Positions 1 through 64,000 of a stretch of DNA of 64,000 nt are shown in pieces. The DNA lies in assembly GCA_963733095.1 (NCBI GenBank), contig CAVTBV010000016.1:64001-128000 (forward strand), given 5' to 3'. The notes beneath the pieces were generated by a model. The model saw only the letters and a program-made list of their open reading frames with translations. It was not told the DNA's origin and searched no databases. The translations under genes were made by a program, and so were the position numbers. The DNA comes from Candidatus Bathyarchaeota archaeon (GTDB lineage Archaea > Thermoproteota > Bathyarchaeia > Bathyarchaeales > Bathycorpusculaceae). Within the stretch, counting starts at the first letter, position 1, and each line of letters opens with the position of its first letter.

Positions 1-564
1 GAAGCTCTTGGACGGGCGAAAGCTCGGGTGTGCAAGCATATTCTTTAACCTCTGAGTTTTCTGGGTATTTTTAGGTTTCTTGTCCGTTACCCCGTTAAAA
101 TCTAGCCATTTTCGGTTCTTGCTGGTTCGTCTCCATCTTGCACTCAATGTATCTTTCCCCCTCCGATTAACTAACGCATTTCTCAGTTGACATTATAAAA
201 TGTATCGCACATAAAGGATGACAAATTACCTAAACAACACAAAGCAAAATACTCATGAAAACAGCGATTGTACGGTAGTTTGAGTAAAGAAACATAAGGT
301 TTATGGTTAGCGAGGAGTTGCGGGGGGTCTTTGGTTTAAACATGTTAATGGCAGTGGAAAAGAGCAATACTGACCTAACTCCCTAAGGTTTTAACATAGA
401 ACCTCTATAAGCCCCCTAACAGGGGGTACAGTTTATCCTTCTTTACATCCTCACTGCAATGAGCAAATAAGGACCTAATCAAGAAACTTTGGCATGACTG
501 TTATTTTTAAAAAAGGTTTAATTGGTTGTTTATTTTTATTTTGAATTAGGTTGGAGGTGAATTT

Positions 565-1038
565 TTGGATTTTTTTGGTCATAAAACACAGCCCAAGGTT
601 ATATTGTCTTATGAGGTGTTAACTAAATGCCAGTGTGCAAAGTGCCCAGTTCAAGCCGAGAGCCAATGCGCCAAGCCCAAGATTGCTGCTAGAGATAAAA
701 TGCTTGCTGACATGAACTCTGGAAATGTTCAGGGGATTTTGGGTTCTGTAATGATGCAGAACATAGATATGATGAAAAACATGACTCCTGAAATGATGAG
801 AAACATGTCTCAAGAACAGATGAAGAGCATGAGCGATGAAATGATGAAGAATGCGCCAATGATGCCTAAAATTGAAGATATGCCTGGACCCTACTGCGCG
901 AACGGCGTTGCATCCTGCAAAGACCTTAATTTCAGCAAGGCATGTATTTGCGCCAGCTGCCAAGTTTTCAGAGATTTTAACCTTATTAAGACCAAACCCA
1001 CAAGCTACTTCTGCAAAGACGGCAAAGCTACGTCCTAA
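565..1038 (+). CDS. DUF2769-like Cys-rich protein with internal Met-rich insertion
   Basis: CxCxxCP...C, YCxxG, CxCxxC and YFCxxG pattern typical of archaeal DUF2769; GGAGGTGA SD before a TTG start; Met-rich middle segment. Confidence 0.7.
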   Translation: MDFFGHKTQPKVILSYEVLTKCQCAKCPVQAESQCAKPKIAARDKMLADMNSGNVQGILGSVMMQNIDMMKNMTPEMMRNMSQEQMKSMSDEMMKNAPMMPKIEDMPGPYCANGVASCKDLNFSKACICASCQVFRDFNLIKTKPTSYFCKDGKATS

Positions 1039-1422
1039 AACTATGAAAAGCATCAGTTTCTATTTTATAATATTTTTTTTACCACTCTTTGTTCCCCTTA
1101 GTTATTGATTGAGAACCATTTTTAAAGAGAGAGAGATAAAAGTGCCACAGTTGAAGTTGTATTGCCAGTCATAATGGTAATTACAATCGTCGAAGTCTTA
1201 GTTTTTTTTAAAAAAAAATAACCTCCAAAACATACCGTGAACACATGTTCTAAATACCAATTGATCGTGCTGTACCTCGAGCAATAGTGAGTTCAGAGAT
1301 TTCAAGAATGATCAATTGAATCTAGGTTGAATGGTAGAAAAAATAAAACAATACAGAAACTTTGTTTAAAAAACTAAAATCAAAAGTTGAATAAAACAAA
1401 AATGATGGGTTGCGCTGGTTGT

Positions 1423-1911
1423 TTAGACCATGCGTTGAACTAATGCGTTGATTGCTTCTCCGCGGTAGCCTGCTTCGCCGCCTGCTTGGAAGCCTTTTTT
1501 GGTTTTGCCCTTGTAGCCTTTGCTTGGTGGATGTAGTCTGAAGCGAGGTTGGATGTCTTGAAGTTTTCCGAATTGAACTTTGCAGCTAACTATGTCTTCT
1601 GCGAGGTCATCGACGCTTTTGTAACCAATTTTTTTAAGGTATTCTTCGGTTAGTTTTTTGTCGCCTGCTAAGAGGGCGCGTTTCTGTATCATCATGGCTA
1701 CGGTTTCTTTGGTAGGTTCGCCGTAGGTGATGTAGCTGTTTACGCGTTGCAACATGCCTTTGTAGGCTGGTCGACTATCGATTAGGATTGCATGGTTGGT
1801 GTGGTTTAAGTGGAGTAGATCAAGGGTTTCTCTAGCTTCACGTTGAGCACTGACGAGTCCACGGATTCGCACTACGACGAGAGGTTTGCATTCTTCTGTT
1901 TTCTGCGCCAT
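1423..1911 (-). CDS. rpl30: 50S ribosomal protein uL30 (archaeal long form)
   Basis: VVRIRG, TYGEP, FRLHPP and GYRGEAINALVQRM motifs; follows S5. Confidence 0.97.
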   Translation of the reverse strand: MAQKTEECKPLVVVRIRGLVSAQREARETLDLLHLNHTNHAILIDSRPAYKGMLQRVNSYITYGEPTKETVAMMIQKRALLAGDKKLTEEYLKKIGYKSVDDLAEDIVSCKVQFGKLQDIQPRFRLHPPSKGYKGKTKKGFQAGGEAGYRGEAINALVQRMV

Positions 1912-1912
1912 T

Positions 1913-2566
1913 TTACTTCACCCAGTCCACTGTGGTAATCAAATTATAAGTCTTCCTCAATCCATCAAAGATTGCGCATGCATAAGATGGCACGGTTCTT
2001 GTGGAGCCGAAGCTTCGCATCCACAGGTCTTTTACGCCGGCTAAGCCTAAGATGACTTTTGCGACTTCGCTTGAAACTAAGCCTAAGCCTCTTGGACCTG
2101 GAACGATGACTACTCGAACACCGCCACATTTGCCTTCTACTTCGAATGGGACAGAGTGTGGTTTTCCGCAGCCGCATTCCCAACTGCCGCATCCGCGTTT
2201 AACGGGGATTATGTTTAGGCGTGCATTTACTGCTGCCTTTTCTATGGCATTCCTTACTTGGCTGGCTTTTCCGCTGCCAAGGCCAATGTAGCCGTCTCGG
2301 TTGCCGACTGCAACGATGGCTTTGAATCGTGATTTTTCGCCTGCGTCAGTTTGTTTCTGTACTAAGTTAACGTTGATGACTTCTTCTTGCAGGTCAGGAA
2401 TCAGGGAATCCACGATTTGGGATTCAGAGATTTTTATGCCGCTCAGGAAAACGTCTTCGATGCTGGTGATTTTACCTTCCTGAATCAGCTTACCCAACCT
2501 AGTTTTTGGAACCCAAGTTTCTAAGTTAGTTGTCCGCTTTTCTCTTTCGTTTCTGTTTCTGCTCAT
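1913..2566 (-). CDS. rps5: 30S ribosomal protein uS5
   Basis: WVPKTRLG, QKQTDAG, RGCGSWECGCG. Confidence 0.98.
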   Translation of the reverse strand: MSRNRNEREKRTTNLETWVPKTRLGKLIQEGKITSIEDVFLSGIKISESQIVDSLIPDLQEEVINVNLVQKQTDAGEKSRFKAIVAVGNRDGYIGLGSGKASQVRNAIEKAAVNARLNIIPVKRGCGSWECGCGKPHSVPFEVEGKCGGVRVVIVPGPRGLGLVSSEVAKVILGLAGVKDLWMRSFGSTRTVPSYACAIFDGLRKTYNLITTVDWVK

Positions 2567-3417
2567 TCTTTCTTTCCACCTTTCTTAGGAGCCTTTGGTT
2601 TTGGCTCTTTTTCTTTAGGTGCAGCCTTTCCTTTTGGCGCCTTCTCTTTTGGGGCTTTCTCTTTGGTTGCTTTGGCTACAGCTTTGACCTTAGCAGGTTT
2701 TGCTTCTACTGGTTTCTTTTCTTTAGCTTTAGCTGGAACTTTTTCTTTGGGTGCCGCTTCGACTGCTGCTTTGGGAGCTTTTTCTTTTGTGGCAACTATC
2801 GGTTTGGCGGCTTCTGCTCGTAGTTTAGCGCTCTTAGTTCCAGCCAAGATGTCAGCCTTAACCTTGGCTAAGTGTTCAGCGATTTTTTCTGGGGCAATCC
2901 CCTTTGCGGTGTACTGCGAGAATTTGGCGGTGTATTCTTCTGAGCTTGCGCCTAAGTTTTTCGCGTATTTAGCAATGTGGTCACCTTTTAGGCGTTCTTT
3001 AACGATTTTGTCTTCCCTGTGAGGAACTTCAACGCCTCCGTCTACGACTCCGCTTAGGATAGCGAAGATCTTTGAGCCTTTCGTGGGTGAAACCAAGCCT
3101 ATGTCGAGGATTGCTTCGTTTATGCCGGCGGCTTTTGCTTTCACACCGCAGAGTAAACCTGTTAGGTAAGCAGCGGGAATGTTGCCTGTTGGAGCTCTCC
3201 AACCGTAGGATTTGAGAAGTTCGCGGCTGTTGGCTGATGCTAAAACTTCGTCCCCATGGGGCTTAGCGATTATGATTTGTACTTCAACATTCCTGATTGA
3301 CGCTCTTGTTACAAGCCGGGGTTTTCTGGATGTAACTAGAGCCTTACGTGCTTGGTAATCAGTTTTTCCTTCACGTCTACGTCGCAATTGTACTCGGTAA
3401 CTTGCATTTTTCGCCAT
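2563..3417 (-). CDS. rpl18: 50S ribosomal protein uL18 with Lys/Ala/Pro-rich C-terminal tail
   Basis: RRRREGKTDY, GNIPAAYLTG, LDIGL. Confidence 0.97.
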   Translation of the reverse strand: MAKNASYRVQLRRRREGKTDYQARKALVTSRKPRLVTRASIRNVEVQIIIAKPHGDEVLASANSRELLKSYGWRAPTGNIPAAYLTGLLCGVKAKAAGINEAILDIGLVSPTKGSKIFAILSGVVDGGVEVPHREDKIVKERLKGDHIAKYAKNLGASSEEYTAKFSQYTAKGIAPEKIAEHLAKVKADILAGTKSAKLRAEAAKPIVATKEKAPKAAVEAAPKEKVPAKAKEKKPVEAKPAKVKAVAKATKEKAPKEKAPKGKAAPKEKEPKPKAPKKGGKKE

Positions 3418-3873
3418 CTAACGTTTCCTCCAAAGATCATGCGCTTTCAAACTGCGCTCTAAATCAGCTATAGACTCAAACCGTCCACTTCCAGCCATCC
3501 TATAGTATTGAGTGTAGGTAGTTTCGGCTATGACTTTTCTTGCTTTCAAATCTCTAAGTTTGCGCCGTAGAGAACGAACTCTTATCATCCAAGCTTCTTT
3601 CTTGGTGACTTTTGCGTGGGCAGCGCCTGTTAGGCTTCCTGGACCACTTCGTCTACCCAGAAGTTTTTTGGCTCGGATAACCTTTGCTCGGGATCTGCTT
3701 ACGCCTTTCTGAGGTAACGAAACTATGATTTTTTCATGAATCAGTTTTCTGACTTCTTCACGGGTAATTGCACCTTCAACATCGTCCATGCGTTCAGGAT
3801 TAATCCAAACACGATTTTGCCCAATCTTGAGGATTTGAGCAGCTAAACGTCTTTGTCCGGCTAGGTCGGTCAT
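3418..3873 (-). CDS. rpl19e: 50S ribosomal protein eL19
   Basis: QRRLAAQILKIG.NRVWI, AITREEVRKLI. Confidence 0.97.
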   Translation of the reverse strand: MTDLAGQRRLAAQILKIGQNRVWINPERMDDVEGAITREEVRKLIHEKIIVSLPQKGVSRSRAKVIRAKKLLGRRSGPGSLTGAAHAKVTKKEAWMIRVRSLRRKLRDLKARKVIAETTYTQYYRMAGSGRFESIADLERSLKAHDLWRKR

Positions 3874-4433
3874 TGTTTCTTTTCTCCCTTCTTTGGTTTA
3901 GATTTGGTTTTTTTAGGAGCTTTCTTTTTGGTTTCTTTCTTGGGTTTTTTCTCTGCTTTCTCGACTTTGGGCTCTTTAACTTCTGCTTCTGGCGCTTCGC
4001 CTTCTGTGCTTTCTTCGGTTTTCTCTTCTGCTTCCTTGGAAACTTTGACGTTCAAGATTTTGATGTTAAGGTTTTTGGCTTCTGCGATGATTAGGGCACG
4101 TTTTCGTTTACCGACCGTGTGGGCGATGCGTGCAGCTTGAATGTTAGGGTCGATGGTTGAGAGGTCTGCTACGTTGTAAACTATGACTTCACGGTATCCT
4201 GAAGGGTGAAGGAATCGGGCAATTTTTGGTCCCTTATAGCCCGCGCTGGGTCCTGGTGGCCAGCCCTTGATTTTTCGGCGGATCTTGTTGTCTAAGCCAC
4301 GGGGTTTTCTCCAGCTTAGGCTGAAGCGGTCGTATTTCCAGCTTTCTGCCCGTACGAATTTGGGTTTTTTGTTTCTAGCGCGCTCTCTAAGTTTGAGTGC
4401 TTCGCGTGATAAGGAGGGTTTCTTTTCGGTCAT
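3870..4433 (-). CDS. rpl32e: 50S ribosomal protein eL32 with Glu/Lys-rich tail
   Basis: WRKPRGLDNKIR, LHPSG, RIAHTVG. Confidence 0.97.
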   Translation of the reverse strand: MTEKKPSLSREALKLRERARNKKPKFVRAESWKYDRFSLSWRKPRGLDNKIRRKIKGWPPGPSAGYKGPKIARFLHPSGYREVIVYNVADLSTIDPNIQAARIAHTVGKRKRALIIAEAKNLNIKILNVKVSKEAEEKTEESTEGEAPEAEVKEPKVEKAEKKPKKETKKKAPKKTKSKPKKGEKKQ

Positions 4434-4978
4434 TATGCCATTCCTTCGTTTCTTTCATAAACATATATACCGTCGAGGAAAACTCGGGGGTCTTTGTTTC
4501 GCACACGTGTAGCCTGTTCAATATTGGCGGCGGTTTGACTAACTTCTTCCAAGTTTGTGCCTTCAACGATTATGTCGTCAGGTTCAATTTTTACTTTGAC
4601 TCCACTGGTTAGTTTTATTCTGCGGGGTCTGCGTTCACCCGTAAAGTTTTCTATTAAGATGGATTTGTCTTGAAGTTTTACTGATATTGGGAAGTGGGAG
4701 AAGACGATTTTGAGTTTGTATTGGTAGCCTTTTGTTACTCCAGTTATCATGTTGTTTATGTGTGAGTAGATTGTACCTACGAGAGCAGCTTCCTTTTTGC
4801 GTGGCCACTTTGCCCAGATGCGGACAGTCTTCCCTTCGCCTTCTATTGAGATGGGTGCAAACGAGAAGTCGCGTGTTAATGTGCCTTTTGCGCCTTTAAC
4901 GTTGATTTTTTTGCCTTCCAAACTTAATGTTACGTCGTCAGGAACTTGAACGGTTTTAGATACTTCTGGAAGCCGCAT
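4433..4978 (-). CDS. rpl6: 50S ribosomal protein uL6
   Basis: SHFPI, NFTGER, KDPRVFLDGIY. Confidence 0.98.
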   Translation of the reverse strand: MRLPEVSKTVQVPDDVTLSLEGKKINVKGAKGTLTRDFSFAPISIEGEGKTVRIWAKWPRKKEAALVGTIYSHINNMITGVTKGYQYKLKIVFSHFPISVKLQDKSILIENFTGERRPRRIKLTSGVKVKIEPDDIIVEGTNLEEVSQTAANIEQATRVRNKDPRVFLDGIYVYERNEGMA

Positions 4979-4991
4979 AATTATATCTCCT

Positions 4992-5375
4992 TTAATATAC
5001 GAAGGCTAAGAGCCTTCCTCCAAGGTTTTTTTCTTCAGCGTCTTTGTGGGCTATTACGCCTTTGGAAGTTGAAACAACCATTATGCCGACGTCTCTGGAT
5101 GGCAGGAACTTCTTTTCCCACTCTTCAAAGGCAGTAGATTTGACTGCGAATCGTGGTTTAACTGGGCCACACTTGTTTATTCTGCCGAGCAGTTGAACCT
5201 TGAATTTTCCTTGTCGTCCATCGTCGATAAATTCGAATTCTCCGATGTAACCGTTGAGTTGCATAATGCGTAGAACGCGTCCCAAAAGTTTAGAGGCAGG
5301 GCTAATTATGCATTCGCGCTTGTTGCGTGTTTCATTATTTTTTATGGTTATCAAACCATTTGTTAAGGTATCCAT
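4992..5375 (-). CDS. rps8: 30S ribosomal protein uS8
   Basis: GYIGEFEFIDDGR, LLGRINKCG, GGRLLAFVY. Confidence 0.98.
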   Translation of the reverse strand: MDTLTNGLITIKNNETRNKRECIISPASKLLGRVLRIMQLNGYIGEFEFIDDGRQGKFKVQLLGRINKCGPVKPRFAVKSTAFEEWEKKFLPSRDVGIMVVSTSKGVIAHKDAEEKNLGGRLLAFVY

Positions 5376-5389
5376 TTTTTTCTCAGCTC

Positions 5390-5554
5390 CTACTCATATT
5401 TTTTGAACCCTAATTTTGGGGCCGCTTCTCTAAAACATGTCCTACATAAATATAAATCGTAACGTCGGATGACTGGTCCGTATGAACCACATCTAACACA
5501 TGGACGTGAACCTTTGCCATATTTTCTTACTTTCTTGACTTGTTCTTTTCCCAT
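5390..5554 (-). CDS. rps14: 30S ribosomal protein uS14, zinc-finger type (absent from ORF track)
   Basis: Hand translation [54 protein letters not shown]; CxxC...CRxCFRE; expected position between L5 and S8. Confidence 0.96.
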
Positions 5555-5569
5555 ACATTCACTCTCAGT

Positions 5570-6109
5570 TTAGACGATTTCGACTCCCAAGGTTTGTTTT
5601 ATGTAGACGATTGATTCTTCCGGTGTTAACAGGTGTTTTGGACCAATGGTCTTGTTTTGTTTTCTGCGAATTTTGATTCTTTGTCCCGGGCGGTTAACAG
5701 TGACGCAGACATCCATTCCGAAGATACCGATTTCAGGGTCATATTTGACGCCTGGAATTTCAATGTGTTCTTTTAAGCCGAAGGCAAAGTTGCCGCGTTC
5801 ATCGAAGGCGCGTTTTGCAACCTTATTGTCTACCACGGGTAAGATTTTTTTGAGGAAGTCAACGGCTTTTTGCTTTCGCAAAGTTACGACGACAGCGATT
5901 GATTCGCCCTCGCGTATGCCGAAGTCTCTGATGGTTTTCTTAGCTTTCCTCTTTACGGGTGTTTGACCGGTGATTTCTTTGAGGACACTGTTTGCTTTTT
6001 CTAGTGGTTCGCCTGATTTTCCAACGTTAAGGTTCACGACAACTTTGTCGATGCGTGGCTTTAACATTGGATGTTGTTCCCATTTACTAATTATTGCTTC
6101 TTCAGACAC
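5570..6109 (-). CDS. rpl5: 50S ribosomal protein uL5
   Basis: KVVVN, TIRDFGIR, GNFAFG, YDPEIGIFGMD. Confidence 0.98.
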   Translation of the reverse strand: MSEEAIISKWEQHPMLKPRIDKVVVNLNVGKSGEPLEKANSVLKEITGQTPVKRKAKKTIRDFGIREGESIAVVVTLRKQKAVDFLKKILPVVDNKVAKRAFDERGNFAFGLKEHIEIPGVKYDPEIGIFGMDVCVTVNRPGQRIKIRRKQNKTIGPKHLLTPEESIVYIKQTLGVEIV

Positions 6110-6866
6110 TTGCTGATGCCTCCAGTTGAGTTATGAGTGGTTCGGTTTCGCCTATGGAGAAGATGAAGTCCAAGATTGTTTGGCAACGTATACCATTTGC
6201 GTCTTCGATTACTACTAGGGCTTGGTGACGTTTTTTAGCTTCGGTCTTTTCGATTTCAACTATCTTGCCTTGTGTGCCGATGTTTTTTCCGCCAGTAATT
6301 ACTGCCAAGTTTCCTTCTTTAGTTTTCAAAGTTTGGACGACTTGTTTTTCTGGATAGGTTACTTTGAGGATGTCGAATGTTTCGTATGTGACTTCTTGCG
6401 GGTTTTTTGGGTCTGTGACTTTTATGAGCATGTTGGAGCCGTCGTGGAGTGCGATTTGAACGCCGTTGTGGACGGTGGCTTTGTCTTCGACGCGCAGGAG
6501 TGTTGTGTTGGATTCTTCTTTGCTGATTGGAGCTAAAACCAGTCCTTTGTGTGAGGGCATTACACGGTAGTATTTGCCCATCTCAGGCATAGTTATAACA
6601 TCCATTAAGCCAACTGGAGAATCGTCTTTTTTGCGGATTTTGCCGTTAACGAGTACTTTGCCTTGAGCGAGTATCATTTGACCTTCTTTACGTGTTTGTG
6701 CAACACCTAGCATATCTCTAAGAACTAGCGTTAAAGGTAGACACTCATGAAGCGAATGTGAACCTGACGAGGGCTTTACTACCCACGGCAGTTCTTTTCT
6801 ATGAATTGGCCAGAATGCTGGCGCTGGCTTACGTTTCAGCCTTGCAGTTTTTCCTTTTTTACCCAA
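6102..6866 (-). CDS. rps4e: 30S ribosomal protein eS4
   Basis: LKR.PAP.FWPI.RK, PVGLMDV, LHDG.N, ITGGKN. Confidence 0.97.
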   Translation of the reverse strand: MGKKGKTARLKRKPAPAFWPIHRKELPWVVKPSSGSHSLHECLPLTLVLRDMLGVAQTRKEGQMILAQGKVLVNGKIRKKDDSPVGLMDVITMPEMGKYYRVMPSHKGLVLAPISKEESNTTLLRVEDKATVHNGVQIALHDGSNMLIKVTDPKNPQEVTYETFDILKVTYPEKQVVQTLKTKEGNLAVITGGKNIGTQGKIVEIEKTEAKKRHQALVVIEDANGIRCQTILDFIFSIGETEPLITQLEASASV

Positions 6867-6868
6867 TT

Positions 6869-7534
6869 TTATTGTCCTCCCTTAGTTTTTCCAGAGGCTT
6901 TTGATTTAGCACTTGCTTTAGGTGCGGTTTCTTTTTCCTCTGTCTTTTTTACGGTTTGTGCCTTCTTTGCAGGGGCAGCCTTCTTGGCAGCAGGTTTCTT
7001 TGCTGCAGGTGCCTCTTCTGTCGCCATCTCTGGAGCCTGCTCTTTTGTAACTTCAGGCACTGCTTCTTCTTCAACCAGTGTGACTTTTTTAACCTTAGCT
7101 GCAGCCTTTTCTGCTTTCTTTGCTGGTTTAGCTTTTGGTTTTTCAGCTTTTACTGGTTTTTTGACAGCCTTCTTTCTTTCAAGGATGTTCTTGCGCCATT
7201 TATCGTCGAGATTGAGGCTGCGTATTTGGACTTTAGATGGATGAACTGAGATGAATATGTTCGTTCCATCAACTTTTTCTCGGGTTAATCCTTCAAGGTA
7301 AATGCGATATGCTTTTAGGTCAACACGTGAAACTTTGCCTTCAAAGCCTTTGTTGTCGCCGCGTTTGATTTGTACAGTGTCACCTTTTCTTACTGGAAGG
7401 GTCTTTGCGCCTCTTGAAGCAGCAAGCTCATTTGATAACGGGGCTGCCATAAGTTTATGGCGTATATGAGCGGGAGCATTAAAGAGTCTTTTTCTTTGTT
7501 TACCCGGGTTCTTTACTCGTTTTGTATCTTGCAT
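6869..7534 (-). CDS. rpl24: 50S ribosomal protein uL24 with Lys/Ala/Glu-rich tail
   Basis: PGKQRK..FNAP.H, PVRKGDTV, HPSKV; start moved to ATG at 7534 (MQDTK), clear of rpl14. Confidence 0.96.
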   Translation of the reverse strand: MQDTKRVKNPGKQRKRLFNAPAHIRHKLMAAPLSNELAASRGAKTLPVRKGDTVQIKRGDNKGFEGKVSRVDLKAYRIYLEGLTREKVDGTNIFISVHPSKVQIRSLNLDDKWRKNILERKKAVKKPVKAEKPKAKPAKKAEKAAAKVKKVTLVEEEAVPEVTKEQAPEMATEEAPAAKKPAAKKAAPAKKAQTVKKTEEKETAPKASAKSKASGKTKGGQ

Positions 7535-7545
7535 TATCTTTACAC

Positions 7546-7986
7546 CTATACAATTATGCTGGAGGCACTTGCGATTCTTGGCCATCTTTCAGCTGCTTCT
7601 CTTGCTACTGGACCGCGTATTTCTGAACCCTTCATTTCACCGTCGGGTGTGATTATTACTGCGGCATTATCTTCAAATTGGACCCAAACCCCGTCAACAC
7701 GCCTAAAGCATTTCCTTTGGCGGACGATTACTGCTTGAAAAATCTTTTTGCGCATATCAGGTGATCCTTGACGTACGGAAACTGTGACTTTGTCACCTAC
7801 GGTGGCGGAAGGGTAACGTCTTAGTCTTCCTTTGTAACCCATAGCTTGAATCAGTCGCAAAACACGTGCGCCTGTATTATCGGTACATTTCATTTCGGAT
7901 CCTGCTAAAAGTCCACGACTGATTTTTTGTCCGTGTGAAAGCATACCTTTTGCTACGAGTGCTCTCTGTTTCGCTTTCGCGGCCAT
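7546..7986 (-). CDS. rpl14: 50S ribosomal protein uL14
   Basis: DNTGA, FEDNAAVI, GPVAREAAERWPRIAS. Confidence 0.98.
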   Translation of the reverse strand: MAAKAKQRALVAKGMLSHGQKISRGLLAGSEMKCTDNTGARVLRLIQAMGYKGRLRRYPSATVGDKVTVSVRQGSPDMRKKIFQAVIVRQRKCFRRVDGVWVQFEDNAAVIITPDGEMKGSEIRGPVAREAAERWPRIASASSIIV

Positions 7987-7987
7987 T

Positions 7988-8308
7988 CTACTTTTCCTCT
8001 CCTAATTTCTCAACAACCACGAATGATACTGTTTTGCTGACTGGTCGGCATTCTGCGATTTTCACGCGGTCGCCCTCTTTTACGTCGATGCATGGTGGAT
8101 TGTGTGAGGGGATGTGTCCGTGTCGTCTTTCGTAGCGAACGAATTTTGATGAGAATTGTAGGAATTCTCTGTCAACGATAACGGTCTTATCCATCTTTGA
8201 AGTGTGAACGACGCCTTCCAGTACACGTCCACGTATGGAAAGTGTTCCGTGGAATGGACAATTTCGGTCGTCACATGTCTTTTTAGGTTTCTTGAAAGTC
8301 ATTGACAT
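7988..8308 (-). CDS. rps17: 30S ribosomal protein uS17
   Basis: CDDRNCPFHG, KMDKTV, ECRPVSKT. Confidence 0.98.
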   Translation of the reverse strand: MSMTFKKPKKTCDDRNCPFHGTLSIRGRVLEGVVHTSKMDKTVIVDREFLQFSSKFVRYERRHGHIPSHNPPCIDVKEGDRVKIAECRPVSKTVSFVVVEKLGEEK

Positions 8309-8309
8309 A

Positions 8310-8591
8310 TTACCATAACCTCTTTACGCCTTTTTTTAGCCTGTCTTCAGACCTACCAACTAATAGGTTACCGTCAATTTCTACTGTTGTTCCATCACCA
8401 AACTTGAAGTCAAAAACTGCCAAGTCTTTTATGACACTTTTAGGTTGACCTTGATGAATTAGAGTAAGTGTGTTTCTTGTTTCAGCTACTATCGGACCAG
8501 CCAATCCAAGGTAACCTGCATGATTGCTCTGCGCGATTTTTGCGTGAGTGCCTATAAACTCATAACGGATGATGTCGGGTGTTACTTTCAT
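8310..8591 (-). CDS. rnp1: RNase P protein component 1 (Rpp29)
   Basis: EFIG...G.IV.ETRNTL...IDG..L.GR.EDRLKK; conserved position between L29 and S17. Confidence 0.93.
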   Translation of the reverse strand: MKVTPDIIRYEFIGTHAKIAQSNHAGYLGLAGPIVAETRNTLTLIHQGQPKSVIKDLAVFDFKFGDGTTVEIDGNLLVGRSEDRLKKGVKRLW

Positions 8592-8643
8592 TAGGAAACA
8601 GTCTCCTTGTCTGCTTTCGTGGCTTTGGGTGCTTTGGCTGGTT

Positions 8644-8904
8644 TTAGTTTTTTGCTGGTTTTCCAGTTTTCTTTGCTGGTTTTTGCTCTTTCGCTTCAGC
8701 TGGTTGCCTTATGCCAAGTTTCTTTTCGTTTTGGATAGTTAATATTTGAGCGATCGTTCGGCGCAGTTCCCGCATTCGTGTTGGGTTTTCTACGGCACCG
8801 CCTGCATTAACCATGGTTCTGATGCGGGCTAGTTCAATTCGTAAGTCTGCCAGTTTGTTTTCTCTATCTTCAGTTGACAGGGCATTGATTTCTTTTACGC
8901 GCAT
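8644..8904 (-). CDS. rpl29: 50S ribosomal protein uL29 (tail may continue to 8591 in the -1 frame)
   Basis: LR.EL...GGAVENP.R.RELRRTIAQILT; TAATG overlap with rps3. Confidence 0.95.
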   Translation of the reverse strand: MRVKEINALSTEDRENKLADLRIELARIRTMVNAGGAVENPTRMRELRRTIAQILTIQNEKKLGIRQPAEAKEQKPAKKTGKPAKN

Positions 8905-9659
8905 TATTCTTTTGCCTCCTCAGGTTTTGATTCTGGTTTGGGTTCATCAACAACTTCTTTGGCTTGCACTTCGGGTTCTGGCTCTGGTTCAGGTGATGGT
9001 TCAACTGGAGCTGTTGGGGGGGCAGGTGCTGGTTGTGGAACAGTTACTTTTTCTTCTTCTGGTGCTGGCGCCACGATTGTAACTTTGTCAGGGAAATATG
9101 CGTCTGAAGGCATGATTTTTACTCGTACACCGATAATGCCTGGTTTTAGTTGAACATGGGCTTCAGCGGTTTTCATAGCTTTCAATGCTGGTTCACCGAC
9201 TATTGGAAAGTGGCCTGCCTTGAATTTTTCGAAACGCGCGCGCTCTGTTGTGAGTTTGCCGCTGATCACTATTTCAGCGCCTAATGCGCCGGCTTCCATA
9301 ACTTGGTTGAGTGCCCAGAAGCCTGCACGTCTAAAATGAACACCTCGCTCAAGGGCTGAGGCAACACGGTTTGCGACAACGTGGGCGTTGAATTCTGGAA
9401 CTTCGATTTCTGAAACGGATATTTGCGGGTTGGAAACTTTGAAATTTTGCTCAAGGGCTGAGGCCAGCTCTTTGATGGTTTCACCGCCTCTACCGATAAC
9501 TAAGCCTGGACGCATAGCGTAGATGACCACGTGGGTACCCAGTGGTGTTTTCGACAGGTTTACTCCGCCGTAGCCTGCGCGTTCAAGCTTTTTCTGTAAA
9601 AACTCATCTATTTCTGTTCTTTTAATTGATTCTGTGATGAAACGTTTGACTATGCTCAT
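8904..9659 (-). CDS. rps3: 30S ribosomal protein uS3 with Pro/Glu-rich tail
   Basis: KTPLGT, RPGLVIGRGG, LERGVHFRRA. Confidence 0.98.
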   Translation of the reverse strand: MSIVKRFITESIKRTEIDEFLQKKLERAGYGGVNLSKTPLGTHVVIYAMRPGLVIGRGGETIKELASALEQNFKVSNPQISVSEIEVPEFNAHVVANRVASALERGVHFRRAGFWALNQVMEAGALGAEIVISGKLTTERARFEKFKAGHFPIVGEPALKAMKTAEAHVQLKPGIIGVRVKIMPSDAYFPDKVTIVAPAPEEEKVTVPQPAPAPPTAPVEPSPEPEPEPEVQAKEVVDEPKPESKPEEAKE

Positions 9660-10145
9660 TTATTGTTCTCCTTGGGTCGGTTTCTCTTCTAGGACTATTT
9701 CGACGTGTGTTGTTTTGTCGAATTTTGGTGATGCTCTGCCGTGTGCTCTTGGCGTGAAACGCTTAAGTTTTATGCCTTGGTACGCTGCTGCATGCATGAT
9801 TCTGAGTCGGTCGACGTCTAAGCCTTTGTTTTCTGCGTTAGCTTGGGCTGCTTCGATGATGTGAAGGATTTGTTCGGCGCATTTTATTGGGAACCTACCT
9901 ACGCAGTGATTTTCTAATCCGCCTTTATGTCCTAACTTTTTGGTGTACCTGGAATATGGAACGGCTTTTTTCTTAATCATTACGTCGCGTAAAAAGTCCT
10001 TGGATTGAACAAGATTCATGCCCTTAACAGCTCTGCAGACTTCCCTTGCGGCTTTATGGGATACCTTAAGTTCTCTACCGCTGGCTTTCGCTGTTTTTTC
10101 TGGATTGAGCATTTCTTCAATTATTGAGTATCCCCATTTTGGCAT
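9660..10145 (-). CDS. rpl22: 50S ribosomal protein uL22
   Basis: VSHK, GRFP.K, PRAHGRA, THVEIVL; start set at ATG 10145 (MPKWGYS). Confidence 0.97.
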   Translation of the reverse strand: MPKWGYSIIEEMLNPEKTAKASGRELKVSHKAAREVCRAVKGMNLVQSKDFLRDVMIKKKAVPYSRYTKKLGHKGGLENHCVGRFPIKCAEQILHIIEAAQANAENKGLDVDRLRIMHAAAYQGIKLKRFTPRAHGRASPKFDKTTHVEIVLEEKPTQGEQ

Positions 10146-10539
10146 AGATATTTTCTCCAGTGCGCATTCAAACACGTAAAAGCAATTTATATGGCTTTCC
10201 GTATCACAACTAAGATTTTACTCTTAATAGACTAAGTGGGTGTTCCTGCGAGGGAACTATTCGAACGCGTGAGGTGTATAGTTTTTGGATTGCGTTTAGG
10301 CTTTTATAGTTTACCCAAAGAACTCTATTGAAAAAGAGAATTAGGACTATTTTTGGGACTTTTAGTTGTTCTGCACACTTTCTGTTATTTAAAAAGCTGC
10401 ATAATGACCATATCCAAATGAGCAAACCGTTCAAGATCGGTTCTTTTTCATGCGGTTATTTCTTTTTTCTTCACTGTTTTGCCAGAAGACTCTTTCTTTT
10501 GAGACATCGCCAACGAACCAACTGTGGCGATTAGAGCCG

Positions 10540-10876
10540 TTGTGACTATGACAATTAACTCCAAGAACACTAAAAACAAAGACCAGAGTAGCTAGCAGAA
10601 CGGCTCTGGGACTGTTAAAATGACTTTGCGGATGTTCAACCATATGCCACCATATAGCAAGATGTAAGCTAGAGCCAAAGCCACAAGGTAGGGTGAAAAA
10701 CTCTTTACCGCTGTTGGGTCAAACAACCCAAAAATTGGGCCGAAAAGAACCTGATAAATATCAGTAAAAGCGTGTCAGGCACGCCGGTCTCATTGAAAAG
10801 GTAGTTAGCTAAGAACCGAATCAAAATTATTAACGTACTGATCGTGAGTGCTATCCAAACGGAATAAAACAAGCAT
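10540..10876 (-). pseudogene. Frameshifted N-terminal remnant of a CPA1 (NhaP-type) cation:proton antiporter
   Basis: Successive frames give IILIRFLANYLFNETGVPDTLLLIFI / FGPIFGLFDPTAVKSFSPYLVALALAYILLYGGIWLNIRKVI / NSPRAVLLATLVFVFSVLGV, resembling the first TM helices of archaeal NhaP2; ends approximate. Confidence 0.7.
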
Positions 10877-11010
10877 TACCAAACACACCTTTACTTTGAA
10901 GGCTTTTTAAAATTTATGGCAATAAACTTCATTGACTTAGGAGTAAGAAAATAGAAACAGCACAACCTATTTCCTAAGTTAAACAATCAGTTCCGAAACA
11001 AAGCGCGTCC

Positions 11011-12540
11011 CTATTCGTCTTTTTCTTTTGTTTTCTTTTCGTTTTTGGTTCTGGATCTGCCCTTGGAAATTTTCGGGAAAGAAGAATACAACCCAGCGGC
11101 TCTTGACCGAATAATTTGCTTTGTTTCAACCGTAACAGGAGATTTTGCAATCAGATCGTCGAGTTTTTTCCTGCTTTCCTCAATACGTGCGTTGAATTCT
11201 GTATTGGATATTTTGCCCTCAGCATTTAGCTTCTTTAATTCTTTAATGTTTGAAGCCATTATTTCGAATTGTTTGTCAATTATGATTTCTGAACCACCAC
11301 TTTCAGTTTGCGGGATTTTTTTCCTGACGTACCTAAACAGCAAGGGCACCTGGAAAACTATTGATATAAACGCTACACCCAGCACCATTGTATTGATAGT
11401 TTGGATATCGCCTATAGTAATAACTGCTGAAGCGGTAATCGTAGCCGCTAATGCTATGGACAGGGCACCTTTGACTCCGCCAATCATGGCGACGTTGCGC
11501 CAGACCACAGATATTTTGTCCCCAAATTTACTGAAGATACTCAAAATCGGGTAAACCGCGACGGCTCTAGCGGCTACTACCGCGAGGTAGGCGGCGATAA
11601 TTACCAGAATTGATTCAGATAGAGTAATTATGTTTGTTTGGAAACCAATAATTAAGAAAGCTACTGAGTTACCAAGGAAGGCTGCGACCGCCCAGAAACT
11701 GATCACAGCTTCTCTTGTGGCAGGCTCCATGGCAGAACGCATCGTATAGTTGCCAAAGTATAATCCTGCGACGGCGACCGCTATCAGCCCTGAGGCACCT
11801 ATTCCAGTTGCCAGTGCGTATGACCCATAAACCACCGCAATCGCAAGTATCGTTTCGGCTACACTGTCCTCTATCAAGCTCGATAGTACTTCACCTAAAA
11901 ATGCGACTGCTAACCCGATTAAGACTCCAGCGCCAAGAGTAAACCCGAAATTGAATAATGTTTGGGTAACTGAGAATTGTTGAACACCGACAGTTGAGAG
12001 GATTATTGTGAAGATGACGATGCCTGTTGCGTCGTTGAAAGCTGCTTCGGTGTCGAGCAATGTCGATAATTTGGAAGGAACTTTGACTCGCCGAAAAACC
12101 TCTAAAACCGTGACTGTGTCGGTGGGAGCAATTAAAGCGGCAAAAAGAAAAGCAACGTATGGAGATAAACCGACCACTTTCCACAAGATTAATCCTCCAA
12201 CCAAAGTCGCTATCAAGACGCCCATGGTTGCTAAAGCTAACGAAGGCTTGATTACCGCCCGTAGGTCACTTGCCCGAAGATGAATCATGGCTTCAAAAAT
12301 CAGTGGAGGAACAACTAAGCCCACGAATAGCCCGCCTTGAATAAGTTGTGTGAAAATTGACTTCAACTGTAAAGTTAAGTTAGATCCTCCTTGAGAAACC
12401 AATAGATATGAAACAACAGTAATAGCGACGCCTGCCAAAACCAGAACCAAAGTGTAGGGTACCTTGAGCTTGTTAGATAGAACTGCCGCTAAGAAGGCCA
12501 CGAGCAGAAATGCCGCAATCACAATTTCAATGCTAGGCAT
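11011..12540 (-). CDS. nhaP: Na+/H+ antiporter, CPA1/NhaP family
   Basis: VPPLIFEA, LIAPTD, EAAFNDATGIV, GGVKGALSIALA; multiple TM helices. Confidence 0.9.
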   Translation of the reverse strand: MPSIEIVIAAFLLVAFLAAVLSNKLKVPYTLVLVLAGVAITVVSYLLVSQGGSNLTLQLKSIFTQLIQGGLFVGLVVPPLIFEAMIHLRASDLRAVIKPSLALATMGVLIATLVGGLILWKVVGLSPYVAFLFAALIAPTDTVTVLEVFRRVKVPSKLSTLLDTEAAFNDATGIVIFTIILSTVGVQQFSVTQTLFNFGFTLGAGVLIGLAVAFLGEVLSSLIEDSVAETILAIAVVYGSYALATGIGASGLIAVAVAGLYFGNYTMRSAMEPATREAVISFWAVAAFLGNSVAFLIIGFQTNIITLSESILVIIAAYLAVVAARAVAVYPILSIFSKFGDKISVVWRNVAMIGGVKGALSIALAATITASAVITIGDIQTINTMVLGVAFISIVFQVPLLFRYVRKKIPQTESGGSEIIIDKQFEIMASNIKELKKLNAEGKISNTEFNARIEESRKKLDDLIAKSPVTVETKQIIRSRAAGLYSSFPKISKGRSRTKNEKKTKEKDE

Positions 12541-12806
12541 CAGACATTCGCCACCCTTATGTGGAATTTGTTTGAATTTGTTCTAATTTCTGCTAAGTCC
12601 TTAATCAACCTGTCTAGTTGCCTTAAATCAAACCAATGATTTTTCAGATATTTTTCCGAGTAAATCGCACAACAGTCTTTGTGAGCCGGCCGTTGCTTGT
12701 AATAACTCTAAGTAGACAAAGCTGTTTTTTGCAGTAAATTACGATGTGTTTATTTTTCACGCTCATGTAGTCTAATTAAGTAATAAAAACGAGAAGACAG
12801 AAAATC

Positions 12807-13871
12807 ATGGATAAAACCGAGAAAATTACTATGCTGCACGGTGCCGGCGGCTCAGTCATGCATGACCTCGTCAAAAACTACATCGTAAAATATTTTGGCG
12901 GATTAGAAAACACCGCGGAGGTTCCCTTGGAAGCGATGGATGATGCAGCAGTTATTGGCGACTTAGTTTTAAAAAGCGATTCCCACGCGGTGAAGCCTAT
13001 CTTTTTCCCAGGAGGAGACATTGGGCGTTTATCGATTTCAGGTACTGTAAATGATATTTCGTGTCTGGGTGCAGAGCCTTATGCTTTGGCTTGTGGACTT
13101 ATCCTTGAGGAAGGCTTGTTGTTGTCTGATTTGGAGCATATCCTTTCCAGTATGAGGCAGGCGTGTATCGAAGCGGGTGTAAGTATTGTTACGGGTGACA
13201 CTAAGGTGGTGGAGAAGGGCAGTTTAGGCGGCTGCGTTATGAATGTTTCAGGTATAGGAAGGAGAACCCCAGCCCTCGAAAGCAACCTCAGCGTGGTCAA
13301 AGAATATCGGGAACTTAAAGCACGTTGGACACTTGATTCTAACCTTGCCGCTGGCGACAGAATTATATTGTCAGGCACCCTTGGCGACCATGGCTTAGCA
13401 GTGCTTTCAGCACAACAGGGATTGAAGTTTGGAAGCCAAATACTCTCCGATGTTAAACCGCTCAACAAAATGATGCAAAACTTATTGGGAACCGTGGGTG
13501 GAGTTGTCGCTATGAAGGACCCTACGCGAGGCGGATTAGCAGACGCAACCAATGAATGGGCAGAAAAATCCAAAATAGGCGTTTTAATTCATGAAAACAA
13601 AGTCCCCATCCGGGCAGACGTACAAACTGCGTGTGATATGCTGGGTTTGGATCCTTTGGAAGTGGGTAACGAAGGCAAAATCATCATTGGCGTTGTCCCA
13701 GAAAAGGCAGATGAAGCAGTCGAATTTCTAAAGAAAACTAAAGAAGGTAAGGATGCCCAAATAATAGGTGAAACCACAACTGAATTCAAAGGAGTAGCGA
13801 TGCAGACGGTGGTGGGCGGCAAAAGAATAATTGCAAAGCCAGTAGGCGACCCCGTGCCGAGAATCTGTTAA
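12807..13871 (+). CDS. hypE: Hydrogenase maturation protein HypE
   Basis: HGAGG, FFPGGDIG, TGDTKVV, DPTRGG, C-terminal PRIC. Confidence 0.97.
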   Translation: MDKTEKITMLHGAGGSVMHDLVKNYIVKYFGGLENTAEVPLEAMDDAAVIGDLVLKSDSHAVKPIFFPGGDIGRLSISGTVNDISCLGAEPYALACGLILEEGLLLSDLEHILSSMRQACIEAGVSIVTGDTKVVEKGSLGGCVMNVSGIGRRTPALESNLSVVKEYRELKARWTLDSNLAAGDRIILSGTLGDHGLAVLSAQQGLKFGSQILSDVKPLNKMMQNLLGTVGGVVAMKDPTRGGLADATNEWAEKSKIGVLIHENKVPIRADVQTACDMLGLDPLEVGNEGKIIIGVVPEKADEAVEFLKKTKEGKDAQIIGETTTEFKGVAMQTVVGGKRIIAKPVGDPVPRIC

Positions 13872-14956
13872 CCCAAAACTGCCACATTTTTTGCCCACAC
13901 ACGGCATGTGCCTTCGCTGCTAACCATGCAGGCGCCGACCGGGTGGGCGGGTGTGCAGGCTTTCATGAACAGGGGGCACTCTTTGGGCTTGATTTTTCCG
14001 ATGATTACAAGGTGGCATTCACATCCAAAGTTGATGTCTCTTCCTTCTTTAACGTGGACGTCGAATTTTTCTCTGGCATCAAATTTTTTGAGCGACTCCT
14101 GCAGTTGTAAAGCGGAGTCAGGAAGTCTGCCGATGCCGCGCCAGTTCCCCGCTGTAACTGTGAAGGCTCTCTGCATCATTTCAAGTGCTTTGGGGTTTCC
14201 TTCAGGCTTAACCACACGCGAATATTCATTCTCTAATCTTGCGTCACTTTCGCTGACCTGTTTGAGAAGCATGTACAGGGACATTAACACGTCGTTGGGT
14301 TCAAAACCAGCCACAACGGTGGGCATCCGGTAAACTCGGGTAAATAACTCGTAAGGTTTCAAGCCTATGATGGCGCTCACATGTCCAGGTGCTATGAAGC
14401 CGTCAATTTGCAGGTCGCCAACGCCAAGCAACAATTCCATGGCTGGCGGAATTAGTCGGTGAGAAACAAGGAAGCTAAAGTTTTTGGGCAAATCTCCGAG
14501 CGCTTCAAGGGCGGTGATGGGTGCTGTAGTTTCAAATCCGACAGCGTGGAACACAAACTGTTTGGTTGGTTCCTGTTTAGCCATTTCAACCGCATCAGAG
14601 ACGGCATAGACGATTCTGACGTCAGCGCCAGCTGCCTTGGCTTCTAAAAGCGAGGATTGGCTACCTGGCACCCGCAAAACATCGCCAAAGCACGTTATAA
14701 CAACGCCTTTCTGGGATAGTTGCACTGCCTCGTCAATTTCTGCAGCGGGAACGATGCATACGGGGCATCCGGGTCCAGCGATAACTTCAACGTTTTTAGG
14801 CAGTAGACTGCGCAGACCAAAGTGTGTTATTGTCCATTCGTGAGTCCCGCAAACGTGGCAAAACTTTACCATCGACTTCTTTGGAGCCATTTCCTTGATT
14901 TTTTCAGCGATGCTATGTGCCATTTCAGGGTTTCGAAACTTTAGGTTTTGTGCCAT
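13868..14956 (-). CDS. hypD: Hydrogenase maturation protein HypD
   Basis: CGTHE, GPGCPVC, GFETT, PGHVS, GACMVSSEG.C. Confidence 0.97.
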   Translation of the reverse strand: MAQNLKFRNPEMAHSIAEKIKEMAPKKSMVKFCHVCGTHEWTITHFGLRSLLPKNVEVIAGPGCPVCIVPAAEIDEAVQLSQKGVVITCFGDVLRVPGSQSSLLEAKAAGADVRIVYAVSDAVEMAKQEPTKQFVFHAVGFETTAPITALEALGDLPKNFSFLVSHRLIPPAMELLLGVGDLQIDGFIAPGHVSAIIGLKPYELFTRVYRMPTVVAGFEPNDVLMSLYMLLKQVSESDARLENEYSRVVKPEGNPKALEMMQRAFTVTAGNWRGIGRLPDSALQLQESLKKFDAREKFDVHVKEGRDINFGCECHLVIIGKIKPKECPLFMKACTPAHPVGACMVSSEGTCRVWAKNVAVLG

Positions 14957-14972
14957 GCTCTCAACTGCCAGT

Positions 14973-15197
14973 TTATTCTCCAGCAGCGTCTAAAACTTCG
15001 TTCCAAAGACTAAGGGTTTCTAAGGCTTCTTTTTCCTCCAAAACTTGAATAGCGTAGCCCGCGTGGACCAACACATACTCGCCGACTTTAGCCTCAACAA
15101 GCGATATGTTAACATCGCGCAAAACGCCCTGACCGAAATCCACATGGGCTGTTGTGCCGTCGAGGCTCATTATTTTTGCAGGAATTGCTAAACACAT
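14973..15197 (-). CDS. hypC: Hydrogenase chaperone HypC
   Basis: MCLAIPA, YVLVHAGYAI. Confidence 0.97.
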   Translation of the reverse strand: MCLAIPAKIMSLDGTTAHVDFGQGVLRDVNISLVEAKVGEYVLVHAGYAIQVLEEKEALETLSLWNEVLDAAGE

Positions 15198-15248
15198 AAG
15201 ATATCAACTATCAAAAGAGGGTTTGAGGGGCGATAAAAACAGATTGGT

Positions 15249-17531
15249 CTAAAAAATAGAAAATCCAGCAACAACTGCCTGACCAAACGAGACTCCTCCG
15301 TCGCCGGCTGGAACCTCTTCATGCACAACAAACCTCAGTCCCGAAGCCTCAACGGTTTCACGCATGAGTTGGGCGAGAATTTGGTTGCAGGCTGCACCGC
15401 CAGAAAAACCAACAGTTTTTACTCCTTGCTTAACAGCGCTTTTAACTGCAAGGATCGCTAAGCCTTTTGCTATATAAGCGTGGGCACTATAAGCCAAATC
15501 TGCAACAGAAACCCTACCTAAACTGTCATAAATTGTCTTAAGCAGGTAAGTGGTATCCAAAACACTCCCATGCATTGACGGTTCAAGATTCAAAATGTCT
15601 TTACCTTTAATTGCCGCTGACTCAAGTTTAATAGCAGGCTCCCCCTCGTAGGTGCGCACATCACAGAGCCCCAAAACAGCCGAAACTGCATCGAGAAATC
15701 TGCCGCAACTGGTCGTTTCAACCGCACCCTCTCCCATTTTAAGTTGCTCAAGGATAAGTTTTGCTTCTATCACCCCATGCGGCAGATGAGTGCTTTTTTT
15801 AGTCAGCCAATCTTCAACGTCTAAGCCCGCTTTTGTGAGCATTGCAGCTGCCAAACGTGCAGGATAACGACTAGCTAAATCCCCGCCCAGCAACAGTTGA
15901 GGCTCCAAGTGACCGACCCGCTTAAACTGATTTGAGCCGCTCGTACAATGCAGGATTTCTCCGCCCCATGCTTTTCCATCCGCGCCATACCCGTAACCAT
16001 CGCAAGTAACCGCAAATATTTCATCTAAGCCATTCTCAGCCATTAAAGCAGCCGCATGAGCGTGGTGATGCTGCACTTGAACCAGCGATAACCCAGCTTC
16101 CTCCGCAATCTCCTTCGCCAAAAGGGTTGTGGTAAACTTGGGGTGCAAATCGCAAGCCACAGTTTCAGCGTGGCAGTTGGTTAAGTGTTGAAGGTGGCTG
16201 GTAGCTTCTTGGAGAAAACTTCGGGTTTCTACGTTTTCAACGTCGCCGATGTGTTGGCTGATGAAGGCTTTATCATCAATTAAGATGCAGGAAGTGTCGT
16301 TTAATTCGCCGCCTAAAGCTACGACGCAACGGTTGGATTTCTGTTTTAACCTGATTGGAGCGGGTGCGTAACCGCGGCTTCGCCTAAGAAACACTTGGCG
16401 GCTACCATGAACACGCATAACCGAGTCGTCGCAACGGTGGGCTATTTTGCGGTTGTGAAACAGGAAATAGTCTACGATGTCGCCGAGGATTTTTAGTGCT
16501 TGCTGGTTGTCGTTTACGATGGGTTGGTTTGGTGGGTTTGCACTGGTCATCACAAAGGTTTGGTCAAGCACCTCGTCAAAGAGCATGTAGTGCAGACCAG
16601 TATAAGGCAACATGACACCCACGTTATGCAAGTGTGGCGCAACCAACGGTGACAGGTTGTAGCTGGCACTTTTGTTTAGCAAAACGATTGGGCGTGCAGG
16701 AGAAGCTAGCAGTTCCTGCTCCTTCGAAGACACTTCGGCAAACCCTTCTGCGGCGTCAAGGCTTTTTGCCATGATAGCGAAGGGCTTTTCGTGTCGGTGC
16801 TTCGCAGTTCGAAGCCTAATCAAGGGCTGCTCAAGCATCGTTGAGGCTGCAATGTGGAAGCCGCCGTAGCCTTTTACGGCAAGAATATGGCCTTCCGATA
16901 AGAGTTTCCCAGCTTCTCGCACAGGGTCTTTAGTTTGAACAGCTTCACCCAGATTCGTTGTCAAATACGCCTTGGGACCACACGTTGGGCACGCCACAGT
17001 TTGTGCATGAAAGCGCCTGTTCGCTGGGTCCTTGTACTCTTTTTGGCAGAAACCACAGAGCGGAAAGTCTTTCATGGTAGTGTTCTCTCGGTCGTATGGC
17101 AGGCGCTTGATGATTGTGAACCGTGGTCCACAGTCTGTGCAGGTGATGAAGAAGTACTCAAAACGAGGGTCTTGGGGGTCTCTGAGTTCCTTTAGGCATC
17201 GGTTGCAGATGGCGATGTCGGGTGGTATGATTGAGCCTGAATTTTCTGCTTCTTGAGAGCTTTTGTAAATGGTGAATTTTTGGTATTCGTTTTTGCCTGA
17301 AAGCTCAGTCTTTTTGACGTGGTAGATTTGGGCTAAGGGAGGTGTTTTCGCGGTCAAATCCTGCATAAACGCATCAATTTTATTTGAATCTCCTTCGAGC
17401 AGAATTTCAACACCCGCATCGCCCCTGTTGCGAACGTAGCCAGCCAAACGATTCTTAACCGCGATTCGGTAAATGAAAGGACGGAAGCCTACGCCCTGCA
17501 CGATACCGGTAACGTTGAATTTAACACGCAA
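15249..17531 (-). CDS. hypF: Carbamoyltransferase HypF
   Basis: GIVQGVGFRPF, two CxxC zinc fingers, RRFHAQ, QHHHAH, GDGGVSFGQ. Confidence 0.98.
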   Translation of the reverse strand: MRVKFNVTGIVQGVGFRPFIYRIAVKNRLAGYVRNRGDAGVEILLEGDSNKIDAFMQDLTAKTPPLAQIYHVKKTELSGKNEYQKFTIYKSSQEAENSGSIIPPDIAICNRCLKELRDPQDPRFEYFFITCTDCGPRFTIIKRLPYDRENTTMKDFPLCGFCQKEYKDPANRRFHAQTVACPTCGPKAYLTTNLGEAVQTKDPVREAGKLLSEGHILAVKGYGGFHIAASTMLEQPLIRLRTAKHRHEKPFAIMAKSLDAAEGFAEVSSKEQELLASPARPIVLLNKSASYNLSPLVAPHLHNVGVMLPYTGLHYMLFDEVLDQTFVMTSANPPNQPIVNDNQQALKILGDIVDYFLFHNRKIAHRCDDSVMRVHGSRQVFLRRSRGYAPAPIRLKQKSNRCVVALGGELNDTSCILIDDKAFISQHIGDVENVETRSFLQEATSHLQHLTNCHAETVACDLHPKFTTTLLAKEIAEEAGLSLVQVQHHHAHAAALMAENGLDEIFAVTCDGYGYGADGKAWGGEILHCTSGSNQFKRVGHLEPQLLLGGDLASRYPARLAAAMLTKAGLDVEDWLTKKSTHLPHGVIEAKLILEQLKMGEGAVETTSCGRFLDAVSAVLGLCDVRTYEGEPAIKLESAAIKGKDILNLEPSMHGSVLDTTYLLKTIYDSLGRVSVADLAYSAHAYIAKGLAILAVKSAVKQGVKTVGFSGGAACNQILAQLMRETVEASGLRFVVHEEVPAGDGGVSFGQAVVAGFSIF

Positions 17532-17631
17532 AGACTAAACCTTAACTTAATTGAGAAACGAGGTTTTCTCTTATACATTTCGAAGAAAACGCTAACAACC
17601 CTTAAACCAAGCATTTCTGCAATAAGAACGT

Positions 17632-17841
17632 ATGAAATGGGTTACGTTTACTTTTGCATCCGTTTTAACTACCTGCATAGTTATTTCAGGCATAGCTCTT
17701 TACCCTGAGGTTTTAGGGAGGGTCGCGACAACCAACAACGATTTTGTGTTTGCCGTCTTTTTGGGTCCTTTCTTTGTAGTCTTGTTCTTTTCTTGGGTTG
17801 GCGAAAAAGTTGTTTTGAAAGTTTGGAAGAGAAAAGCGTAG
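17632..17841 (+). CDS. Small two-helix membrane protein
   Basis: Two hydrophobic segments and a basic C-terminus; fills the gap between hypF and the ligase. Confidence 0.6.
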   Translation: MKWVTFTFASVLTTCIVISGIALYPEVLGRVATTNNDFVFAVFLGPFFVVLFFSWVGEKVVLKVWKRKA

Positions 17842-17842
17842 T

Positions 17843-19468
17843 TTACGATTTTTCTTTGAGTACTCGCTTTAGGACCTTGCCTGCGCCGCTTAGAGGAAGT
17901 TCTTTTCTGAATTCGACTTCACGGATAGCTTTGTATGGAGCAACTTTGTCGTTGACGAAAACCATTATTTCCTGCTGTGACGCTGAGGCTCCGTCCTTTA
18001 GCACAACGTATGCTTTGGGAACCTCCCCAGCAAACACGTCTGGTTTGCCAATAACTGCACACAATTTCACGCCTGGATGTTCATAGAGGACATCTTCGAG
18101 TTCTCGTGGGTAGACGCTGTAGTCTTTTGTTTTGATAAGGTCTTTTTTGCGATCGGTTATGTAGAAGTAACCATCACTATCCATACGCGCGATGTCTCCA
18201 GTGAGAAGCCATCCATCACGCAACACCATGGCGGTTTCCTCAGGTATGTTCCAGTAACCCTTCATAACCTGCGGGCCCTTCACCCCCAACTCTCCAACTT
18301 CATCAACCTCAAGTGCTTTAGCGCCTGTCTCTAAATCGACGATTCGCGCTTCCGTATCTGGCAGCGGTAACCCGATTGAACCTAACCTCACCGTCCGCAT
18401 CGACTTATCCACTGGAGTACAATGAGTAACAGGCGAAGCCTCAGTCAACCCATACCCTTCCGCCAAGAATCCACCAGTTATCTCCATGAATTTCTTCTGG
18501 ACCTGCGGCGGCAGAGAGGAAGCACCAGAAATGCAAACGCGAATAGATGTTAAGTCATACTTGCTTAGCTCTGGGTTGGCGAGCAACGCAGAGTACATAG
18601 TAGGGACGCCGCAGAAAACTGTGACTCTTTGCTTTTGTATTGTCTCTAGAACTTTTGCTGGCTCAAATTTGGGCATCAGCACCATCTTTGCCGCTAAACT
18701 TATGGGCACAGTCATGCTGGTCGTCATGCCGTAGATGTGGAACAAGGGCAGAGCCGTCAGAAACGTTTCTTGGGCAGGGTTGCCTTTTATCCATGAAGCG
18801 AATGCAAGCGCGTTTGAGAGAAGGTTGCTGTGGGTTAGCATGGCGCCTTTTGCTGTCCCAGTTGTGCCTCCCGTGTATTGGAGCGCCGCCAAATCTTCAT
18901 GTGGATTAACTTTGACTTTTGGGGCTGTTTGTGGGCTGTTTTCAAGCAAATCCTCGAAAATCAAGTCATTAGGAAACCTTGAAAGAGGAGCTTTTTCTTG
19001 TAACCCTATGATTATTGCATGTTTAACCTGAGTTTTTTGCTTAACTTTCTCTACAATCGGATAGAGCGAATCCAAAGCAACAATGGCTTGGGCCCCAGAA
19101 TCGCATAGTTGGTACTCAACTTCGCGTTCCCGATGTAAAGGACTAATCGCTGTAACAACCGCGCCAACCTTGAGAATCCCAAAGTAAGCAATTATAAACT
19201 GGGGAATGTTAGGCAGAGAAAGCGCAACGCAGTTGCCTTTCTTGATTCCCAATTTTGTCAGGGCATTTGCAAACTGACTTGAAAACTCATCCAGCTGTGA
19301 ATAAGTGATTTCGCTATCGTTGTATTCTATGGCAACCTTTTCTGGAAATTTCCTTGCGCTTGCCTCAAGCAACTCGTGTAGAGGAACACGCGGGTAGTCT
19401 ATGCGTTTGGGCACTTCGGGAGGAGAATGATTTAACCACGGCGTAGGTTTGTTGCTCAAGGCTGACAC
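17843..19468 (-). CDS. Long-chain fatty acid-CoA ligase (FadD-like)
   Basis: YTGGTTG.AKG, EGYGLTE, TGD, GPQVMKGYW; substrate not determinable. Confidence 0.9.
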   Translation of the reverse strand: MSALSNKPTPWLNHSPPEVPKRIDYPRVPLHELLEASARKFPEKVAIEYNDSEITYSQLDEFSSQFANALTKLGIKKGNCVALSLPNIPQFIIAYFGILKVGAVVTAISPLHREREVEYQLCDSGAQAIVALDSLYPIVEKVKQKTQVKHAIIIGLQEKAPLSRFPNDLIFEDLLENSPQTAPKVKVNPHEDLAALQYTGGTTGTAKGAMLTHSNLLSNALAFASWIKGNPAQETFLTALPLFHIYGMTTSMTVPISLAAKMVLMPKFEPAKVLETIQKQRVTVFCGVPTMYSALLANPELSKYDLTSIRVCISGASSLPPQVQKKFMEITGGFLAEGYGLTEASPVTHCTPVDKSMRTVRLGSIGLPLPDTEARIVDLETGAKALEVDEVGELGVKGPQVMKGYWNIPEETAMVLRDGWLLTGDIARMDSDGYFYITDRKKDLIKTKDYSVYPRELEDVLYEHPGVKLCAVIGKPDVFAGEVPKAYVVLKDGASASQQEIMVFVNDKVAPYKAIREVEFRKELPLSGAGKVLKRVLKEKS

Positions 19469-19586
19469 ATCGTTCTTTGAGTTGAATTAGAGGTAATAAC
19501 ATTTTGACATTTAAGAGGAACGGCAGTTAAAAAAACGTTACCTCAATTATAGGCTCTTGGATTTTTTCTTAATTTTAACGCCTGTC

Positions 19587-20018
19587 TTATTTTCTTTTAA
19601 ACTCAGATAATGCTTGTAAAAAACCGTAAATCTGCCACATCTCATTAGTATAAGTGAAAAGGTAAACGATAACATCGTCTAAACTAAAGTCAACAGTCAA
19701 ATTACTCACAGAAAAAACAAACAGTTGGTCCTGCGATTTATCGGTTAAAACAACAGTCAAAACATCGCCCACAACCAATTTGTCACCCAACGTTTCGCCG
19801 CTTCCAAAGGCTTCACTGAGGCAAATGGTTCTTCCATACTCAAAAACAATGTATGGATTACCCTTCCGAATCATTGCCGAAGAGGAAAACTTGGGAATTT
19901 GACTTTTAAACTGGACCTGAACAGCTACAAACTCTTCTTTGCTTAAAGGCACCCATAGATAGTTCTGCCAATCTTTTTTTTCGTCTCTCTTAAGTGAAAA
20001 ACTGCATTTAAACCACAA
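19587..20018 (-). CDS. Hypothetical protein
   Basis: 143-aa ORF filling the gap downstream of the tRNA; no motif recognised; start uncertain. Confidence 0.45.
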   Translation of the reverse strand: MWFKCSFSLKRDEKKDWQNYLWVPLSKEEFVAVQVQFKSQIPKFSSSAMIRKGNPYIVFEYGRTICLSEAFGSGETLGDKLVVGDVLTVVLTDKSQDQLFVFSVSNLTVDFSLDDVIVYLFTYTNEMWQIYGFLQALSEFKRK

Positions 20019-20080
20019 CAGCGGCCTTAGCTAGATAGTATTTCACATCCATTAAGGTTGTAGAGATAAAATAGTTCAAG

Positions 20081-20219
20081 TGGTGCCGGGGACGGGATTC
20101 GAGCCCGCGACTTCTGGGCATAGGGCGATGGCCCCTTTTGCACTCCAGATTTCTCATCATGCAAACATCGTTCACACGATTATGAGTCTGGCGCCCTAGC
20201 CAGGCTAGGCTACCCCGGC
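20081..20219 (-). tRNA. Elongator tRNA-Met(CAU) with two introns (37/38: 20180-20151; 45/46: 20142-20112), CCA encoded
   Basis: Spliced sequence GCCGGGG TA GCCT AGCCTGGCTA GGGC G CCAGA CTCATAA TCTGG AGGTC GCGGG CTCGAAT CCCGT CCCCGGC ACCA forms a cloverleaf; lacks the initiator A1-U72 pair and GGG/CCC anticodon stem. Confidence 0.93.
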
Positions 20220-20411
20220 AATTGACCACTGATTTTTCTAGCCGTGTCTTTTTAGTCTGTTTTCCTTCATTTAAACTTTTAAAAACTATTCGCAGAGATT
20301 TCACCATGGAAACAATAATTGGGAATAATCATCTACAGTACACGGTCTGAGAAAAGATGATACAAGTATAGATCAAAGTTAATTTTATTGACTTTTAGCA
20401 AACCTTTGTAA

Positions 20412-20534
20412 TCAACTAACGTACTCTTTTGGTTTGTTTTGGGTTTCTTTCGCATTGGCTACTAAGGCAGCTTCAAACATAATTTCATCGACTGTCCCGA
20501 AGCTTTGCTTAACCGCAACTTTCATTTGAGTCAA
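20412..20534 (-). CDS. Possible small protein (about 40 aa)
   Basis: TTG ACT CAA ATG...: MTQMKVAVKQSFGTVDEIMFEAALVANAKETQNKPKEYVS*, with GGTGA upstream. Confidence 0.25.
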   Translation of the reverse strand: MTQMKVAVKQSFGTVDEIMFEAALVANAKETQNKPKEYVS

Positions 20535-20887
20535 GTTTGAGTCACCAAAAATGTTTTAACTTAAATGCAAGAACACAAAAATTCAAATGCCTTGCTTTCT
20601 TACGAGTTGGAGCTCGCTAGGTTATTTTTCTCAAGAATGCTAATATAACTATGTGGGCTCTTGTACGCAACAACAAAAAAAGAGAAGACAGCTTTATGTT
20701 AAAATCCCATGTTAATTCCTGAAACTATAGCTCTCAATTAACGCTTTTGGAGCAACATAAGGTCAAATACAAATAAAAACGCCCTTAAAAATAATAATGT
20801 TGCAAAAATCTTTTCGCCATCACCAAATCAGTATTTTTGTACAATAAATTTATTGGATTGAAACCTTAACTCATTTATGGTGAACGT

Positions 20888-21484
20888 ATGTCTTCAGATA
20901 ACGAGGATACTCCTGAGTGGTTCAAAAAACGCCGTAGTTCTTCAAAGGACCCGTTTTCGGGCATAGATGATATGTTCCATGAAATGGAGAAGATGATGGA
21001 TGAGGAGCTTAAGAACTTCACAGATAAAGTTCCTAAAGAATACGTAAAGGAACGTAAATTGCCAGACGGCAGCACAGTTAAGGAAATGGGTCCGTTCGTT
21101 TATGGTTACAGCATGAAGATTGGTCCTGATGGAAAACCGGAAATTCAAGAGTTCGGCAACATCAAAAAAAGCATGAAGGGTATACCTCAGGTTAAAGACG
21201 AACGTGAACCGCTCGTTGACATTATGGAAACAAACGACGACATCCATGTGGTTGCTGAATTGCCAGGCGTTGAAAAAACAGACATAAAACTCCACGGTAC
21301 CGAAGATTCCCTGACAATTTCGGTTGATACCCCGCAGTATAAGTACTTCAAGGAAGTCGAGTTGCCAGTAAAAGTGAGAATTAAAGAAGCAAAATCCACA
21401 TACAAGAACGGCGTGTTGGAAGTGGTGCTTCCTAAAGCTGATGTTGCAGGCAAACCCAAAGGCGAACCAATCGATATAATCTAA
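20888..21484 (+). CDS. hsp20: Archaeal small heat shock protein Hsp20
   Basis: GPFVYGYSMKIGPDGKP.IQEFGN, REPLVD, AELPGV, YKNGVLEV, terminal IxI. Confidence 0.95.
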   Translation: MSSDNEDTPEWFKKRRSSSKDPFSGIDDMFHEMEKMMDEELKNFTDKVPKEYVKERKLPDGSTVKEMGPFVYGYSMKIGPDGKPEIQEFGNIKKSMKGIPQVKDEREPLVDIMETNDDIHVVAELPGVEKTDIKLHGTEDSLTISVDTPQYKYFKEVELPVKVRIKEAKSTYKNGVLEVVLPKADVAGKPKGEPIDII

Positions 21485-21526
21485 AAGCCTAAAAACTCCC
21501 CCTTCACATTACACTCAGAGTAGCTA

Positions 21527-21943
21527 GTGATGACGACCGAAAACTCAGAGATAGATACGCTAAATGCTATTTGCAAAGAAGCAAAAACAGCGGGCAAACT
21601 TTCCGGCGACAACCTCACAGAGCTCTATGAGCTTTTTGGGTCAAGGTTCACAAAAGCGCTCGATGCTCTAAAAGAAGGCAGAGTCAAAAAATACGTTTTT
21701 AAGCCCAGCGGCAGAACCGTGTGGATAGTGGTGGGCAGAGAAAGAGATTACCTCATCATGCCCGAAGCGGAATTCTGCACTTGTGACGACTTCTACTTCC
21801 GCGTTCTCGACAAAAAAGTCCACATGTGCTACCACCTGTTAACGCAGAAAATCGCGGCGAACTTGGGCTGGTTTGAAACCATCGATGAAATCGATGAGTG
21901 TTTTGACATGTTGATGAATGAGTGGAAAAAAGCTACTGCTTAA
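21527..21943 (+). CDS. SWIM-type zinc finger protein
   Basis: W.VVG...DY...FCTCDDFYFR...CYH (CxC-x-CxH). Confidence 0.8.
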   Translation: MMTTENSEIDTLNAICKEAKTAGKLSGDNLTELYELFGSRFTKALDALKEGRVKKYVFKPSGRTVWIVVGRERDYLIMPEAEFCTCDDFYFRVLDKKVHMCYHLLTQKIAANLGWFETIDEIDECFDMLMNEWKKATA

Positions 21944-21988
21944 ATATGAAGATGCTACAATGGTAGGTAAATACAAGGAGAACCCTCA

Positions 21989-22111
21989 ATGGATTTAGGC
22001 GCATATTTCATAACCTTGCAATATGTCTTAGTTGGCGCAGTGTTTATTGCTCTTCTACTCATCTTCATGCATGCTTACTATGGCAGAGAAGAAGAGGAAA
22101 TAAACGAGTAA
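21989..22111 (+). CDS. Small single-pass membrane protein (40 aa, absent from ORF track)
   Basis: MDLGAYFITLQYVLVGAVFIALLLIFMHAYYGREEEEINE*; AGGAG SD upstream. Confidence 0.6.
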   Translation: MDLGAYFITLQYVLVGAVFIALLLIFMHAYYGREEEEINE

Positions 22112-22123
22112 ATTCATTTATTT

Positions 22124-22420
22124 TTAATTGGTAAATCTTCTTTCTCGCCTGTTCATTATCAAAAATAAAACTACACTTACAACAGTCAAGATTATGCTAA
22201 CTGCAATGAGCCAGCCAGCGTCAGGCCCAGCACCGAAAACAACGGGAATCGGACCAATTAAGATTACGCCTCCAACACTGCTTAAACCTTTAAAAACTAA
22301 GGAAGCAACCACCAAAACAGCTATGCCAACAAAAACCAAGGCGATTCCTAAGAGCAAAAAACCAAACAACCGGCTAGACACGCTAATACCTTCATCTTCA
22401 GCGTCTTCATCACTCAACAA
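22124..22420 (-). CDS. DUF131 (TIGR00304) family membrane protein
   Basis: GGVILIGPIPVVFG between two TM helices. Confidence 0.85.
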   Translation of the reverse strand: MLSDEDAEDEGISVSSRLFGFLLLGIALVFVGIAVLVVASLVFKGLSSVGGVILIGPIPVVFGAGPDAGWLIAVSIILTVVSVVLFLIMNRRERRFTN

Positions 22421-22426
22421 GTCAAG

Positions 22427-22687
22427 CTACCTCAACAACCAATAATTCACAACAATAACTATTAAGGCAACTATGGTGAGGGCTAAAGCCAGCGCTAATA
22501 CTGTCTTGACTGATTTTTTGTCTGTACCAAAAATTACCGGAATCGGCCCTATCATTATTACGCCTGCACCATGCACTTTGCCCTTCTTTGCGCCACTCAT
22601 GGAAGCCAGAACAATTGCCGCAACTACAACTACGACTCCAATAATAATCAACGCTATCCCAAGCGCATAAAAAACCGCAAGATCCAC
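22427..22687 (-). CDS. DUF131 (TIGR00304) family membrane protein, tandem paralog
   Basis: GAGVIMIGPIPVIFGTDK; GGAGG SD. Confidence 0.88.
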   Translation of the reverse strand: MDLAVFYALGIALIIIGVVVVVAAIVLASMSGAKKGKVHGAGVIMIGPIPVIFGTDKKSVKTVLALALALTIVALIVIVVNYWLLR

Positions 22688-22804
22688 CCTTTAACCTCCA
22701 GCGTCCAAACTAAAGATGAAACAGCGTTTTAAATAAACATAATCAACACTCCCAGAAATGCAAAAAATTAAAAGCCCCGCACCTCTTTATCGTGTCGGCG
22801 CAAA

Positions 22805-23962
22805 ATGACCATCCAAGACCTGATCCAAGAAATCCAACGGCAAAACCCGCTCATCAGCCAAGAGCAAATCCATGAGAAACTACAGGCTGAAAGGTCCAGA
22901 ACGGGGGGTTTACTTTGCGACGAAACGTTGCTGCGGTTGATTGCAGCTAAATTGGGCGTTCAAGTGCAACAGAACACGATTCAGAGCAGTGGAGTTCTGT
23001 CAACAAGTCGGATGTTTGCTGGGTTGTATGATGTTACTGTAGCGGGCAGGTTAATCGCTGTTTTTCCAGCTAAGACTTTTCAGGGTCCAGAAAAATCAGG
23101 CAAATTTGCTACCTTAACGATTGTCGACCACGATGGTCTTTTGCGGGTGGTGTTGTGGAATGAGAAAGCTGAGTTGGTTGAGAGGGGTGAACTTAAAGCG
23201 GGGCAAGCGGTCAGGTTGCTTCATGGATACACGCGGGAGGACCGGTACGGCAAAACAGAACTGCACTTGGGCAACAAAAGCCAAGTCGAAGTTGAACCCC
23301 CAAGCAAAGCCGCAGAATACCCATCGATTGAAAAGTTCGTTGCAAAAATCAGCACTCTAACCCTTGAATTGAGCAATGTTATCCTGTCAGGAGAAGTAAA
23401 AGAGGTTTTAGGCGAAAGCAGCTTTATCCGAAGCGATACAAGCGTTGGCACAGTCACAAGGTTAACTTTAGCAGACGACTCAGGGCAGGTAACAGTGGTT
23501 TTTTGGAATGAGAAAGCAACTGAGCTAGAAAACACACTCAAAGCTAACGCGCGGTTGCTACTGGTTAATGCTAGGGTGAAAGAAGGGCAAAACGGCGGTT
23601 TAGAGGTCCATGTCGACTCCAACACGTTCATCGATGTTCAATCTGCCTCAGTGAAATGCACAAATACTTCTGGGTTAGCTGAAGACCGAATAGTGAACTT
23701 TGAAGGCACGATTTCTGCGTTGCGTGAAAACAAAGAGGTCACTACATCCAAAGGCGAAAATATCAAGCTTGTAGTTTTTGACCTGAAAGATGAGGGAGGT
23801 GTGGTTCGGGTTTCAGCTTGGCGGGAACATGCTGAGGCGTTGAAGGATTTAAAAATTGGAGACAAGGTGGTTTTGGAGAATGTTTATGTTAAAAAGGGGT
23901 TTGGAGGTAAACTGGAGTTGTCTACCCGATCTACGACGGTTGCTTCGGTTGCTAAGCTTTGA
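22805..23962 (+). CDS. rpa: Replication protein A-like ssDNA-binding protein with three OB folds
   Basis: Three D.xG...V..W...A OB repeats after a helical N-terminal domain. Confidence 0.85.
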   Translation: MTIQDLIQEIQRQNPLISQEQIHEKLQAERSRTGGLLCDETLLRLIAAKLGVQVQQNTIQSSGVLSTSRMFAGLYDVTVAGRLIAVFPAKTFQGPEKSGKFATLTIVDHDGLLRVVLWNEKAELVERGELKAGQAVRLLHGYTREDRYGKTELHLGNKSQVEVEPPSKAAEYPSIEKFVAKISTLTLELSNVILSGEVKEVLGESSFIRSDTSVGTVTRLTLADDSGQVTVVFWNEKATELENTLKANARLLLVNARVKEGQNGGLEVHVDSNTFIDVQSASVKCTNTSGLAEDRIVNFEGTISALRENKEVTTSKGENIKLVVFDLKDEGGVVRVSAWREHAEALKDLKIGDKVVLENVYVKKGFGGKLELSTRSTTVASVAKL

Positions 23963-24974
23963 GTTTGGCTACTATGGCGTCTGCCATTTCGCTTGTGGTT
24001 GCTTTGCCGCCTAAGTCTGCAGTTCGGATTTTGCCCTCTTTGAGCACGGCGATTACTGCGTTTTCGATTTTTGCTACATCCGCTTTTTCGTCGAGGTAAT
24101 CTAGCAGCATGGCACCTGCCATTATGGTGGCTATGGGGTTTACTCTGTTAATTCCTGTATACTTGGGTGCTGAACCGTGGACAGGCTCAAACATGCCATA
24201 GGTTGCGCCGATGTTTGCTCCAGCCGCCAAACCCAAGCTGCCTGTAACCTGAGCGGCTTCGTCTGAGATTATGTCGCCAAAAAGGTTAGTGGTAACCATT
24301 ACGTCGTAGGCTTCGGGTTTTTTGATTAGTTGCATTGTTGCGGCATCGATGTGTAGGTCATCGACCTCGATGTCGGGGTAATTCTGCTGGGCTTCTTTGA
24401 CTGAGTCTTTAAAGATTCCGTCGGTTATGCGCAGGATGTTGCCTTTGTGGATGTAGGTTAAATGTTTTCTGCGTTGACGCGCCAATTTGAAGGCGAATTC
24501 GGCAACCCTCAATGAAGCTTCCCGAGTGATAATTCTTAGTGCTACGCCTACACCTGGAGCCAAAAGCGATTCATCCCCCGAATACATACCTTCAGTATTC
24601 TCCCTAACGACGACTAAGTCGATGTTGGGTTTAAGGGCTTCCACACTCGGGAATGTTTTGCATGGACGTACGTTCGCGTAGAGGTTAAACATACGCCGCA
24701 ACGTGACAGCTACACTTACGGGTGCACCAGGTTCCTCGGGCGTTGTCATGGGTCCTTTGAGGCAAGCATCAGTTTTCTTGATTAGCTCGATTGTTTCTTT
24801 TGGCAGATTGGTACCATGTTCAGCTATGCAGTGGTATCCTGCTTCACCGTAGAGAAAGTTAAGTTTGAAAGTAGATTTAACTTGGACTGCTTCGAGGACT
24901 TTGACGGTTGCCTCGGTAACTTCTGGTCCTATGCCGTCTCCTTTTAGCGCAGCTATATTGTAAGTTTTAGTCAT
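23952..24974 (-). CDS. Isocitrate/isopropylmalate dehydrogenase family protein (specificity uncertain)
   Basis: GDGIGPEV, LYANVRP, VRENTEGMY, NLFGDIISDE, EPVHGSAP; start at ATG 24974. Confidence 0.9.
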   Translation of the reverse strand: MTKTYNIAALKGDGIGPEVTEATVKVLEAVQVKSTFKLNFLYGEAGYHCIAEHGTNLPKETIELIKKTDACLKGPMTTPEEPGAPVSVAVTLRRMFNLYANVRPCKTFPSVEALKPNIDLVVVRENTEGMYSGDESLLAPGVGVALRIITREASLRVAEFAFKLARQRRKHLTYIHKGNILRITDGIFKDSVKEAQQNYPDIEVDDLHIDAATMQLIKKPEAYDVMVTTNLFGDIISDEAAQVTGSLGLAAGANIGATYGMFEPVHGSAPKYTGINRVNPIATIMAGAMLLDYLDEKADVAKIENAVIAVLKEGKIRTADLGGKATTSEMADAIVAKLKA

Positions 24975-25053
24975 ATCTGAGCCTTCTGGTGTGTAATCAT
25001 TGTTTTTGCTTATCAGCATTCCTGTTGAGTTTTATTTTTCTGTGATCCGCCCC

Positions 25054-25569
25054 TTAAACTTTGTTTTCGTTTTCTGTGTACAATTGTCGATGGTTGCAGT
25101 ATTTCTTGATGTCGTCTTTTTCTTTGTAGCGTCGCATTGTTGCTGCGTTTGTTCTGACCCGTTCAAAACGTTTTCGGCTATTGAGCCTCTCCGCAAGTTC
25201 AATGACATCGCGTGGCTTGCTAAACTTGTCCACAGTGTCGTCTTCGCGTTTGCGCTCGATTTTTATGCAGTCATCCACCATGCAGTTGAGTACACATGCG
25301 CCGCAGTATATGCACAAGTCTTCCATGACTCCAACTTTACCGGTTCCCCAGTATAAGGCATTAGTGGGGCAAGCTTTGATGCAGAGTTTGCATTGTCCAC
25401 CAACGCAAGTAAACTCGTTGATATTGATTTTTCCTTCTTTGAAGAGTTCCTTGACGCCTGTGGATTCCAGAAGTTCCTTGCGTCGCTGCCGTTTTTCTGC
25501 TTCTTCATCAACCTGACTTTCGCTTTCTTCATTCATCAGGTCAAATATAGAAGGCTGTTTTTGCGGCAT
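25054..25569 (-). CDS. 2x[4Fe-4S] ferredoxin-domain protein with charged extensions
   Basis: CVGGQCKLCIKACP and CIYCGACVLNC. Confidence 0.85.
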   Translation of the reverse strand: MPQKQPSIFDLMNEESESQVDEEAEKRQRRKELLESTGVKELFKEGKININEFTCVGGQCKLCIKACPTNALYWGTGKVGVMEDLCIYCGACVLNCMVDDCIKIERKREDDTVDKFSKPRDVIELAERLNSRKRFERVRTNAATMRRYKEKDDIKKYCNHRQLYTENENKV

Positions 25570-25767
25570 AGGGAACCACGAGTGAGTTGATTTGTTTTAA
25601 AAATAGGTTATGAATTATAATTACTTATCCTCGAGTTTTAATGGTTTGTTCCGTGCATCCGAGTTGATGCAGAGTTCGTTTTTTGGTTTCATACATCTTT
25701 ATAAAATTGATCTGTATATTAAAAAAGGTCAATCTTTCTAAGTTAATACATTAAAACAAGAGGTAAC

Positions 25768-27222
25768 TTGATGAGCCACCCCCAAGCTCAAACCAAGCCT
25801 GTTGCAGGTTTAGGCAAGCATACTAACATTGTTTTAGGCATTGTTATGCTTGGAACCATGATGGGCGCACTTGACAGCACGATTGTTCTGTTGGCATTTC
25901 CAGTCATAAACGACAGCCTCCATTCGGATTTGGCAACCTCTATTTGGATTATACTTTCTTATTTGTTGATTCTTGCGGTTGCGACTACGCAGATGGGCAG
26001 AATAGGCGACATCTACGGGCGCAGCAGAATATTCAATTTAGGCTTCGTAATCTTCACAGTTGGCTCAGCACTGTGCGGTTTTTCACCCCACATCTACCCG
26101 CTCATAGCCTTCAGGGGAGTCCAAGCGGTAGGTGGAGCCATCATGCAAGCCACCAGCGGAGCAATCATAGCAGACTATTTCCCAAGAGAAAAACGCGGCA
26201 AAGCCTACGGCTACAACGCACTGGGCTACACAAGCGGAGCCATGCTAGGCATCATTTTAGGCGGAGTACTCACCACATTCATCAGTTGGCAATACATCTT
26301 TTTCATCAACATCCCCATCGGCATAGTTGCCATAATATTCGGGTTAAAGTATCTCAAGGACGCCGAGCGGATACCTGCTAAACTGGATCTATCAGGTGTA
26401 GGACTGCTGGCTTCCGCGCTTGTTCTGCTGTCTTTGGGACTGGTAAATTTTGCCAGCCAAGGACTAAGCGTACTCAACGCTTCTTTAGCGGCGGCTGGAG
26501 CAGTATTGATACCTATTTTCATCATGTATGACAAGCGACTAAAGAATCCCATGATTGATTTTGAAGCCTTCAAGAACAAGGTTTTACGCAACGCCATCTT
26601 CTCAGCGTTTTTCCTAAGCATCGGCTACTTCAGCGTGGTTTTCTTGGTGATTATGTATTTGCAGGGAATAAGGGGGCTTTCTCCGCTTGACGCCTCGCTT
26701 CTGCTGGTGCCCGGATACGTTGCAGGTAGCTTTCTTGGGCCAATCATGGGCAGACTTTCCGACAAGTACGGTTCAAGAGAAATCGCAAGTCTTGGCGTAT
26801 TTTTCTTAGCGCTCGCCATTTTAGTTTACCTGACAATGAGTACAACATCGCCGCTGTACATCGTTCTAATTGCTTCGGCAATCTCAGGCTTGGGAACTTC
26901 AATGTTTTTCCCAGCCAACAACAGCGCCGTCATGGCAAATGCTCGGATAGGCGGCTATGGAAGCATCTCAGGGTTACTTAGGACCGTCCAAAACATTGGG
27001 TTAGTTGGCAGTTTCGTTTTGGCGATCTCAGTTGCGGCAGCCTCGATTCCAAGACAGGTGGCATTTGAAGTTTTCATCGGAACCTCAAATTTGAGTGGCG
27101 GCGTAAGTGATGCTTTTCTTTTCGGGATACATAACGCATTCTTTGCCTCAATTGCCATCCTCGTGGTCGCTGGAATTTTATCGTTAAGCAGGGGCAGAGA
27201 AAGTCGCAAAGAAGCCAGATAA
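25768..27222 (+). CDS. MFS transporter, DHA2/EmrB-like
   Basis: ALDSTIV, GRIGDIYGR, WQYIFFINIPIG, GRLSDKYG. Confidence 0.92.
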   Translation: MMSHPQAQTKPVAGLGKHTNIVLGIVMLGTMMGALDSTIVLLAFPVINDSLHSDLATSIWIILSYLLILAVATTQMGRIGDIYGRSRIFNLGFVIFTVGSALCGFSPHIYPLIAFRGVQAVGGAIMQATSGAIIADYFPREKRGKAYGYNALGYTSGAMLGIILGGVLTTFISWQYIFFINIPIGIVAIIFGLKYLKDAERIPAKLDLSGVGLLASALVLLSLGLVNFASQGLSVLNASLAAAGAVLIPIFIMYDKRLKNPMIDFEAFKNKVLRNAIFSAFFLSIGYFSVVFLVIMYLQGIRGLSPLDASLLLVPGYVAGSFLGPIMGRLSDKYGSREIASLGVFFLALAILVYLTMSTTSPLYIVLIASAISGLGTSMFFPANNSAVMANARIGGYGSISGLLRTVQNIGLVGSFVLAISVAAASIPRQVAFEVFIGTSNLSGGVSDAFLFGIHNAFFASIAILVVAGILSLSRGRESRKEAR

Positions 27223-27280
27223 ACCTAAAGCCTAAAAACGCTAACCACCTAATTCTAATATTGCTTGGTGAAAGCATCGC

Positions 27281-28234
27281 TTGACTAAAATCAAATTTGG
27301 TGTATTCCTACCATTCTACGCTTTCCAAGCCAAAACGCCAACCGAACATTTTGAAATCCTAAAGAACACAGTTTTAGAAAGCGAACAGTTGGGTTATGAC
27401 TCGGTTTGGCTCGACGACCACTTAATGTACAATAACTGGTCCATCCTTGAATCCTGGACAACCCTGTCTGCGTTTGCTATGTTAACCAGCAAGATAAGGG
27501 TAGGAACTATGGTTTCCTGCATCCAGCACAGAAACCCCGGTTTACTCGCCAAGTCCGCCGCTACCCTTGACGCCATTTCGAACGGCAGGTTAGAGTTGGG
27601 CATCGGGACAGGAGTTCAAGAGGCTGAGCATGTTGCTTATGGATTTGACTTCCCAAAGCTAAGCCTTAGAGCAGAGCGGCTGGGGGAGGCTTTAGAAGTC
27701 ATAACTCGGTTGTGGACACAAGAAAAAGCAAGCTACAAAGGAAAACACTACGCGCTTAAAGACGCCATTTGCGAACCCAAGCCCATGCAGAAGCCCCATC
27801 CACCCATAACTGTCGGCGGTTGCGAAGAAAAGCACACCCTGAAAGTCGCTGCAAAGTACTCGGACAGGTTCGACTGGGGTTTCCTGCCGACAGCGGACGC
27901 CTATAAGCGCAAACTTGGGGTTTTAGAGAACCACTGCAAAGCGGTGGGCAGGAATTTGGGGGAAATTGAGCGGTCATGCTGGCCAAGCGGGCAGATTTTG
28001 ATTGTCGAAGACCAAAAAGACATAGCTGAGAAGATTTCCAAATATAAGCTGCCAAATATGAGTGTAGAAGATTACAAGAAATCCACTTTGGCTGGGACTC
28101 CCGAAGAATGCGTGGAGAAGTTGCAGGTTTACATGGATTTAGGTGTGACTTATTTTATGCTGTACTTCGCTGATCTTCCAAGCACTGATGGGCTAAGGCT
28201 GTTTGCCAAAGCCATTGCCCAAAAAATTAGCTAG
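27281..28234 (+). CDS. LLM-class, probably F420-dependent, oxidoreductase
   Basis: GYDSVWLDDHL, RNPGLLAK, SNGRLELGIG, PKP.QKPHPPI.VGG. Confidence 0.88.
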   Translation: MTKIKFGVFLPFYAFQAKTPTEHFEILKNTVLESEQLGYDSVWLDDHLMYNNWSILESWTTLSAFAMLTSKIRVGTMVSCIQHRNPGLLAKSAATLDAISNGRLELGIGTGVQEAEHVAYGFDFPKLSLRAERLGEALEVITRLWTQEKASYKGKHYALKDAICEPKPMQKPHPPITVGGCEEKHTLKVAAKYSDRFDWGFLPTADAYKRKLGVLENHCKAVGRNLGEIERSCWPSGQILIVEDQKDIAEKISKYKLPNMSVEDYKKSTLAGTPEECVEKLQVYMDLGVTYFMLYFADLPSTDGLRLFAKAIAQKIS

Positions 28235-28581
28235 AGGTCTCCTCTGGCAATATGCGATAACTCGTGAACGATGATTTGGTCTATATTATGGTAAGGCTTT
28301 TCTCTAACTAAGATAATGTAGTCGGCGTCGTCGCTTTCGTCACCGTTAAACACACAGGCATCGGTGCCCTTAGTTGATAGAATCCTGCCCCATTCTTCAA
28401 TTTCCCGAAAATCATCCTCTGCGCAGTGGCGATGCTGCAAAACGTGGTTGAAATCGGCGTCGCTTAGCCTGAGAGCTTTAACTTTGGGCAGGGGTTTGTG
28501 GCTTAAGATTTTCCATGCGGCTGCGAGGCGACTTCTGGGTATACGTTCGGTTTTCATCTTGATTCCTGCAACTAAACTCAT
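28231..28581 (-). CDS. Small protein with a C-terminal HExxH (zincin-like) motif
   Basis: IIVHELSHIARG. Confidence 0.6.
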   Translation of the reverse strand: MSLVAGIKMKTERIPRSRLAAAWKILSHKPLPKVKALRLSDADFNHVLQHRHCAEDDFREIEEWGRILSTKGTDACVFNGDESDDADYIILVREKPYHNIDQIIVHELSHIARGDL

Positions 28582-28739
28582 ACAACCACCGTTATGATAT
28601 TTTTCAGCAAAAAAGAGTCCTACCGCTTGGGGCAGGTCACTACAAAAATCAAAGCGTTTAGCCGTAAAAGTGTTTGCGGTAGTTGCGCTACTACCACAAC
28701 TAAGGTTGCCTACAAATAAGGGGGATAGATTTTTGAGAG

Positions 28740-30257
28740 CTATTGTTGCTTTTTGTGGTTGTAGTCGGTTGACAGCACGTTCATGCCGCTTAGTACTGCT
28801 TCCATGCTGGCTTTAACGATGTCTTCGCGGACACCCATCGCGGTGACAGTTCGGTTTCCCTTGCGCATGCGCACGACGACTTCAACCATGGCGTCTGTTC
28901 CGCCTGTGATGGCTTTAACGTTGTACTGTTCCAGCGTTATGGGTTCGGTTTCTTTTATGGCGTCTTTAACTGCGTTTATGGCTGCATCGACTGGTCCAAC
29001 GCCCACTGCAGTGCCCCAAACAACTTTGCCGTTTAGTTTAAGGCGAACCGAAGCTGTTGACGTGACTTTGTCGCCGCCAACATAAGTCATTTCTTCAAGC
29101 TGTATTGGCTTAACTCTATCCAAGCCCATGACGGTTTCAGCGATGGCAAGCACATCCGCATCCATGACGGTTTTGCCCTTGTCGCCCAGTTCTTTGATTC
29201 GCTGAAAAATCTCCTTAAACTGCGCTTCACTGGGTTTGATGCCCATGTACTCCAGGTTTGCCCGTATAGCGTGAGAACCTGAATGTTTGCCCGGTGAGAG
29301 TCGTCTTGTGCGTCCTACAAGCTCAGGTGTTATCGGCTCATAGGTTAGCGGGTTGGATAGCAAGCCTTGCGTGTGTATGCCTGATTCGTGGGTGAAAGCG
29401 TTTTCGCCGACTATGGCTTTGTTTGGCTGCACGTGAACTCCCGTTAACCGTGAAACCAGCTGCGAGGTTCCATAAAGCAACTCAGTTTTGATGTCAACAT
29501 CCAGTTTATAAAGCGACCGAAGAGTTATCACTATTTCTTCGAGCGCCGCGTTTCCTGCTCGTTCGCCTAAGCCGTTGATGGTTGCATGAACCTCTTCTGC
29601 GCCTGAACCTAAAGCAGCAACGCTGTTGGCGACTGCCATGCCGAAATCGTTGTGGCAATGCACGCCGACGGGAACTTTGATTTTTTCTTTAAGTTTGGAG
29701 AAGAACTCCGATGCACGTTCAGGCGTCAAGATGCCCACGGTGTCGCATGGAATTACCCTGTCCACACCAGCATCCACAGCTACCAGAAACACTTGGGTCA
29801 AGTACTCCATGTCTGAGCGGGTTGCGTCTTCAGCTAAAAGCTCCACCGTCAAGCCGTGGTCTTTAGCGTACCCGACAAGGTCTTGGGTGGTTTTTAGGAT
29901 TTGTTCGCGTGTTTTGTGGAGTTTACACTCGATGTGCAAATCAGAGGTTGGGATAATCATGGCTACTCCGGAAGCACCGCTCTTTAACACAGCGTCAACG
30001 TCGTTTTTTGTTCCCCTAGCGGCACTGTACACTTTAGCCTTCAAGCCTTGTTTAGCGATGAGGCTGACAGATTCCATTTCGCCCTCAGAAACCGCCGCAA
30101 ACCCAGCTTCGATAAAATCGACGCCAAGCTCGTCTAGCCGCTGGGCTATGCGCAGTTTATTTTCAGGTACAAGAGATACTCCGGGTGTTTGTTCACCATC
30201 ACGTAGGGTGGTGTCTAAAAACTTTACAGACTTAGGGAAGCGGTTGAATAAAGCAAT
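28740..30257 (-). CDS. cimA: (R)-citramalate synthase, LeuA/CimA family; start codon unresolved
   Basis: Frame continues upstream of the track's start through [17 protein letters not shown]; HCHNDFG, GERAGN, PTS..H, GGTDA..EVVV...KG recalled as CimA-like; no ATG/GTG/TTG in frame before the DRE motif, so ATT 30257 is used provisionally. Confidence 0.75.
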   Translation of the reverse strand: MALFNRFPKSVKFLDTTLRDGEQTPGVSLVPENKLRIAQRLDELGVDFIEAGFAAVSEGEMESVSLIAKQGLKAKVYSAARGTKNDVDAVLKSGASGVAMIIPTSDLHIECKLHKTREQILKTTQDLVGYAKDHGLTVELLAEDATRSDMEYLTQVFLVAVDAGVDRVIPCDTVGILTPERASEFFSKLKEKIKVPVGVHCHNDFGMAVANSVAALGSGAEEVHATINGLGERAGNAALEEIVITLRSLYKLDVDIKTELLYGTSQLVSRLTGVHVQPNKAIVGENAFTHESGIHTQGLLSNPLTYEPITPELVGRTRRLSPGKHSGSHAIRANLEYMGIKPSEAQFKEIFQRIKELGDKGKTVMDADVLAIAETVMGLDRVKPIQLEEMTYVGGDKVTSTASVRLKLNGKVVWGTAVGVGPVDAAINAVKDAIKETEPITLEQYNVKAITGGTDAMVEVVVRMRKGNRTVTAMGVREDIVKASMEAVLSGMNVLSTDYNHKKQQ

Positions 30258-30431
30258 ACCCCATTTAAATCACATTCATTTCCAAGGGTGCAAGCACAAA
30301 TATAAGAATTATGGTGATAAGCTCCACTGAAAGCGTCCTCCCGGCAGTTGGCTTAAAGTCTCAACGTGAGATCTGCTTTCTTTCACAGTTCATCTCACCC
30401 AAAATTGCGTGGCTTACCAACATAGTAGGAT

Positions 30432-30500
30432 CCAAATAGCAAATCTATACAGAAACTATAGAGAGGGGGTCTACTTACCTAAGAAGGTAGGTCCTATTGG
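30432..30500 (+). repeat. About 70-bp dispersed intergenic repeat, copy 1
   Basis: Shares CCAA.TA, AGAAA..ATAG, AGGGG, CCTAAGA and GGTAGG.C.TATT.GG blocks with 62787-62853; ends are inverted. Confidence 0.55.
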
Positions 30501-30635
30501 CGAAATACCACCCATCAGAATGCTGAAAATGCTTAAAAAAACCGATACCCACAACTCATCTTTTGAATGGTACTGCATAAAATTTAACAGCAACGCCAAG
30601 CAAATAGTCTGCGAGCATTCATTGAGGTATCTGAC

Positions 30636-32264
30636 TTGAAAAGTGACGCAATTAAGAAAGGAATTGAAAAAGCGCCTCACCGCGCCCTACTAAAATCACT
30701 TGGACTGCAAGACGATGACATAGCTAAACCCTTGATTGGGATTGCTAACAGCTACACAAACATCGTTCCCGGACACATTCACCTCCGCACCATTGGAGAA
30801 GCTGTAAAAGAAGGAATCCTTGCGGCGGGCGGCATACCCTTTGAGTTTAACACCATCGCGGTCTGCGACGGTATCGCCATGGGACATGAAGGTATGCGTT
30901 ACTCTTTGCCTTCGCGGGAAATCATCGCTGATTCCGTGGAGATTATGCTTCAAGCCCACAGCCTCGATGGATTGGTCATGATTTCGAATTGTGACAAAAT
31001 CACTCCTGGCATGCTCATGGCAGCCGCACGCGTAGACATCCCGGCGATTATGGTTACAGGGGGGCCCATGGCGGCAGGACGCCACCGCGGCAAAAAAATA
31101 AGTTACTCCGCAATGCCTGAAGCACTTGGGCAAGTCGCGGCGGGAAAAATGAGTGAAGGTGAACTTTGCGAGATGGAAGAAAACGCGTGTCCCGGATGCG
31201 GTAGCTGCAGCGGTATGTTCACTGCCAATACCATGGCATGCATGACTGAAGCGCTTGGATTGTCGCTGCCTTACTGCGCAACCTCACTTGCAAACAGCGC
31301 CTTCAAACTCCGGTTAGCCCGAGCTACAGGCAAACAAATAATCAAACTAATCAACGACGACCTCAAACCCTCACAAATCCTCACCAAACAAGCCTTCGAA
31401 AACGCCATCGCACTCGACATGGCACTTGGCGGCTCAACCAACACCACCCTCCACCTGCCAGCAATCGCTAAAGAAGCAGGCTTAACTGTGCCTCTGGCGG
31501 TTTTTGATGAAATCGGCAGAAAAGTTCCGCACTTATGCAGCATGATACCCAGCGGAATTTATGCGCTTGAAGATTTGGATGCGGCAGGCGGAATCCCTGC
31601 AGTTATGAATGAACTCAAAAGCCTCCTTAACCTAAACCTGCCCACAGTAACAGGGAAAACAGTCGGCGACAACATCAAAAACGCAATGGTCGTCGACAGA
31701 GAAGTCATCCACAGCCTCGCCGACCCCGTTCACAAGGAAGGCGGCATAGCCATCTTAACGGGCAACCTCTCACCCAAAGGCTCAGTCATAAAAACTGCAG
31801 GCGTCTCACCAAAAATGCAAAAACACACAGGCCCAGCAAAAGTTTACGATTCAGAAAAAGAAGCCCTAACAGCCATCCGCGGCGGCCAAATCAAAGCAGG
31901 TGACGTAGTCGTCATACGCTATGAAGGACCAAGAGGTGGACCTGGAATGCCAGAAATGCTGTTTCCAACCGCAACAATCGCCGGCATGGGCCTATCTGAG
32001 AGCGTTGCCTTAGTCACTGACGGAAGATTCTCAGGCGCCACACGCGGAGGAAGCATCGGACACGTAGCCCCAGAAGCCTTCGACGGCGGACCCATCGCAG
32101 TTCTCAAAAACGGCGACATCGTAACAATCGACATTCCAAACCGCACTCTAAAAGTGGAGTTATCTGACGAAGAACTCAAGGCGAGATTAACAGCTTGGAA
32201 GCCAAGGGAGCCTAAAATCAAAAAGGGCATACTCTCTCGCTATAGGCCAACGCCAACAGAATAA
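30636..32264 (+). CDS. ilvD: Dihydroxy-acid dehydratase
   Basis: [50 protein letters not shown]; GAGGT SD before TTG. Confidence 0.98.
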
Positions 32265-32309
32265 AAAATAAAACCGTAAAATGGCAAAGAAAAGTGTGGA
32301 TCTGCTGGT

Positions 32310-32565
32310 TTACCAGTAGCCTCCAGACATCATGCTCATTCCCATTCGGTATGGATAGGCGCCTTGCTGTGGATATTGAGAGTAGCCATAGCCGTTGTTG
32401 GGCGACCTATTTCAATAGTTGCCGCCGTATGCTTGGGCCTGGGCTTGGGTATATAGGGTGTTTTGGTTTTGGGTTTGACATATTGTGCGAAGGCTACGCC
32501 GATTGCCGCTAAGATTACTAGTGAACCTGCTATATGAGGAAGAGGATAGTTTTTGTTTTAGTCAT
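32310..32565 (-). pseudogene. Decayed gene for a small secreted Gly/Tyr/Gln/Met-rich protein
   Basis: GAGGTGA SD; MTKTKTILFLI /shift/ IAGSLVILAAIGVAFAQY /shift/ NQNTLYTQAQAQAYGGNY*NRSPNNGYGYSQYPQQGAYPYRMGMSMMSGGYW*. Confidence 0.6.
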
Positions 32566-32719
32566 TCTTTTTCACCTCAAGTATTATATTGGCTTGGGGA
32601 GGTTTGAGAGTTGGCTGATACAGTTTTGAAACAGTTTCACGGTTTTAGATGGAGAATACGCTCATAACACTGTGATAAACCTTAAATTCCACCGTGAATA
32701 CGTCTAATTTAGATATACC

Positions 32720-33334
32720 ATGAAAAGAGCCAACATGTTCCTAACCATACTGATTGCGTCCATAGTAGCCCTCATAGCCTCAACCGCCATAGGCTTCGCC
32801 TACTTCTCGTCAACTCAGAATTCAAACAACTGGATGAGCCAAATGTGGGGAGGATCAAACAACAACAACTACGACGGAATGGGCAGTATGATGGGACAAA
32901 CGGGAACAGTACAAACCGCATCTAACGCGTGGTTGCCCTATTTCGGAGTCTTATTTGCTGTCCTAATAGGCGTCACCGTCGTCGGAATCATCGGAATAGG
33001 CTATTATCTTCTGCACCCCCAGATCAGAGTCGGAAGTATCGGAGTTATTCAAGCCACTCAAAACATCTCAGCAACTCAGCCAGCTACAAACGGTACAACC
33101 GCATACGATTCAGTTACTAAAACTTTAACCGAGGAAGAACGCAAAATCATAGAGGTACTAAATACCCATGAAGGCAAATACCTTCAGAAATACATCCGAA
33201 ACGAAACAGGCTTAAGCCGACTCAAAACCCACAGGATAATTGCGCGCTTAGCCGACCGAGGAATCGTTTCACTGGAAAAAATAGGAAACACCAACCAAGT
33301 TTACCTATCCAGCTGGCTACAACAAAAAAACTAA
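32720..33334 (+). CDS. Membrane-anchored winged-helix protein (COG2512-like)
   Basis: Two TM helices around a GMGSMMG loop; C-terminal LT.EER.II...Q..I...TGLSRLKTHRII.RL..RG.V...K.G.TN. Confidence 0.8.
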   Translation: MKRANMFLTILIASIVALIASTAIGFAYFSSTQNSNNWMSQMWGGSNNNNYDGMGSMMGQTGTVQTASNAWLPYFGVLFAVLIGVTVVGIIGIGYYLLHPQIRVGSIGVIQATQNISATQPATNGTTAYDSVTKTLTEEERKIIEVLNTHEGKYLQKYIRNETGLSRLKTHRIIARLADRGIVSLEKIGNTNQVYLSSWLQQKN

Positions 33335-33796
33335 TCAACATAGCCAAATCATAAAAATAAAAAATTCGCCTTCCATTTTTTTAATTAAACAAAACTATCG
33401 CAGGCAATATCGGGTTAGAACTTAGCGGTTGTTGTTTCAACCTGTGACAACATCGCCTTATATCGTTTAGAGCCTCAATGAGATATCAAGAAGGAGAATA
33501 CTAAGAGCCAACAAGTTGAGCGGGTCTGGCGGCTAACAAAGGAGAAGGCGCCTGCAACATTTTTGCCTCGCCAAAGCTAGCCCATGGCTAAATCCGCCCA
33601 ACAAACCTTTTTGCCTCCAAAATTATTAATGGTTTGTTTAGAAATGACAAAAAGGGTTGTTAGGGTAAAGAATGCCCCATAGGCGTGTCACTTTGGGAAA
33701 TAATTGCATAGTTCCAAAGGTAAAGATTTAATCAGAAACCACAAACTTTTTATTTGCACAACGGTTCCTTTTAAAGAAAGTGGAGTTTAACGAGGT

Positions 33797-33853
33797 ATGA
33801 GCATGAGGGATCGTCACCTCAATAGCCGGGATCGTCGGGTACAAATTCTTTAA
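33797..33853 (+). promoter_or_regulatory. Candidate leader peptide upstream of ilvB (MSMRDRHLNSRDRRVQIL*)
   Basis: GAGGT SD, TATA-like CTTTTTAT near 33746, and Val, Ile, Leu among the last four codons. Confidence 0.4.
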
Positions 33854-33952
33854 CTCGTCCAGCCTACCCGCTAAACAAACCACAAAAAAATTCTCGCAAA
33901 CAACTTTTCTAGATGATAGCATAGTTGTTAATTTAAAAGACAGGAGACTGAA

Positions 33953-35665
33953 TTGAAAATGGCAAAAATGTCTGGTGCGCAAGCACTCTTAGAATCCCTT
34001 GAACGAGAAAAAGTTGATACAATCTTCGGCATATTAGGCGGAGCCATCCTTCCAGTATACGATGCGTTATGCGACCACAAGAAGATACGCCACATCCTTG
34101 CGCGACATGAACAGTGTGCAGCCCATGAAGCTGAAGGTTACGCACGTGCCAGCGGAAGAGCAGGCGTATGCATGGCAACCAGCGGACCAGGAGCCACCAA
34201 TCTAGTAACAGGCATAGCTAACGCCTACATGGACTCCTCGCCCATAATCGCATTAACAGGACAAATCCCAACCACAAGCCCTAACAGCTCCTACATGATT
34301 GGCAGAGACGCCTTCCAAGAAGCAGACATCATCGGCATCACCACCGCAATCACAAAATACAATTACCAACCAAGAACCATCGCCGAAATTCCCGTGGCAG
34401 TCAAAAGCGCATTCTACCTTGCAACCACAGGCAGACCTGGACCAGTCCTAATCGACTTGCCTAAGAACGTTCAATCAGGAATGGCAGATATCGAATTCAC
34501 AGATAAGATTGATGTTGGCGGATACAAACTGCCCCCTGAACCGGACATGGCAAAAATCAGCGAAGCCGCAGACTTACTGGCGAAAGCGGAATGCCCAATC
34601 ATCTTGGCAGGCGGTGGAGCAATAACTGCTCAAGCATCAGACGAACTGACCCAAATGTCAGACCTGCTAATGGCACCGGTTGCAACAACCTTCATGGGTA
34701 AAGGTGCATTCCCAGAAAACCACCCCTTATCCTTGGGAAGCATCGGTATGCATGGCAACCCAGCAGCAAACAAACTGATGGGCGAAGCGGATGTCTTGCT
34801 GGCTGTTGGAACAAGGTTCTCTGACCGCGCAACCGCAAATCTGGATACATTCGCGTCCCACGCTAAAAAAATTCAGTTAGACATAGACGCTGCAGAAATA
34901 AACAAAAACATCGAAGTCGACGTTTCAATAGTTGCAGACGCCAAAGTCTCAATGAAAATGCTGTACGCCGCAGTTTCCAAGAAACTACAGAAGGGCGAAG
35001 GGAAAGCATGGACAAAGCATGTCAAAGAGGCTAAGGAACAGCTGAGTCCACTGCTAAAGGATTTGCCAAGAGATTTGGTGCCTAAAGCATTGTTGGGTGA
35101 ATTGAGGAAACTGTTGCCCGAAAGCGCCATAGTCACCACAGAAGTGGGACAGAACCAGATGTGGTCAGCTCTATACTTCCAGGCGTTGAAGCCCCGGACA
35201 TTTATCAGTTCAGGCGGTTTAGGAACGATGGGTTTTGGTTTCCCAGCAGCCATAGGCGCCAAAGTTGCATGTCCAGACCGACCAGTCGTGGACGTCGCGG
35301 GCGATGGAAGCTTCATAATGAGCGAACAGGAATTAGCATGCAGTGTCACTGAAAACATTCCAGTTATCGTCATTGTACTAAACAACTCAGTGTTAGGTAT
35401 GGTGGCGCAGTGGCAACGTATGCTCTACAAACGCCGATACATGGCCATCAACTTGGGTAAAACCCCAGACTTTGTGAAGCTCGCAGAAGCATACGGAGCC
35501 CAAGGCACCCGCGCATCATCCATCGAAGAATTCCACAAAGCAGTTAAGACAGCATTGACCAGTAAAGTTACAACGGTAATCGATGTGCCTATTGGCTCAG
35601 AGACCGATGTGGTTCCCTTTGTGCCTCCAGGCTGCGGCTTACCACAACAAAAAGGTGACTACTAA
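33953..35665 (+). CDS. ilvB: Acetolactate synthase large subunit
   Basis: RHEQ, TSGPGATN, GRDAFQE, SGGLGTMGFG, GDGSF...NN, GMV.QWQ. Confidence 0.97.
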   Translation: MKMAKMSGAQALLESLEREKVDTIFGILGGAILPVYDALCDHKKIRHILARHEQCAAHEAEGYARASGRAGVCMATSGPGATNLVTGIANAYMDSSPIIALTGQIPTTSPNSSYMIGRDAFQEADIIGITTAITKYNYQPRTIAEIPVAVKSAFYLATTGRPGPVLIDLPKNVQSGMADIEFTDKIDVGGYKLPPEPDMAKISEAADLLAKAECPIILAGGGAITAQASDELTQMSDLLMAPVATTFMGKGAFPENHPLSLGSIGMHGNPAANKLMGEADVLLAVGTRFSDRATANLDTFASHAKKIQLDIDAAEINKNIEVDVSIVADAKVSMKMLYAAVSKKLQKGEGKAWTKHVKEAKEQLSPLLKDLPRDLVPKALLGELRKLLPESAIVTTEVGQNQMWSALYFQALKPRTFISSGGLGTMGFGFPAAIGAKVACPDRPVVDVAGDGSFIMSEQELACSVTENIPVIVIVLNNSVLGMVAQWQRMLYKRRYMAINLGKTPDFVKLAEAYGAQGTRASSIEEFHKAVKTALTSKVTTVIDVPIGSETDVVPFVPPGCGLPQQKGDY

Positions 35666-36177
35666 TGGAGACTGGAAAAACCAAAGTTATATCCGTGCTA
35701 GTTGAGAACAAACCTGGTGTCCTACAAATCATCGCCAACCTATTCAGACGCAGAAACTTTAACATAGAAAGCATCACCGTCGGTCCAACCCAGCAACACG
35801 ACATAGCCCGCATGACCATAACAGTCAACGAAGACGAAAAGACCATCGACCAAGTCATCAAACAAGTCGCAAAACAAATCGACGTCCTCAAAGTCGACGA
35901 ACTCTCTCTTGGCAACTTTGTCATGCGTGAACTCGCATTGATCAAAGTTAACGTGCCAAGCTCCAAAGAACGCAGCGACATCATCAACTGCGTAGAGGTC
36001 TTCCGCGGCAGAATCATCGATGTCTCAACCGACAGCCTAACAGTTGAAATCACAGGAACCCCAGACAAAATCGACGCATTCCTCAACCTCATGAACACCT
36101 TTGGAGTAATAGAATTGGCAAGAACAGGCATAACAGCCCTAGCTCGAGGCGCAAAATCGACAAGAATCGACGAATAA
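35665..36177 (+). CDS. ilvN: Acetolactate synthase small subunit
   Basis: LVENKPGVL, FNIESITVG, RELALIKV, ELARTG. Confidence 0.97.
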   Translation: METGKTKVISVLVENKPGVLQIIANLFRRRNFNIESITVGPTQQHDIARMTITVNEDEKTIDQVIKQVAKQIDVLKVDELSLGNFVMRELALIKVNVPSSKERSDIINCVEVFRGRIIDVSTDSLTVEITGTPDKIDAFLNLMNTFGVIELARTGITALARGAKSTRIDE

Positions 36178-36274
36178 ACAGCATCGATAAAGCGGAAATA
36201 CTTAATTGTCTGTTCTTTAAAATCCCCATTTGTCTTAGGTAAATTTAGGTTTAATTCAAGGTAAGCGAAAGACT

Positions 36275-37543
36275 ATGAATATTACAGAAAAAATCTTAGC
36301 TAAATCCTCAGGAAAAAAAGCCGTGCATCCAGGCGAAATCGTCGACGCAAACGTTGACATGGTTATGATACACGACTTAACTGGACCTTTAGCGGTTGAA
36401 GCCTTCAAAAAGATAGGCGTACAAAAAGTTTGGAATAACAAAAAAGTAGTCGTAATTCTGGACCATCAAGTTCCAGCAGAATCCGTCAAGGCAGCAGAAC
36501 TACACAAAACCATGCGTCAATTCGCCAAAGAACAAAACCTCACCTTTTACGATGTAGGCCGGGGCGGAATATGCCACCAAGTTATGCCAGACAAAGGCCA
36601 CGTAGTTCCAGGAACAATCATCTTAGGCGCTGACTCACACACATGCACCTATGGCGCTTTTGGCGCTTTCGCAACAGGCATAGGCTCAACAGAAGCAGCT
36701 GCAGTCATGGCAACAGGAAAAATCTGGCTAAAAGTTCCCGAAGCCATCAAAGTAAACGTCACAGGAAAATTCAAACCCAACGTTACAGCCAAAGACTTAG
36801 TCTTAACCATTACAGGCAAACTGGGCGTAGACGGAGCAATCTACAAGAGCTTAGAATTCACAGGCCCGACTATAAAAAAGATGACGGTTTCAGGCAGAAT
36901 GACATTATGCAATATGGCAGTTGAAATGGGCGCGAAAAATGGCATCGTAGAACCCGACGAAACCACATGTAAATACTTAGAGACAAAAATTAAAAAAATG
37001 CCCAACTTGGATGTACTAAAGAGCGATACAGATGCAATATACAGTCAAATCTTCGAATTTGACGTTTCCAAAATGGAGCCTCAAGTAGCTTGTCCCTCAT
37101 CGGTCGACAACGTTAAACCAATAAGTAAAGTTGGAAAAATCAAGATTGACCAAGCCTTCATCGGTTCCTGTACCAACGGCAGACTAGAAGATTTGCAATT
37201 AGCTGCTAAAATAATGAAGGGCAAAAAAGTCGCTGACGGCGTCCGCGCTCTAGTTATTCCCGCATCTCAGGAAATTTATCAGCAAGCCGACAAAGAAGGA
37301 CTGTTACAAATCTTCACGGAAGCAGGTGCAATCGTCTGTGGCTCTGCGTGTGGACCTTGTTTAGGCGGCCACATTGGTTTACTGGCAGCAGGAGAATCAT
37401 GTGTGTCAACATCTAACCGCAACTTCATAGGCAGAATGGGCAGCACCCAAGCCAACGTTTACTTGGCATCTCCTGCAACCGTTGCAGCCTCTGCTTTAAC
37501 AGGAATAATAACAGACCCAACCGTGGAGAGTAAAGCGAAATGA
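36275..37543 (+). CDS. leuC: 3-isopropylmalate dehydratase large subunit
   Basis: GICHQ, GADSHTCTYGA, IGSCTNGR, CGPCLG, NRNF.GRMG; operon context. Confidence 0.92.
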   Translation: MNITEKILAKSSGKKAVHPGEIVDANVDMVMIHDLTGPLAVEAFKKIGVQKVWNNKKVVVILDHQVPAESVKAAELHKTMRQFAKEQNLTFYDVGRGGICHQVMPDKGHVVPGTIILGADSHTCTYGAFGAFATGIGSTEAAAVMATGKIWLKVPEAIKVNVTGKFKPNVTAKDLVLTITGKLGVDGAIYKSLEFTGPTIKKMTVSGRMTLCNMAVEMGAKNGIVEPDETTCKYLETKIKKMPNLDVLKSDTDAIYSQIFEFDVSKMEPQVACPSSVDNVKPISKVGKIKIDQAFIGSCTNGRLEDLQLAAKIMKGKKVADGVRALVIPASQEIYQQADKEGLLQIFTEAGAIVCGSACGPCLGGHIGLLAAGESCVSTSNRNFIGRMGSTQANVYLASPATVAASALTGIITDPTVESKAK

Positions 37544-38040
37544 ACAACAAAATCAAAGCTCCAGCCATAAAATTAGGCAACAACATCGACACAGACGTCA
37601 TTCTACCAGGCAAATACCTAATCTTAGTTGACCCCTGCGAATTAGCTAAACATGCATTGGAAAGCTTAGATACAGAGTTTGTTCAAAAAGCTAAAGGCGG
37701 CGTCATATTGGTAGGCGGCAAAAACTTCGGCTGCGGCTCAAGTCGTGAGCAGGCGCCCTTGGCGTTGAAGTACTCAGGAGTGAAATGCATCATCGCAGAA
37801 TCATTCGCCAGAATATTCTTCCGCAACGCAATCAACATCGGCTTGCCCGTAATCGAATGCAAAGGCATATCAAGAGCGGTTGAAACAAGCGACGAATTAA
37901 CCGTAGACTTTGAAACGGGCAAGATAGAAAACGTATCCAATAGCAAAAAGTTTCAAGTAGACAAGCTTCCACCATTCATCTTAGAAATCTTAACAGATGG
38001 CGGATTAATAGAGAACCTACGAAGGAAAATGAAAAAATGA
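37540..38040 (+). CDS. leuD: 3-isopropylmalate dehydratase small subunit
   Basis: NIDTDVI.P, NFGCGSSREQA, SFARIFFRN. Confidence 0.93.
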   Translation: MNNKIKAPAIKLGNNIDTDVILPGKYLILVDPCELAKHALESLDTEFVQKAKGGVILVGGKNFGCGSSREQAPLALKYSGVKCIIAESFARIFFRNAINIGLPVIECKGISRAVETSDELTVDFETGKIENVSNSKKFQVDKLPPFILEILTDGGLIENLRRKMKK

Positions 38041-39074
38041 CAGAATACAAAATATCCCTAATTCCAGGCGACGGCATCGGACCAGAATTAACCGAAGCCA
38101 CATTAAAAGTCCTAGATGCAGTTCAGAAAGAATTCGGCGTAAAACTTCAGATTGTAGAAGCTGAAGCAGGCGACGTTGCTCTTGAGAGAGTAGGCGCCGC
38201 ATTGCCAGCGGACACTGTGGAGAAAGTTAAGAACTCCCACGCATGCCTGAAAGGTCCAGTGGGTGAATCTGCAGCCGATGTAATTGTAAAGCTCAGAGTC
38301 ATGTTTGACTTGTATGCTAACCTACGCCCTCTGAAAGCCTATCCCAACGTTCCAGTTGCTCGCCCAGACATCGACATGATGTTTGTTCGCGAAAACACCG
38401 AGGACGTTTACAAGGGCTTAGAATTCACCATCGGGACAGACACCACCCTTTGCCTACGAGTTATCACAAGAAAAGCTTGCGAACGGATAGCCAAAAAAGC
38501 CTTCGACATCGCCCGCTTACGCAACGGCAAAAAGAAAGTCACAGCCATCCACAAAGCCAACGTCATGCGCGTCACCGACGGCTTATTTGCCAGCGTCTGC
38601 CGAGAAACAGCAGAACAGTATCCAGACATAGCCTTCAACGAACTCTACGTTGACGCAGCATCCATGCGATTAATCAAAGAACCAGAAATATTCGACGTCC
38701 TCTGCACATGCAACATGTTCGGCGACATCCTAAGCGACGAAGCAGCACAACAAATAGGCGGCTTAGGTATGGCTCCGGGCGCAAACATCAGCGACAACTT
38801 TGGCCTCTTCGAACCTATCCACGGATCTGCACCAAACCGAGCAGGAAAACACACCGCCAACCCAATCTCAATGATTCTTTCAGCAAAAATGATGCTTGAG
38901 TGGCTGGGAGAAAAATACGGCGACAAGAAATGCTTACAAGCAGGCGCAGCCATAGAGAACGGAGTAGTGTACGCTTTGCGTAACCGTCAAACTGTTCCAG
39001 ACTGCGGCGGCACCACCTCAACTGTGGGCATGGCTGAAGCCATCGCTGCAGCCTTAACCGTAAAAAGTGGCTGA
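38037..39074 (+). CDS. leuB: 3-isopropylmalate dehydrogenase
   Basis: GDGIGPE, VRENTED.Y, NMFGDILSDE, EPIHGSAP; between leuD and leuA. Confidence 0.9.
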   Translation: MTEYKISLIPGDGIGPELTEATLKVLDAVQKEFGVKLQIVEAEAGDVALERVGAALPADTVEKVKNSHACLKGPVGESAADVIVKLRVMFDLYANLRPLKAYPNVPVARPDIDMMFVRENTEDVYKGLEFTIGTDTTLCLRVITRKACERIAKKAFDIARLRNGKKKVTAIHKANVMRVTDGLFASVCRETAEQYPDIAFNELYVDAASMRLIKEPEIFDVLCTCNMFGDILSDEAAQQIGGLGMAPGANISDNFGLFEPIHGSAPNRAGKHTANPISMILSAKMMLEWLGEKYGDKKCLQAGAAIENGVVYALRNRQTVPDCGGTTSTVGMAEAIAAALTVKSG

Positions 39075-40605
39075 TAGCATGTCAAACAAAAACCAAAAAA
39101 CCATTCGAATTTTTGATACCACTCTAAGAGACGGGGAACAAACCCCCGGAGTTTCCTTGACCGCCGACGACAAGATTGAGATTGCACACCAACTCAGCAA
39201 ACTAGGAGTCGACGTCATCGAGGCAGGTTTTCCAAGCTCATCTGAAGGCGAAAAAAAAGTCGTCAAAGACATAGCCAAATCAGGCTTAACCTCAGAAATC
39301 TGCGCCCTGTCCAGAGCAACAAGGGGCGATATCGATGCAGCCCTGGAGTGTGATGTAGACGTAGTTCATGTTTTCATCCCAACCTCACCAGTCCAAATGA
39401 AATACGCCGTTAACTTGACGCCAGAGCAAGTGCTGGCCGCTACGGCAGATTCAGTTTCTTACGTCAAGAAACATGGGATAAAATGCGAGTTTTCACCCAT
39501 GGACGCAACACGCTCCGAAATGCCTTTCCTAAAAAAAGTCTGCAAAGCCGCACAGGAAGCAGGCATGGACAGCCTAAACGTACCCGACACCGTTGGAATT
39601 ATGATTCCCAAAACAACAATCCAACTAATAGAAGACCTAAAAACCGTCGTCACAGTACCGATAAGCACTCACTGCCACGACGATTTCGGTTTAGCAGTCG
39701 CCAATTCACTTGCGGCTGTTGAAGCAGGCGCAGCCCAAGTGCACGTCGCCGTCAACGGGTTAGGCGAACGCGCAGGCAACGCCGCGTTGGAAGAAGTGGT
39801 TATGGCGCTGCATATGATTTACAAGTACAAAACAAACGTAAACAGCAGGTTGCTGTACAGTACTTCAAGAATGGTTGCCTCTTTAACAGGCATAACCGTG
39901 CAGGCTAACAAAGCCATCGTCGGCGAAAACGCATTTGCCCACGAATCAGGAATCCACACCCGCGGCGTGACCGAGAAACCGTTAACATTCGAACCTATAA
40001 ACCCCGAATTAGTCGGCAGAACAAGAAAACTGGTCGCTGGCAAACTGGCAGGAACCCGAGGTATCAAAGCTGAACTTGAAGAAATCGGTATCCACCCAAC
40101 AGAGGAACAACTAAAGGAAATCGTTGGGCGCGTCAAAGAACTAGGCAACAAGGGCAAGATGGTCACCGATGCTGATTTAGTCGCGTTGACTTCTGCTGTT
40201 ATGGGTGAAGTGCTTGGTGAAGAAAAAATCGTTGACCTCTGCGACATGGCCGTCGTCACAGGCATCAAAGTCATCCCAACCGCATCAGTCCGCTTAGTTT
40301 TGAATGGAAAAGAATACGTTGCTGCCGAAACAGGTGTTGGACCAGTTGACGCTGTGTTGAAGGCTATTCAGAAGTTGACCAGTAGCATAGAGAACATCCG
40401 CTTAAGCGAGTACAGATTGGAAGCTATTACGGGCGGTTCAAACGCGGTTGCTGAAGTTGTCATAAAAGTCGAAGACGAAAAAGGCAACATCGTTTCAGCC
40501 AGAGCCGCCAGAGAAGACATCGTCATGGCAAGCGTTGAAGCAATGATAAACGGTATAAACAAACTCTTGCTAAAGAACCATCAAAAGCAGGGAAACAAAA
40601 AGTGA
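39067..40605 (+). CDS. leuA: 2-isopropylmalate synthase (start may be ATG 39079)
   Basis: [27 protein letters not shown]-terminal allosteric domain; leu operon context. Confidence 0.85.
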
Positions 40606-41420
40606 AAACAGTAGCCTTCCAAGGCGAACCTGGAGCCTACAGCGAAAGCGCAGTCTACCAGTTCTTCGGCTCAAAAGTCCAAGTTAAACCCTGCAGGGAT
40701 TTTCGCGATGTCTTTGAAAGCGTAAAGAAGCAGGAAGTCGAAGCGGGCGTAGTGCCAGTTGAGAACTCCCTTGAAGGCAGCATCAACCAAAACTACGACT
40801 TATTCTTCAGCTATAATCTGAGAGTCTGCGGAGAAGTTATCGTCAAAATCGCCCACTGCCTAATCGTAAACCCAGGAACAAGCAAAGACCAAATCAAATC
40901 AGTTTACTCCCATCCGCAAGCCTTGGCGCAATGCAGAAGCTACCTTGAAAAGTCAAAATGGGAAATAATCCCAACCTACGACACCGCGGGTAGCGTCAAA
41001 ATCATCAAAGAACAAAACCTCAAAAACGCCGCGGCCATCGCCAGTGAAAGAGCGGCAGAACTCTACAGCATGCAAATCTTGGCAAGAGATATAGCAGATA
41101 ACAAAGAAAACTATACACGCTTCTTTGTTCTATCCAACGAAGATTCGCCAGTTACAGGCAAAGACAAAACCAGCATAATCTTCTCAGCTAAACATGAACC
41201 AGGCTCACTCTACAACGCATTGGGAGAATTCGCCAAACGCAACATCAACCTAACACGCATCGAATCCAGACCCACCAAAAAAACAGCTTGGGAATACAAC
41301 TTTTACCTTGACTTTGAGGGACATCGAACCGAACAAAAATGCGCCGAAGCCCTAAAAGCACTGGAAAAGTACGCGACGTTTATTAAAGTCTTGGGCTCTT
41401 ACCCCAAGGCTACTTACTGA
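40602..41420 (+). CDS. pheA: Prephenate dehydratase (PDT-ACT)
   Basis: QGEPGAYSE, PVENS.EG, SHPQALAQC, NYTRF, IESRP. Confidence 0.96.
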   Translation: MKTVAFQGEPGAYSESAVYQFFGSKVQVKPCRDFRDVFESVKKQEVEAGVVPVENSLEGSINQNYDLFFSYNLRVCGEVIVKIAHCLIVNPGTSKDQIKSVYSHPQALAQCRSYLEKSKWEIIPTYDTAGSVKIIKEQNLKNAAAIASERAAELYSMQILARDIADNKENYTRFFVLSNEDSPVTGKDKTSIIFSAKHEPGSLYNALGEFAKRNINLTRIESRPTKKTAWEYNFYLDFEGHRTEQKCAEALKALEKYATFIKVLGSYPKATY

Positions 41421-41778
41421 GTTTTTTCTTTCCTTCTTTTTTAGGTGGCAACGATGAAACATAATTTATTGATTTGTCTAAATATTCAGCGAAAAGTTTG
41501 TCGTCCGAATAGATAGTTTTTGGAAGAATAATGTAGCCTTTCATCGCTCTTCCCGGCATGGGCTCAAAAGCAGCAACATCCTTGCAATCACTCATTACTT
41601 CCACCATGTCAGCCTCCGATAGCCTCATGAACAGTTTGTCGCCGTGAACCCCCACAAACATGTTGCCGTTAAAAAAGTAAGCTGGGTACCCGAACATCTT
41701 TTTGTAATCGCAGTTTTTATCTTTCATTTTATCATTTATGAAGTCAACAAGTTCAGCTGGCGCTTTTTTCCATTCCAT
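41410..41778 (-). CDS. TfoX N-terminal domain protein
   Basis: KKMFG.P.YF.NGNMF, F.PMPGR.MK.Y, SLPPK. Confidence 0.85.
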   Translation of the reverse strand: MEWKKAPAELVDFINDKMKDKNCDYKKMFGYPAYFFNGNMFVGVHGDKLFMRLSEADMVEVMSDCKDVAAFEPMPGRAMKGYIILPKTIYSDDKLFAEYLDKSINYVSSLPPKKEGKKKLSK

Positions 41779-41835
41779 AAAAACAGCTCAAATAGTAAAA
41801 ACAAGAATGGTTACTTGAGTTTTTCTGTTTTGCGC

Positions 41836-42708
41836 TTATTTTTCTGTGGATTCGAGCATTTTGTACATAACATCGTAGGATTCTGCGAAGTCGCTGTCAG
41901 CGGCGGTTAGCTTCTTTTTGATTTGTTCCATTTTCTCGACTATTGCTTTTTGGTCTTTGTTTTTGATGAGGGTTAGCAGTTCTTGGGCTTTAGCCATAAA
42001 GAGGTCTTCGATTTCTCCAAGCCCCGACAGGTTTGTCTGTACGGCTGCATAGAGGTCGGGGGTTTCCAGTGCGGTTGCTTCTGCTAGGGTGAATAGCATT
42101 CGGTAGGTTGTGCCTGCGACTTTTTTTGTTTCAGGCAGGTTCTTTTGTTCCAGCAAGGTTTCGCATGCGACTAAGCCTAGAAAATGCGGCAACCCCAAAA
42201 CAACTGACATGAGTTCATCGTGTTTTTTGGGTGTCATGATGAAAACGTGGGCTTTTTCCTGTTCGAGCCATTGTTTGTATTTTTCCGCAAACTCCTGTTC
42301 CTTGCCGTTTGTCGGTGTTAGAACGTAGGCTTTGTGTTTGACGCCGTTGCTTCCTGGACCAAAAACTGGGTGTGTACCCAACACAGTGGCTTTTTTGATG
42401 TATTGGTGCATGGTGTTAACTGGTGTTTCCTTGATTGATGCAATGTCTATGACAAACTGTCCTTCATGCAATACTGGACTTATTTTTTTAACGACTTCTT
42501 CGATGGCGTTTATGGATACGCATAGGTAGATTTGGTCAGCGTCTTGGGCTGCTTCTTGGAAGTTTGTGGTTAAGTCCACCAGTAGATCTTTTAGATTTTC
42601 AAGTTTCTCTTTTTTTCTATCTGCTAAAACTACATCGTAATCTTTGGAGAGAAAAAATTTGGCGAACCAAACGCCCATTTTCCCCGCGCCGATTACGGCA
42701 ATTCTCAT
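41836..42708 (-). CDS. tyrA: Prephenate dehydrogenase
   Basis: IG.GKMG Rossmann fold, D.ASIK, HPVFGP, HD..MS...GLPH. Confidence 0.93.
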   Translation of the reverse strand: MRIAVIGAGKMGVWFAKFFLSKDYDVVLADRKKEKLENLKDLLVDLTTNFQEAAQDADQIYLCVSINAIEEVVKKISPVLHEGQFVIDIASIKETPVNTMHQYIKKATVLGTHPVFGPGSNGVKHKAYVLTPTNGKEQEFAEKYKQWLEQEKAHVFIMTPKKHDELMSVVLGLPHFLGLVACETLLEQKNLPETKKVAGTTYRMLFTLAEATALETPDLYAAVQTNLSGLGEIEDLFMAKAQELLTLIKNKDQKAIVEKMEQIKKKLTAADSDFAESYDVMYKMLESTEK

Positions 42709-43787
42709 TGAGTTGCTGCCTCGCAGATTTTATTGAGCCCAACCTCGATTTGGTCGTCTGGCGCAGTTAGGGATATGCGGAAGTGCTCGTGGTAGTCGCC
42801 AAAAGCTGATCCTGGAGCAACAGCAACGCCCTTGTCAAGCAGGTTTAAGGTGAATTTCTCGCCGTCTAATCCGTCGAGTTTAGGAAACACGTAGAAGGGT
42901 GCGTCGGGTTTGGTGAATTTGAAGCCTGCCGCTGCGAGTTTGGTGCTTGCGAGGTCTGCGCGTTGTTTGTATTTTGTTTTGATGGCGGAGGCGATTTGTT
43001 TGTGCAGTTCTAAGCCTTTTAATGCGGCGTCTTGGATGAAGACGGGCACGTTGTTGATGGTTATTTGGTTGAGTTTGGTTACGTTGTCGATGAGCATTTT
43101 GTTTGCTATCAAGTAGCCTATGCGCCACCCAGTCATTGTGAATGTTTTGGAGAAGCCGTTTGAAAGGATATGCTTGCAGTCGCAGTCGTAGTCAAGGATG
43201 CTTTTGGTTTTCACGAAGCTGATTGCGCCGTACACTTCGTCGGAGAGGATGGTGACGCCTTTTTTGTTAGCTAACTCCACTATGCCATCGAGGGTTTTGT
43301 CGTCTATGGCTTTGCTTGTGGGGTTGTTTGGGTTGTTGAGGATAATCATTTTTGTTTCGCTGTCAATCAAGCCCTCAAGCTTGTCAAGGTGAATTTTCCA
43401 GCCGTCTTCCATTTCCGTCCGCAAAAGCTTGGTTTTCGCGCCAAAACTCTTCGCGATTAAATCGTAAGCTGTCCAGTATGGAGTAGGAATGATTACGTTG
43501 CCGCCGTTTTTGAGCATCAGAAACATCGTTGAGAATATCGCCCATTTTGAACCCGGCGTAATAACCACGTTCTCAGTTTTGACGCCGTGGACCTCTGCAA
43601 TTTTCTGCCTTAGCTTCAGCTCGCCATAAGAGGAGGAATACTTGGTTTTGCCAGCCTTCAAAGAAGCATACGCAGCTTCCACTATTTCGGGCGGCGTAGC
43701 TAAGTCTGGGTCACCCAGGTTTAGACGAATTATCTTTTTTCCTTCACTTTCAAGCTTGAGTGCTTTCTCGTTTATCTCGTAGAGCAT
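42705..43787 (-). CDS. Class I PLP-dependent aminotransferase (probably aromatic/aspartate)
   Basis: NNPNNPT, SDEVY, FSKTFTMTGWRIG; start set at ATG 43787. Confidence 0.92.
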   Translation of the reverse strand: MLYEINEKALKLESEGKKIIRLNLGDPDLATPPEIVEAAYASLKAGKTKYSSSYGELKLRQKIAEVHGVKTENVVITPGSKWAIFSTMFLMLKNGGNVIIPTPYWTAYDLIAKSFGAKTKLLRTEMEDGWKIHLDKLEGLIDSETKMIILNNPNNPTSKAIDDKTLDGIVELANKKGVTILSDEVYGAISFVKTKSILDYDCDCKHILSNGFSKTFTMTGWRIGYLIANKMLIDNVTKLNQITINNVPVFIQDAALKGLELHKQIASAIKTKYKQRADLASTKLAAAGFKFTKPDAPFYVFPKLDGLDGEKFTLNLLDKGVAVAPGSAFGDYHEHFRISLTAPDDQIEVGLNKICEAATQ

Positions 43788-43813
43788 TTCATCGAAATCT
43801 CCATTAAGAGCTT

Positions 43814-44074
43814 TTATTCTTGAACCGCACTGCACATATTAACTATTTCGCGGTAAACTGCTTCAATTTGACCAGCATCAAGACCGAATTCGGTTCCTTT
43901 TGATCTAATCCGCGTGTAGACATCATTTTCCCTTGACGTGTCTCGAACGGGTTTTCCTTGCTTCTTCTTTGCAGCCCCGATGGTTTTGCATATGTTAACC
44001 CGTTGGCATAAGGCGCTTAGGATTTGGTCGTCGATTTCGTCGATTTTTTTTCTGAGACTTGAAAGTTCATCCAT
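43814..44074 (-). CDS. aroQ: Chorismate mutase, AroQ type
   Basis: LRKKIDEIDDQI...R...IG..K....PVRD..RE. Confidence 0.93.
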   Translation of the reverse strand: MDELSSLRKKIDEIDDQILSALCQRVNICKTIGAAKKKQGKPVRDTSRENDVYTRIRSKGTEFGLDAGQIEAVYREIVNMCSAVQE

Positions 44075-44076
44075 GT

Positions 44077-45180
44077 TTAATGCTCCTTGAGGATTTGGGG
44101 AATGTAGCCTTTGCGGATCAGGTGGTCAGCTAAGGTTATGGCAACCGCTGCTTCGATGGCGGGCACTGCTTTTGGAACCACACAAGGGTCATGTCTACCT
44201 TTAACATTCAAAGAGGCATTCTCCATCTTGTACATGTCAACGGTCGTCTGTTCCTTAGCGATTGAGGGCGTGGGCTTTATTGCTGCTCGAATCAAAATCG
44301 GCATGCCGCTTGACAAACCGCCCAGAATGCCACCTGCATTCTCCGTTGCAGTAACAACCTTGCCGTTTTTCACAAGATAAGCATCGTTGTTCTCTGAGCC
44401 CCGCAAACGTGCAGCCCCAAAGCCAACACCGAATTCAACCCCTTTTACAGCGGGAACAGCAAACACTGCCTTCGCTAAATCAGCATCCAACGCATCAAAC
44501 AGCGGCTCACCAACCCCGACAGGCATGTTTAGCACGACACATTCAACTATGCCGCCCAGGCTGTCGCCTTCTTTTTTAGCTTCGACGATGGTTTCTTCCA
44601 TCTTTTCTGCGCAGGCTAAGTCGGGGCAACGGGTCGCGGCTGCGTAGCGGTTTTTGCGGATTTCGGAGAAACTAAACTGCCGTTGGCTTTTAACGTTGCC
44701 AATGGCTAAGGTGTAAGCTAAAACATCAACATTGTACCTGCTGAGCAGTTTTTTGGCTATGGTGCCAGCCATTATGAGGGCAACTGTGACTCTGCCTGAG
44801 AAGCGTCCGCCGCCTCGGTAATCGTTAAAGCCGCCATATCTGACGCGCGCCGGGTAATCTGAGTGTCCAGGTCGTGGCAGGTCTTTTATGGCTTCGTAAT
44901 CGCTGGATTGGGTCTCTTTGTTCTCAACCATCAGAGCGATTGGAGCACCAGTCGTTAACCTGTTAAAGACGCCTGAGAGAATTTGGGCTTTGTCTTTTTC
45001 GACCCGAGCAGAAACAATTTTGGGCTCAGCTGGAATTCTGAGGTCAAGTTCCTCCTGAAAATCAGCTTCCGAGAGCGGCAAGCCAGCTGGGCAACCATCC
45101 ACAACGACGCCGACGACTTTGCCGTGGCTCTCCCCAAACGTTGTAACAATGAATTCTTTACCTATCGAATTTCCCGCCAA
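44077..45180 (-). CDS. aroC: Chorismate synthase
   Basis: TFGESHG, RPGH.D, GGGR.SGR, KPTPSI, GRHDPC. Confidence 0.98.
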   Translation of the reverse strand: MAGNSIGKEFIVTTFGESHGKVVGVVVDGCPAGLPLSEADFQEELDLRIPAEPKIVSARVEKDKAQILSGVFNRLTTGAPIALMVENKETQSSDYEAIKDLPRPGHSDYPARVRYGGFNDYRGGGRFSGRVTVALIMAGTIAKKLLSRYNVDVLAYTLAIGNVKSQRQFSFSEIRKNRYAAATRCPDLACAEKMEETIVEAKKEGDSLGGIVECVVLNMPVGVGEPLFDALDADLAKAVFAVPAVKGVEFGVGFGAARLRGSENNDAYLVKNGKVVTATENAGGILGGLSSGMPILIRAAIKPTPSIAKEQTTVDMYKMENASLNVKGRHDPCVVPKAVPAIEAAVAITLADHLIRKGYIPQILKEH

Positions 45181-46456
45181 CTAAGTTAGCTCCTAGTTGT
45201 TTTAGATGAGTAAAGAACTGCGGATAAGACTTTCTGACGCACTCGGCGTTTTGGATTGTTGTTTCTCCTTCTGCGCCTAAAGCGGCGACTGCGCATGCCA
45301 TCGCAATCCGGTGGTCGTTATGGGAATTTATGACCGCACCATGTAGAGGCGAACCACCCTCTATGATTAAACCGTCATTGCTGATTGTGATTTGTGCCCC
45401 CATCTTTGTTAGTTCAAGGTAGAGTGATTCAAGTCGGTCGGATTCCTTGAGGCGAAGCCTGTGGGCGCCAAAAATGTGGGAGAGCCCTTTTGAGTAGCAT
45501 GCAAGAACCGCTATTGCTGGGACAAGGTCAAGAATGTTCTTGGCGTCTATCTCTAAAGGTCTAAGAGCTGAACCTGTGCCTTCGATCTCAACATTATCCT
45601 CGCAGACTTTCCCGTTAACACCCATGTGTTTTAGGATGCCCATGATGGCCTTGTCACCCTGAACACTGCTATAACTAAGGTTGTTTATTTGGACTTTAGA
45701 AGTGGTTATGGCTGCGGCGGCGAGGAGAAAAGCGGCTGAGGAAAAATCGCCCGGAACTCTGCCGTCTTGAGGTGTGTAGGTTTGGTTTGCTGGGATATGA
45801 ATGTGGTTTTCATGGGCAGGCACCTTAATTCCATGGTTAACAAGGACCACTTCGGTCATTTTTACGTAGTCCGCGGACTCCAACGGCGAAGTCAGCATTA
45901 TTTCCGTGTCCACCTTAGCCATTGGACAGGCAAACATCAAGCCAGAAATAAACTGTGAGCTAACATCGCCCGCAATGAAGGTTTCACCCCCGACAATTCC
46001 GTCACCTTCAACGAAAACTGCGTCTTTGCCTTCGAGTTTTCCAATTTCGGCGTTAGCCCCGAGTTCTTTGAGGCTTGCCAACAAAGGAGCCACAGGACGT
46101 TTCTCAATGGAACCCTTAAACACCAAGGTCGAAGGACCATTCGCAAGTGCAGACACAGGAATCATGAAACGCAAAGTCGCACCTGATTCACCACAGTCGA
46201 TTGGCTCCTTTGCGCATTTAAGCGGCAACGCTCCTTTAATTGTCCAGCAGCCCTCTGCAACCGTCACTTTTGCACCCAAAGCTGTAACAGCTCGAAGTGT
46301 GGCTTCTGTGTCGTCGGATAAGAGTGGATTTGATACCTTGGATGTGCCGTGGGAGAGGGCAGCGGCGATTACCATTCTCTGTGTGTAGGACTTTGAGGGT
46401 GGCGCACAAACTTGGCCGCTTAACTTTTCGGTTTTTTTAATTTTTACATCAGTCAT
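45158..46456 (-). CDS. aroA: EPSP synthase
   Basis: PPSKS, GESGATLRF, SSQFISGL, KESDR, DHRIAM, KSYP.F; start at ATG 46456. Confidence 0.97.
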   Translation of the reverse strand: MTDVKIKKTEKLSGQVCAPPSKSYTQRMVIAAALSHGTSKVSNPLLSDDTEATLRAVTALGAKVTVAEGCWTIKGALPLKCAKEPIDCGESGATLRFMIPVSALANGPSTLVFKGSIEKRPVAPLLASLKELGANAEIGKLEGKDAVFVEGDGIVGGETFIAGDVSSQFISGLMFACPMAKVDTEIMLTSPLESADYVKMTEVVLVNHGIKVPAHENHIHIPANQTYTPQDGRVPGDFSSAAFLLAAAAITTSKVQINNLSYSSVQGDKAIMGILKHMGVNGKVCEDNVEIEGTGSALRPLEIDAKNILDLVPAIAVLACYSKGLSHIFGAHRLRLKESDRLESLYLELTKMGAQITISNDGLIIEGGSPLHGAVINSHNDHRIAMACAVAALGAEGETTIQNAECVRKSYPQFFTHLKQLGANLVGGKFDR

Positions 46457-47327
46457 TAAAATACACCTTGGCTTTTTCACAGTTCAATTTTGTCTGCAAG
46501 ATTTCGCCTTCATACTTTTGCAGAGCGGCTTTAACTGAATCAGCCTTGTCTTTGGGAACTACAGCGGTTACCGCTGGTCCTTTGCCGCACAACCCAGCCG
46601 CCACTGCCCCAGCCGCCAATGCATCGATGGCGATTGCGGGGTTGAAGTTGCATGCTGAAGAGTAAATCAGGCCATTTAGAGTGAGGGCTTCCCAAACCTT
46701 GCCTTCCAAAGCCTTCTCAAACGCTATTTCGACAAGGGGCTTGACAGTTTTGAGCCTGTTAACGTTTGAGTCTGCGGTGTAGGCTTTTTCTGGCGGCACA
46801 TGAAAGAGCACACTTAAGTCTTCTTGCAACGGCATCTGTTTGATTATTTCCCGTTTCAGGTTATCAGTAACCACTATGCCGCCGAAGTATGAAGCGCAAG
46901 CATCATCGAACGCGCCTGTCACAGTGACTTTTGCGTCAAAAGCTGCTTCAACACCTATCTTGACGATTTCTAAGTCATCGAGTTTTTTGCCAAGCGCCGT
47001 CGTGGTTGCTAGGGCAGTTGCGTTTGCGGCGGCGCTACTGCTTTTGAGTCCCTTGGCGATGGGGATGCTTGAGCGGGTTTTAATTTTTACGCCAAAACTC
47101 TTTTCTAAACTGAATCTTTGCAGGACACGTGCCGCTGTTTTTTCGATGAGAAGTGTGCTTTCTTTTGGGTCAGATACAATTTCTGCGTTGATAACGCCTG
47201 GTTCGTCGGTTAGTTTGACTTCTGCTTTAGTCCACAAATCCACACCAAACGCTGCACCCTTCCCAAGTGCAATCGCGTTAACGATTGTGGCAGCTCCATG
47301 GGTAATTGCAGTTGCTTTCCCAGTCAA
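46449..47327 (-). CDS. aroK: Archaeal (GHMP-family) shikimate kinase
   Basis: TIVNAIA.GKG.A, GLKSSSA, TGAFDDA.AS. Confidence 0.96.
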   Translation of the reverse strand: MTGKATAITHGAATIVNAIALGKGAAFGVDLWTKAEVKLTDEPGVINAEIVSDPKESTLLIEKTAARVLQRFSLEKSFGVKIKTRSSIPIAKGLKSSSAAANATALATTTALGKKLDDLEIVKIGVEAAFDAKVTVTGAFDDACASYFGGIVVTDNLKREIIKQMPLQEDLSVLFHVPPEKAYTADSNVNRLKTVKPLVEIAFEKALEGKVWEALTLNGLIYSSACNFNPAIAIDALAAGAVAAGLCGKGPAVTAVVPKDKADSVKAALQKYEGEILQTKLNCEKAKVYFND

Positions 47328-47329
47328 TT

Positions 47330-48187
47330 TTACACCTTCTGCAAATGATTAAGCGCCGCCTGCCTCATAACTTCAACCGGAGCAGACTTACCCGTCCAAA
47401 GCTCAAAGGATGCGGCACCCTGATAAATCAACATCTCAACCCCACTTACCACCTTAGCTCCTGCAGCTTTCGCCTCCTTAGCAAGTTTGGTCTCAAGCGG
47501 GTTGTAGACTATATCCATTACCGACAAATCGGGTCTTAAGAGTTTAGGACTCACAAGGCTTTCGTCTGCTTTGGGTTTCATACCGATTGAAGTGGCATTT
47601 ATGAGAATATCTGAGTCTTGGAGGTTCTGCTGTATTTCTTTTGGTGAAATTGAGCCTGCAACTATTTTTTTGTTCACAGTCTTTTCAAGCAGTTTTGCTA
47701 ATGCTTGGGCTTGTTTTATGGTTCGGTTAAGAACTGCTAGTTCATCGGCTTCTTTAGCCATCGTGTACGCTATAGCTCTTGCAGCGCCGCCTGCACCAAG
47801 TAAAAGAACTTTTCTGCCCTTTGGCTCCACGCCGTTTTCTCTTAGAGCTTTTAGGGCACCTACGCCGTCTGTGTTGAACCCGAAAAGTTTGCTATCTTTG
47901 TTTAGGATTGTGTTGACCGAATTTACGATTTGAGCAGATAGGTCTGTTCGGTCTAAATACTTCAACACTGTGCTTTTATGGGGCATGGTTACGTTTAAGC
48001 CCCGCACATTTAGGGCACGCATGCCATTTACAGCGTTTTCTACTGCTTTTGGCTTTACTTTGAAAGCTAAAAATGCGTAGTCGAGGCTGAGAGCATTAAA
48101 TGCGGCATTGTGCATGATGGGGCTTAATGTGTGCTCTATAGGGTCACCGATGACTCCGCAAACCCTTGTTTTCCCCGTAATGTTCAT
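47330..48187 (-). CDS. aroE: Shikimate dehydrogenase
   Basis: NVTMPHK, NTDG.G, GAGGAARA, NATS.GM, DIVYNP. Confidence 0.97.
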   Translation of the reverse strand: MNITGKTRVCGVIGDPIEHTLSPIMHNAAFNALSLDYAFLAFKVKPKAVENAVNGMRALNVRGLNVTMPHKSTVLKYLDRTDLSAQIVNSVNTILNKDSKLFGFNTDGVGALKALRENGVEPKGRKVLLLGAGGAARAIAYTMAKEADELAVLNRTIKQAQALAKLLEKTVNKKIVAGSISPKEIQQNLQDSDILINATSIGMKPKADESLVSPKLLRPDLSVMDIVYNPLETKLAKEAKAAGAKVVSGVEMLIYQGAASFELWTGKSAPVEVMRQAALNHLQKV

Positions 48188-48870
48188 TGTTTTATCCCCA
48201 AAAGACCATAAACAGTGTGCATTTCATTTATGCTCATCTGCCCAACCGCGGTTTCACTGCCTTGCTCGAGTGAGGCGAAGGTAAAAAGGGAACCGAACAC
48301 AGGGGAGAGCAACCTTGAGATTTTACCGTGTTCGCCCATGCAGAAGCAGACGAGTTGTGCCTTACATGAAGCAAAAGAAACAAAGCTCAAAACGGGCAGG
48401 TTGTCTTCGACCTGTTTAGCCGTTGTCACAATCTTGCAGATGCTGGCTCCGCTGGCAATCTCATCATCAAGAACTTTCTCCATAGCGGAAACACTAAGTA
48501 CGCCGTTGAATTTGTGGTAGGAAACGATTGTTTTTGTCCCCAACTGCTTGAGTTGGCTGATTGTGTCTTTATGCTTTGGGCTTGTTAGGTTAACGTCAAT
48601 GTATTCAAAACCGCTCTTGGCGGCAAATAGCAGAGTTTGTTGCCACTCGGATTCTGTTCCTTGGAAGTATCCTTTTTCGCTTTGAAGTTTGTTTGCGGCG
48701 ATTAAGGGGATTTTTGTACTTGCTGAAAGGTCAGATAGATTTCTGGAGACTTCAAGGCAGTCGAGTCTTACTTCAATAAGGTCTGCTTCGGCTTGCTCTG
48801 CCTTCTCAATTAGATTTAACGCTTCAAGGTTGTTTTTTGGGAGAATCGAAACGCAGATTCTCGGAGTCAC
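48184..48870 (-). CDS. aroD: Type I 3-dehydroquinate dehydratase
   Basis: EVRLD, IVSYH.F, KIV, MG..G.ISR, GQ. Confidence 0.9.
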   Translation of the reverse strand: MTPRICVSILPKNNLEALNLIEKAEQAEADLIEVRLDCLEVSRNLSDLSASTKIPLIAANKLQSEKGYFQGTESEWQQTLLFAAKSGFEYIDVNLTSPKHKDTISQLKQLGTKTIVSYHKFNGVLSVSAMEKVLDDEIASGASICKIVTTAKQVEDNLPVLSFVSFASCKAQLVCFCMGEHGKISRLLSPVFGSLFTFASLEQGSETAVGQMSINEMHTVYGLLGIKQ

Positions 48871-49889
48871 TTTTCAATCACCGTTTCTTCAGGCACAGAT
48901 ATCCCGAAGTGTCTTCCTCCCTTCGCCGCTAAATACACAAGGACTTCGTCGTTGGGTCTGAGTTCGGTTACGGGTTTAGAGGCTTTGGTGGTAACTAGGC
49001 GGATGGTTTCTGCGTTTTGAAGAATCGTCTTTATCACTTTGCTGTCTACCTGGGCTTCTACTAAGATAAGAGGTCTGATTTCAATTTTTATGCGACCCAC
49101 GTTTCCAGTTCGTGTCTTGCCTTCACGGTTGACGATTACAACTTCGTCGCCCGCCTTGAATTCTTGCAGGTAACGGGTTGTTTGCAAGTTGCCTAAAGTG
49201 TACATGGATAATGACCCAGCGTTTACTCTGAAGGGTCGTGAGGCAACATAGGGGTTCTCACTTACTTCCGCTTCGATTAAGAATAATCCGGCACTTTGGC
49301 TTCCGACAAGAATGCCTTCGCCCTGCTTCATCAATTCACAAGTATCCACGCAGACCCTTGCACCTGTGCCGATTGGCTTTGTGGAAACGATTTTGGCAAT
49401 TGCCATTTCCAGTTTTAGTGCTTCAGGTTTAACGATGGCGACGGTTTTTAGGATTTCATCTTGGTCTGAAGTCTTTAGCAAGACGCCGTCGGTTCCCAAT
49501 TCAAGGGTTTCAAGCGCCACTTTTGCTTCTTCTGCGTTGGTGACTTCGGCGATTAGTTTGCTTTTACCTTTTATTCGGGCAATCAGGTTTTCTAAGGGGA
49601 TAACTCGCCAGTTTGCACAACTGACGACTAAGTAATTTGCTCCCAGTTGGGCTACTTTGACTGTCAGGTTCTCGGTTTCTTTGTCGCTTATGCATATTCT
49701 TAAAACCTTTTGACCCTTGAGCCCATTTAGGGTATCTTCAACTTTGGGTACTATAATGTTAAGGGTTTCTTTGGTAGCCAAAAAAGTGGCAGTATTTCCC
49801 TCAACGACTGCGTCGGCGTATTGAGAGACAAGCGGATTTAGGGCTTCTTTTCCGTCGCTTTCTGACTCTATCCAAAGTTCCTTCAACAT
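48867..49889 (-). CDS. aroB': 3-dehydroquinate synthase II (archaeal AroB')
   Basis: W.VIPLEN, RVCVDT, RPFRVNAG, GR.KIE.RPL, LQNAETI, GRHFG. Confidence 0.96.
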   Translation of the reverse strand: MLKELWIESESDGKEALNPLVSQYADAVVEGNTATFLATKETLNIIVPKVEDTLNGLKGQKVLRICISDKETENLTVKVAQLGANYLVVSCANWRVIPLENLIARIKGKSKLIAEVTNAEEAKVALETLELGTDGVLLKTSDQDEILKTVAIVKPEALKLEMAIAKIVSTKPIGTGARVCVDTCELMKQGEGILVGSQSAGLFLIEAEVSENPYVASRPFRVNAGSLSMYTLGNLQTTRYLQEFKAGDEVVIVNREGKTRTGNVGRIKIEIRPLILVEAQVDSKVIKTILQNAETIRLVTTKASKPVTELRPNDEVLVYLAAKGGRHFGISVPEETVIEK

Positions 49890-50674
49890 TTCTCACCGAG
49901 AATCTTTAGTGCTTGTTCAACCGTTGCGTTTTGGTGGACGATGGCTGATAGTGCTTTTGCTATTTGGGTTGGTTTTTCGCATTGGAACACGTTTCGTCCG
50001 ATGGAGAGTCCTGCGGCTCCAGCTTTCATCGAATCGCTTGTGGTTTGGAGGACTTCCTCTAAGGATTTGCATTTTGGTCCACCCGCGATGACTACTGGAA
50101 CTGGGCAGCTTTCAACTACTGCTTTGAATGTTTCTATGTTGCCTGTGTAGTTAGTTTTGATTATGTCTGCGCCGAGTTCTGCGCCTATTCTTGCTGCGTG
50201 GGCAACGACGTCTGGTGCATGTTCATTTTGGATCCTTGGTCCCCGTGGATACATCATGGCTAAGAGGGGAATTCCGTAAATGTCGCATTCCTCTGAGACT
50301 TTGCCCAGGTTCTGGAGCATTTTGTCCTCATCTTGTGCGCCGACGTTAACGTGCACAGAGACGGCGTCTGCTCCGATGCGGATGGCTTCTTGGACGCTAC
50401 AGACTTGGACTTTTGCGTTTAAGTTGGGGCTAAGATTCGACATGCCCGACAACATCACGATTAAGCCTGCACCGTCAACTTCGATGCTTTTTGCTATGCC
50501 CTTGTGGACAAGGATAGCGTCTACTTTGCCCTCTACAAGTTTGTTAGTTATCTGTTGCATGTTGGTTATGCCCTGTATGGGTCCAATAGTTACGCCATGG
50601 TCCATAGGAACGATTATTGTGTGGTTGTCTTTCTGCATGATTTTTCTTAGTCTGCGGGTTTTTCCTGTATTCAT
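49883..50674 (-). CDS. aroA': 2-amino-3,7-dideoxy-D-threo-hept-6-ulosonate (ADH) synthase
   Basis: PMDHG, MMYPRG, ELGADIIKT.YTG, AGGPK, GRNVFQ; adjacent to aroB'. Confidence 0.93.
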   Translation of the reverse strand: MNTGKTRRLRKIMQKDNHTIIVPMDHGVTIGPIQGITNMQQITNKLVEGKVDAILVHKGIAKSIEVDGAGLIVMLSGMSNLSPNLNAKVQVCSVQEAIRIGADAVSVHVNVGAQDEDKMLQNLGKVSEECDIYGIPLLAMMYPRGPRIQNEHAPDVVAHAARIGAELGADIIKTNYTGNIETFKAVVESCPVPVVIAGGPKCKSLEEVLQTTSDSMKAGAAGLSIGRNVFQCEKPTQIAKALSAIVHQNATVEQALKILGEKC

Positions 50675-50684
50675 TTTCTTCCAC

Positions 50685-51920
50685 CTAGTGTGTTTTCAGT
50701 GAGTTTTTAATTAACTTTAATGCTTTTTCTTTATCATTCCAATCTACAAAAAGTAGAATACTCGAAGTAATGGTCAGTATGCCTGAGATGTTTATGCCTG
50801 CTAAGCGGAGGTCTTCGCTGATTTTGCCGATTATGCCGTGTGTTTCTTCTAAGCCGACTCCGCTGGTTTTGAGGAAGACAAGGTCTTTTTTAACTGCCAT
50901 GGCTATGGTTTCTTTGTTGCTTATTGTTATTTTGTGGATTTGGTTGAAGAGCACATCGATGTTTTTTTCTTGGGGAACATAGAGAATTATAGAGTTTGTG
51001 TTCATCGACATACCCAATAACATGGAGTATTCTTTTACTTTCTCAATCATTTCGTTAATGACTACTGGGTTAGCGGATATGCCGTTTCCAATCACCGTTA
51101 TCTCTGCAACAGGGGTTTGGTGAGAGATTTCTGCATCTAACTCTGTAGCTAAGCCTCCTTTGATTAAGGTGCCTTCGCTACTTAAGTCGCAATGTGCATT
51201 GCTGATTACTTTAACATCGATGTCTTTGGGTTTGTACTTGAGCGCTTTGCTATGGATGAATTTGGCGCCTGAATCTGCCAAGCCAACTAGGGTTGTAACG
51301 TTGATTTCTGGAAGCAGTTTGGGGGACGAGATGATTTTGGGGTCACTTGACATTATGCCATCTGCATCAGTCACCAAGACAACTTGGTCTGCATTAATAC
51401 CCTGTGCCAATATAAACGCGGTTGTGTCACTTCCGCCTCTGCCCAAAGTGGTGATTTTGCCGTTTTTAGTTTTTCCGACAAACCCTGCAATGACAGGAAT
51501 GATTCCTGATTCGACAAACGGAAGGATACATTCTTTGATGTTTTTCTCGCATTCCCGAACGATTGGATTGGCGTTTTGGAATGAGTCATCGGTGATTATT
51601 GGCCATTTGTTATCCATGGGGTCAAAGTAGCATGCGTCTACACCATTGCTCTTCAGTGCGGCGGCGAATATTCGTACGCTTGTACGTTCGCCCATCGATA
51701 GGATATCATCTAATTCATGTTTTTGCAGTTTCCCATTTGAAGTATTCTTAGCCGTGGTCATCAGGACATCGGTTGTTTTGCCCATAGCGGAAACTACTAC
51801 AGCGATTTTGGTGCCTTTTTTGGCTTCGTTTACGACGGCGACGACGGCTTTGAGGAGCCTTTCATGGTCGGCAAGGCTAGAGCCACCGAATTTTACAACT
51901 ATCTTTTTGTTACTCTGCAT
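50685..51920 (-). CDS. lysC: Aspartate kinase
   Basis: VVKFGGSS, VVSAMGKTTD, TTLGRGGSD, C-terminal ACT-like region. Confidence 0.94.
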   Translation of the reverse strand: MQSNKKIVVKFGGSSLADHERLLKAVVAVVNEAKKGTKIAVVVSAMGKTTDVLMTTAKNTSNGKLQKHELDDILSMGERTSVRIFAAALKSNGVDACYFDPMDNKWPIITDDSFQNANPIVRECEKNIKECILPFVESGIIPVIAGFVGKTKNGKITTLGRGGSDTTAFILAQGINADQVVLVTDADGIMSSDPKIISSPKLLPEINVTTLVGLADSGAKFIHSKALKYKPKDIDVKVISNAHCDLSSEGTLIKGGLATELDAEISHQTPVAEITVIGNGISANPVVINEMIEKVKEYSMLLGMSMNTNSIILYVPQEKNIDVLFNQIHKITISNKETIAMAVKKDLVFLKTSGVGLEETHGIIGKISEDLRLAGINISGILTITSSILLFVDWNDKEKALKLIKNSLKTH

Positions 51921-51939
51921 GTTGGTGCCCCCGTGTTTC

Positions 51940-51977
51940 GCCCAGAACCGCTACCAAAAAATTTTTCAGCTCTGGGC
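51940..51977 (-). terminator. 11-bp stem enclosing a U6 tract directly after the leader stop; candidate attenuator
   Basis: GCCCAGAGCUG (51977-51967) pairs with CGGUUCUGGGC (51950-51940), two G-U pairs; loop AAAAAUUUUUUGGUAG. Confidence 0.55.
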
Positions 51978-52064
51978 CTAATGAAAATGGTAATAATAAA
52001 AGTAGTAGTCGAAGCTGGGAAACTGTAACGCAATGAGTCCATTTTTGTTTTCAGCATTAGACAT
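51978..52064 (-). CDS. Candidate Phe/Tyr-rich leader peptide MSNAENKNGLIALQFPSFDYYFYYYHFH*
   Basis: 28 codons; 5 Tyr, 4 Phe and 2 His in the last 14; AGGT SD-like site upstream; lies between the promoter and the aromatic operon. Confidence 0.75.
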   Translation of the reverse strand: MSNAENKNGLIALQFPSFDYYFYYYHFH

Positions 52065-52099
52065 TGCTTCGAACCTGTCCAAACAGTCATCTGCCAAAA

Positions 52100-52114
52100 A
52101 ATATAAGCGTTTCG
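52100..52114 (-). promoter_or_regulatory. BRE + TATA promoter for the leader and lysC-aro operon
   Basis: CGAAA-CG-CTTATATT on the minus strand, about 36 nt upstream of the leader ATG. Confidence 0.6.
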
Positions 52115-52539
52115 GAATAAGACTAACCAAAAGTGAGGCATCTGCAGAAAGTCGTTTTGTAATTCTAATCTTGAAAGATGCGACAGTTAGCGGCCCATTC
52201 AAACCCTCATATTTCACAATGAAATGCTACCAAAATCCAAGTGTACACATTATAGTTCGGTTGTAACTTTGAAGAGTTAGTCCTGCCAGATGCTCTGGTT
52301 CCAATCGCCATACTCCAAATCAATTATGTGTCATTTTAGCCGATTAACTGACCTTGACTTTTTTGTTCCTTTACAGTTTGGAGGCCATGATTTTGCCAGA
52401 ACAAACCTGCTGCAATTTCTATTATGATCCTGACGCAGGGCTTCGCCATTTTATTATTCGTTGTTAATTTAGGTCTTTTTAAACGAAACACGGAAATTTG
52501 AGTTGCAGTTAGAGAACGCAAATCCGAAGTCGAAGCAAA

Positions 52540-53445
52540 TCATTTTCTGTAGAGCAAATAAACTCCAAAAACCATAGCTATCCCAGCAAAAATCTGCACG
52601 AAAGTGAACCCTTCTCTGAGAATAACGAAAGCGAAAACTGCTCCGAAAAGAGACGCTGTTGAAAAGATAATGCCAGTCCGCATAGAGCCAATTTCTTTAA
52701 GACCTACCATAAAAAACAGAATTGAGAACCCTATGCTAAATGCCCCTACAGTGATTAGGTAAGGGAAAGCTGAAAGCGGGACGTAGAAGTCTAATTTTAA
52801 TGCATACACAACAAGCAGAAGGCTTACTCCACCTATTAGACATTTTAGGGCAGCTACAAGAAGCAGGTCTTCCTTTACGCATAGAAACTTGCTCAGGTTG
52901 TTGTCTATCCCCCAAAACAAACATCCGGTCAATATTAGGAGGTTACCAATAACCCATGTTTCTAATGACAACTGGTAAAATTGTCCATTGGTTGACAGAA
53001 ATACGGCACCAATGACCAGCAGTGTAATTGCACCTATTTCTTTTTTATTGCACCGTTCCCTTAGAAATGAAATAGCTATTAAAACTGTAAAGAGAGCTTC
53101 GGCGTTTTGAAGCAAAGATGCATTTAATGCAGTGGTCTGGTTAAGACCGTTAAGAAACAATACTGGAGCAATAATAGAGCCACAGAGCACCACCAAACCA
53201 AGTGTAGCTACGTCTTTTTTGCAGAATTTGGGCTCGGTCTTTGTTGGAGTTTTCAGTAGCCGCATGACATGTTTGCGAATTGGAGAGAAGCGAACTGCCG
53301 ATAAAACGATTCCTGCAAAAAGATAGATTAGCCCGGCCACTACGGTTGGATTAACATTGGCTAACGCAATCTTGTTGAGTGTGGTTCCAACACCGAAAAG
53401 GAGGGCAGACCCAACAGCACTTACATAACCCCAGTGATGCGTCAT
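52540..53445 (-). CDS. DMT/EamA family transporter
   Basis: About 10 TM helices in two repeats; ASLL.N.E..FT, WG.DNNL. Confidence 0.9.
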   Translation of the reverse strand: MTHHWGYVSAVGSALLFGVGTTLNKIALANVNPTVVAGLIYLFAGIVLSAVRFSPIRKHVMRLLKTPTKTEPKFCKKDVATLGLVVLCGSIIAPVLFLNGLNQTTALNASLLQNAEALFTVLIAISFLRERCNKKEIGAITLLVIGAVFLSTNGQFYQLSLETWVIGNLLILTGCLFWGIDNNLSKFLCVKEDLLLVAALKCLIGGVSLLLVVYALKLDFYVPLSAFPYLITVGAFSIGFSILFFMVGLKEIGSMRTGIIFSTASLFGAVFAFVILREGFTFVQIFAGIAMVFGVYLLYRK

Positions 53446-53450
53446 AACAA

Positions 53451-54341
53451 CTACTGCGTATCGGCGGTTTTTCGCTTTTCTCCGTCAGGAATTGAGTTAT
53501 TTCTTGAATTTAGAAGTTCCAGAATTTCTTTTCTGGCTTCTCCTATAGTGAGAGGAAGTAGTTCGCCTATTGGCAGATTGTTTTCTTTTTTTAGCACTTC
53601 AAAAAGATGCGCTATTCGTGGTGAACGCAAGTTTACCTTTCTTATTAGCTCAGTATTTGAAAAGCTTGTTTTGGGGGTACCTTCGGAAACTATTTTTCCT
53701 TTGTCTAAGATGTAGATTTTATTTGCAAACAGAGGAACCATATCTACGTCGTGTGTAGCTAATAATAATGTAATTCCGTTTTCTTTGTTGAGTCGAAGGA
53801 GTAAATGCAAGATGTCGCTTGTAGCGATGGGGTCAAGGCTTGAGGTGGGCTCGTCCATTATGATAACTTCAGGCTGCATAGCAAGAACGCCTGCTAGCGC
53901 AACCCGCTTCTTCTGGCCACCACTGAGAAAATGAGGTGGTTTATCCGCGAATTCGGTCATACCAACAGTTATTAGTGCGTCATCGACGAGTTGCTTGACA
54001 TGCTCAGGAGTATACCCTAGATTTAAAGGTCCAAAAGCTACATCTTGTTTTACTGAAGAAGCAAAAAGCTGATCATTCGGATCTTGAAAGACGAAGCCAA
54101 CTCTCTTTCGCAGATTGAGAAGAGATTTAGCATCGTATGCCAAAGGTTTGTCTTCAAAGTATATGTTGCCGGAAGTGGGTTTTAGGATACCGTTTAAATG
54201 GTTAAGTAGAGTGGTTTTTCCAGAACCATTTGTGCCTAAGAAAGCAACTCGTTCGCCTCGAGTAAAGTTCAAAGAAACCTCATTTAGCGCCAATGTTCCG
54301 TCCGAGTATCGATGAGATAATTTGTCTAATCTAAAAATCAT
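53451..54341 (-). CDS. cbiO: Cobalt ECF transporter ATPase
   Basis: G.NGSGKTT, FQDPNDQLF, LSGGQKKRVA.AG, DEPT. Confidence 0.94.
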   Translation of the reverse strand: MIFRLDKLSHRYSDGTLALNEVSLNFTRGERVAFLGTNGSGKTTLLNHLNGILKPTSGNIYFEDKPLAYDAKSLLNLRKRVGFVFQDPNDQLFASSVKQDVAFGPLNLGYTPEHVKQLVDDALITVGMTEFADKPPHFLSGGQKKRVALAGVLAMQPEVIIMDEPTSSLDPIATSDILHLLLRLNKENGITLLLATHDVDMVPLFANKIYILDKGKIVSEGTPKTSFSNTELIRKVNLRSPRIAHLFEVLKKENNLPIGELLPLTIGEARKEILELLNSRNNSIPDGEKRKTADTQ

Positions 54342-54344
54342 TGA

Positions 54345-55142
54345 TTATACAACTCCAACATTTATCGTTAAAAAAAGTAAGATAAAGAGTAGGACATCAA
54401 AGAGAACTATACTCCCGAGCATTATTTTTCTCGGAGAAGGAAAGTCCTCGAGAATACGAATTTCACCATCGTAACCTCGTGCATTCATCGCTACGAGAGT
54501 TCGCTCACCCTGGTCCAGCGTTCGTATGAAAAGGCTTCCAATAAGCATAGCTAAAGATCGAATGCGACTTAGCCAACCTGAACGTCTCAGTCTTAGCTTT
54601 TGGGCGAGACTCATTTTCTCAGAGACTTCTAAAAATAAGAAGATATAACGGTATATCATCATAGACATTTCAACCATAACCTGAGGCATATGAATGCGGC
54701 GGAGCAGAACACAGAGATCAGTTATTGAAGTCGTGAGAACAAGGAAGAAAAGGCAAGAAAGGGCACCCTCGACTCTGAGAAACGTGTTTACACTAATAGA
54801 GATTCCACTTTTAAATATTGACCATGTAAACCAAGGGAGCGGGATTTCTATTAGGGGGGCTCCAGATCCAAAGAATAAAGCTAAGAAAATGCAACTAATC
54901 GTAAGCATGTAGGTTGGATAAACAAACAAATCAAGGTAAAGATGTGCCTTAACTTTTGCAAGACCTAATATCAAAATTGTACAGATCGTGAACACTACGA
55001 TAGGCACAACAAATGTTGGTGCGGAAACACTTATTGCAAGCGCGGAAAGTGCAAAAAAAGTTTTAGTTATGGGACTGCTTTTTGCTAATGCGCTGGTATA
55101 GGCAGACCTATCTATTTCAGCGTAGAGTTCAGAATGGCTCAA
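54345..55142 (-). CDS. cbiQ: Cobalt ECF transporter T component
   Basis: L.LTT, YRYIF, LFIR, AM.ARGYDG. Confidence 0.93.
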   Translation of the reverse strand: MSHSELYAEIDRSAYTSALAKSSPITKTFFALSALAISVSAPTFVVPIVVFTICTILILGLAKVKAHLYLDLFVYPTYMLTISCIFLALFFGSGAPLIEIPLPWFTWSIFKSGISISVNTFLRVEGALSCLFFLVLTTSITDLCVLLRRIHMPQVMVEMSMMIYRYIFLFLEVSEKMSLAQKLRLRRSGWLSRIRSLAMLIGSLFIRTLDQGERTLVAMNARGYDGEIRILEDFPSPRKIMLGSIVLFDVLLFILLFLTINVGVV

Positions 55143-55341
55143 TAGGTGCTTCTCCTCTCTTTAGCAACTTTTCCAAGTCCGCGGACTTTATTTTTCTTTC
55201 TGACTAAGCAGCCAAACATACGTCTTATCTTCTTTTGCGCTGTATCTATACTTATGTCTATACGCTCGAATAATTCCCTCAAAAAAGAGGGTTAGGTAAA
55301 CCCACTTATGTTGTCGTGGATGTTTCATTTCATGTTGCAGT

Positions 55342-55854
55342 TTATTGAGGTTTTGCCCTCAAATACCCAACGAAGTAACCGATTATTACGGCGCCAATGG
55401 CTACCTGTAATGAGAATATTACTATCTCGCCCGTGGCATCTGGTACATATCCTAGTGGTTGAATCCATGGAGTGTAGCCACTTGATGTAATTTGGTCAGG
55501 ACCTTGACCATCTGTTCCGCTGAAACTTCCGCCGGAGTTAATCACGAAAGGCAGTATGAAGATAGCTAACACAAGTCCAATGATTATTATATACAGATAC
55601 TTCTTCTTGACTTGATGTTTCGGAATGATCGCTTTGCCTGCAGCGCGGACTGATTTTAAACCCTTTCTAGTTCCAATGAAGTGCCCTATTGTTGCAGCCA
55701 TGATCCCCGCTTGCACTGAGAATAACAATACCTCAGTTTCATGTGGAAGTGAAATAATTGCCCCAGACAAGGAAGTATACCCTAAAGCTATTATGTATGC
55801 GATTAGTGCGAGCGGTGACGCAATGCCCAACGTTAAGTAATATTTATACTCCAT
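55342..55854 (-). CDS. cbiN: CbiN-family protein with duplicated CbiN helix
   Basis: F.GTD, GY.PW.QP, E...FSLQ.AIGA.IIGY..G; N-terminal half repeats EVLLFSVQAGI.A..IG.FIG. Confidence 0.85.
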   Translation of the reverse strand: MEYKYYLTLGIASPLALIAYIIALGYTSLSGAIISLPHETEVLLFSVQAGIMAATIGHFIGTRKGLKSVRAAGKAIIPKHQVKKKYLYIIIIGLVLAIFILPFVINSGGSFSGTDGQGPDQITSSGYTPWIQPLGYVPDATGEIVIFSLQVAIGAVIIGYFVGYLRAKPQ

Positions 55855-55855
55855 T

Positions 55856-56548
55856 TTATGGTTTCACCTCTTGCTCTGTGTTTGTAATAGGGATTTTTAG
55901 TACTCCTAATCTTTGTAGGATACTATCTTTGTATTTTGACAGGAAGTTGAATATCAGAACAGCGAGAAGACCTTCAGCTATGGCTAATGGAATCTGTGTG
56001 ATGGCATATATGGCAAAGAATGTTGCAAATGAAGTAAGGACGCTTCCATTAGTTGGGAATGCAAGGGCAAGTTGGAAAGCAGTAGTAACATAGGTTGCTA
56101 AGTCGGCCACGGCACAAGCGGCAAAAACGCCTATCGATGGGTTAAGTCGTGTCCTTTTAAGTAACTTCCATATGGCGAAGCCTATTACGGGTCCGGCAAT
56201 ACCCATGGAAAAAACATTAGCTCCAAGAGTAGTTATGCCTCCGTGAGCCAGCAATAATGCTTGGAATACCAGAACTATCACCGAAATAGCACTTGTTATT
56301 GCAGGTCCGAAAAGAATAGCGGCAAATCCAGTGCCCGTTGGGTGCGAGCTGCTTCCGGTTACTGACGGAAGCTTAAGTGCAGAGATTACAAAGATGAATG
56401 CGCCAACTAACGCCAAAAGCGGCTTGATTTCAGGCATCTTTTTTGTTACTTTAGTAAGCTTATAAACTCCATAAGCTACTATTGGAATTGCTATTACCCA
56501 CCATATTTGCCACCATGGGGATGGCAGAAAACCTTCCATTATGTGCAT
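55856..56548 (-). CDS. cbiM: Cobalt ECF substrate-binding component
   Basis: MHIMEGFLP, LKLPSVTGSSSHPTG, AHGGITTLGAN, TQIPLAI.EG. Confidence 0.97.
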   Translation of the reverse strand: MHIMEGFLPSPWWQIWWVIAIPIVAYGVYKLTKVTKKMPEIKPLLALVGAFIFVISALKLPSVTGSSSHPTGTGFAAILFGPAITSAISVIVLVFQALLLAHGGITTLGANVFSMGIAGPVIGFAIWKLLKRTRLNPSIGVFAACAVADLATYVTTAFQLALAFPTNGSVLTSFATFFAIYAITQIPLAIAEGLLAVLIFNFLSKYKDSILQRLGVLKIPITNTEQEVKP

Positions 56549-56582
56549 TTTTTTTCTCCGTGTGCGTTTATCAACGTTTTGA

Positions 56583-56609
56583 TTTATAAACTTTGGTTTA
56601 ACTAAAGTT
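56583..56609 (-). promoter_or_regulatory. cbiM TATA box with overlapping 21-bp palindromic operator
   Basis: TTTATAAA at 56583-56590; AACTTTGGTT-T-AACTAAAGTT at 56589-56609 (one mismatch). Confidence 0.6.
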
Positions 56610-56912
56610 AATATGAGGTTGATTAACTGTGGTTGGCAACTTGCTTTGAGATAGAGACACTTTGCTACTCGAGCATTGATTATTCTTCAGACCGGGTTTT
56701 TTAGTTTAAAAACGATTTACCTAATCCATTAAGAAAAACCAAGCAACGCCAATTCTCAAGAAGCGTATTGTCCGAAAAACATAAAATTCGTCACCTGTTA
56801 ATTTTCAAACATTTTTAAACCCGTTTTGAGCGTAGCTTGGTAGCTTCAAACATAGGCTAACATTTACGAAAATACTACTTAGAGATGTTATGACATTGGG
56901 TTAGAGCGTTTC

Positions 56913-57100
56913 AGGGGCAGGCTTTGTTCGGATTACATTCACCAACGATGGGAGAACAGCACCTTTTTTCAAAATATTTCATGTGGAATTTAAGCTCGGG
57001 TTTAAATCTAACGTCCCACACCATTTCCAAATTCAGCCAACTATTATCGTTAATTTTAGAAGCTGGGCCTGAATTTTGTCCGAAATAATGCTTTGCCCCT
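56913..57100. mobile_element. Possible MITE remnant with imperfect 30-bp terminal inverted repeats
   Basis: AGGGGCAGGCTTTGTTCGGATTACATTCA versus reverse complement of the right end AGGGGCAAAGCATTATTTCGGACAAAATTCA; no clear target-site duplication. Confidence 0.35.
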
Positions 57101-57576
57101 TATGAGCGGAGGTTTAAACCCACGCTAAACTTAATCAGAGCTTTGTAGGTTCCGATCCAGCTGACGTTTGTATTGGTAAATTGGGGGTCAGGATTCCCCT
57201 TCCGATGCCTTTTTACCAGTCAGTGTTATTTTGGCCTTAAGCAAAGGTCGCTGGCATTCGCAACACGAAGGGATGAACAGGATCATTAGGTAGTTTCTAA
57301 CAGTTGTCTTGCCCCAATTCAATATGAATCCCCGCCTATATTTTTTAGCCTATTTTCTGGTAAAGGGATGCGCCTACTGCATTAAACGAATGCCATTTTC
57401 AATGGATAAAATACAAACGGACCCGCTGGATTTGAATCCAGAAATCACACAGGACAGCAACTATATTCAACTTGAAAGAAGAAGGGTGGAAAATTTGCGC
57501 TTCTTCTTCTTTCAAAAGTGATCTGGGTTTCTAAAAAGTTACTTTCTCAATTCACCAGTGTTTAAGATCGAATTTG

Positions 57577-58281
57577 TTATGGCGCAATCTTGACCATTTG
57601 TGGAATTTTCCCAGCCGTTCCAACCTGCCCCTGATAGATTATGAGTACTCCTTCAACGCCTTCAATCGACAAACCCTTGCTGATACCCGCTTGAATCCCG
57701 GCTTTCGGGTCCTCACTTTTTACAACATTGCCAACCGCTGTAGCTGCCGCATCTGCCAAAGCAGCGTTTTTGCAGAAAACAATGGCGGCCTCGGCATCCC
57801 CAAAACTCAACGCATGACTAAAACGTCCTGAGCTTGTTGCGACGCCAATTGGGAACTCGGTGAGCCGAAAGCCGAAGCGTCTTGAGAGGGGTTCTTCGCC
57901 TGCAGCAACTGCCACGTCGATAGGTCGGTCTGACGTTGCCGATATTTCGCCGCCGTCCTCAACCACCGCCACCTCGCAACCCACACGCCTCATGTCTTCT
58001 ACGACTAAATCAGCTATGGCCCCCGCAACCGCCGCAATTGGACCAATACCTGCCTTCTCCGCAGCCAGCGCCATTAAATTTGCAATCAAGGGTTTTTCTG
58101 GCGCTGGAATCGGAGTTAAAGTGTACAAGAACTTGGGATTAGCCCTTACGTAGAGTTCCAATTCTTGGTAGTTGCGTTTGATTGATTCTATTGCGGTGCG
58201 GACAGCTTGCTGCTTATCAGAAATGATTGTGCACTGGGACTCTTTATAGGTAAAGTGTTCTTTGAAAAGCTGACTGGTCAA
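57577..58281 (-). CDS. UPF0280/ApbE-like protein (MA1715-like, sulfide assimilation)
   Basis: GP.AAVAGAIAD, E.GGEI, G.ATSSG, SFG.A, ADA.ATA.GN; next to DUF39 and NIL-ferredoxin. Confidence 0.88.
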   Translation of the reverse strand: MTSQLFKEHFTYKESQCTIISDKQQAVRTAIESIKRNYQELELYVRANPKFLYTLTPIPAPEKPLIANLMALAAEKAGIGPIAAVAGAIADLVVEDMRRVGCEVAVVEDGGEISATSDRPIDVAVAAGEEPLSRRFGFRLTEFPIGVATSSGRFSHALSFGDAEAAIVFCKNAALADAAATAVGNVVKSEDPKAGIQAGISKGLSIEGVEGVLIIYQGQVGTAGKIPQMVKIAP

Positions 58282-58712
58282 CGTTTCTTTTCCCTGTTAG
58301 CTGAGGTCCCGTTGTTGTTTGGCTTTATCGATTTGATGGCTCGGGCTGGGCATGCGTCAACGCAGATGCTACAGGTGCTGCCAACGCACTTCTCTTTGTC
58401 AAACTGAACCGTGAAGTCTTTAGCTAAACTGATGGCTTCAACAGGGCAAAGCGCAATGCAGCTTCCGCAGCTGAAGCATTTGTCGCTGTCGACCTCGATT
58501 AATTTGGGCACGGTTACCGAGACGCCTCTTTGTCGGAAGGCTTTCACGACCTTTTCCAGTATGTCGTCAGGTACTTCAGCGAGGATTTCGCCGCCCTTTG
58601 AATTAATGTGGGCTGACAAAATAGCCATTGGTACCTTGTATTCGATGATGATTTGGGATGCTATGGGCTCTGAAACTTGGTCTTCGTCAAATCTGATGAG
58701 AATTCTCGCCAT
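58278..58712 (-). CDS. NIL-domain ferredoxin (MA1822-like)
   Basis: N-terminal NIL-like domain plus CFSCGSCIALCP and CVGSTCSICVDACP. Confidence 0.88.
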   Translation of the reverse strand: MARILIRFDEDQVSEPIASQIIIEYKVPMAILSAHINSKGGEILAEVPDDILEKVVKAFRQRGVSVTVPKLIEVDSDKCFSCGSCIALCPVEAISLAKDFTVQFDKEKCVGSTCSICVDACPARAIKSIKPNNNGTSANREKKR

Positions 58713-58716
58713 AACT

Positions 58717-60219
58717 TTACCGTCCTAACAGTTTAGATACATCTTCCGAAGTCACTATCCCAAGCACCTTCTTCTCGATGTCAATGACAGGCAACGCGGA
58801 GATGTTGTTCTGTGCCATGCGTTTAGAAGCGATCTCCAGAGGCTCATCGGGTTTAGCGGTGACGACATTGTGGGTTTCTATTTCGGCTAATGCTGTTTTG
58901 CCTTCAGCCATAGCTCTGGTAACGTCCCAAGAGGTGACAATGCCACGCAGCTTGCCAGCTTCATCCACTACGACGATGTGGTTGACGGATTTGGTGACGA
59001 TGCGTTTTGCGATCGCTTGAATCTCTTCATCTTCAGTGCAGGTTACTGCTGGGTGCATAACGCTGACGACAAACGGGATTTCCTCTGTCTGCCGCATGGG
59101 CTTGAAAACCGTGTTTGTTGGTAGCCGTTCAACGGGTGTCGTTAAGAAAAACCTGCCCTCGTCAATCCATGACTTTAGGGTTTGAGAAACCTTCTTTGCC
59201 ATCTTAAGGCTTGAGAGGGAGCTGACGCGAACTTTTTTTCCGTTGACAGTTATGGAGCCTGATTTTAGTTCTTTGTAGCTGACTTGCCCGAATTTGGGGC
59301 GGTCTCGTCGGGGGACGCTGTAGTCGACGATGTCGGTTAGGATGTCTTTGTCTTGGATTGCGGTTTTCTTGGCTAAACCCTCGTTTAGAATCGGAATCGG
59401 AACACCCAAGCCCACATACATTGTTGTGCCATAGCCAGTGAATGCGGCGCCCTGCAGAAATTCAGGAGACATCTTCTTTGCATCACCCTTAACCATCAGC
59501 GTCCCATTGAGGTTCTTGGGGCTATGCTGTGTGCCCTCTCCGATAATGTAGCCTTGAGCGCCGCCAAGGAAGATGCGGGTCCCCATACCCATCGTTTCGT
59601 AGTCTGGGTCATTCATGAGCGGATTGAGTTCCCCTGCACCCGAAAATGTAGCGTTTCGGAATCTGGGCAGCAGTTTGCTCATGTAGGTGTAGATGACTTC
59701 GTCGCTACTGTTTACGGCGCAGTTGTAGCGCTGGTAGCAGTTGCGGAAGTTTAAAAGGTAAAACTGATTCAAATCATCCTTTGTGAGGGTAGTTTTGACT
59801 GATGTTCTTGGATAACAATCTGTTCCATACGAGGTTGCTCGGAGTTCAACTTCATTTCCCGCGATAAGGTCTTGGATTACGTGTCCGCCGCCGTACTCAA
59901 AAGGCAAATTCTCAGACATGTGTGTCGCTCCGATAAACAAATCCACCGCCGCGCCGGGATGACAAACTTCCACGCCATTAAGCCATGCCTTCTCAATCTT
60001 AATCGGCGGATCAGAATGACCAACGTTAACGACCGCACCAGAACTGCACATGGCTCCAAAGGTGCCAGTAGTAACGACATCAACCTCTTTGAAGGCAACT
60101 TCGACGCCGCTGCTTTCAACCAGCTTCTTCATCTCTTCCGCCGTCAAAACTTGAGCGTCGCCCTTACGGATTTTTTCATTGATCTCTTCTATAGTACGAG
60201 TCTTAGTAAGTTTGGACAA
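58717..60219 (-). CDS. L-aspartate semialdehyde sulfurtransferase (DUF39 + CBS pair, MA1821-like)
   Basis: VDVVTTGTFGAMCSSG, YGGGHVI, YGTDCYPR, RN.YQ.Y, GEGTQH, C-terminal CBS pair. Confidence 0.93.
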   Translation of the reverse strand: MSKLTKTRTIEEINEKIRKGDAQVLTAEEMKKLVESSGVEVAFKEVDVVTTGTFGAMCSSGAVVNVGHSDPPIKIEKAWLNGVEVCHPGAAVDLFIGATHMSENLPFEYGGGHVIQDLIAGNEVELRATSYGTDCYPRTSVKTTLTKDDLNQFYLLNFRNCYQRYNCAVNSSDEVIYTYMSKLLPRFRNATFSGAGELNPLMNDPDYETMGMGTRIFLGGAQGYIIGEGTQHSPKNLNGTLMVKGDAKKMSPEFLQGAAFTGYGTTMYVGLGVPIPILNEGLAKKTAIQDKDILTDIVDYSVPRRDRPKFGQVSYKELKSGSITVNGKKVRVSSLSSLKMAKKVSQTLKSWIDEGRFFLTTPVERLPTNTVFKPMRQTEEIPFVVSVMHPAVTCTEDEEIQAIAKRIVTKSVNHIVVVDEAGKLRGIVTSWDVTRAMAEGKTALAEIETHNVVTAKPDEPLEIASKRMAQNNISALPVIDIEKKVLGIVTSEDVSKLLGR

Positions 60220-60258
60220 AGAGCCTTACCTTGATGCAATCGAGAAGGCGTTCCGCAG

Positions 60259-61407
60259 TTAATATTTTTTGTGTAAATAACATCTAGTTCCGAAGGCGAG
60301 GGTAATCTGGGGGTTTAGCCGATGTTTAGATTTCATATGAACCAAATTTACCGTAATAAACACCGCTGCAGTCGCCACCAAGATGAATACTAGAACGGTG
60401 AATTCCGGTAAAGTCTTCTCCTGTGGCAGGGAGGAGGAATCGGCTATCACTGAGACTTTGTTGCTCTCCGAATAGGTCACGAACACCTCACCTTTGCCAG
60501 AATCAAACGTCATGCCTTGAGGCTGTTTTGGCAAGGACAGATTCTCAATTACAGTGTTGTTGCTGTCTGACACTACTGAGAGCGAGGTTGAATTATATTT
60601 CGACACGAATATTCTGCCATTTCCAGAATCATACGCTAGGCAGTTAGGGCTAGTGCCAACTGTCACAGTTCCAACAATAAGGTATGTTTCGTCTGAGACA
60701 ATTGAGACCGTACTGGAATTATAGTTGGCTACAAATATTTCGCCCCTACCAGAATCATAGGCTAAGCTTAAGGGTTGATTTTCCACCGTTATGTTGGCAA
60801 CCACGGCGTTAGTTGTGTCAGATATCACCGCAACCTGATTGCAGCCAGCATGGCCAACAAATATCTCGCCTCTACCCGAATCGTAGGCTAAGGCACAAGG
60901 TTGACTTCCTACCTCTATGTTGGCGACAACTGTGTTGTTAACATCCGAGACCACAGAGACAGAACTTGAATTATAGTTGGCTACGAAAACCTCACTTTTG
61001 CCCGAGTCATAAGCAACTGCAGAAGGAGCACTTCCAACCATAATGGTAGCAACTACGGTGTTGTTGCTGTCAGAAATCACTGAAACCGAGTTGCCGCCAT
61101 GGTTTGCAACAAAAATTTCGCCCTTCCCCGAATCATACGCTACGCCGTACGGCACACTCCCCACGGGCACGGTTGCTACTACAGTATTGGTACTGTCTGA
61201 GATTACATAGACCGAGTCGGTATCCCCATTAGCTACGAATACTTCGCCCATTTGGGAATCGTAAGCTAAACCATAACAACCGCCTGAATGCCCAAGAGAA
61301 ATCGTTGCAACCACTGCAAGAGCGTGGACCTCGCTGGTTACTATTGGCAGTACAAGAACCGTATTGATTAAAAGCAAGATGGAAACGATTTTTCTTAGTT
61401 GCTTCAC
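60259..61407 (-). CDS. Secreted YVTN/YncE-type beta-propeller with PEF motif and C-terminal TM helix
   Basis: Signal peptide; about seven 42-aa AYDSG.GEIFVAN...VSV.SD repeats; LPEF followed by a hydrophobic helix. Confidence 0.9.
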   Translation of the reverse strand: MKQLRKIVSILLLINTVLVLPIVTSEVHALAVVATISLGHSGGCYGLAYDSQMGEVFVANGDTDSVYVISDSTNTVVATVPVGSVPYGVAYDSGKGEIFVANHGGNSVSVISDSNNTVVATIMVGSAPSAVAYDSGKSEVFVANYNSSSVSVVSDVNNTVVANIEVGSQPCALAYDSGRGEIFVGHAGCNQVAVISDTTNAVVANITVENQPLSLAYDSGRGEIFVANYNSSTVSIVSDETYLIVGTVTVGTSPNCLAYDSGNGRIFVSKYNSTSLSVVSDSNNTVIENLSLPKQPQGMTFDSGKGEVFVTYSESNKVSVIADSSSLPQEKTLPEFTVLVFILVATAAVFITVNLVHMKSKHRLNPQITLAFGTRCYLHKKY

Positions 61408-61420
61408 AGGTTGTTTCTCC

Positions 61421-62701
61421 TTAAGTACCCAGTCTTTGTTTGCTGCGTTGGTCTTTCGTACTCTTTCTTGTCTTTACTGCAACTATAAGCGTAACTGCTA
61501 CAACAAGAACCAAAGCTGCGTCCACAAACGGTAACAGTTGAGACAAAACTGCCCCGCCTTGCTGAATGTCAAATTTTGCAAGCCACACATGACCATCCTT
61601 CGAGCCCACTATGATGTAGCCGCCGTCTTTGGCGTTTATGAGGGAGTTGAAGCTTGCCTCCAACCCCACAGGCAACTTTACATCTGAAAGAGCAGTATAC
61701 GAAACTTGGTTGCCTACTGGGTCAGTTAGGATTAATTGAACATCAGTCATGTTTGAAATCGACAAAAACAAGTATCCACCGTTTGGGGTTTCGACCGCAG
61801 AGGTTATGGAGCTGTGCGCGACACCGTAGGTTTGATTCCACTGCATGTTCCAATCCGCATCGGTTTTGACCACCCACGCGTTCTTCTGCCAAAGGTAACC
61901 CGCCAACAAGTACCCGCCGTCGCTGGTTGCTATGGCAAAGTTGCATTCAGGTTGATAGTAGTAGCCTTCGCCGCCGTAAAGTGTGGACGCCACCACATTT
62001 CCGTGGGAATCCAACTTTATGAGTCTAAAGAACGCGTGGTTTGGGTCGAATATGTAACTGACATCAGAAAGAACATAGCCGCCATCTGAGGTTTGGAAGA
62101 CACTTGAGGGGCAATCCGCTAAAGGCCCAGAAATTGTTCTGTTCCACAGCATGTTTCCTGAGGAGTTGGTTTTGACAAACCAAATCCAGCCTAAGCCTTC
62201 ATCGACTAATTGTCCGAAGCCTGCAATAGCGTATCCGCCGTCGCTAGTTTGGATTATAGATTGGAGGTAGTTAATGGGAGCTCCCGAACTGTAGGTTTTG
62301 TTCCACTCGATGTTACCAGCTGAATCGGTTTTGACTACCGTGTAGAGGTGATCCATGATTCCCGCCACGACAAAGCCGCCGTCAGCAGTAGGGTGAAGAC
62401 GGGGCAAGGTAGTGTTTGCTGGATCAAGTATGATTGGGTGTGACCATACTCCCTGGTTTGAGGAGTCAAGTTTTGTGAGGAAAGTGCAGGTTCCGTTGAC
62501 AGTGTTGAGGACTAAGCTGCCGTCGCTTAGCTGGTACACGGAGTAGCCTACCGTGCCAGGCAAATCTGTCTGCAACTCTATGGGCGAAGACACTGAAGAT
62601 GAAACCTTTGCTGAACTAGTCGCAAATGAAAGCCAAACAACACTTAACGCTAAGAACACTAAAACAACAACTGCAGACAGAACGATTGCTTTCCGCAACA
62701 T
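61421..62701 (-). CDS. Membrane-anchored surface protein with QTSDGGY beta-propeller repeats
   Basis: N-terminal signal, repeated QTSDGGY...W.VKTD..GN..WN.TY, C-terminal TM helix and basic tail. Confidence 0.82.
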   Translation of the reverse strand: MLRKAIVLSAVVVLVFLALSVVWLSFATSSAKVSSSVSSPIELQTDLPGTVGYSVYQLSDGSLVLNTVNGTCTFLTKLDSSNQGVWSHPIILDPANTTLPRLHPTADGGFVVAGIMDHLYTVVKTDSAGNIEWNKTYSSGAPINYLQSIIQTSDGGYAIAGFGQLVDEGLGWIWFVKTNSSGNMLWNRTISGPLADCPSSVFQTSDGGYVLSDVSYIFDPNHAFFRLIKLDSHGNVVASTLYGGEGYYYQPECNFAIATSDGGYLLAGYLWQKNAWVVKTDADWNMQWNQTYGVAHSSITSAVETPNGGYLFLSISNMTDVQLILTDPVGNQVSYTALSDVKLPVGLEASFNSLINAKDGGYIIVGSKDGHVWLAKFDIQQGGAVLSQLLPFVDAALVLVVAVTLIVAVKTRKSTKDQRSKQRLGT

Positions 62702-62786
62702 CACACCCACCAATCAATAGATAAAAGGGACATTTAATTCTACTCAAAGAACACTTTGTTCCAGCTCTGGAACACCTATCTGCAGC

Positions 62787-62853
62787 CCAATATCCAAGTA
62801 TTGTAGAAATGATAGAGGGGTAGAAGTCCCTAAGAGGGGTAGGCCGTATTTGG
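62787..62853 (+). repeat. About 70-bp dispersed intergenic repeat, copy 2
   Basis: Block-wise similarity to 30432-30500; CCAATA...TATTTGG inverted ends. Confidence 0.55.
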
Positions 62854-62918
62854 TTTTCAGCTACCATTAAATGTTGAAAATCAGTAATTTAGAAAAGAAA
62901 AAGATGCAGAGAGCAGTC

Positions 62919-64000
62919 TTACCATTTTTTCCATGGTAACTCGTCCATGTACTCGTTTAAGCTGCGGATGCTGTTACCGTTTTGTCCTTTCTGCTTGAGC
63001 ACTTCCACAAGAGCCGCGGCAAGTTGCAGGTTGGTGATGACGGGTATGTTGAATTCTACTGCTTGGCGCCGGATTATGTAGCCGTCGGTTAAGATATCAG
63101 AGAAACTGGAGCGCCGGTTTGCCATTGGCACGTTGATTACTAGGTCGATTTTGCGTTCCTGTAGGTAATCCATTATGTTTGGGCTGACTTGTGCTTCCTT
63201 GACTTTGTAGAGTACTGTGGCAGATACGCAGTGGTCATTGAGTACGTCGGCTGTGTGTTGGGTTGCGTAGATTTTGAAGCCCATCTCAGCCAGCGCTTTA
63301 GCAATCGGCACAACACGAGCTTTGCGTTCTTGGTCGCCGCCGACGCTGATGAAGACTTTGCCGTCTTTTGGCGGTATCGTAAATTCAGCCGACTGCAAGG
63401 CTTTGCTGAAGGCGTCTGAGAAGTTTTCGCCTAAACAAGCGACTTCACCTGTGCTGAGCATTTCCACGCCCAAAACTGGGTCGGCACCGCTAAGGCGCAT
63501 GAAACTGAACTGTGGAACCTTCACACCAACATGAGGCGCAACCTGCATTGGAGAGAGCTTGACGCCGTCGATTTTTTTGCCAAGCATCGCCAAAGTGGCG
63601 AGATCTATCATGTTTATGCCGCGTGTTTTACTTACAAAGGGCATGGAGCGGGAGGCGCGTAGGTTGCATTCGATGACGTTGACGACGTCGTCTTTGACTA
63701 GGTACTGTATGTTGTAGGGTCCATGTATATTGAGGGCTTTAACGATGCTGATTGTGCATTCTTCGACTTTCTTTTGAACCTCAATCTTAAGTGCTTGAGG
63801 CGGAATAGTCATGGTTGCATCGCCACTGTGGACACCAGCGTTCTCAACATGCTCCATTATGGCGCCGATGAACACATTTTCGCCGTCCGAAACACCGTCC
63901 ACTTCGACCTCTTTGGCGCGGTTAATGAACTTGCTAATGACAACTGGGTGGTCGCGTCCAACCTTAGCGGCCAAGTTAAGGAAGTTCTCAAGCGAAGCCT
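62919..64000 (-). CDS. carB: Carbamoyl-phosphate synthase large subunit, C-terminal part (5' end beyond the window)
   Basis: EHVENAGVHSGD, ECNLRASRS.PFVSK, LGVEM.STGEV, MGS domain. Confidence 0.97.
   Translation of the reverse strand, partial: ASLENFLNLAAKVGRDHPVVISKFINRAKEVEVDGVSDGENVFIGAIMEHVENAGVHSGDATMTIPPQALKIEVQKKVEECTISIVKALNIHGPYNIQYLVKDDVVNVIECNLRASRSMPFVSKTRGINMIDLATLAMLGKKIDGVKLSPMQVAPHVGVKVPQFSFMRLSGADPVLGVEMLSTGEVACLGENFSDAFSKALQSAEFTIPPKDGKVFISVGGDQERKARVVPIAKALAEMGFKIYATQHTADVLNDHCVSATVLYKVKEAQVSPNIMDYLQERKIDLVINVPMANRRSSFSDILTDGYIIRRQAVEFNIPVITNLQLAAALVEVLKQKGQNGNSIRSLNEYMDELPWKKW

Follow-up and report, generated by a model that had tools for sequence, protein, structure and literature searches.

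The window analysed here is a 64,000-nucleotide stretch of a contig from a Candidatus Bathyarchaeota archaeon, and its minus strand carries an 11-gene lysC-aro-tyrA operon (41836-51920). The first gene is lysC, which encodes aspartate kinase (50685..51920; NCBIfam NF005159, 382 bits, over the cut-off). It is followed, at 41836..50674, by aroA' (ADH synthase), aroB' (DHQ synthase II), aroD, aroE, aroK (archaeal shikimate kinase), aroA, aroC and the genes for chorismate mutase, an aminotransferase and prephenate dehydrogenase (tyrA), all of which were assigned with NCBIfam. Within the operon, NCBIfam identified neither trp genes nor pheA.

The region upstream of lysC has the layout of a leader, read here on the same minus strand. 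At its 5′ side lies a BRE/TATA-like box (CGAAAC followed by GCTTATATTT; 52099..52114), which was found by reading the sequence, is near-invariant among 24 loci of the genus, and which we take to be a putative promoter from its resemblance to the archaeal consensus. A TATA-like hexamer is located 40-48 nt upstream of the start codon of the leader ORF in 69 of the 90 distinct leaders described below. Transcription presumably starts at 52076..52078, about 12-14 nt upstream of that ATG, a position predicted by the rule of TATA centre plus about 26 nt. The upstream ORF itself (uORF; 51978..52064, with the ATG at 52064-52062 and a TAG stop at 51980-51978) has 28 codons before the stop and would be translated as MSNAENKNGLIALQFPSFDYYFYYYHFH. 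Its last 14 codons comprise five Tyr (three TAC and two TAT), four Phe (three TTT and one TTC) and two His codons, so that synonymous codons are mixed for both aromatic residues. Phe or Tyr accounts for 8 of the last 12 codons, hereafter the tail (SFDYYFYYYHFH; 51981..52016).

The base directly after the uORF stop is the first base of a hairpin (51940..51977) that was predicted by folding and assessed by z-scores, RNAalifold and comparison. Its 11-bp stem pairs 51977-51967 with 51950-51940 in the computed fold, and its 16-nt loop holds a run of six U nucleotides (U6; 51961-51956). The gap between the stem and the lysC ATG (51920) is 19 nt and contains a Shine-Dalgarno-like (SD) GGGGG (51928..51932), which is kept as GGGTG or GGGGG in two alignments of relatives. 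As a whole, the 171-nt leader shows no unusual stability (z 0.20), unlike the hairpin alone (z -2.0). A preliminary description of this DNA had reported the promoter-like box, the uORF and its codon counts, the 11-bp stem abutting the stop with U6 in its loop, and the gene order; all of its coordinates and counts proved correct. An 80-aa ORF at 51899-52141 was rejected as a real gene, its frame being open in only 16 of the 90 leaders. The hairpin was also considered as a repeated element and rejected as such, since its sequence is unique in the 2.84-Mb genome (a single site, reported on both strands).

We then scanned the genome for intergenic frames with an amino-acid-rich tail, a fold of <= -10 kcal/mol within 9 nt of the stop and a long ORF downstream. 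Among the 44 candidates obtained, the lysC leader is the sole one rich in Phe/Tyr/Trp and has the strongest fold (-20.7 kcal/mol), which is more than would be expected by chance. No other convincing cognate leader was found among the 44 candidates, and a looser first composition scan of the genome had yielded mostly noise. Trp- or His-rich uORFs were not found upstream of trpE or hisG in this genome, suggesting that such leaders are not a general system there.

Conservation of the leader in Bathyarchaeia and beyond

Thirty-one loci were found with a lysC that is 76-92% identical to that in the window. Apart from three with other labels, they are assigned to Bathyarchaeota or Bathyarchaeia, several of them to species of Ca. 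Bathycorpusculum, a genus name that is in use in the literature (PMC10684969). The archaeon of the window belongs to this genus. A lysC orthologue is present in all 24 other genomes of the genus, and the uORF was found in 58 of 58 loci whose lysC is more than 50% identical, corresponding to 50 distinct leaders. At the level of the order, aro-type lysC is present in 162 of the 301 sampled genomes. From these 162 genomes we chose by hand 40 loci spanning genera and families, each with sufficient contig upstream. All 40 have a short ORF that carries 4-9 Phe/Tyr/Trp in its last 12 codons and ends 57-87 nt before lysC, including one that is truncated by the contig end and one that is weak. The uORF is found in a total of 98 of 98 loci in the order, representing 90 distinct leaders, although these counts overstate independence because the loci are related and were partly hand-picked. 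The dap-type lysC paralogue, which shares 34-37% identity and lies in another gene context, has no such leader in any of three loci.

It is also evident that the ORF has a consistent coding signature. Across the 90 leaders, Tyr makes up 35%, Phe 26.4% and Trp 1.3% of the last 12 codons (62.7% for the three together), and the same three residues make up 7.3% of the N-terminal part. The last Phe, Tyr or Trp lies 1-3 codons from the stop in every one of the 90 leaders, and Trp occurs in the tail of 14. The start codon is ATG in 88 of the 90, and the median length is 27 codons. The N-terminal part is freely variable, with alignment gaps in multiples of three, and single-base differences are seen in the spacer upstream of the ATG. 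The preliminary description had proposed conservation of a Phe/Tyr-rich uORF with synonymous variation as a check of its reading. The relatives bear this out in all 98 loci of the order, with both codons of each residue in use (TAT 250, TAC 128, TTT 169 and TTC 116 over the leaders). The leaders favour U-ending codons, whereas the long ORFs of this genome prefer TAC.

The hairpin shows a similar constancy of place. Its first paired base is located between -3 and +5 nt from the stop in 89 of the 90 leaders. By eye, a few of these (L073, L090 and L100) have a different fold, and one outlier (L074) has no abutting hairpin, its only fold being one that sequesters the SD. Compared with shuffled sequences, the hairpins have a median z of -3.0 over the 90 leaders, and z is below -2 in 78%. 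In the window's family, 99.2% of stem cells are paired, many changes convert A-U into G-U pairs, two pairs show compensatory double changes, and the RNAalifold consensus is exactly this helix. The stem sequence is near-invariant inside the genus and quite different in other families, where it occupies the same position. That the sequence changes between families and yet the place is kept is the strongest sign of an RNA structure tied to the stop codon. Covariation of the stem, another check put forward in the preliminary description, was thus observed both in the compensatory and G-U changes within the family and in the unlike stems between families.

U runs are distributed less evenly. A run of at least four U lies in the hairpin of 42 of the 47 genus leaders and 76 of the 90 leaders overall, being short or absent in the remaining 14. 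After the hairpin, a run of at least three U was found in none of the 58 leaders of the genus and family, and U3 or more is present in 5 of 6 leaders of family f11 and 10 of 14 leaders of family f7. Two more distant leaders (L103 and L104) have a 14-15 bp hairpin followed by U5, a terminator-like form. No terminator-like site of the bacterial type was found in the window between 51700 and 52500.

To cover the phylum, 401 genomes were sampled, lysC was detected at E <= 1e-100 in 47, and 20 loci, mostly outside the order, were examined. Among these 20 loci of other orders and classes, 11 (L103-L112 and L115) have the same design, four have a weaker form and five have none. The leader-lysC unit is followed by aro genes in all six distant lineages checked, in which the gene order after lysC is asd-aroA'-aroB' (three), aroA'-aroB'-aroD (one) or aroB'-aroD-aroE (two). 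Five genomes that lack aro-type lysC were also searched, and aroA' was found in two; one has no leader before aroA', and the other has just an 8-codon Phe/Tyr-rich ORF upstream. The leader element is strictly linked to aro operons, and its design appears from these comparisons to be present in several classes of Thermoproteota.

This pattern of conservation bears on whether amino acids are sensed at all. The ORF could encode a functional aromatic-rich micropeptide, or the RNA, consisting of the hairpin and the helix P1 described below, could bind a protein or ligand, the reading frame being incidental. Within the genus, the C-terminal motif S-F-D/E/G-Y-x-F-Y-Y is indeed conserved as a peptide, and the near-invariant stem is what a protein-binding site would look like. 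Between families, however, the peptide retains its composition only and not its sequence, and the hairpin retains its position and pairing but not its sequence. Moreover, the frame, the ATG and the distance from stop to hairpin are kept in 89-90 of the 90 leaders, and the element always heads aro genes. Rfam covariance models (cmscan over 51000-53000, E up to 1) matched no leader or attenuator family, the sole match being a sub-threshold sR17 elsewhere (18.7 bits against a gathering score of 36). A role that involves no amino-acid sensing therefore seems very improbable to us.

A second helix and the modelled effect of ribosome position

In addition to the hairpin, alignments point to a candidate helix, P1, that would join the start region of the uORF to its tail. 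Its 5′ arm lies just 5′ of the uORF ATG (TTCGAAGC; 52066..52073; also examined in a helix test), and its 3′ arm consists of the Ser-Phe-Asp codons that open the tail (AGCTTCGAC; 52008..52016). The third positions of these three codons are almost invariant, unlike those of the Tyr/Phe codons downstream. In the alignment, P1 has 85.9% of its cells paired, and where one side alone has changed, the change is compatible with G-U pairing. Compared with shuffled sequences, a contiguous helix that links the tail to the start region of the uORF is significant (p<0.05) for 24 of the 47 leaders of the genus, for 9 of the 11 of the family and for all 6 of group B, which uses a different helix of 11-15 bp inside the ORF. 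In the leaders of other families such a helix is significant in only 2 of 14, 0 of 6 and 0 of 3. RNAalifold did not recover P1, and RNAduplex z-scores for it were uninformative (median -1.0). P1 was therefore rejected as a universal helix: outside the window's family it reaches significance in just a few others, and RNAalifold missed it. We treat it, on this comparative basis, as a real but lineage-limited accessory.

The TTCGAA within P1 is self-complementary, and a DNA palindrome or operator was also considered for this site. The A-to-G changes that keep G-U pairs, together with the different helix used by group B, tend to favour an RNA helix over a DNA operator.

We further modelled the hairpin with a ribosome placed at successive positions of the uORF, using a footprint that extends 15 nt upstream and 12 nt downstream of the A-site codon, a rule that follows from the footprint sizes of bacterial and archaeal ribosomes. 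In this model, which is thermodynamic and not kinetic, the probability of the genus hairpin is 0.99 with the ribosome at the first Phe/Tyr codon, 1.00 at the middle, 0.22 at the last and 0 at the stop. The same trend was found in all leader groups, with a hairpin probability of 0.05-0.22 when the ribosome is at the last Phe/Tyr codon. The model thus predicts an intact hairpin while the ribosome is on the first or middle Phe/Tyr codons and a melted one when it is on the last of them or on the stop. No RNA competitor for the hairpin was found in any modelled ribosome state. The freed 5′ segment was not found to invade the hairpin, whose probability stays the same (0.99 versus 0.99). The alternative pairings that the preliminary description had pointed out, CCCAG/CAGCUU with CUGGG/GAGCUG and UUACCA with UGGUAG, involve bases that vary among close relatives, and we have set them aside. 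Since the footprint alone opens the hairpin and there is no RNA competitor, the only switch visible in the sequence is a steric one, operated by the position of the leader ribosome.

The preliminary description had also suggested that stalling on Tyr/Phe codons decides whether the U tract is exposed. In the genus, the modelled probability that the U run is unpaired is 0.75 with the hairpin closed versus 0.46 with its 5′ arm masked, and the tract is not universal. The U run is therefore more exposed when the hairpin is closed, and the suggested effect of stalling is not borne out by base pairing. Conversely, hiding of the U tract by the hairpin was not seen in the genus and was seen only in family f11 (0.42 versus 0.64). 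The loop U6 is, in addition, transcribed before the 3′ arm exists, so that the hairpin cannot control intrinsic release there.

The output could also be post-transcriptional, the position of the ribosome on the uORF altering lysC translation or mRNA stability through P1, the hairpin or ribosome queuing, with no premature termination. That no bacterial-type terminator is found in the window is in line with this, as is P1 in the window's family, which would join the uORF start region, close to the predicted 5′ end, to codons of the tail. The outlier L074, whose only fold sequesters the SD, also points in this direction. Masking of the 5′ arm makes the SD-AUG region of lysC slightly less accessible (from 0.66 to 0.59 in the genus, and similarly elsewhere), and across the 90 leaders accessibility never rises by more than 0.15. 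Such a shift is small, however, and the SD of lysC is predicted to be largely accessible either way; a switch by SD sequestration was rejected because the changes in accessibility are so small. Furthermore, three families that retain both the uORF and the hairpin have no P1 or none that is significant. We consider a purely post-transcriptional output improbable.

A candidate leader peptide for aromatic amino acid synthesis

A promoter box, a short ORF, an aromatic tail and a hairpin that abuts the stop about 20-35 nt before the SD and lysC form a conserved layout. The recurrence of the uORF, its aromatic tail, the position of the hairpin and the spread of the design beyond the order together give good support to a Phe/Tyr-sensing leader peptide. 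It is probable, in our judgement, that the uORF is a translated, cis-acting leader peptide that ties expression of the lysC-aro-tyrA operon to the supply of charged tRNA-Tyr and tRNA-Phe, and in some lineages tRNA-Trp; this estimate covers the sensor reading as a whole and not its sign or output step.

In bacteria, attenuation by leader peptides is textbook knowledge; it depends on hairpin terminators and on the coupling of transcription to translation. The enterobacterial transcription attenuators of this kind include pheL-pheA, pheM-pheST, trpL, hisL, thrL and leuL. In archaea, transcription and translation are coupled, and termination takes place via U tracts and the nuclease FttA/aCPSF1. 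Like the pheL class, the leader studied here has a short ORF between a promoter (here a predicted one) and the first biosynthetic gene, its cognate codons cluster near the 3′ end of the ORF (in the pheL class up to about two codons before the stop), and an RNA structure begins next to the stop codon. In the pheL class this adjacency means that a terminating ribosome covers the structure. Unlike the pheL class, the host is archaeal, and the leaders of this genus form one stable hairpin, which no U run follows, and lack a 3:4 terminator. No competing antiterminator pairing was detected, the U tract lies in the loop, and there is an extra helix between the uORF start and the tail. The leader also differs in its mixed Tyr/Phe(/Trp) codons and in preceding a DKFP-type aro pathway headed by aspartate kinase.

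Thus, a short ORF of cognate codons and a location before the cognate operon (with a predicted start) are classical attenuator features that are present, and an intrinsic terminator before the first gene and a mutually exclusive antiterminator pairing are features that are absent in the genus. The element would work like a bacterial attenuator but, as far as its sequence can tell, fails two defining features of that family. From the attenuator reading of the preliminary description, the cognate leader ORF, the promoter-like box and the abutting hairpin are retained as conserved, but the switch that it proposed is not. That description had regarded attenuation as not established in archaea, and our literature searches agree: for archaeal leader-peptide or ribosome-mediated attenuation they returned bacterial work only. 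Nor is an archaeal case mentioned in passages of two reviews, one on termination signals (PMC13675443, 2026) and one on coupling (PMC7858274).

The prerequisites of an FttA-type attenuation are present in this genome, which encodes an aCPSF1/FttA orthologue (TIGR03675, 907 bits, over the cut-off) and has a U-rich tract between the uORF and lysC. U4-U7 runs have been described as archaeal terminator signals recognised by aCPSF1 (PMC8716108). FttA has been proposed to police lapses of transcription-translation coupling and to be the archaeal counterpart of Rho (PMC11616081). The version that we tentatively prefer, as possible rather than likely, follows the classical logic of attenuation with a hairpin that is protective. 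When Phe and Tyr are plentiful, ribosomes would reach the uORF stop and hold the 5′ arm of the hairpin. The uncoupled RNA polymerase, trailing single-stranded, U-containing RNA, would then be stopped at or after the U tract, either intrinsically or by FttA/aCPSF1. Under a shortage of Phe or Tyr, the ribosome would stall earlier in the tail, and the hairpin could fold behind the polymerase and shield the nascent RNA, with the outcome that the polymerase would arrive at lysC. In the window's family, P1 might close the uORF once the tail is free of ribosomes. This version fits the spread of aromatic codons over 9-12 codons. It also fits the U4-U7 terminator signals and the proposed role of FttA in ending transcription when coupling lapses.

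Against the protective version, Phe/Tyr codons continue up to 1-3 codons from the stop, and a ribosome stalled there would melt the hairpin, which fits the opposite sign. With that sign the sensor is the same and the hairpin is negative, being terminator-like or presenting the U tract. By masking the 5′ arm, a ribosome held on the last Phe/Tyr codons would give the polymerase time to pass, and normal termination would be a quick exit after which the hairpin forms. The placement of the last aromatic codon in all 90 leaders and the modelled fall of the hairpin probability to 0.05-0.22 with a ribosome on it are what this sign would call for. The hairpins followed by a U run elsewhere (U5 in L103 and L104, and 5 of 6 f11 and 10 of 14 f7 leaders) resemble bacterial terminators, and the closed hairpin in the genus displays its loop U6. 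However, a starved ribosome first meets Phe/Tyr 9-12 codons before the stop, from where it cannot mask the hairpin (0.99), so that with the opposite sign the operon would shut down under severe starvation. A terminating ribosome would mask the arm as well, and a U run after the hairpin is seen in 0 of the 58 genus and family leaders. In Term-seq data, archaeal terminators have no strict need of hairpins (PMC8716108). Weighing both sides, we regard the opposite sign as unlikely. Neither sign explains the U6 in the loop in this genus, which precedes the 3′ arm in transcription and, in the modelling, is more accessible while the hairpin is closed.

Stated more generally, the protective version would amount to archaeal attenuation free of a terminator hairpin: the position of the ribosome would determine whether a protective hairpin forms, and thereby whether FttA/aCPSF1 or the U tract ends the transcript before lysC. 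That such a mechanism exists and is old and widespread is a conjecture to which we give less than an even chance. If it is true, the sensing of amino acids through the ribosome would not be an invention of bacteria. A conserved leader matched to the amino acids of its operon, across an archaeal class and beyond, provides a concrete locus for study. It opens the questions of whether archaeal ribosomes regulate transcription, of how a stalled ribosome avoids FttA-driven polarity, and of how aromatic amino-acid synthesis is controlled in uncultured Bathyarchaeia. The motif could also be used by annotators to find such leaders.

Bacteria have factor-dependent systems that resemble the protective version in some respects. 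In tnaC-tnaAB, a uORF controls Rho-dependent termination through arrest by the nascent peptide and a ligand, and topAI-yjhQ is reportedly another bacterial case of uORF-controlled, factor-dependent termination. As in these systems, a ribosome near the end of the uORF would change the reach of a termination factor on the nascent RNA. Unlike in them, stalling would come from missing charged tRNA at a run of codons, and the factor would be the nuclease FttA and not the helicase Rho. A further parallel outside the enterobacterial design is found in mycobacteria, where short leaderless polycysteine ORFs have been described as cysteine-responsive attenuators of the downstream genes of their operons (bioRxiv 10.1101/834739). 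These ORFs, which are rich in the codons of one amino acid, resemble the leader upstream of lysC in being short and biased to particular codons, and they differ from it in being bacterial and leaderless and in sensing cysteine (bioRxiv 10.1101/834739).

Codon choice and an overlapping frame at the leader

Among the 90 distinct leaders within L001-L101 (the compared leader loci), U-ending codons are preferred in the tails, i.e. the last 12 codons of the Phe/Tyr-rich uORF, where Tyr is encoded by TAT in 66% of cases and Phe by TTT in 59%. The corresponding values in the long ORFs of the window's genome are 63% for TAC and 49% for TTT, a comparison that is rough because the leaders derive from many genomes. 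Slow wobble decoding is one possible cause of this preference for U-ending codons; a requirement for U-rich RNA is another. An 80-amino-acid ORF in a different frame (51899-52141, minus strand) runs across the promoter box, through both leader and hairpin, and over the start of lysC. Since just 16 of the 90 relatives have this frame open, the ORF is very probably spurious as a gene, and it is a potential trap for gene callers.

Variant arrangements in other genomes

In three loci from other classes of the phylum (L142, L143 and L145), the leader is located upstream of lysC-asd-aroA′-aroB′. The enzymes encoded by lysC and asd together make aspartate semialdehyde, the co-substrate of the ADH synthase (aroA′), and thus both aspartate-semialdehyde enzymes lie inside the aromatic operon. 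The aro-type lysC, the aspartate kinase gene heading the aro operon, is absent from the genome of L149 (G094), where an 8-codon ORF with a GTG start, VYYFFFTL, is found 33 to 6 nucleotides upstream of the aroA′ start. This short ORF may represent a pared-down leader or may simply have arisen by chance.

Neighboring genes and the branched-chain cluster

The gene directly upstream of the leader's promoter (52540-53445, minus strand) matches TIGR00950, a carboxylate/amino acid/amine transporter family (DMT/EamA-type), weakly and below the cut-off (E = 8e-10); an ECF-type ATPase is encoded upstream of it. Prephenate dehydratase (pheA; 40602-41420, plus strand) is encoded outside the aro operon as the terminal gene of an ilvB-ilvN-leuC-leuD-leuB-leuA-pheA cluster (33959-41420, plus strand) that is convergent with tyrA. 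The Phe branch is therefore under branched-chain control, whereas the Tyr branch lies behind the Tyr-rich leader.

An 18-codon mini-ORF, MSMRDRHLNSRDRRVQIL, preceded by a TATA-like box, was observed at 33797-33853 (plus strand), upstream of ilvB (ATG at 33959). Its core nucleotide motif, in which AGGGATCG and a CCTC-type complement come after ATG or GTG, is located upstream of ilvB in 17 of the 18 family loci (L122-L139), L130 being the one without it. In these loci the frame translates as M/V-R-D-R-x-L... with variable ends. This mini-ORF is a candidate leader of the ilv-leu operon, distinct from the aro leader.
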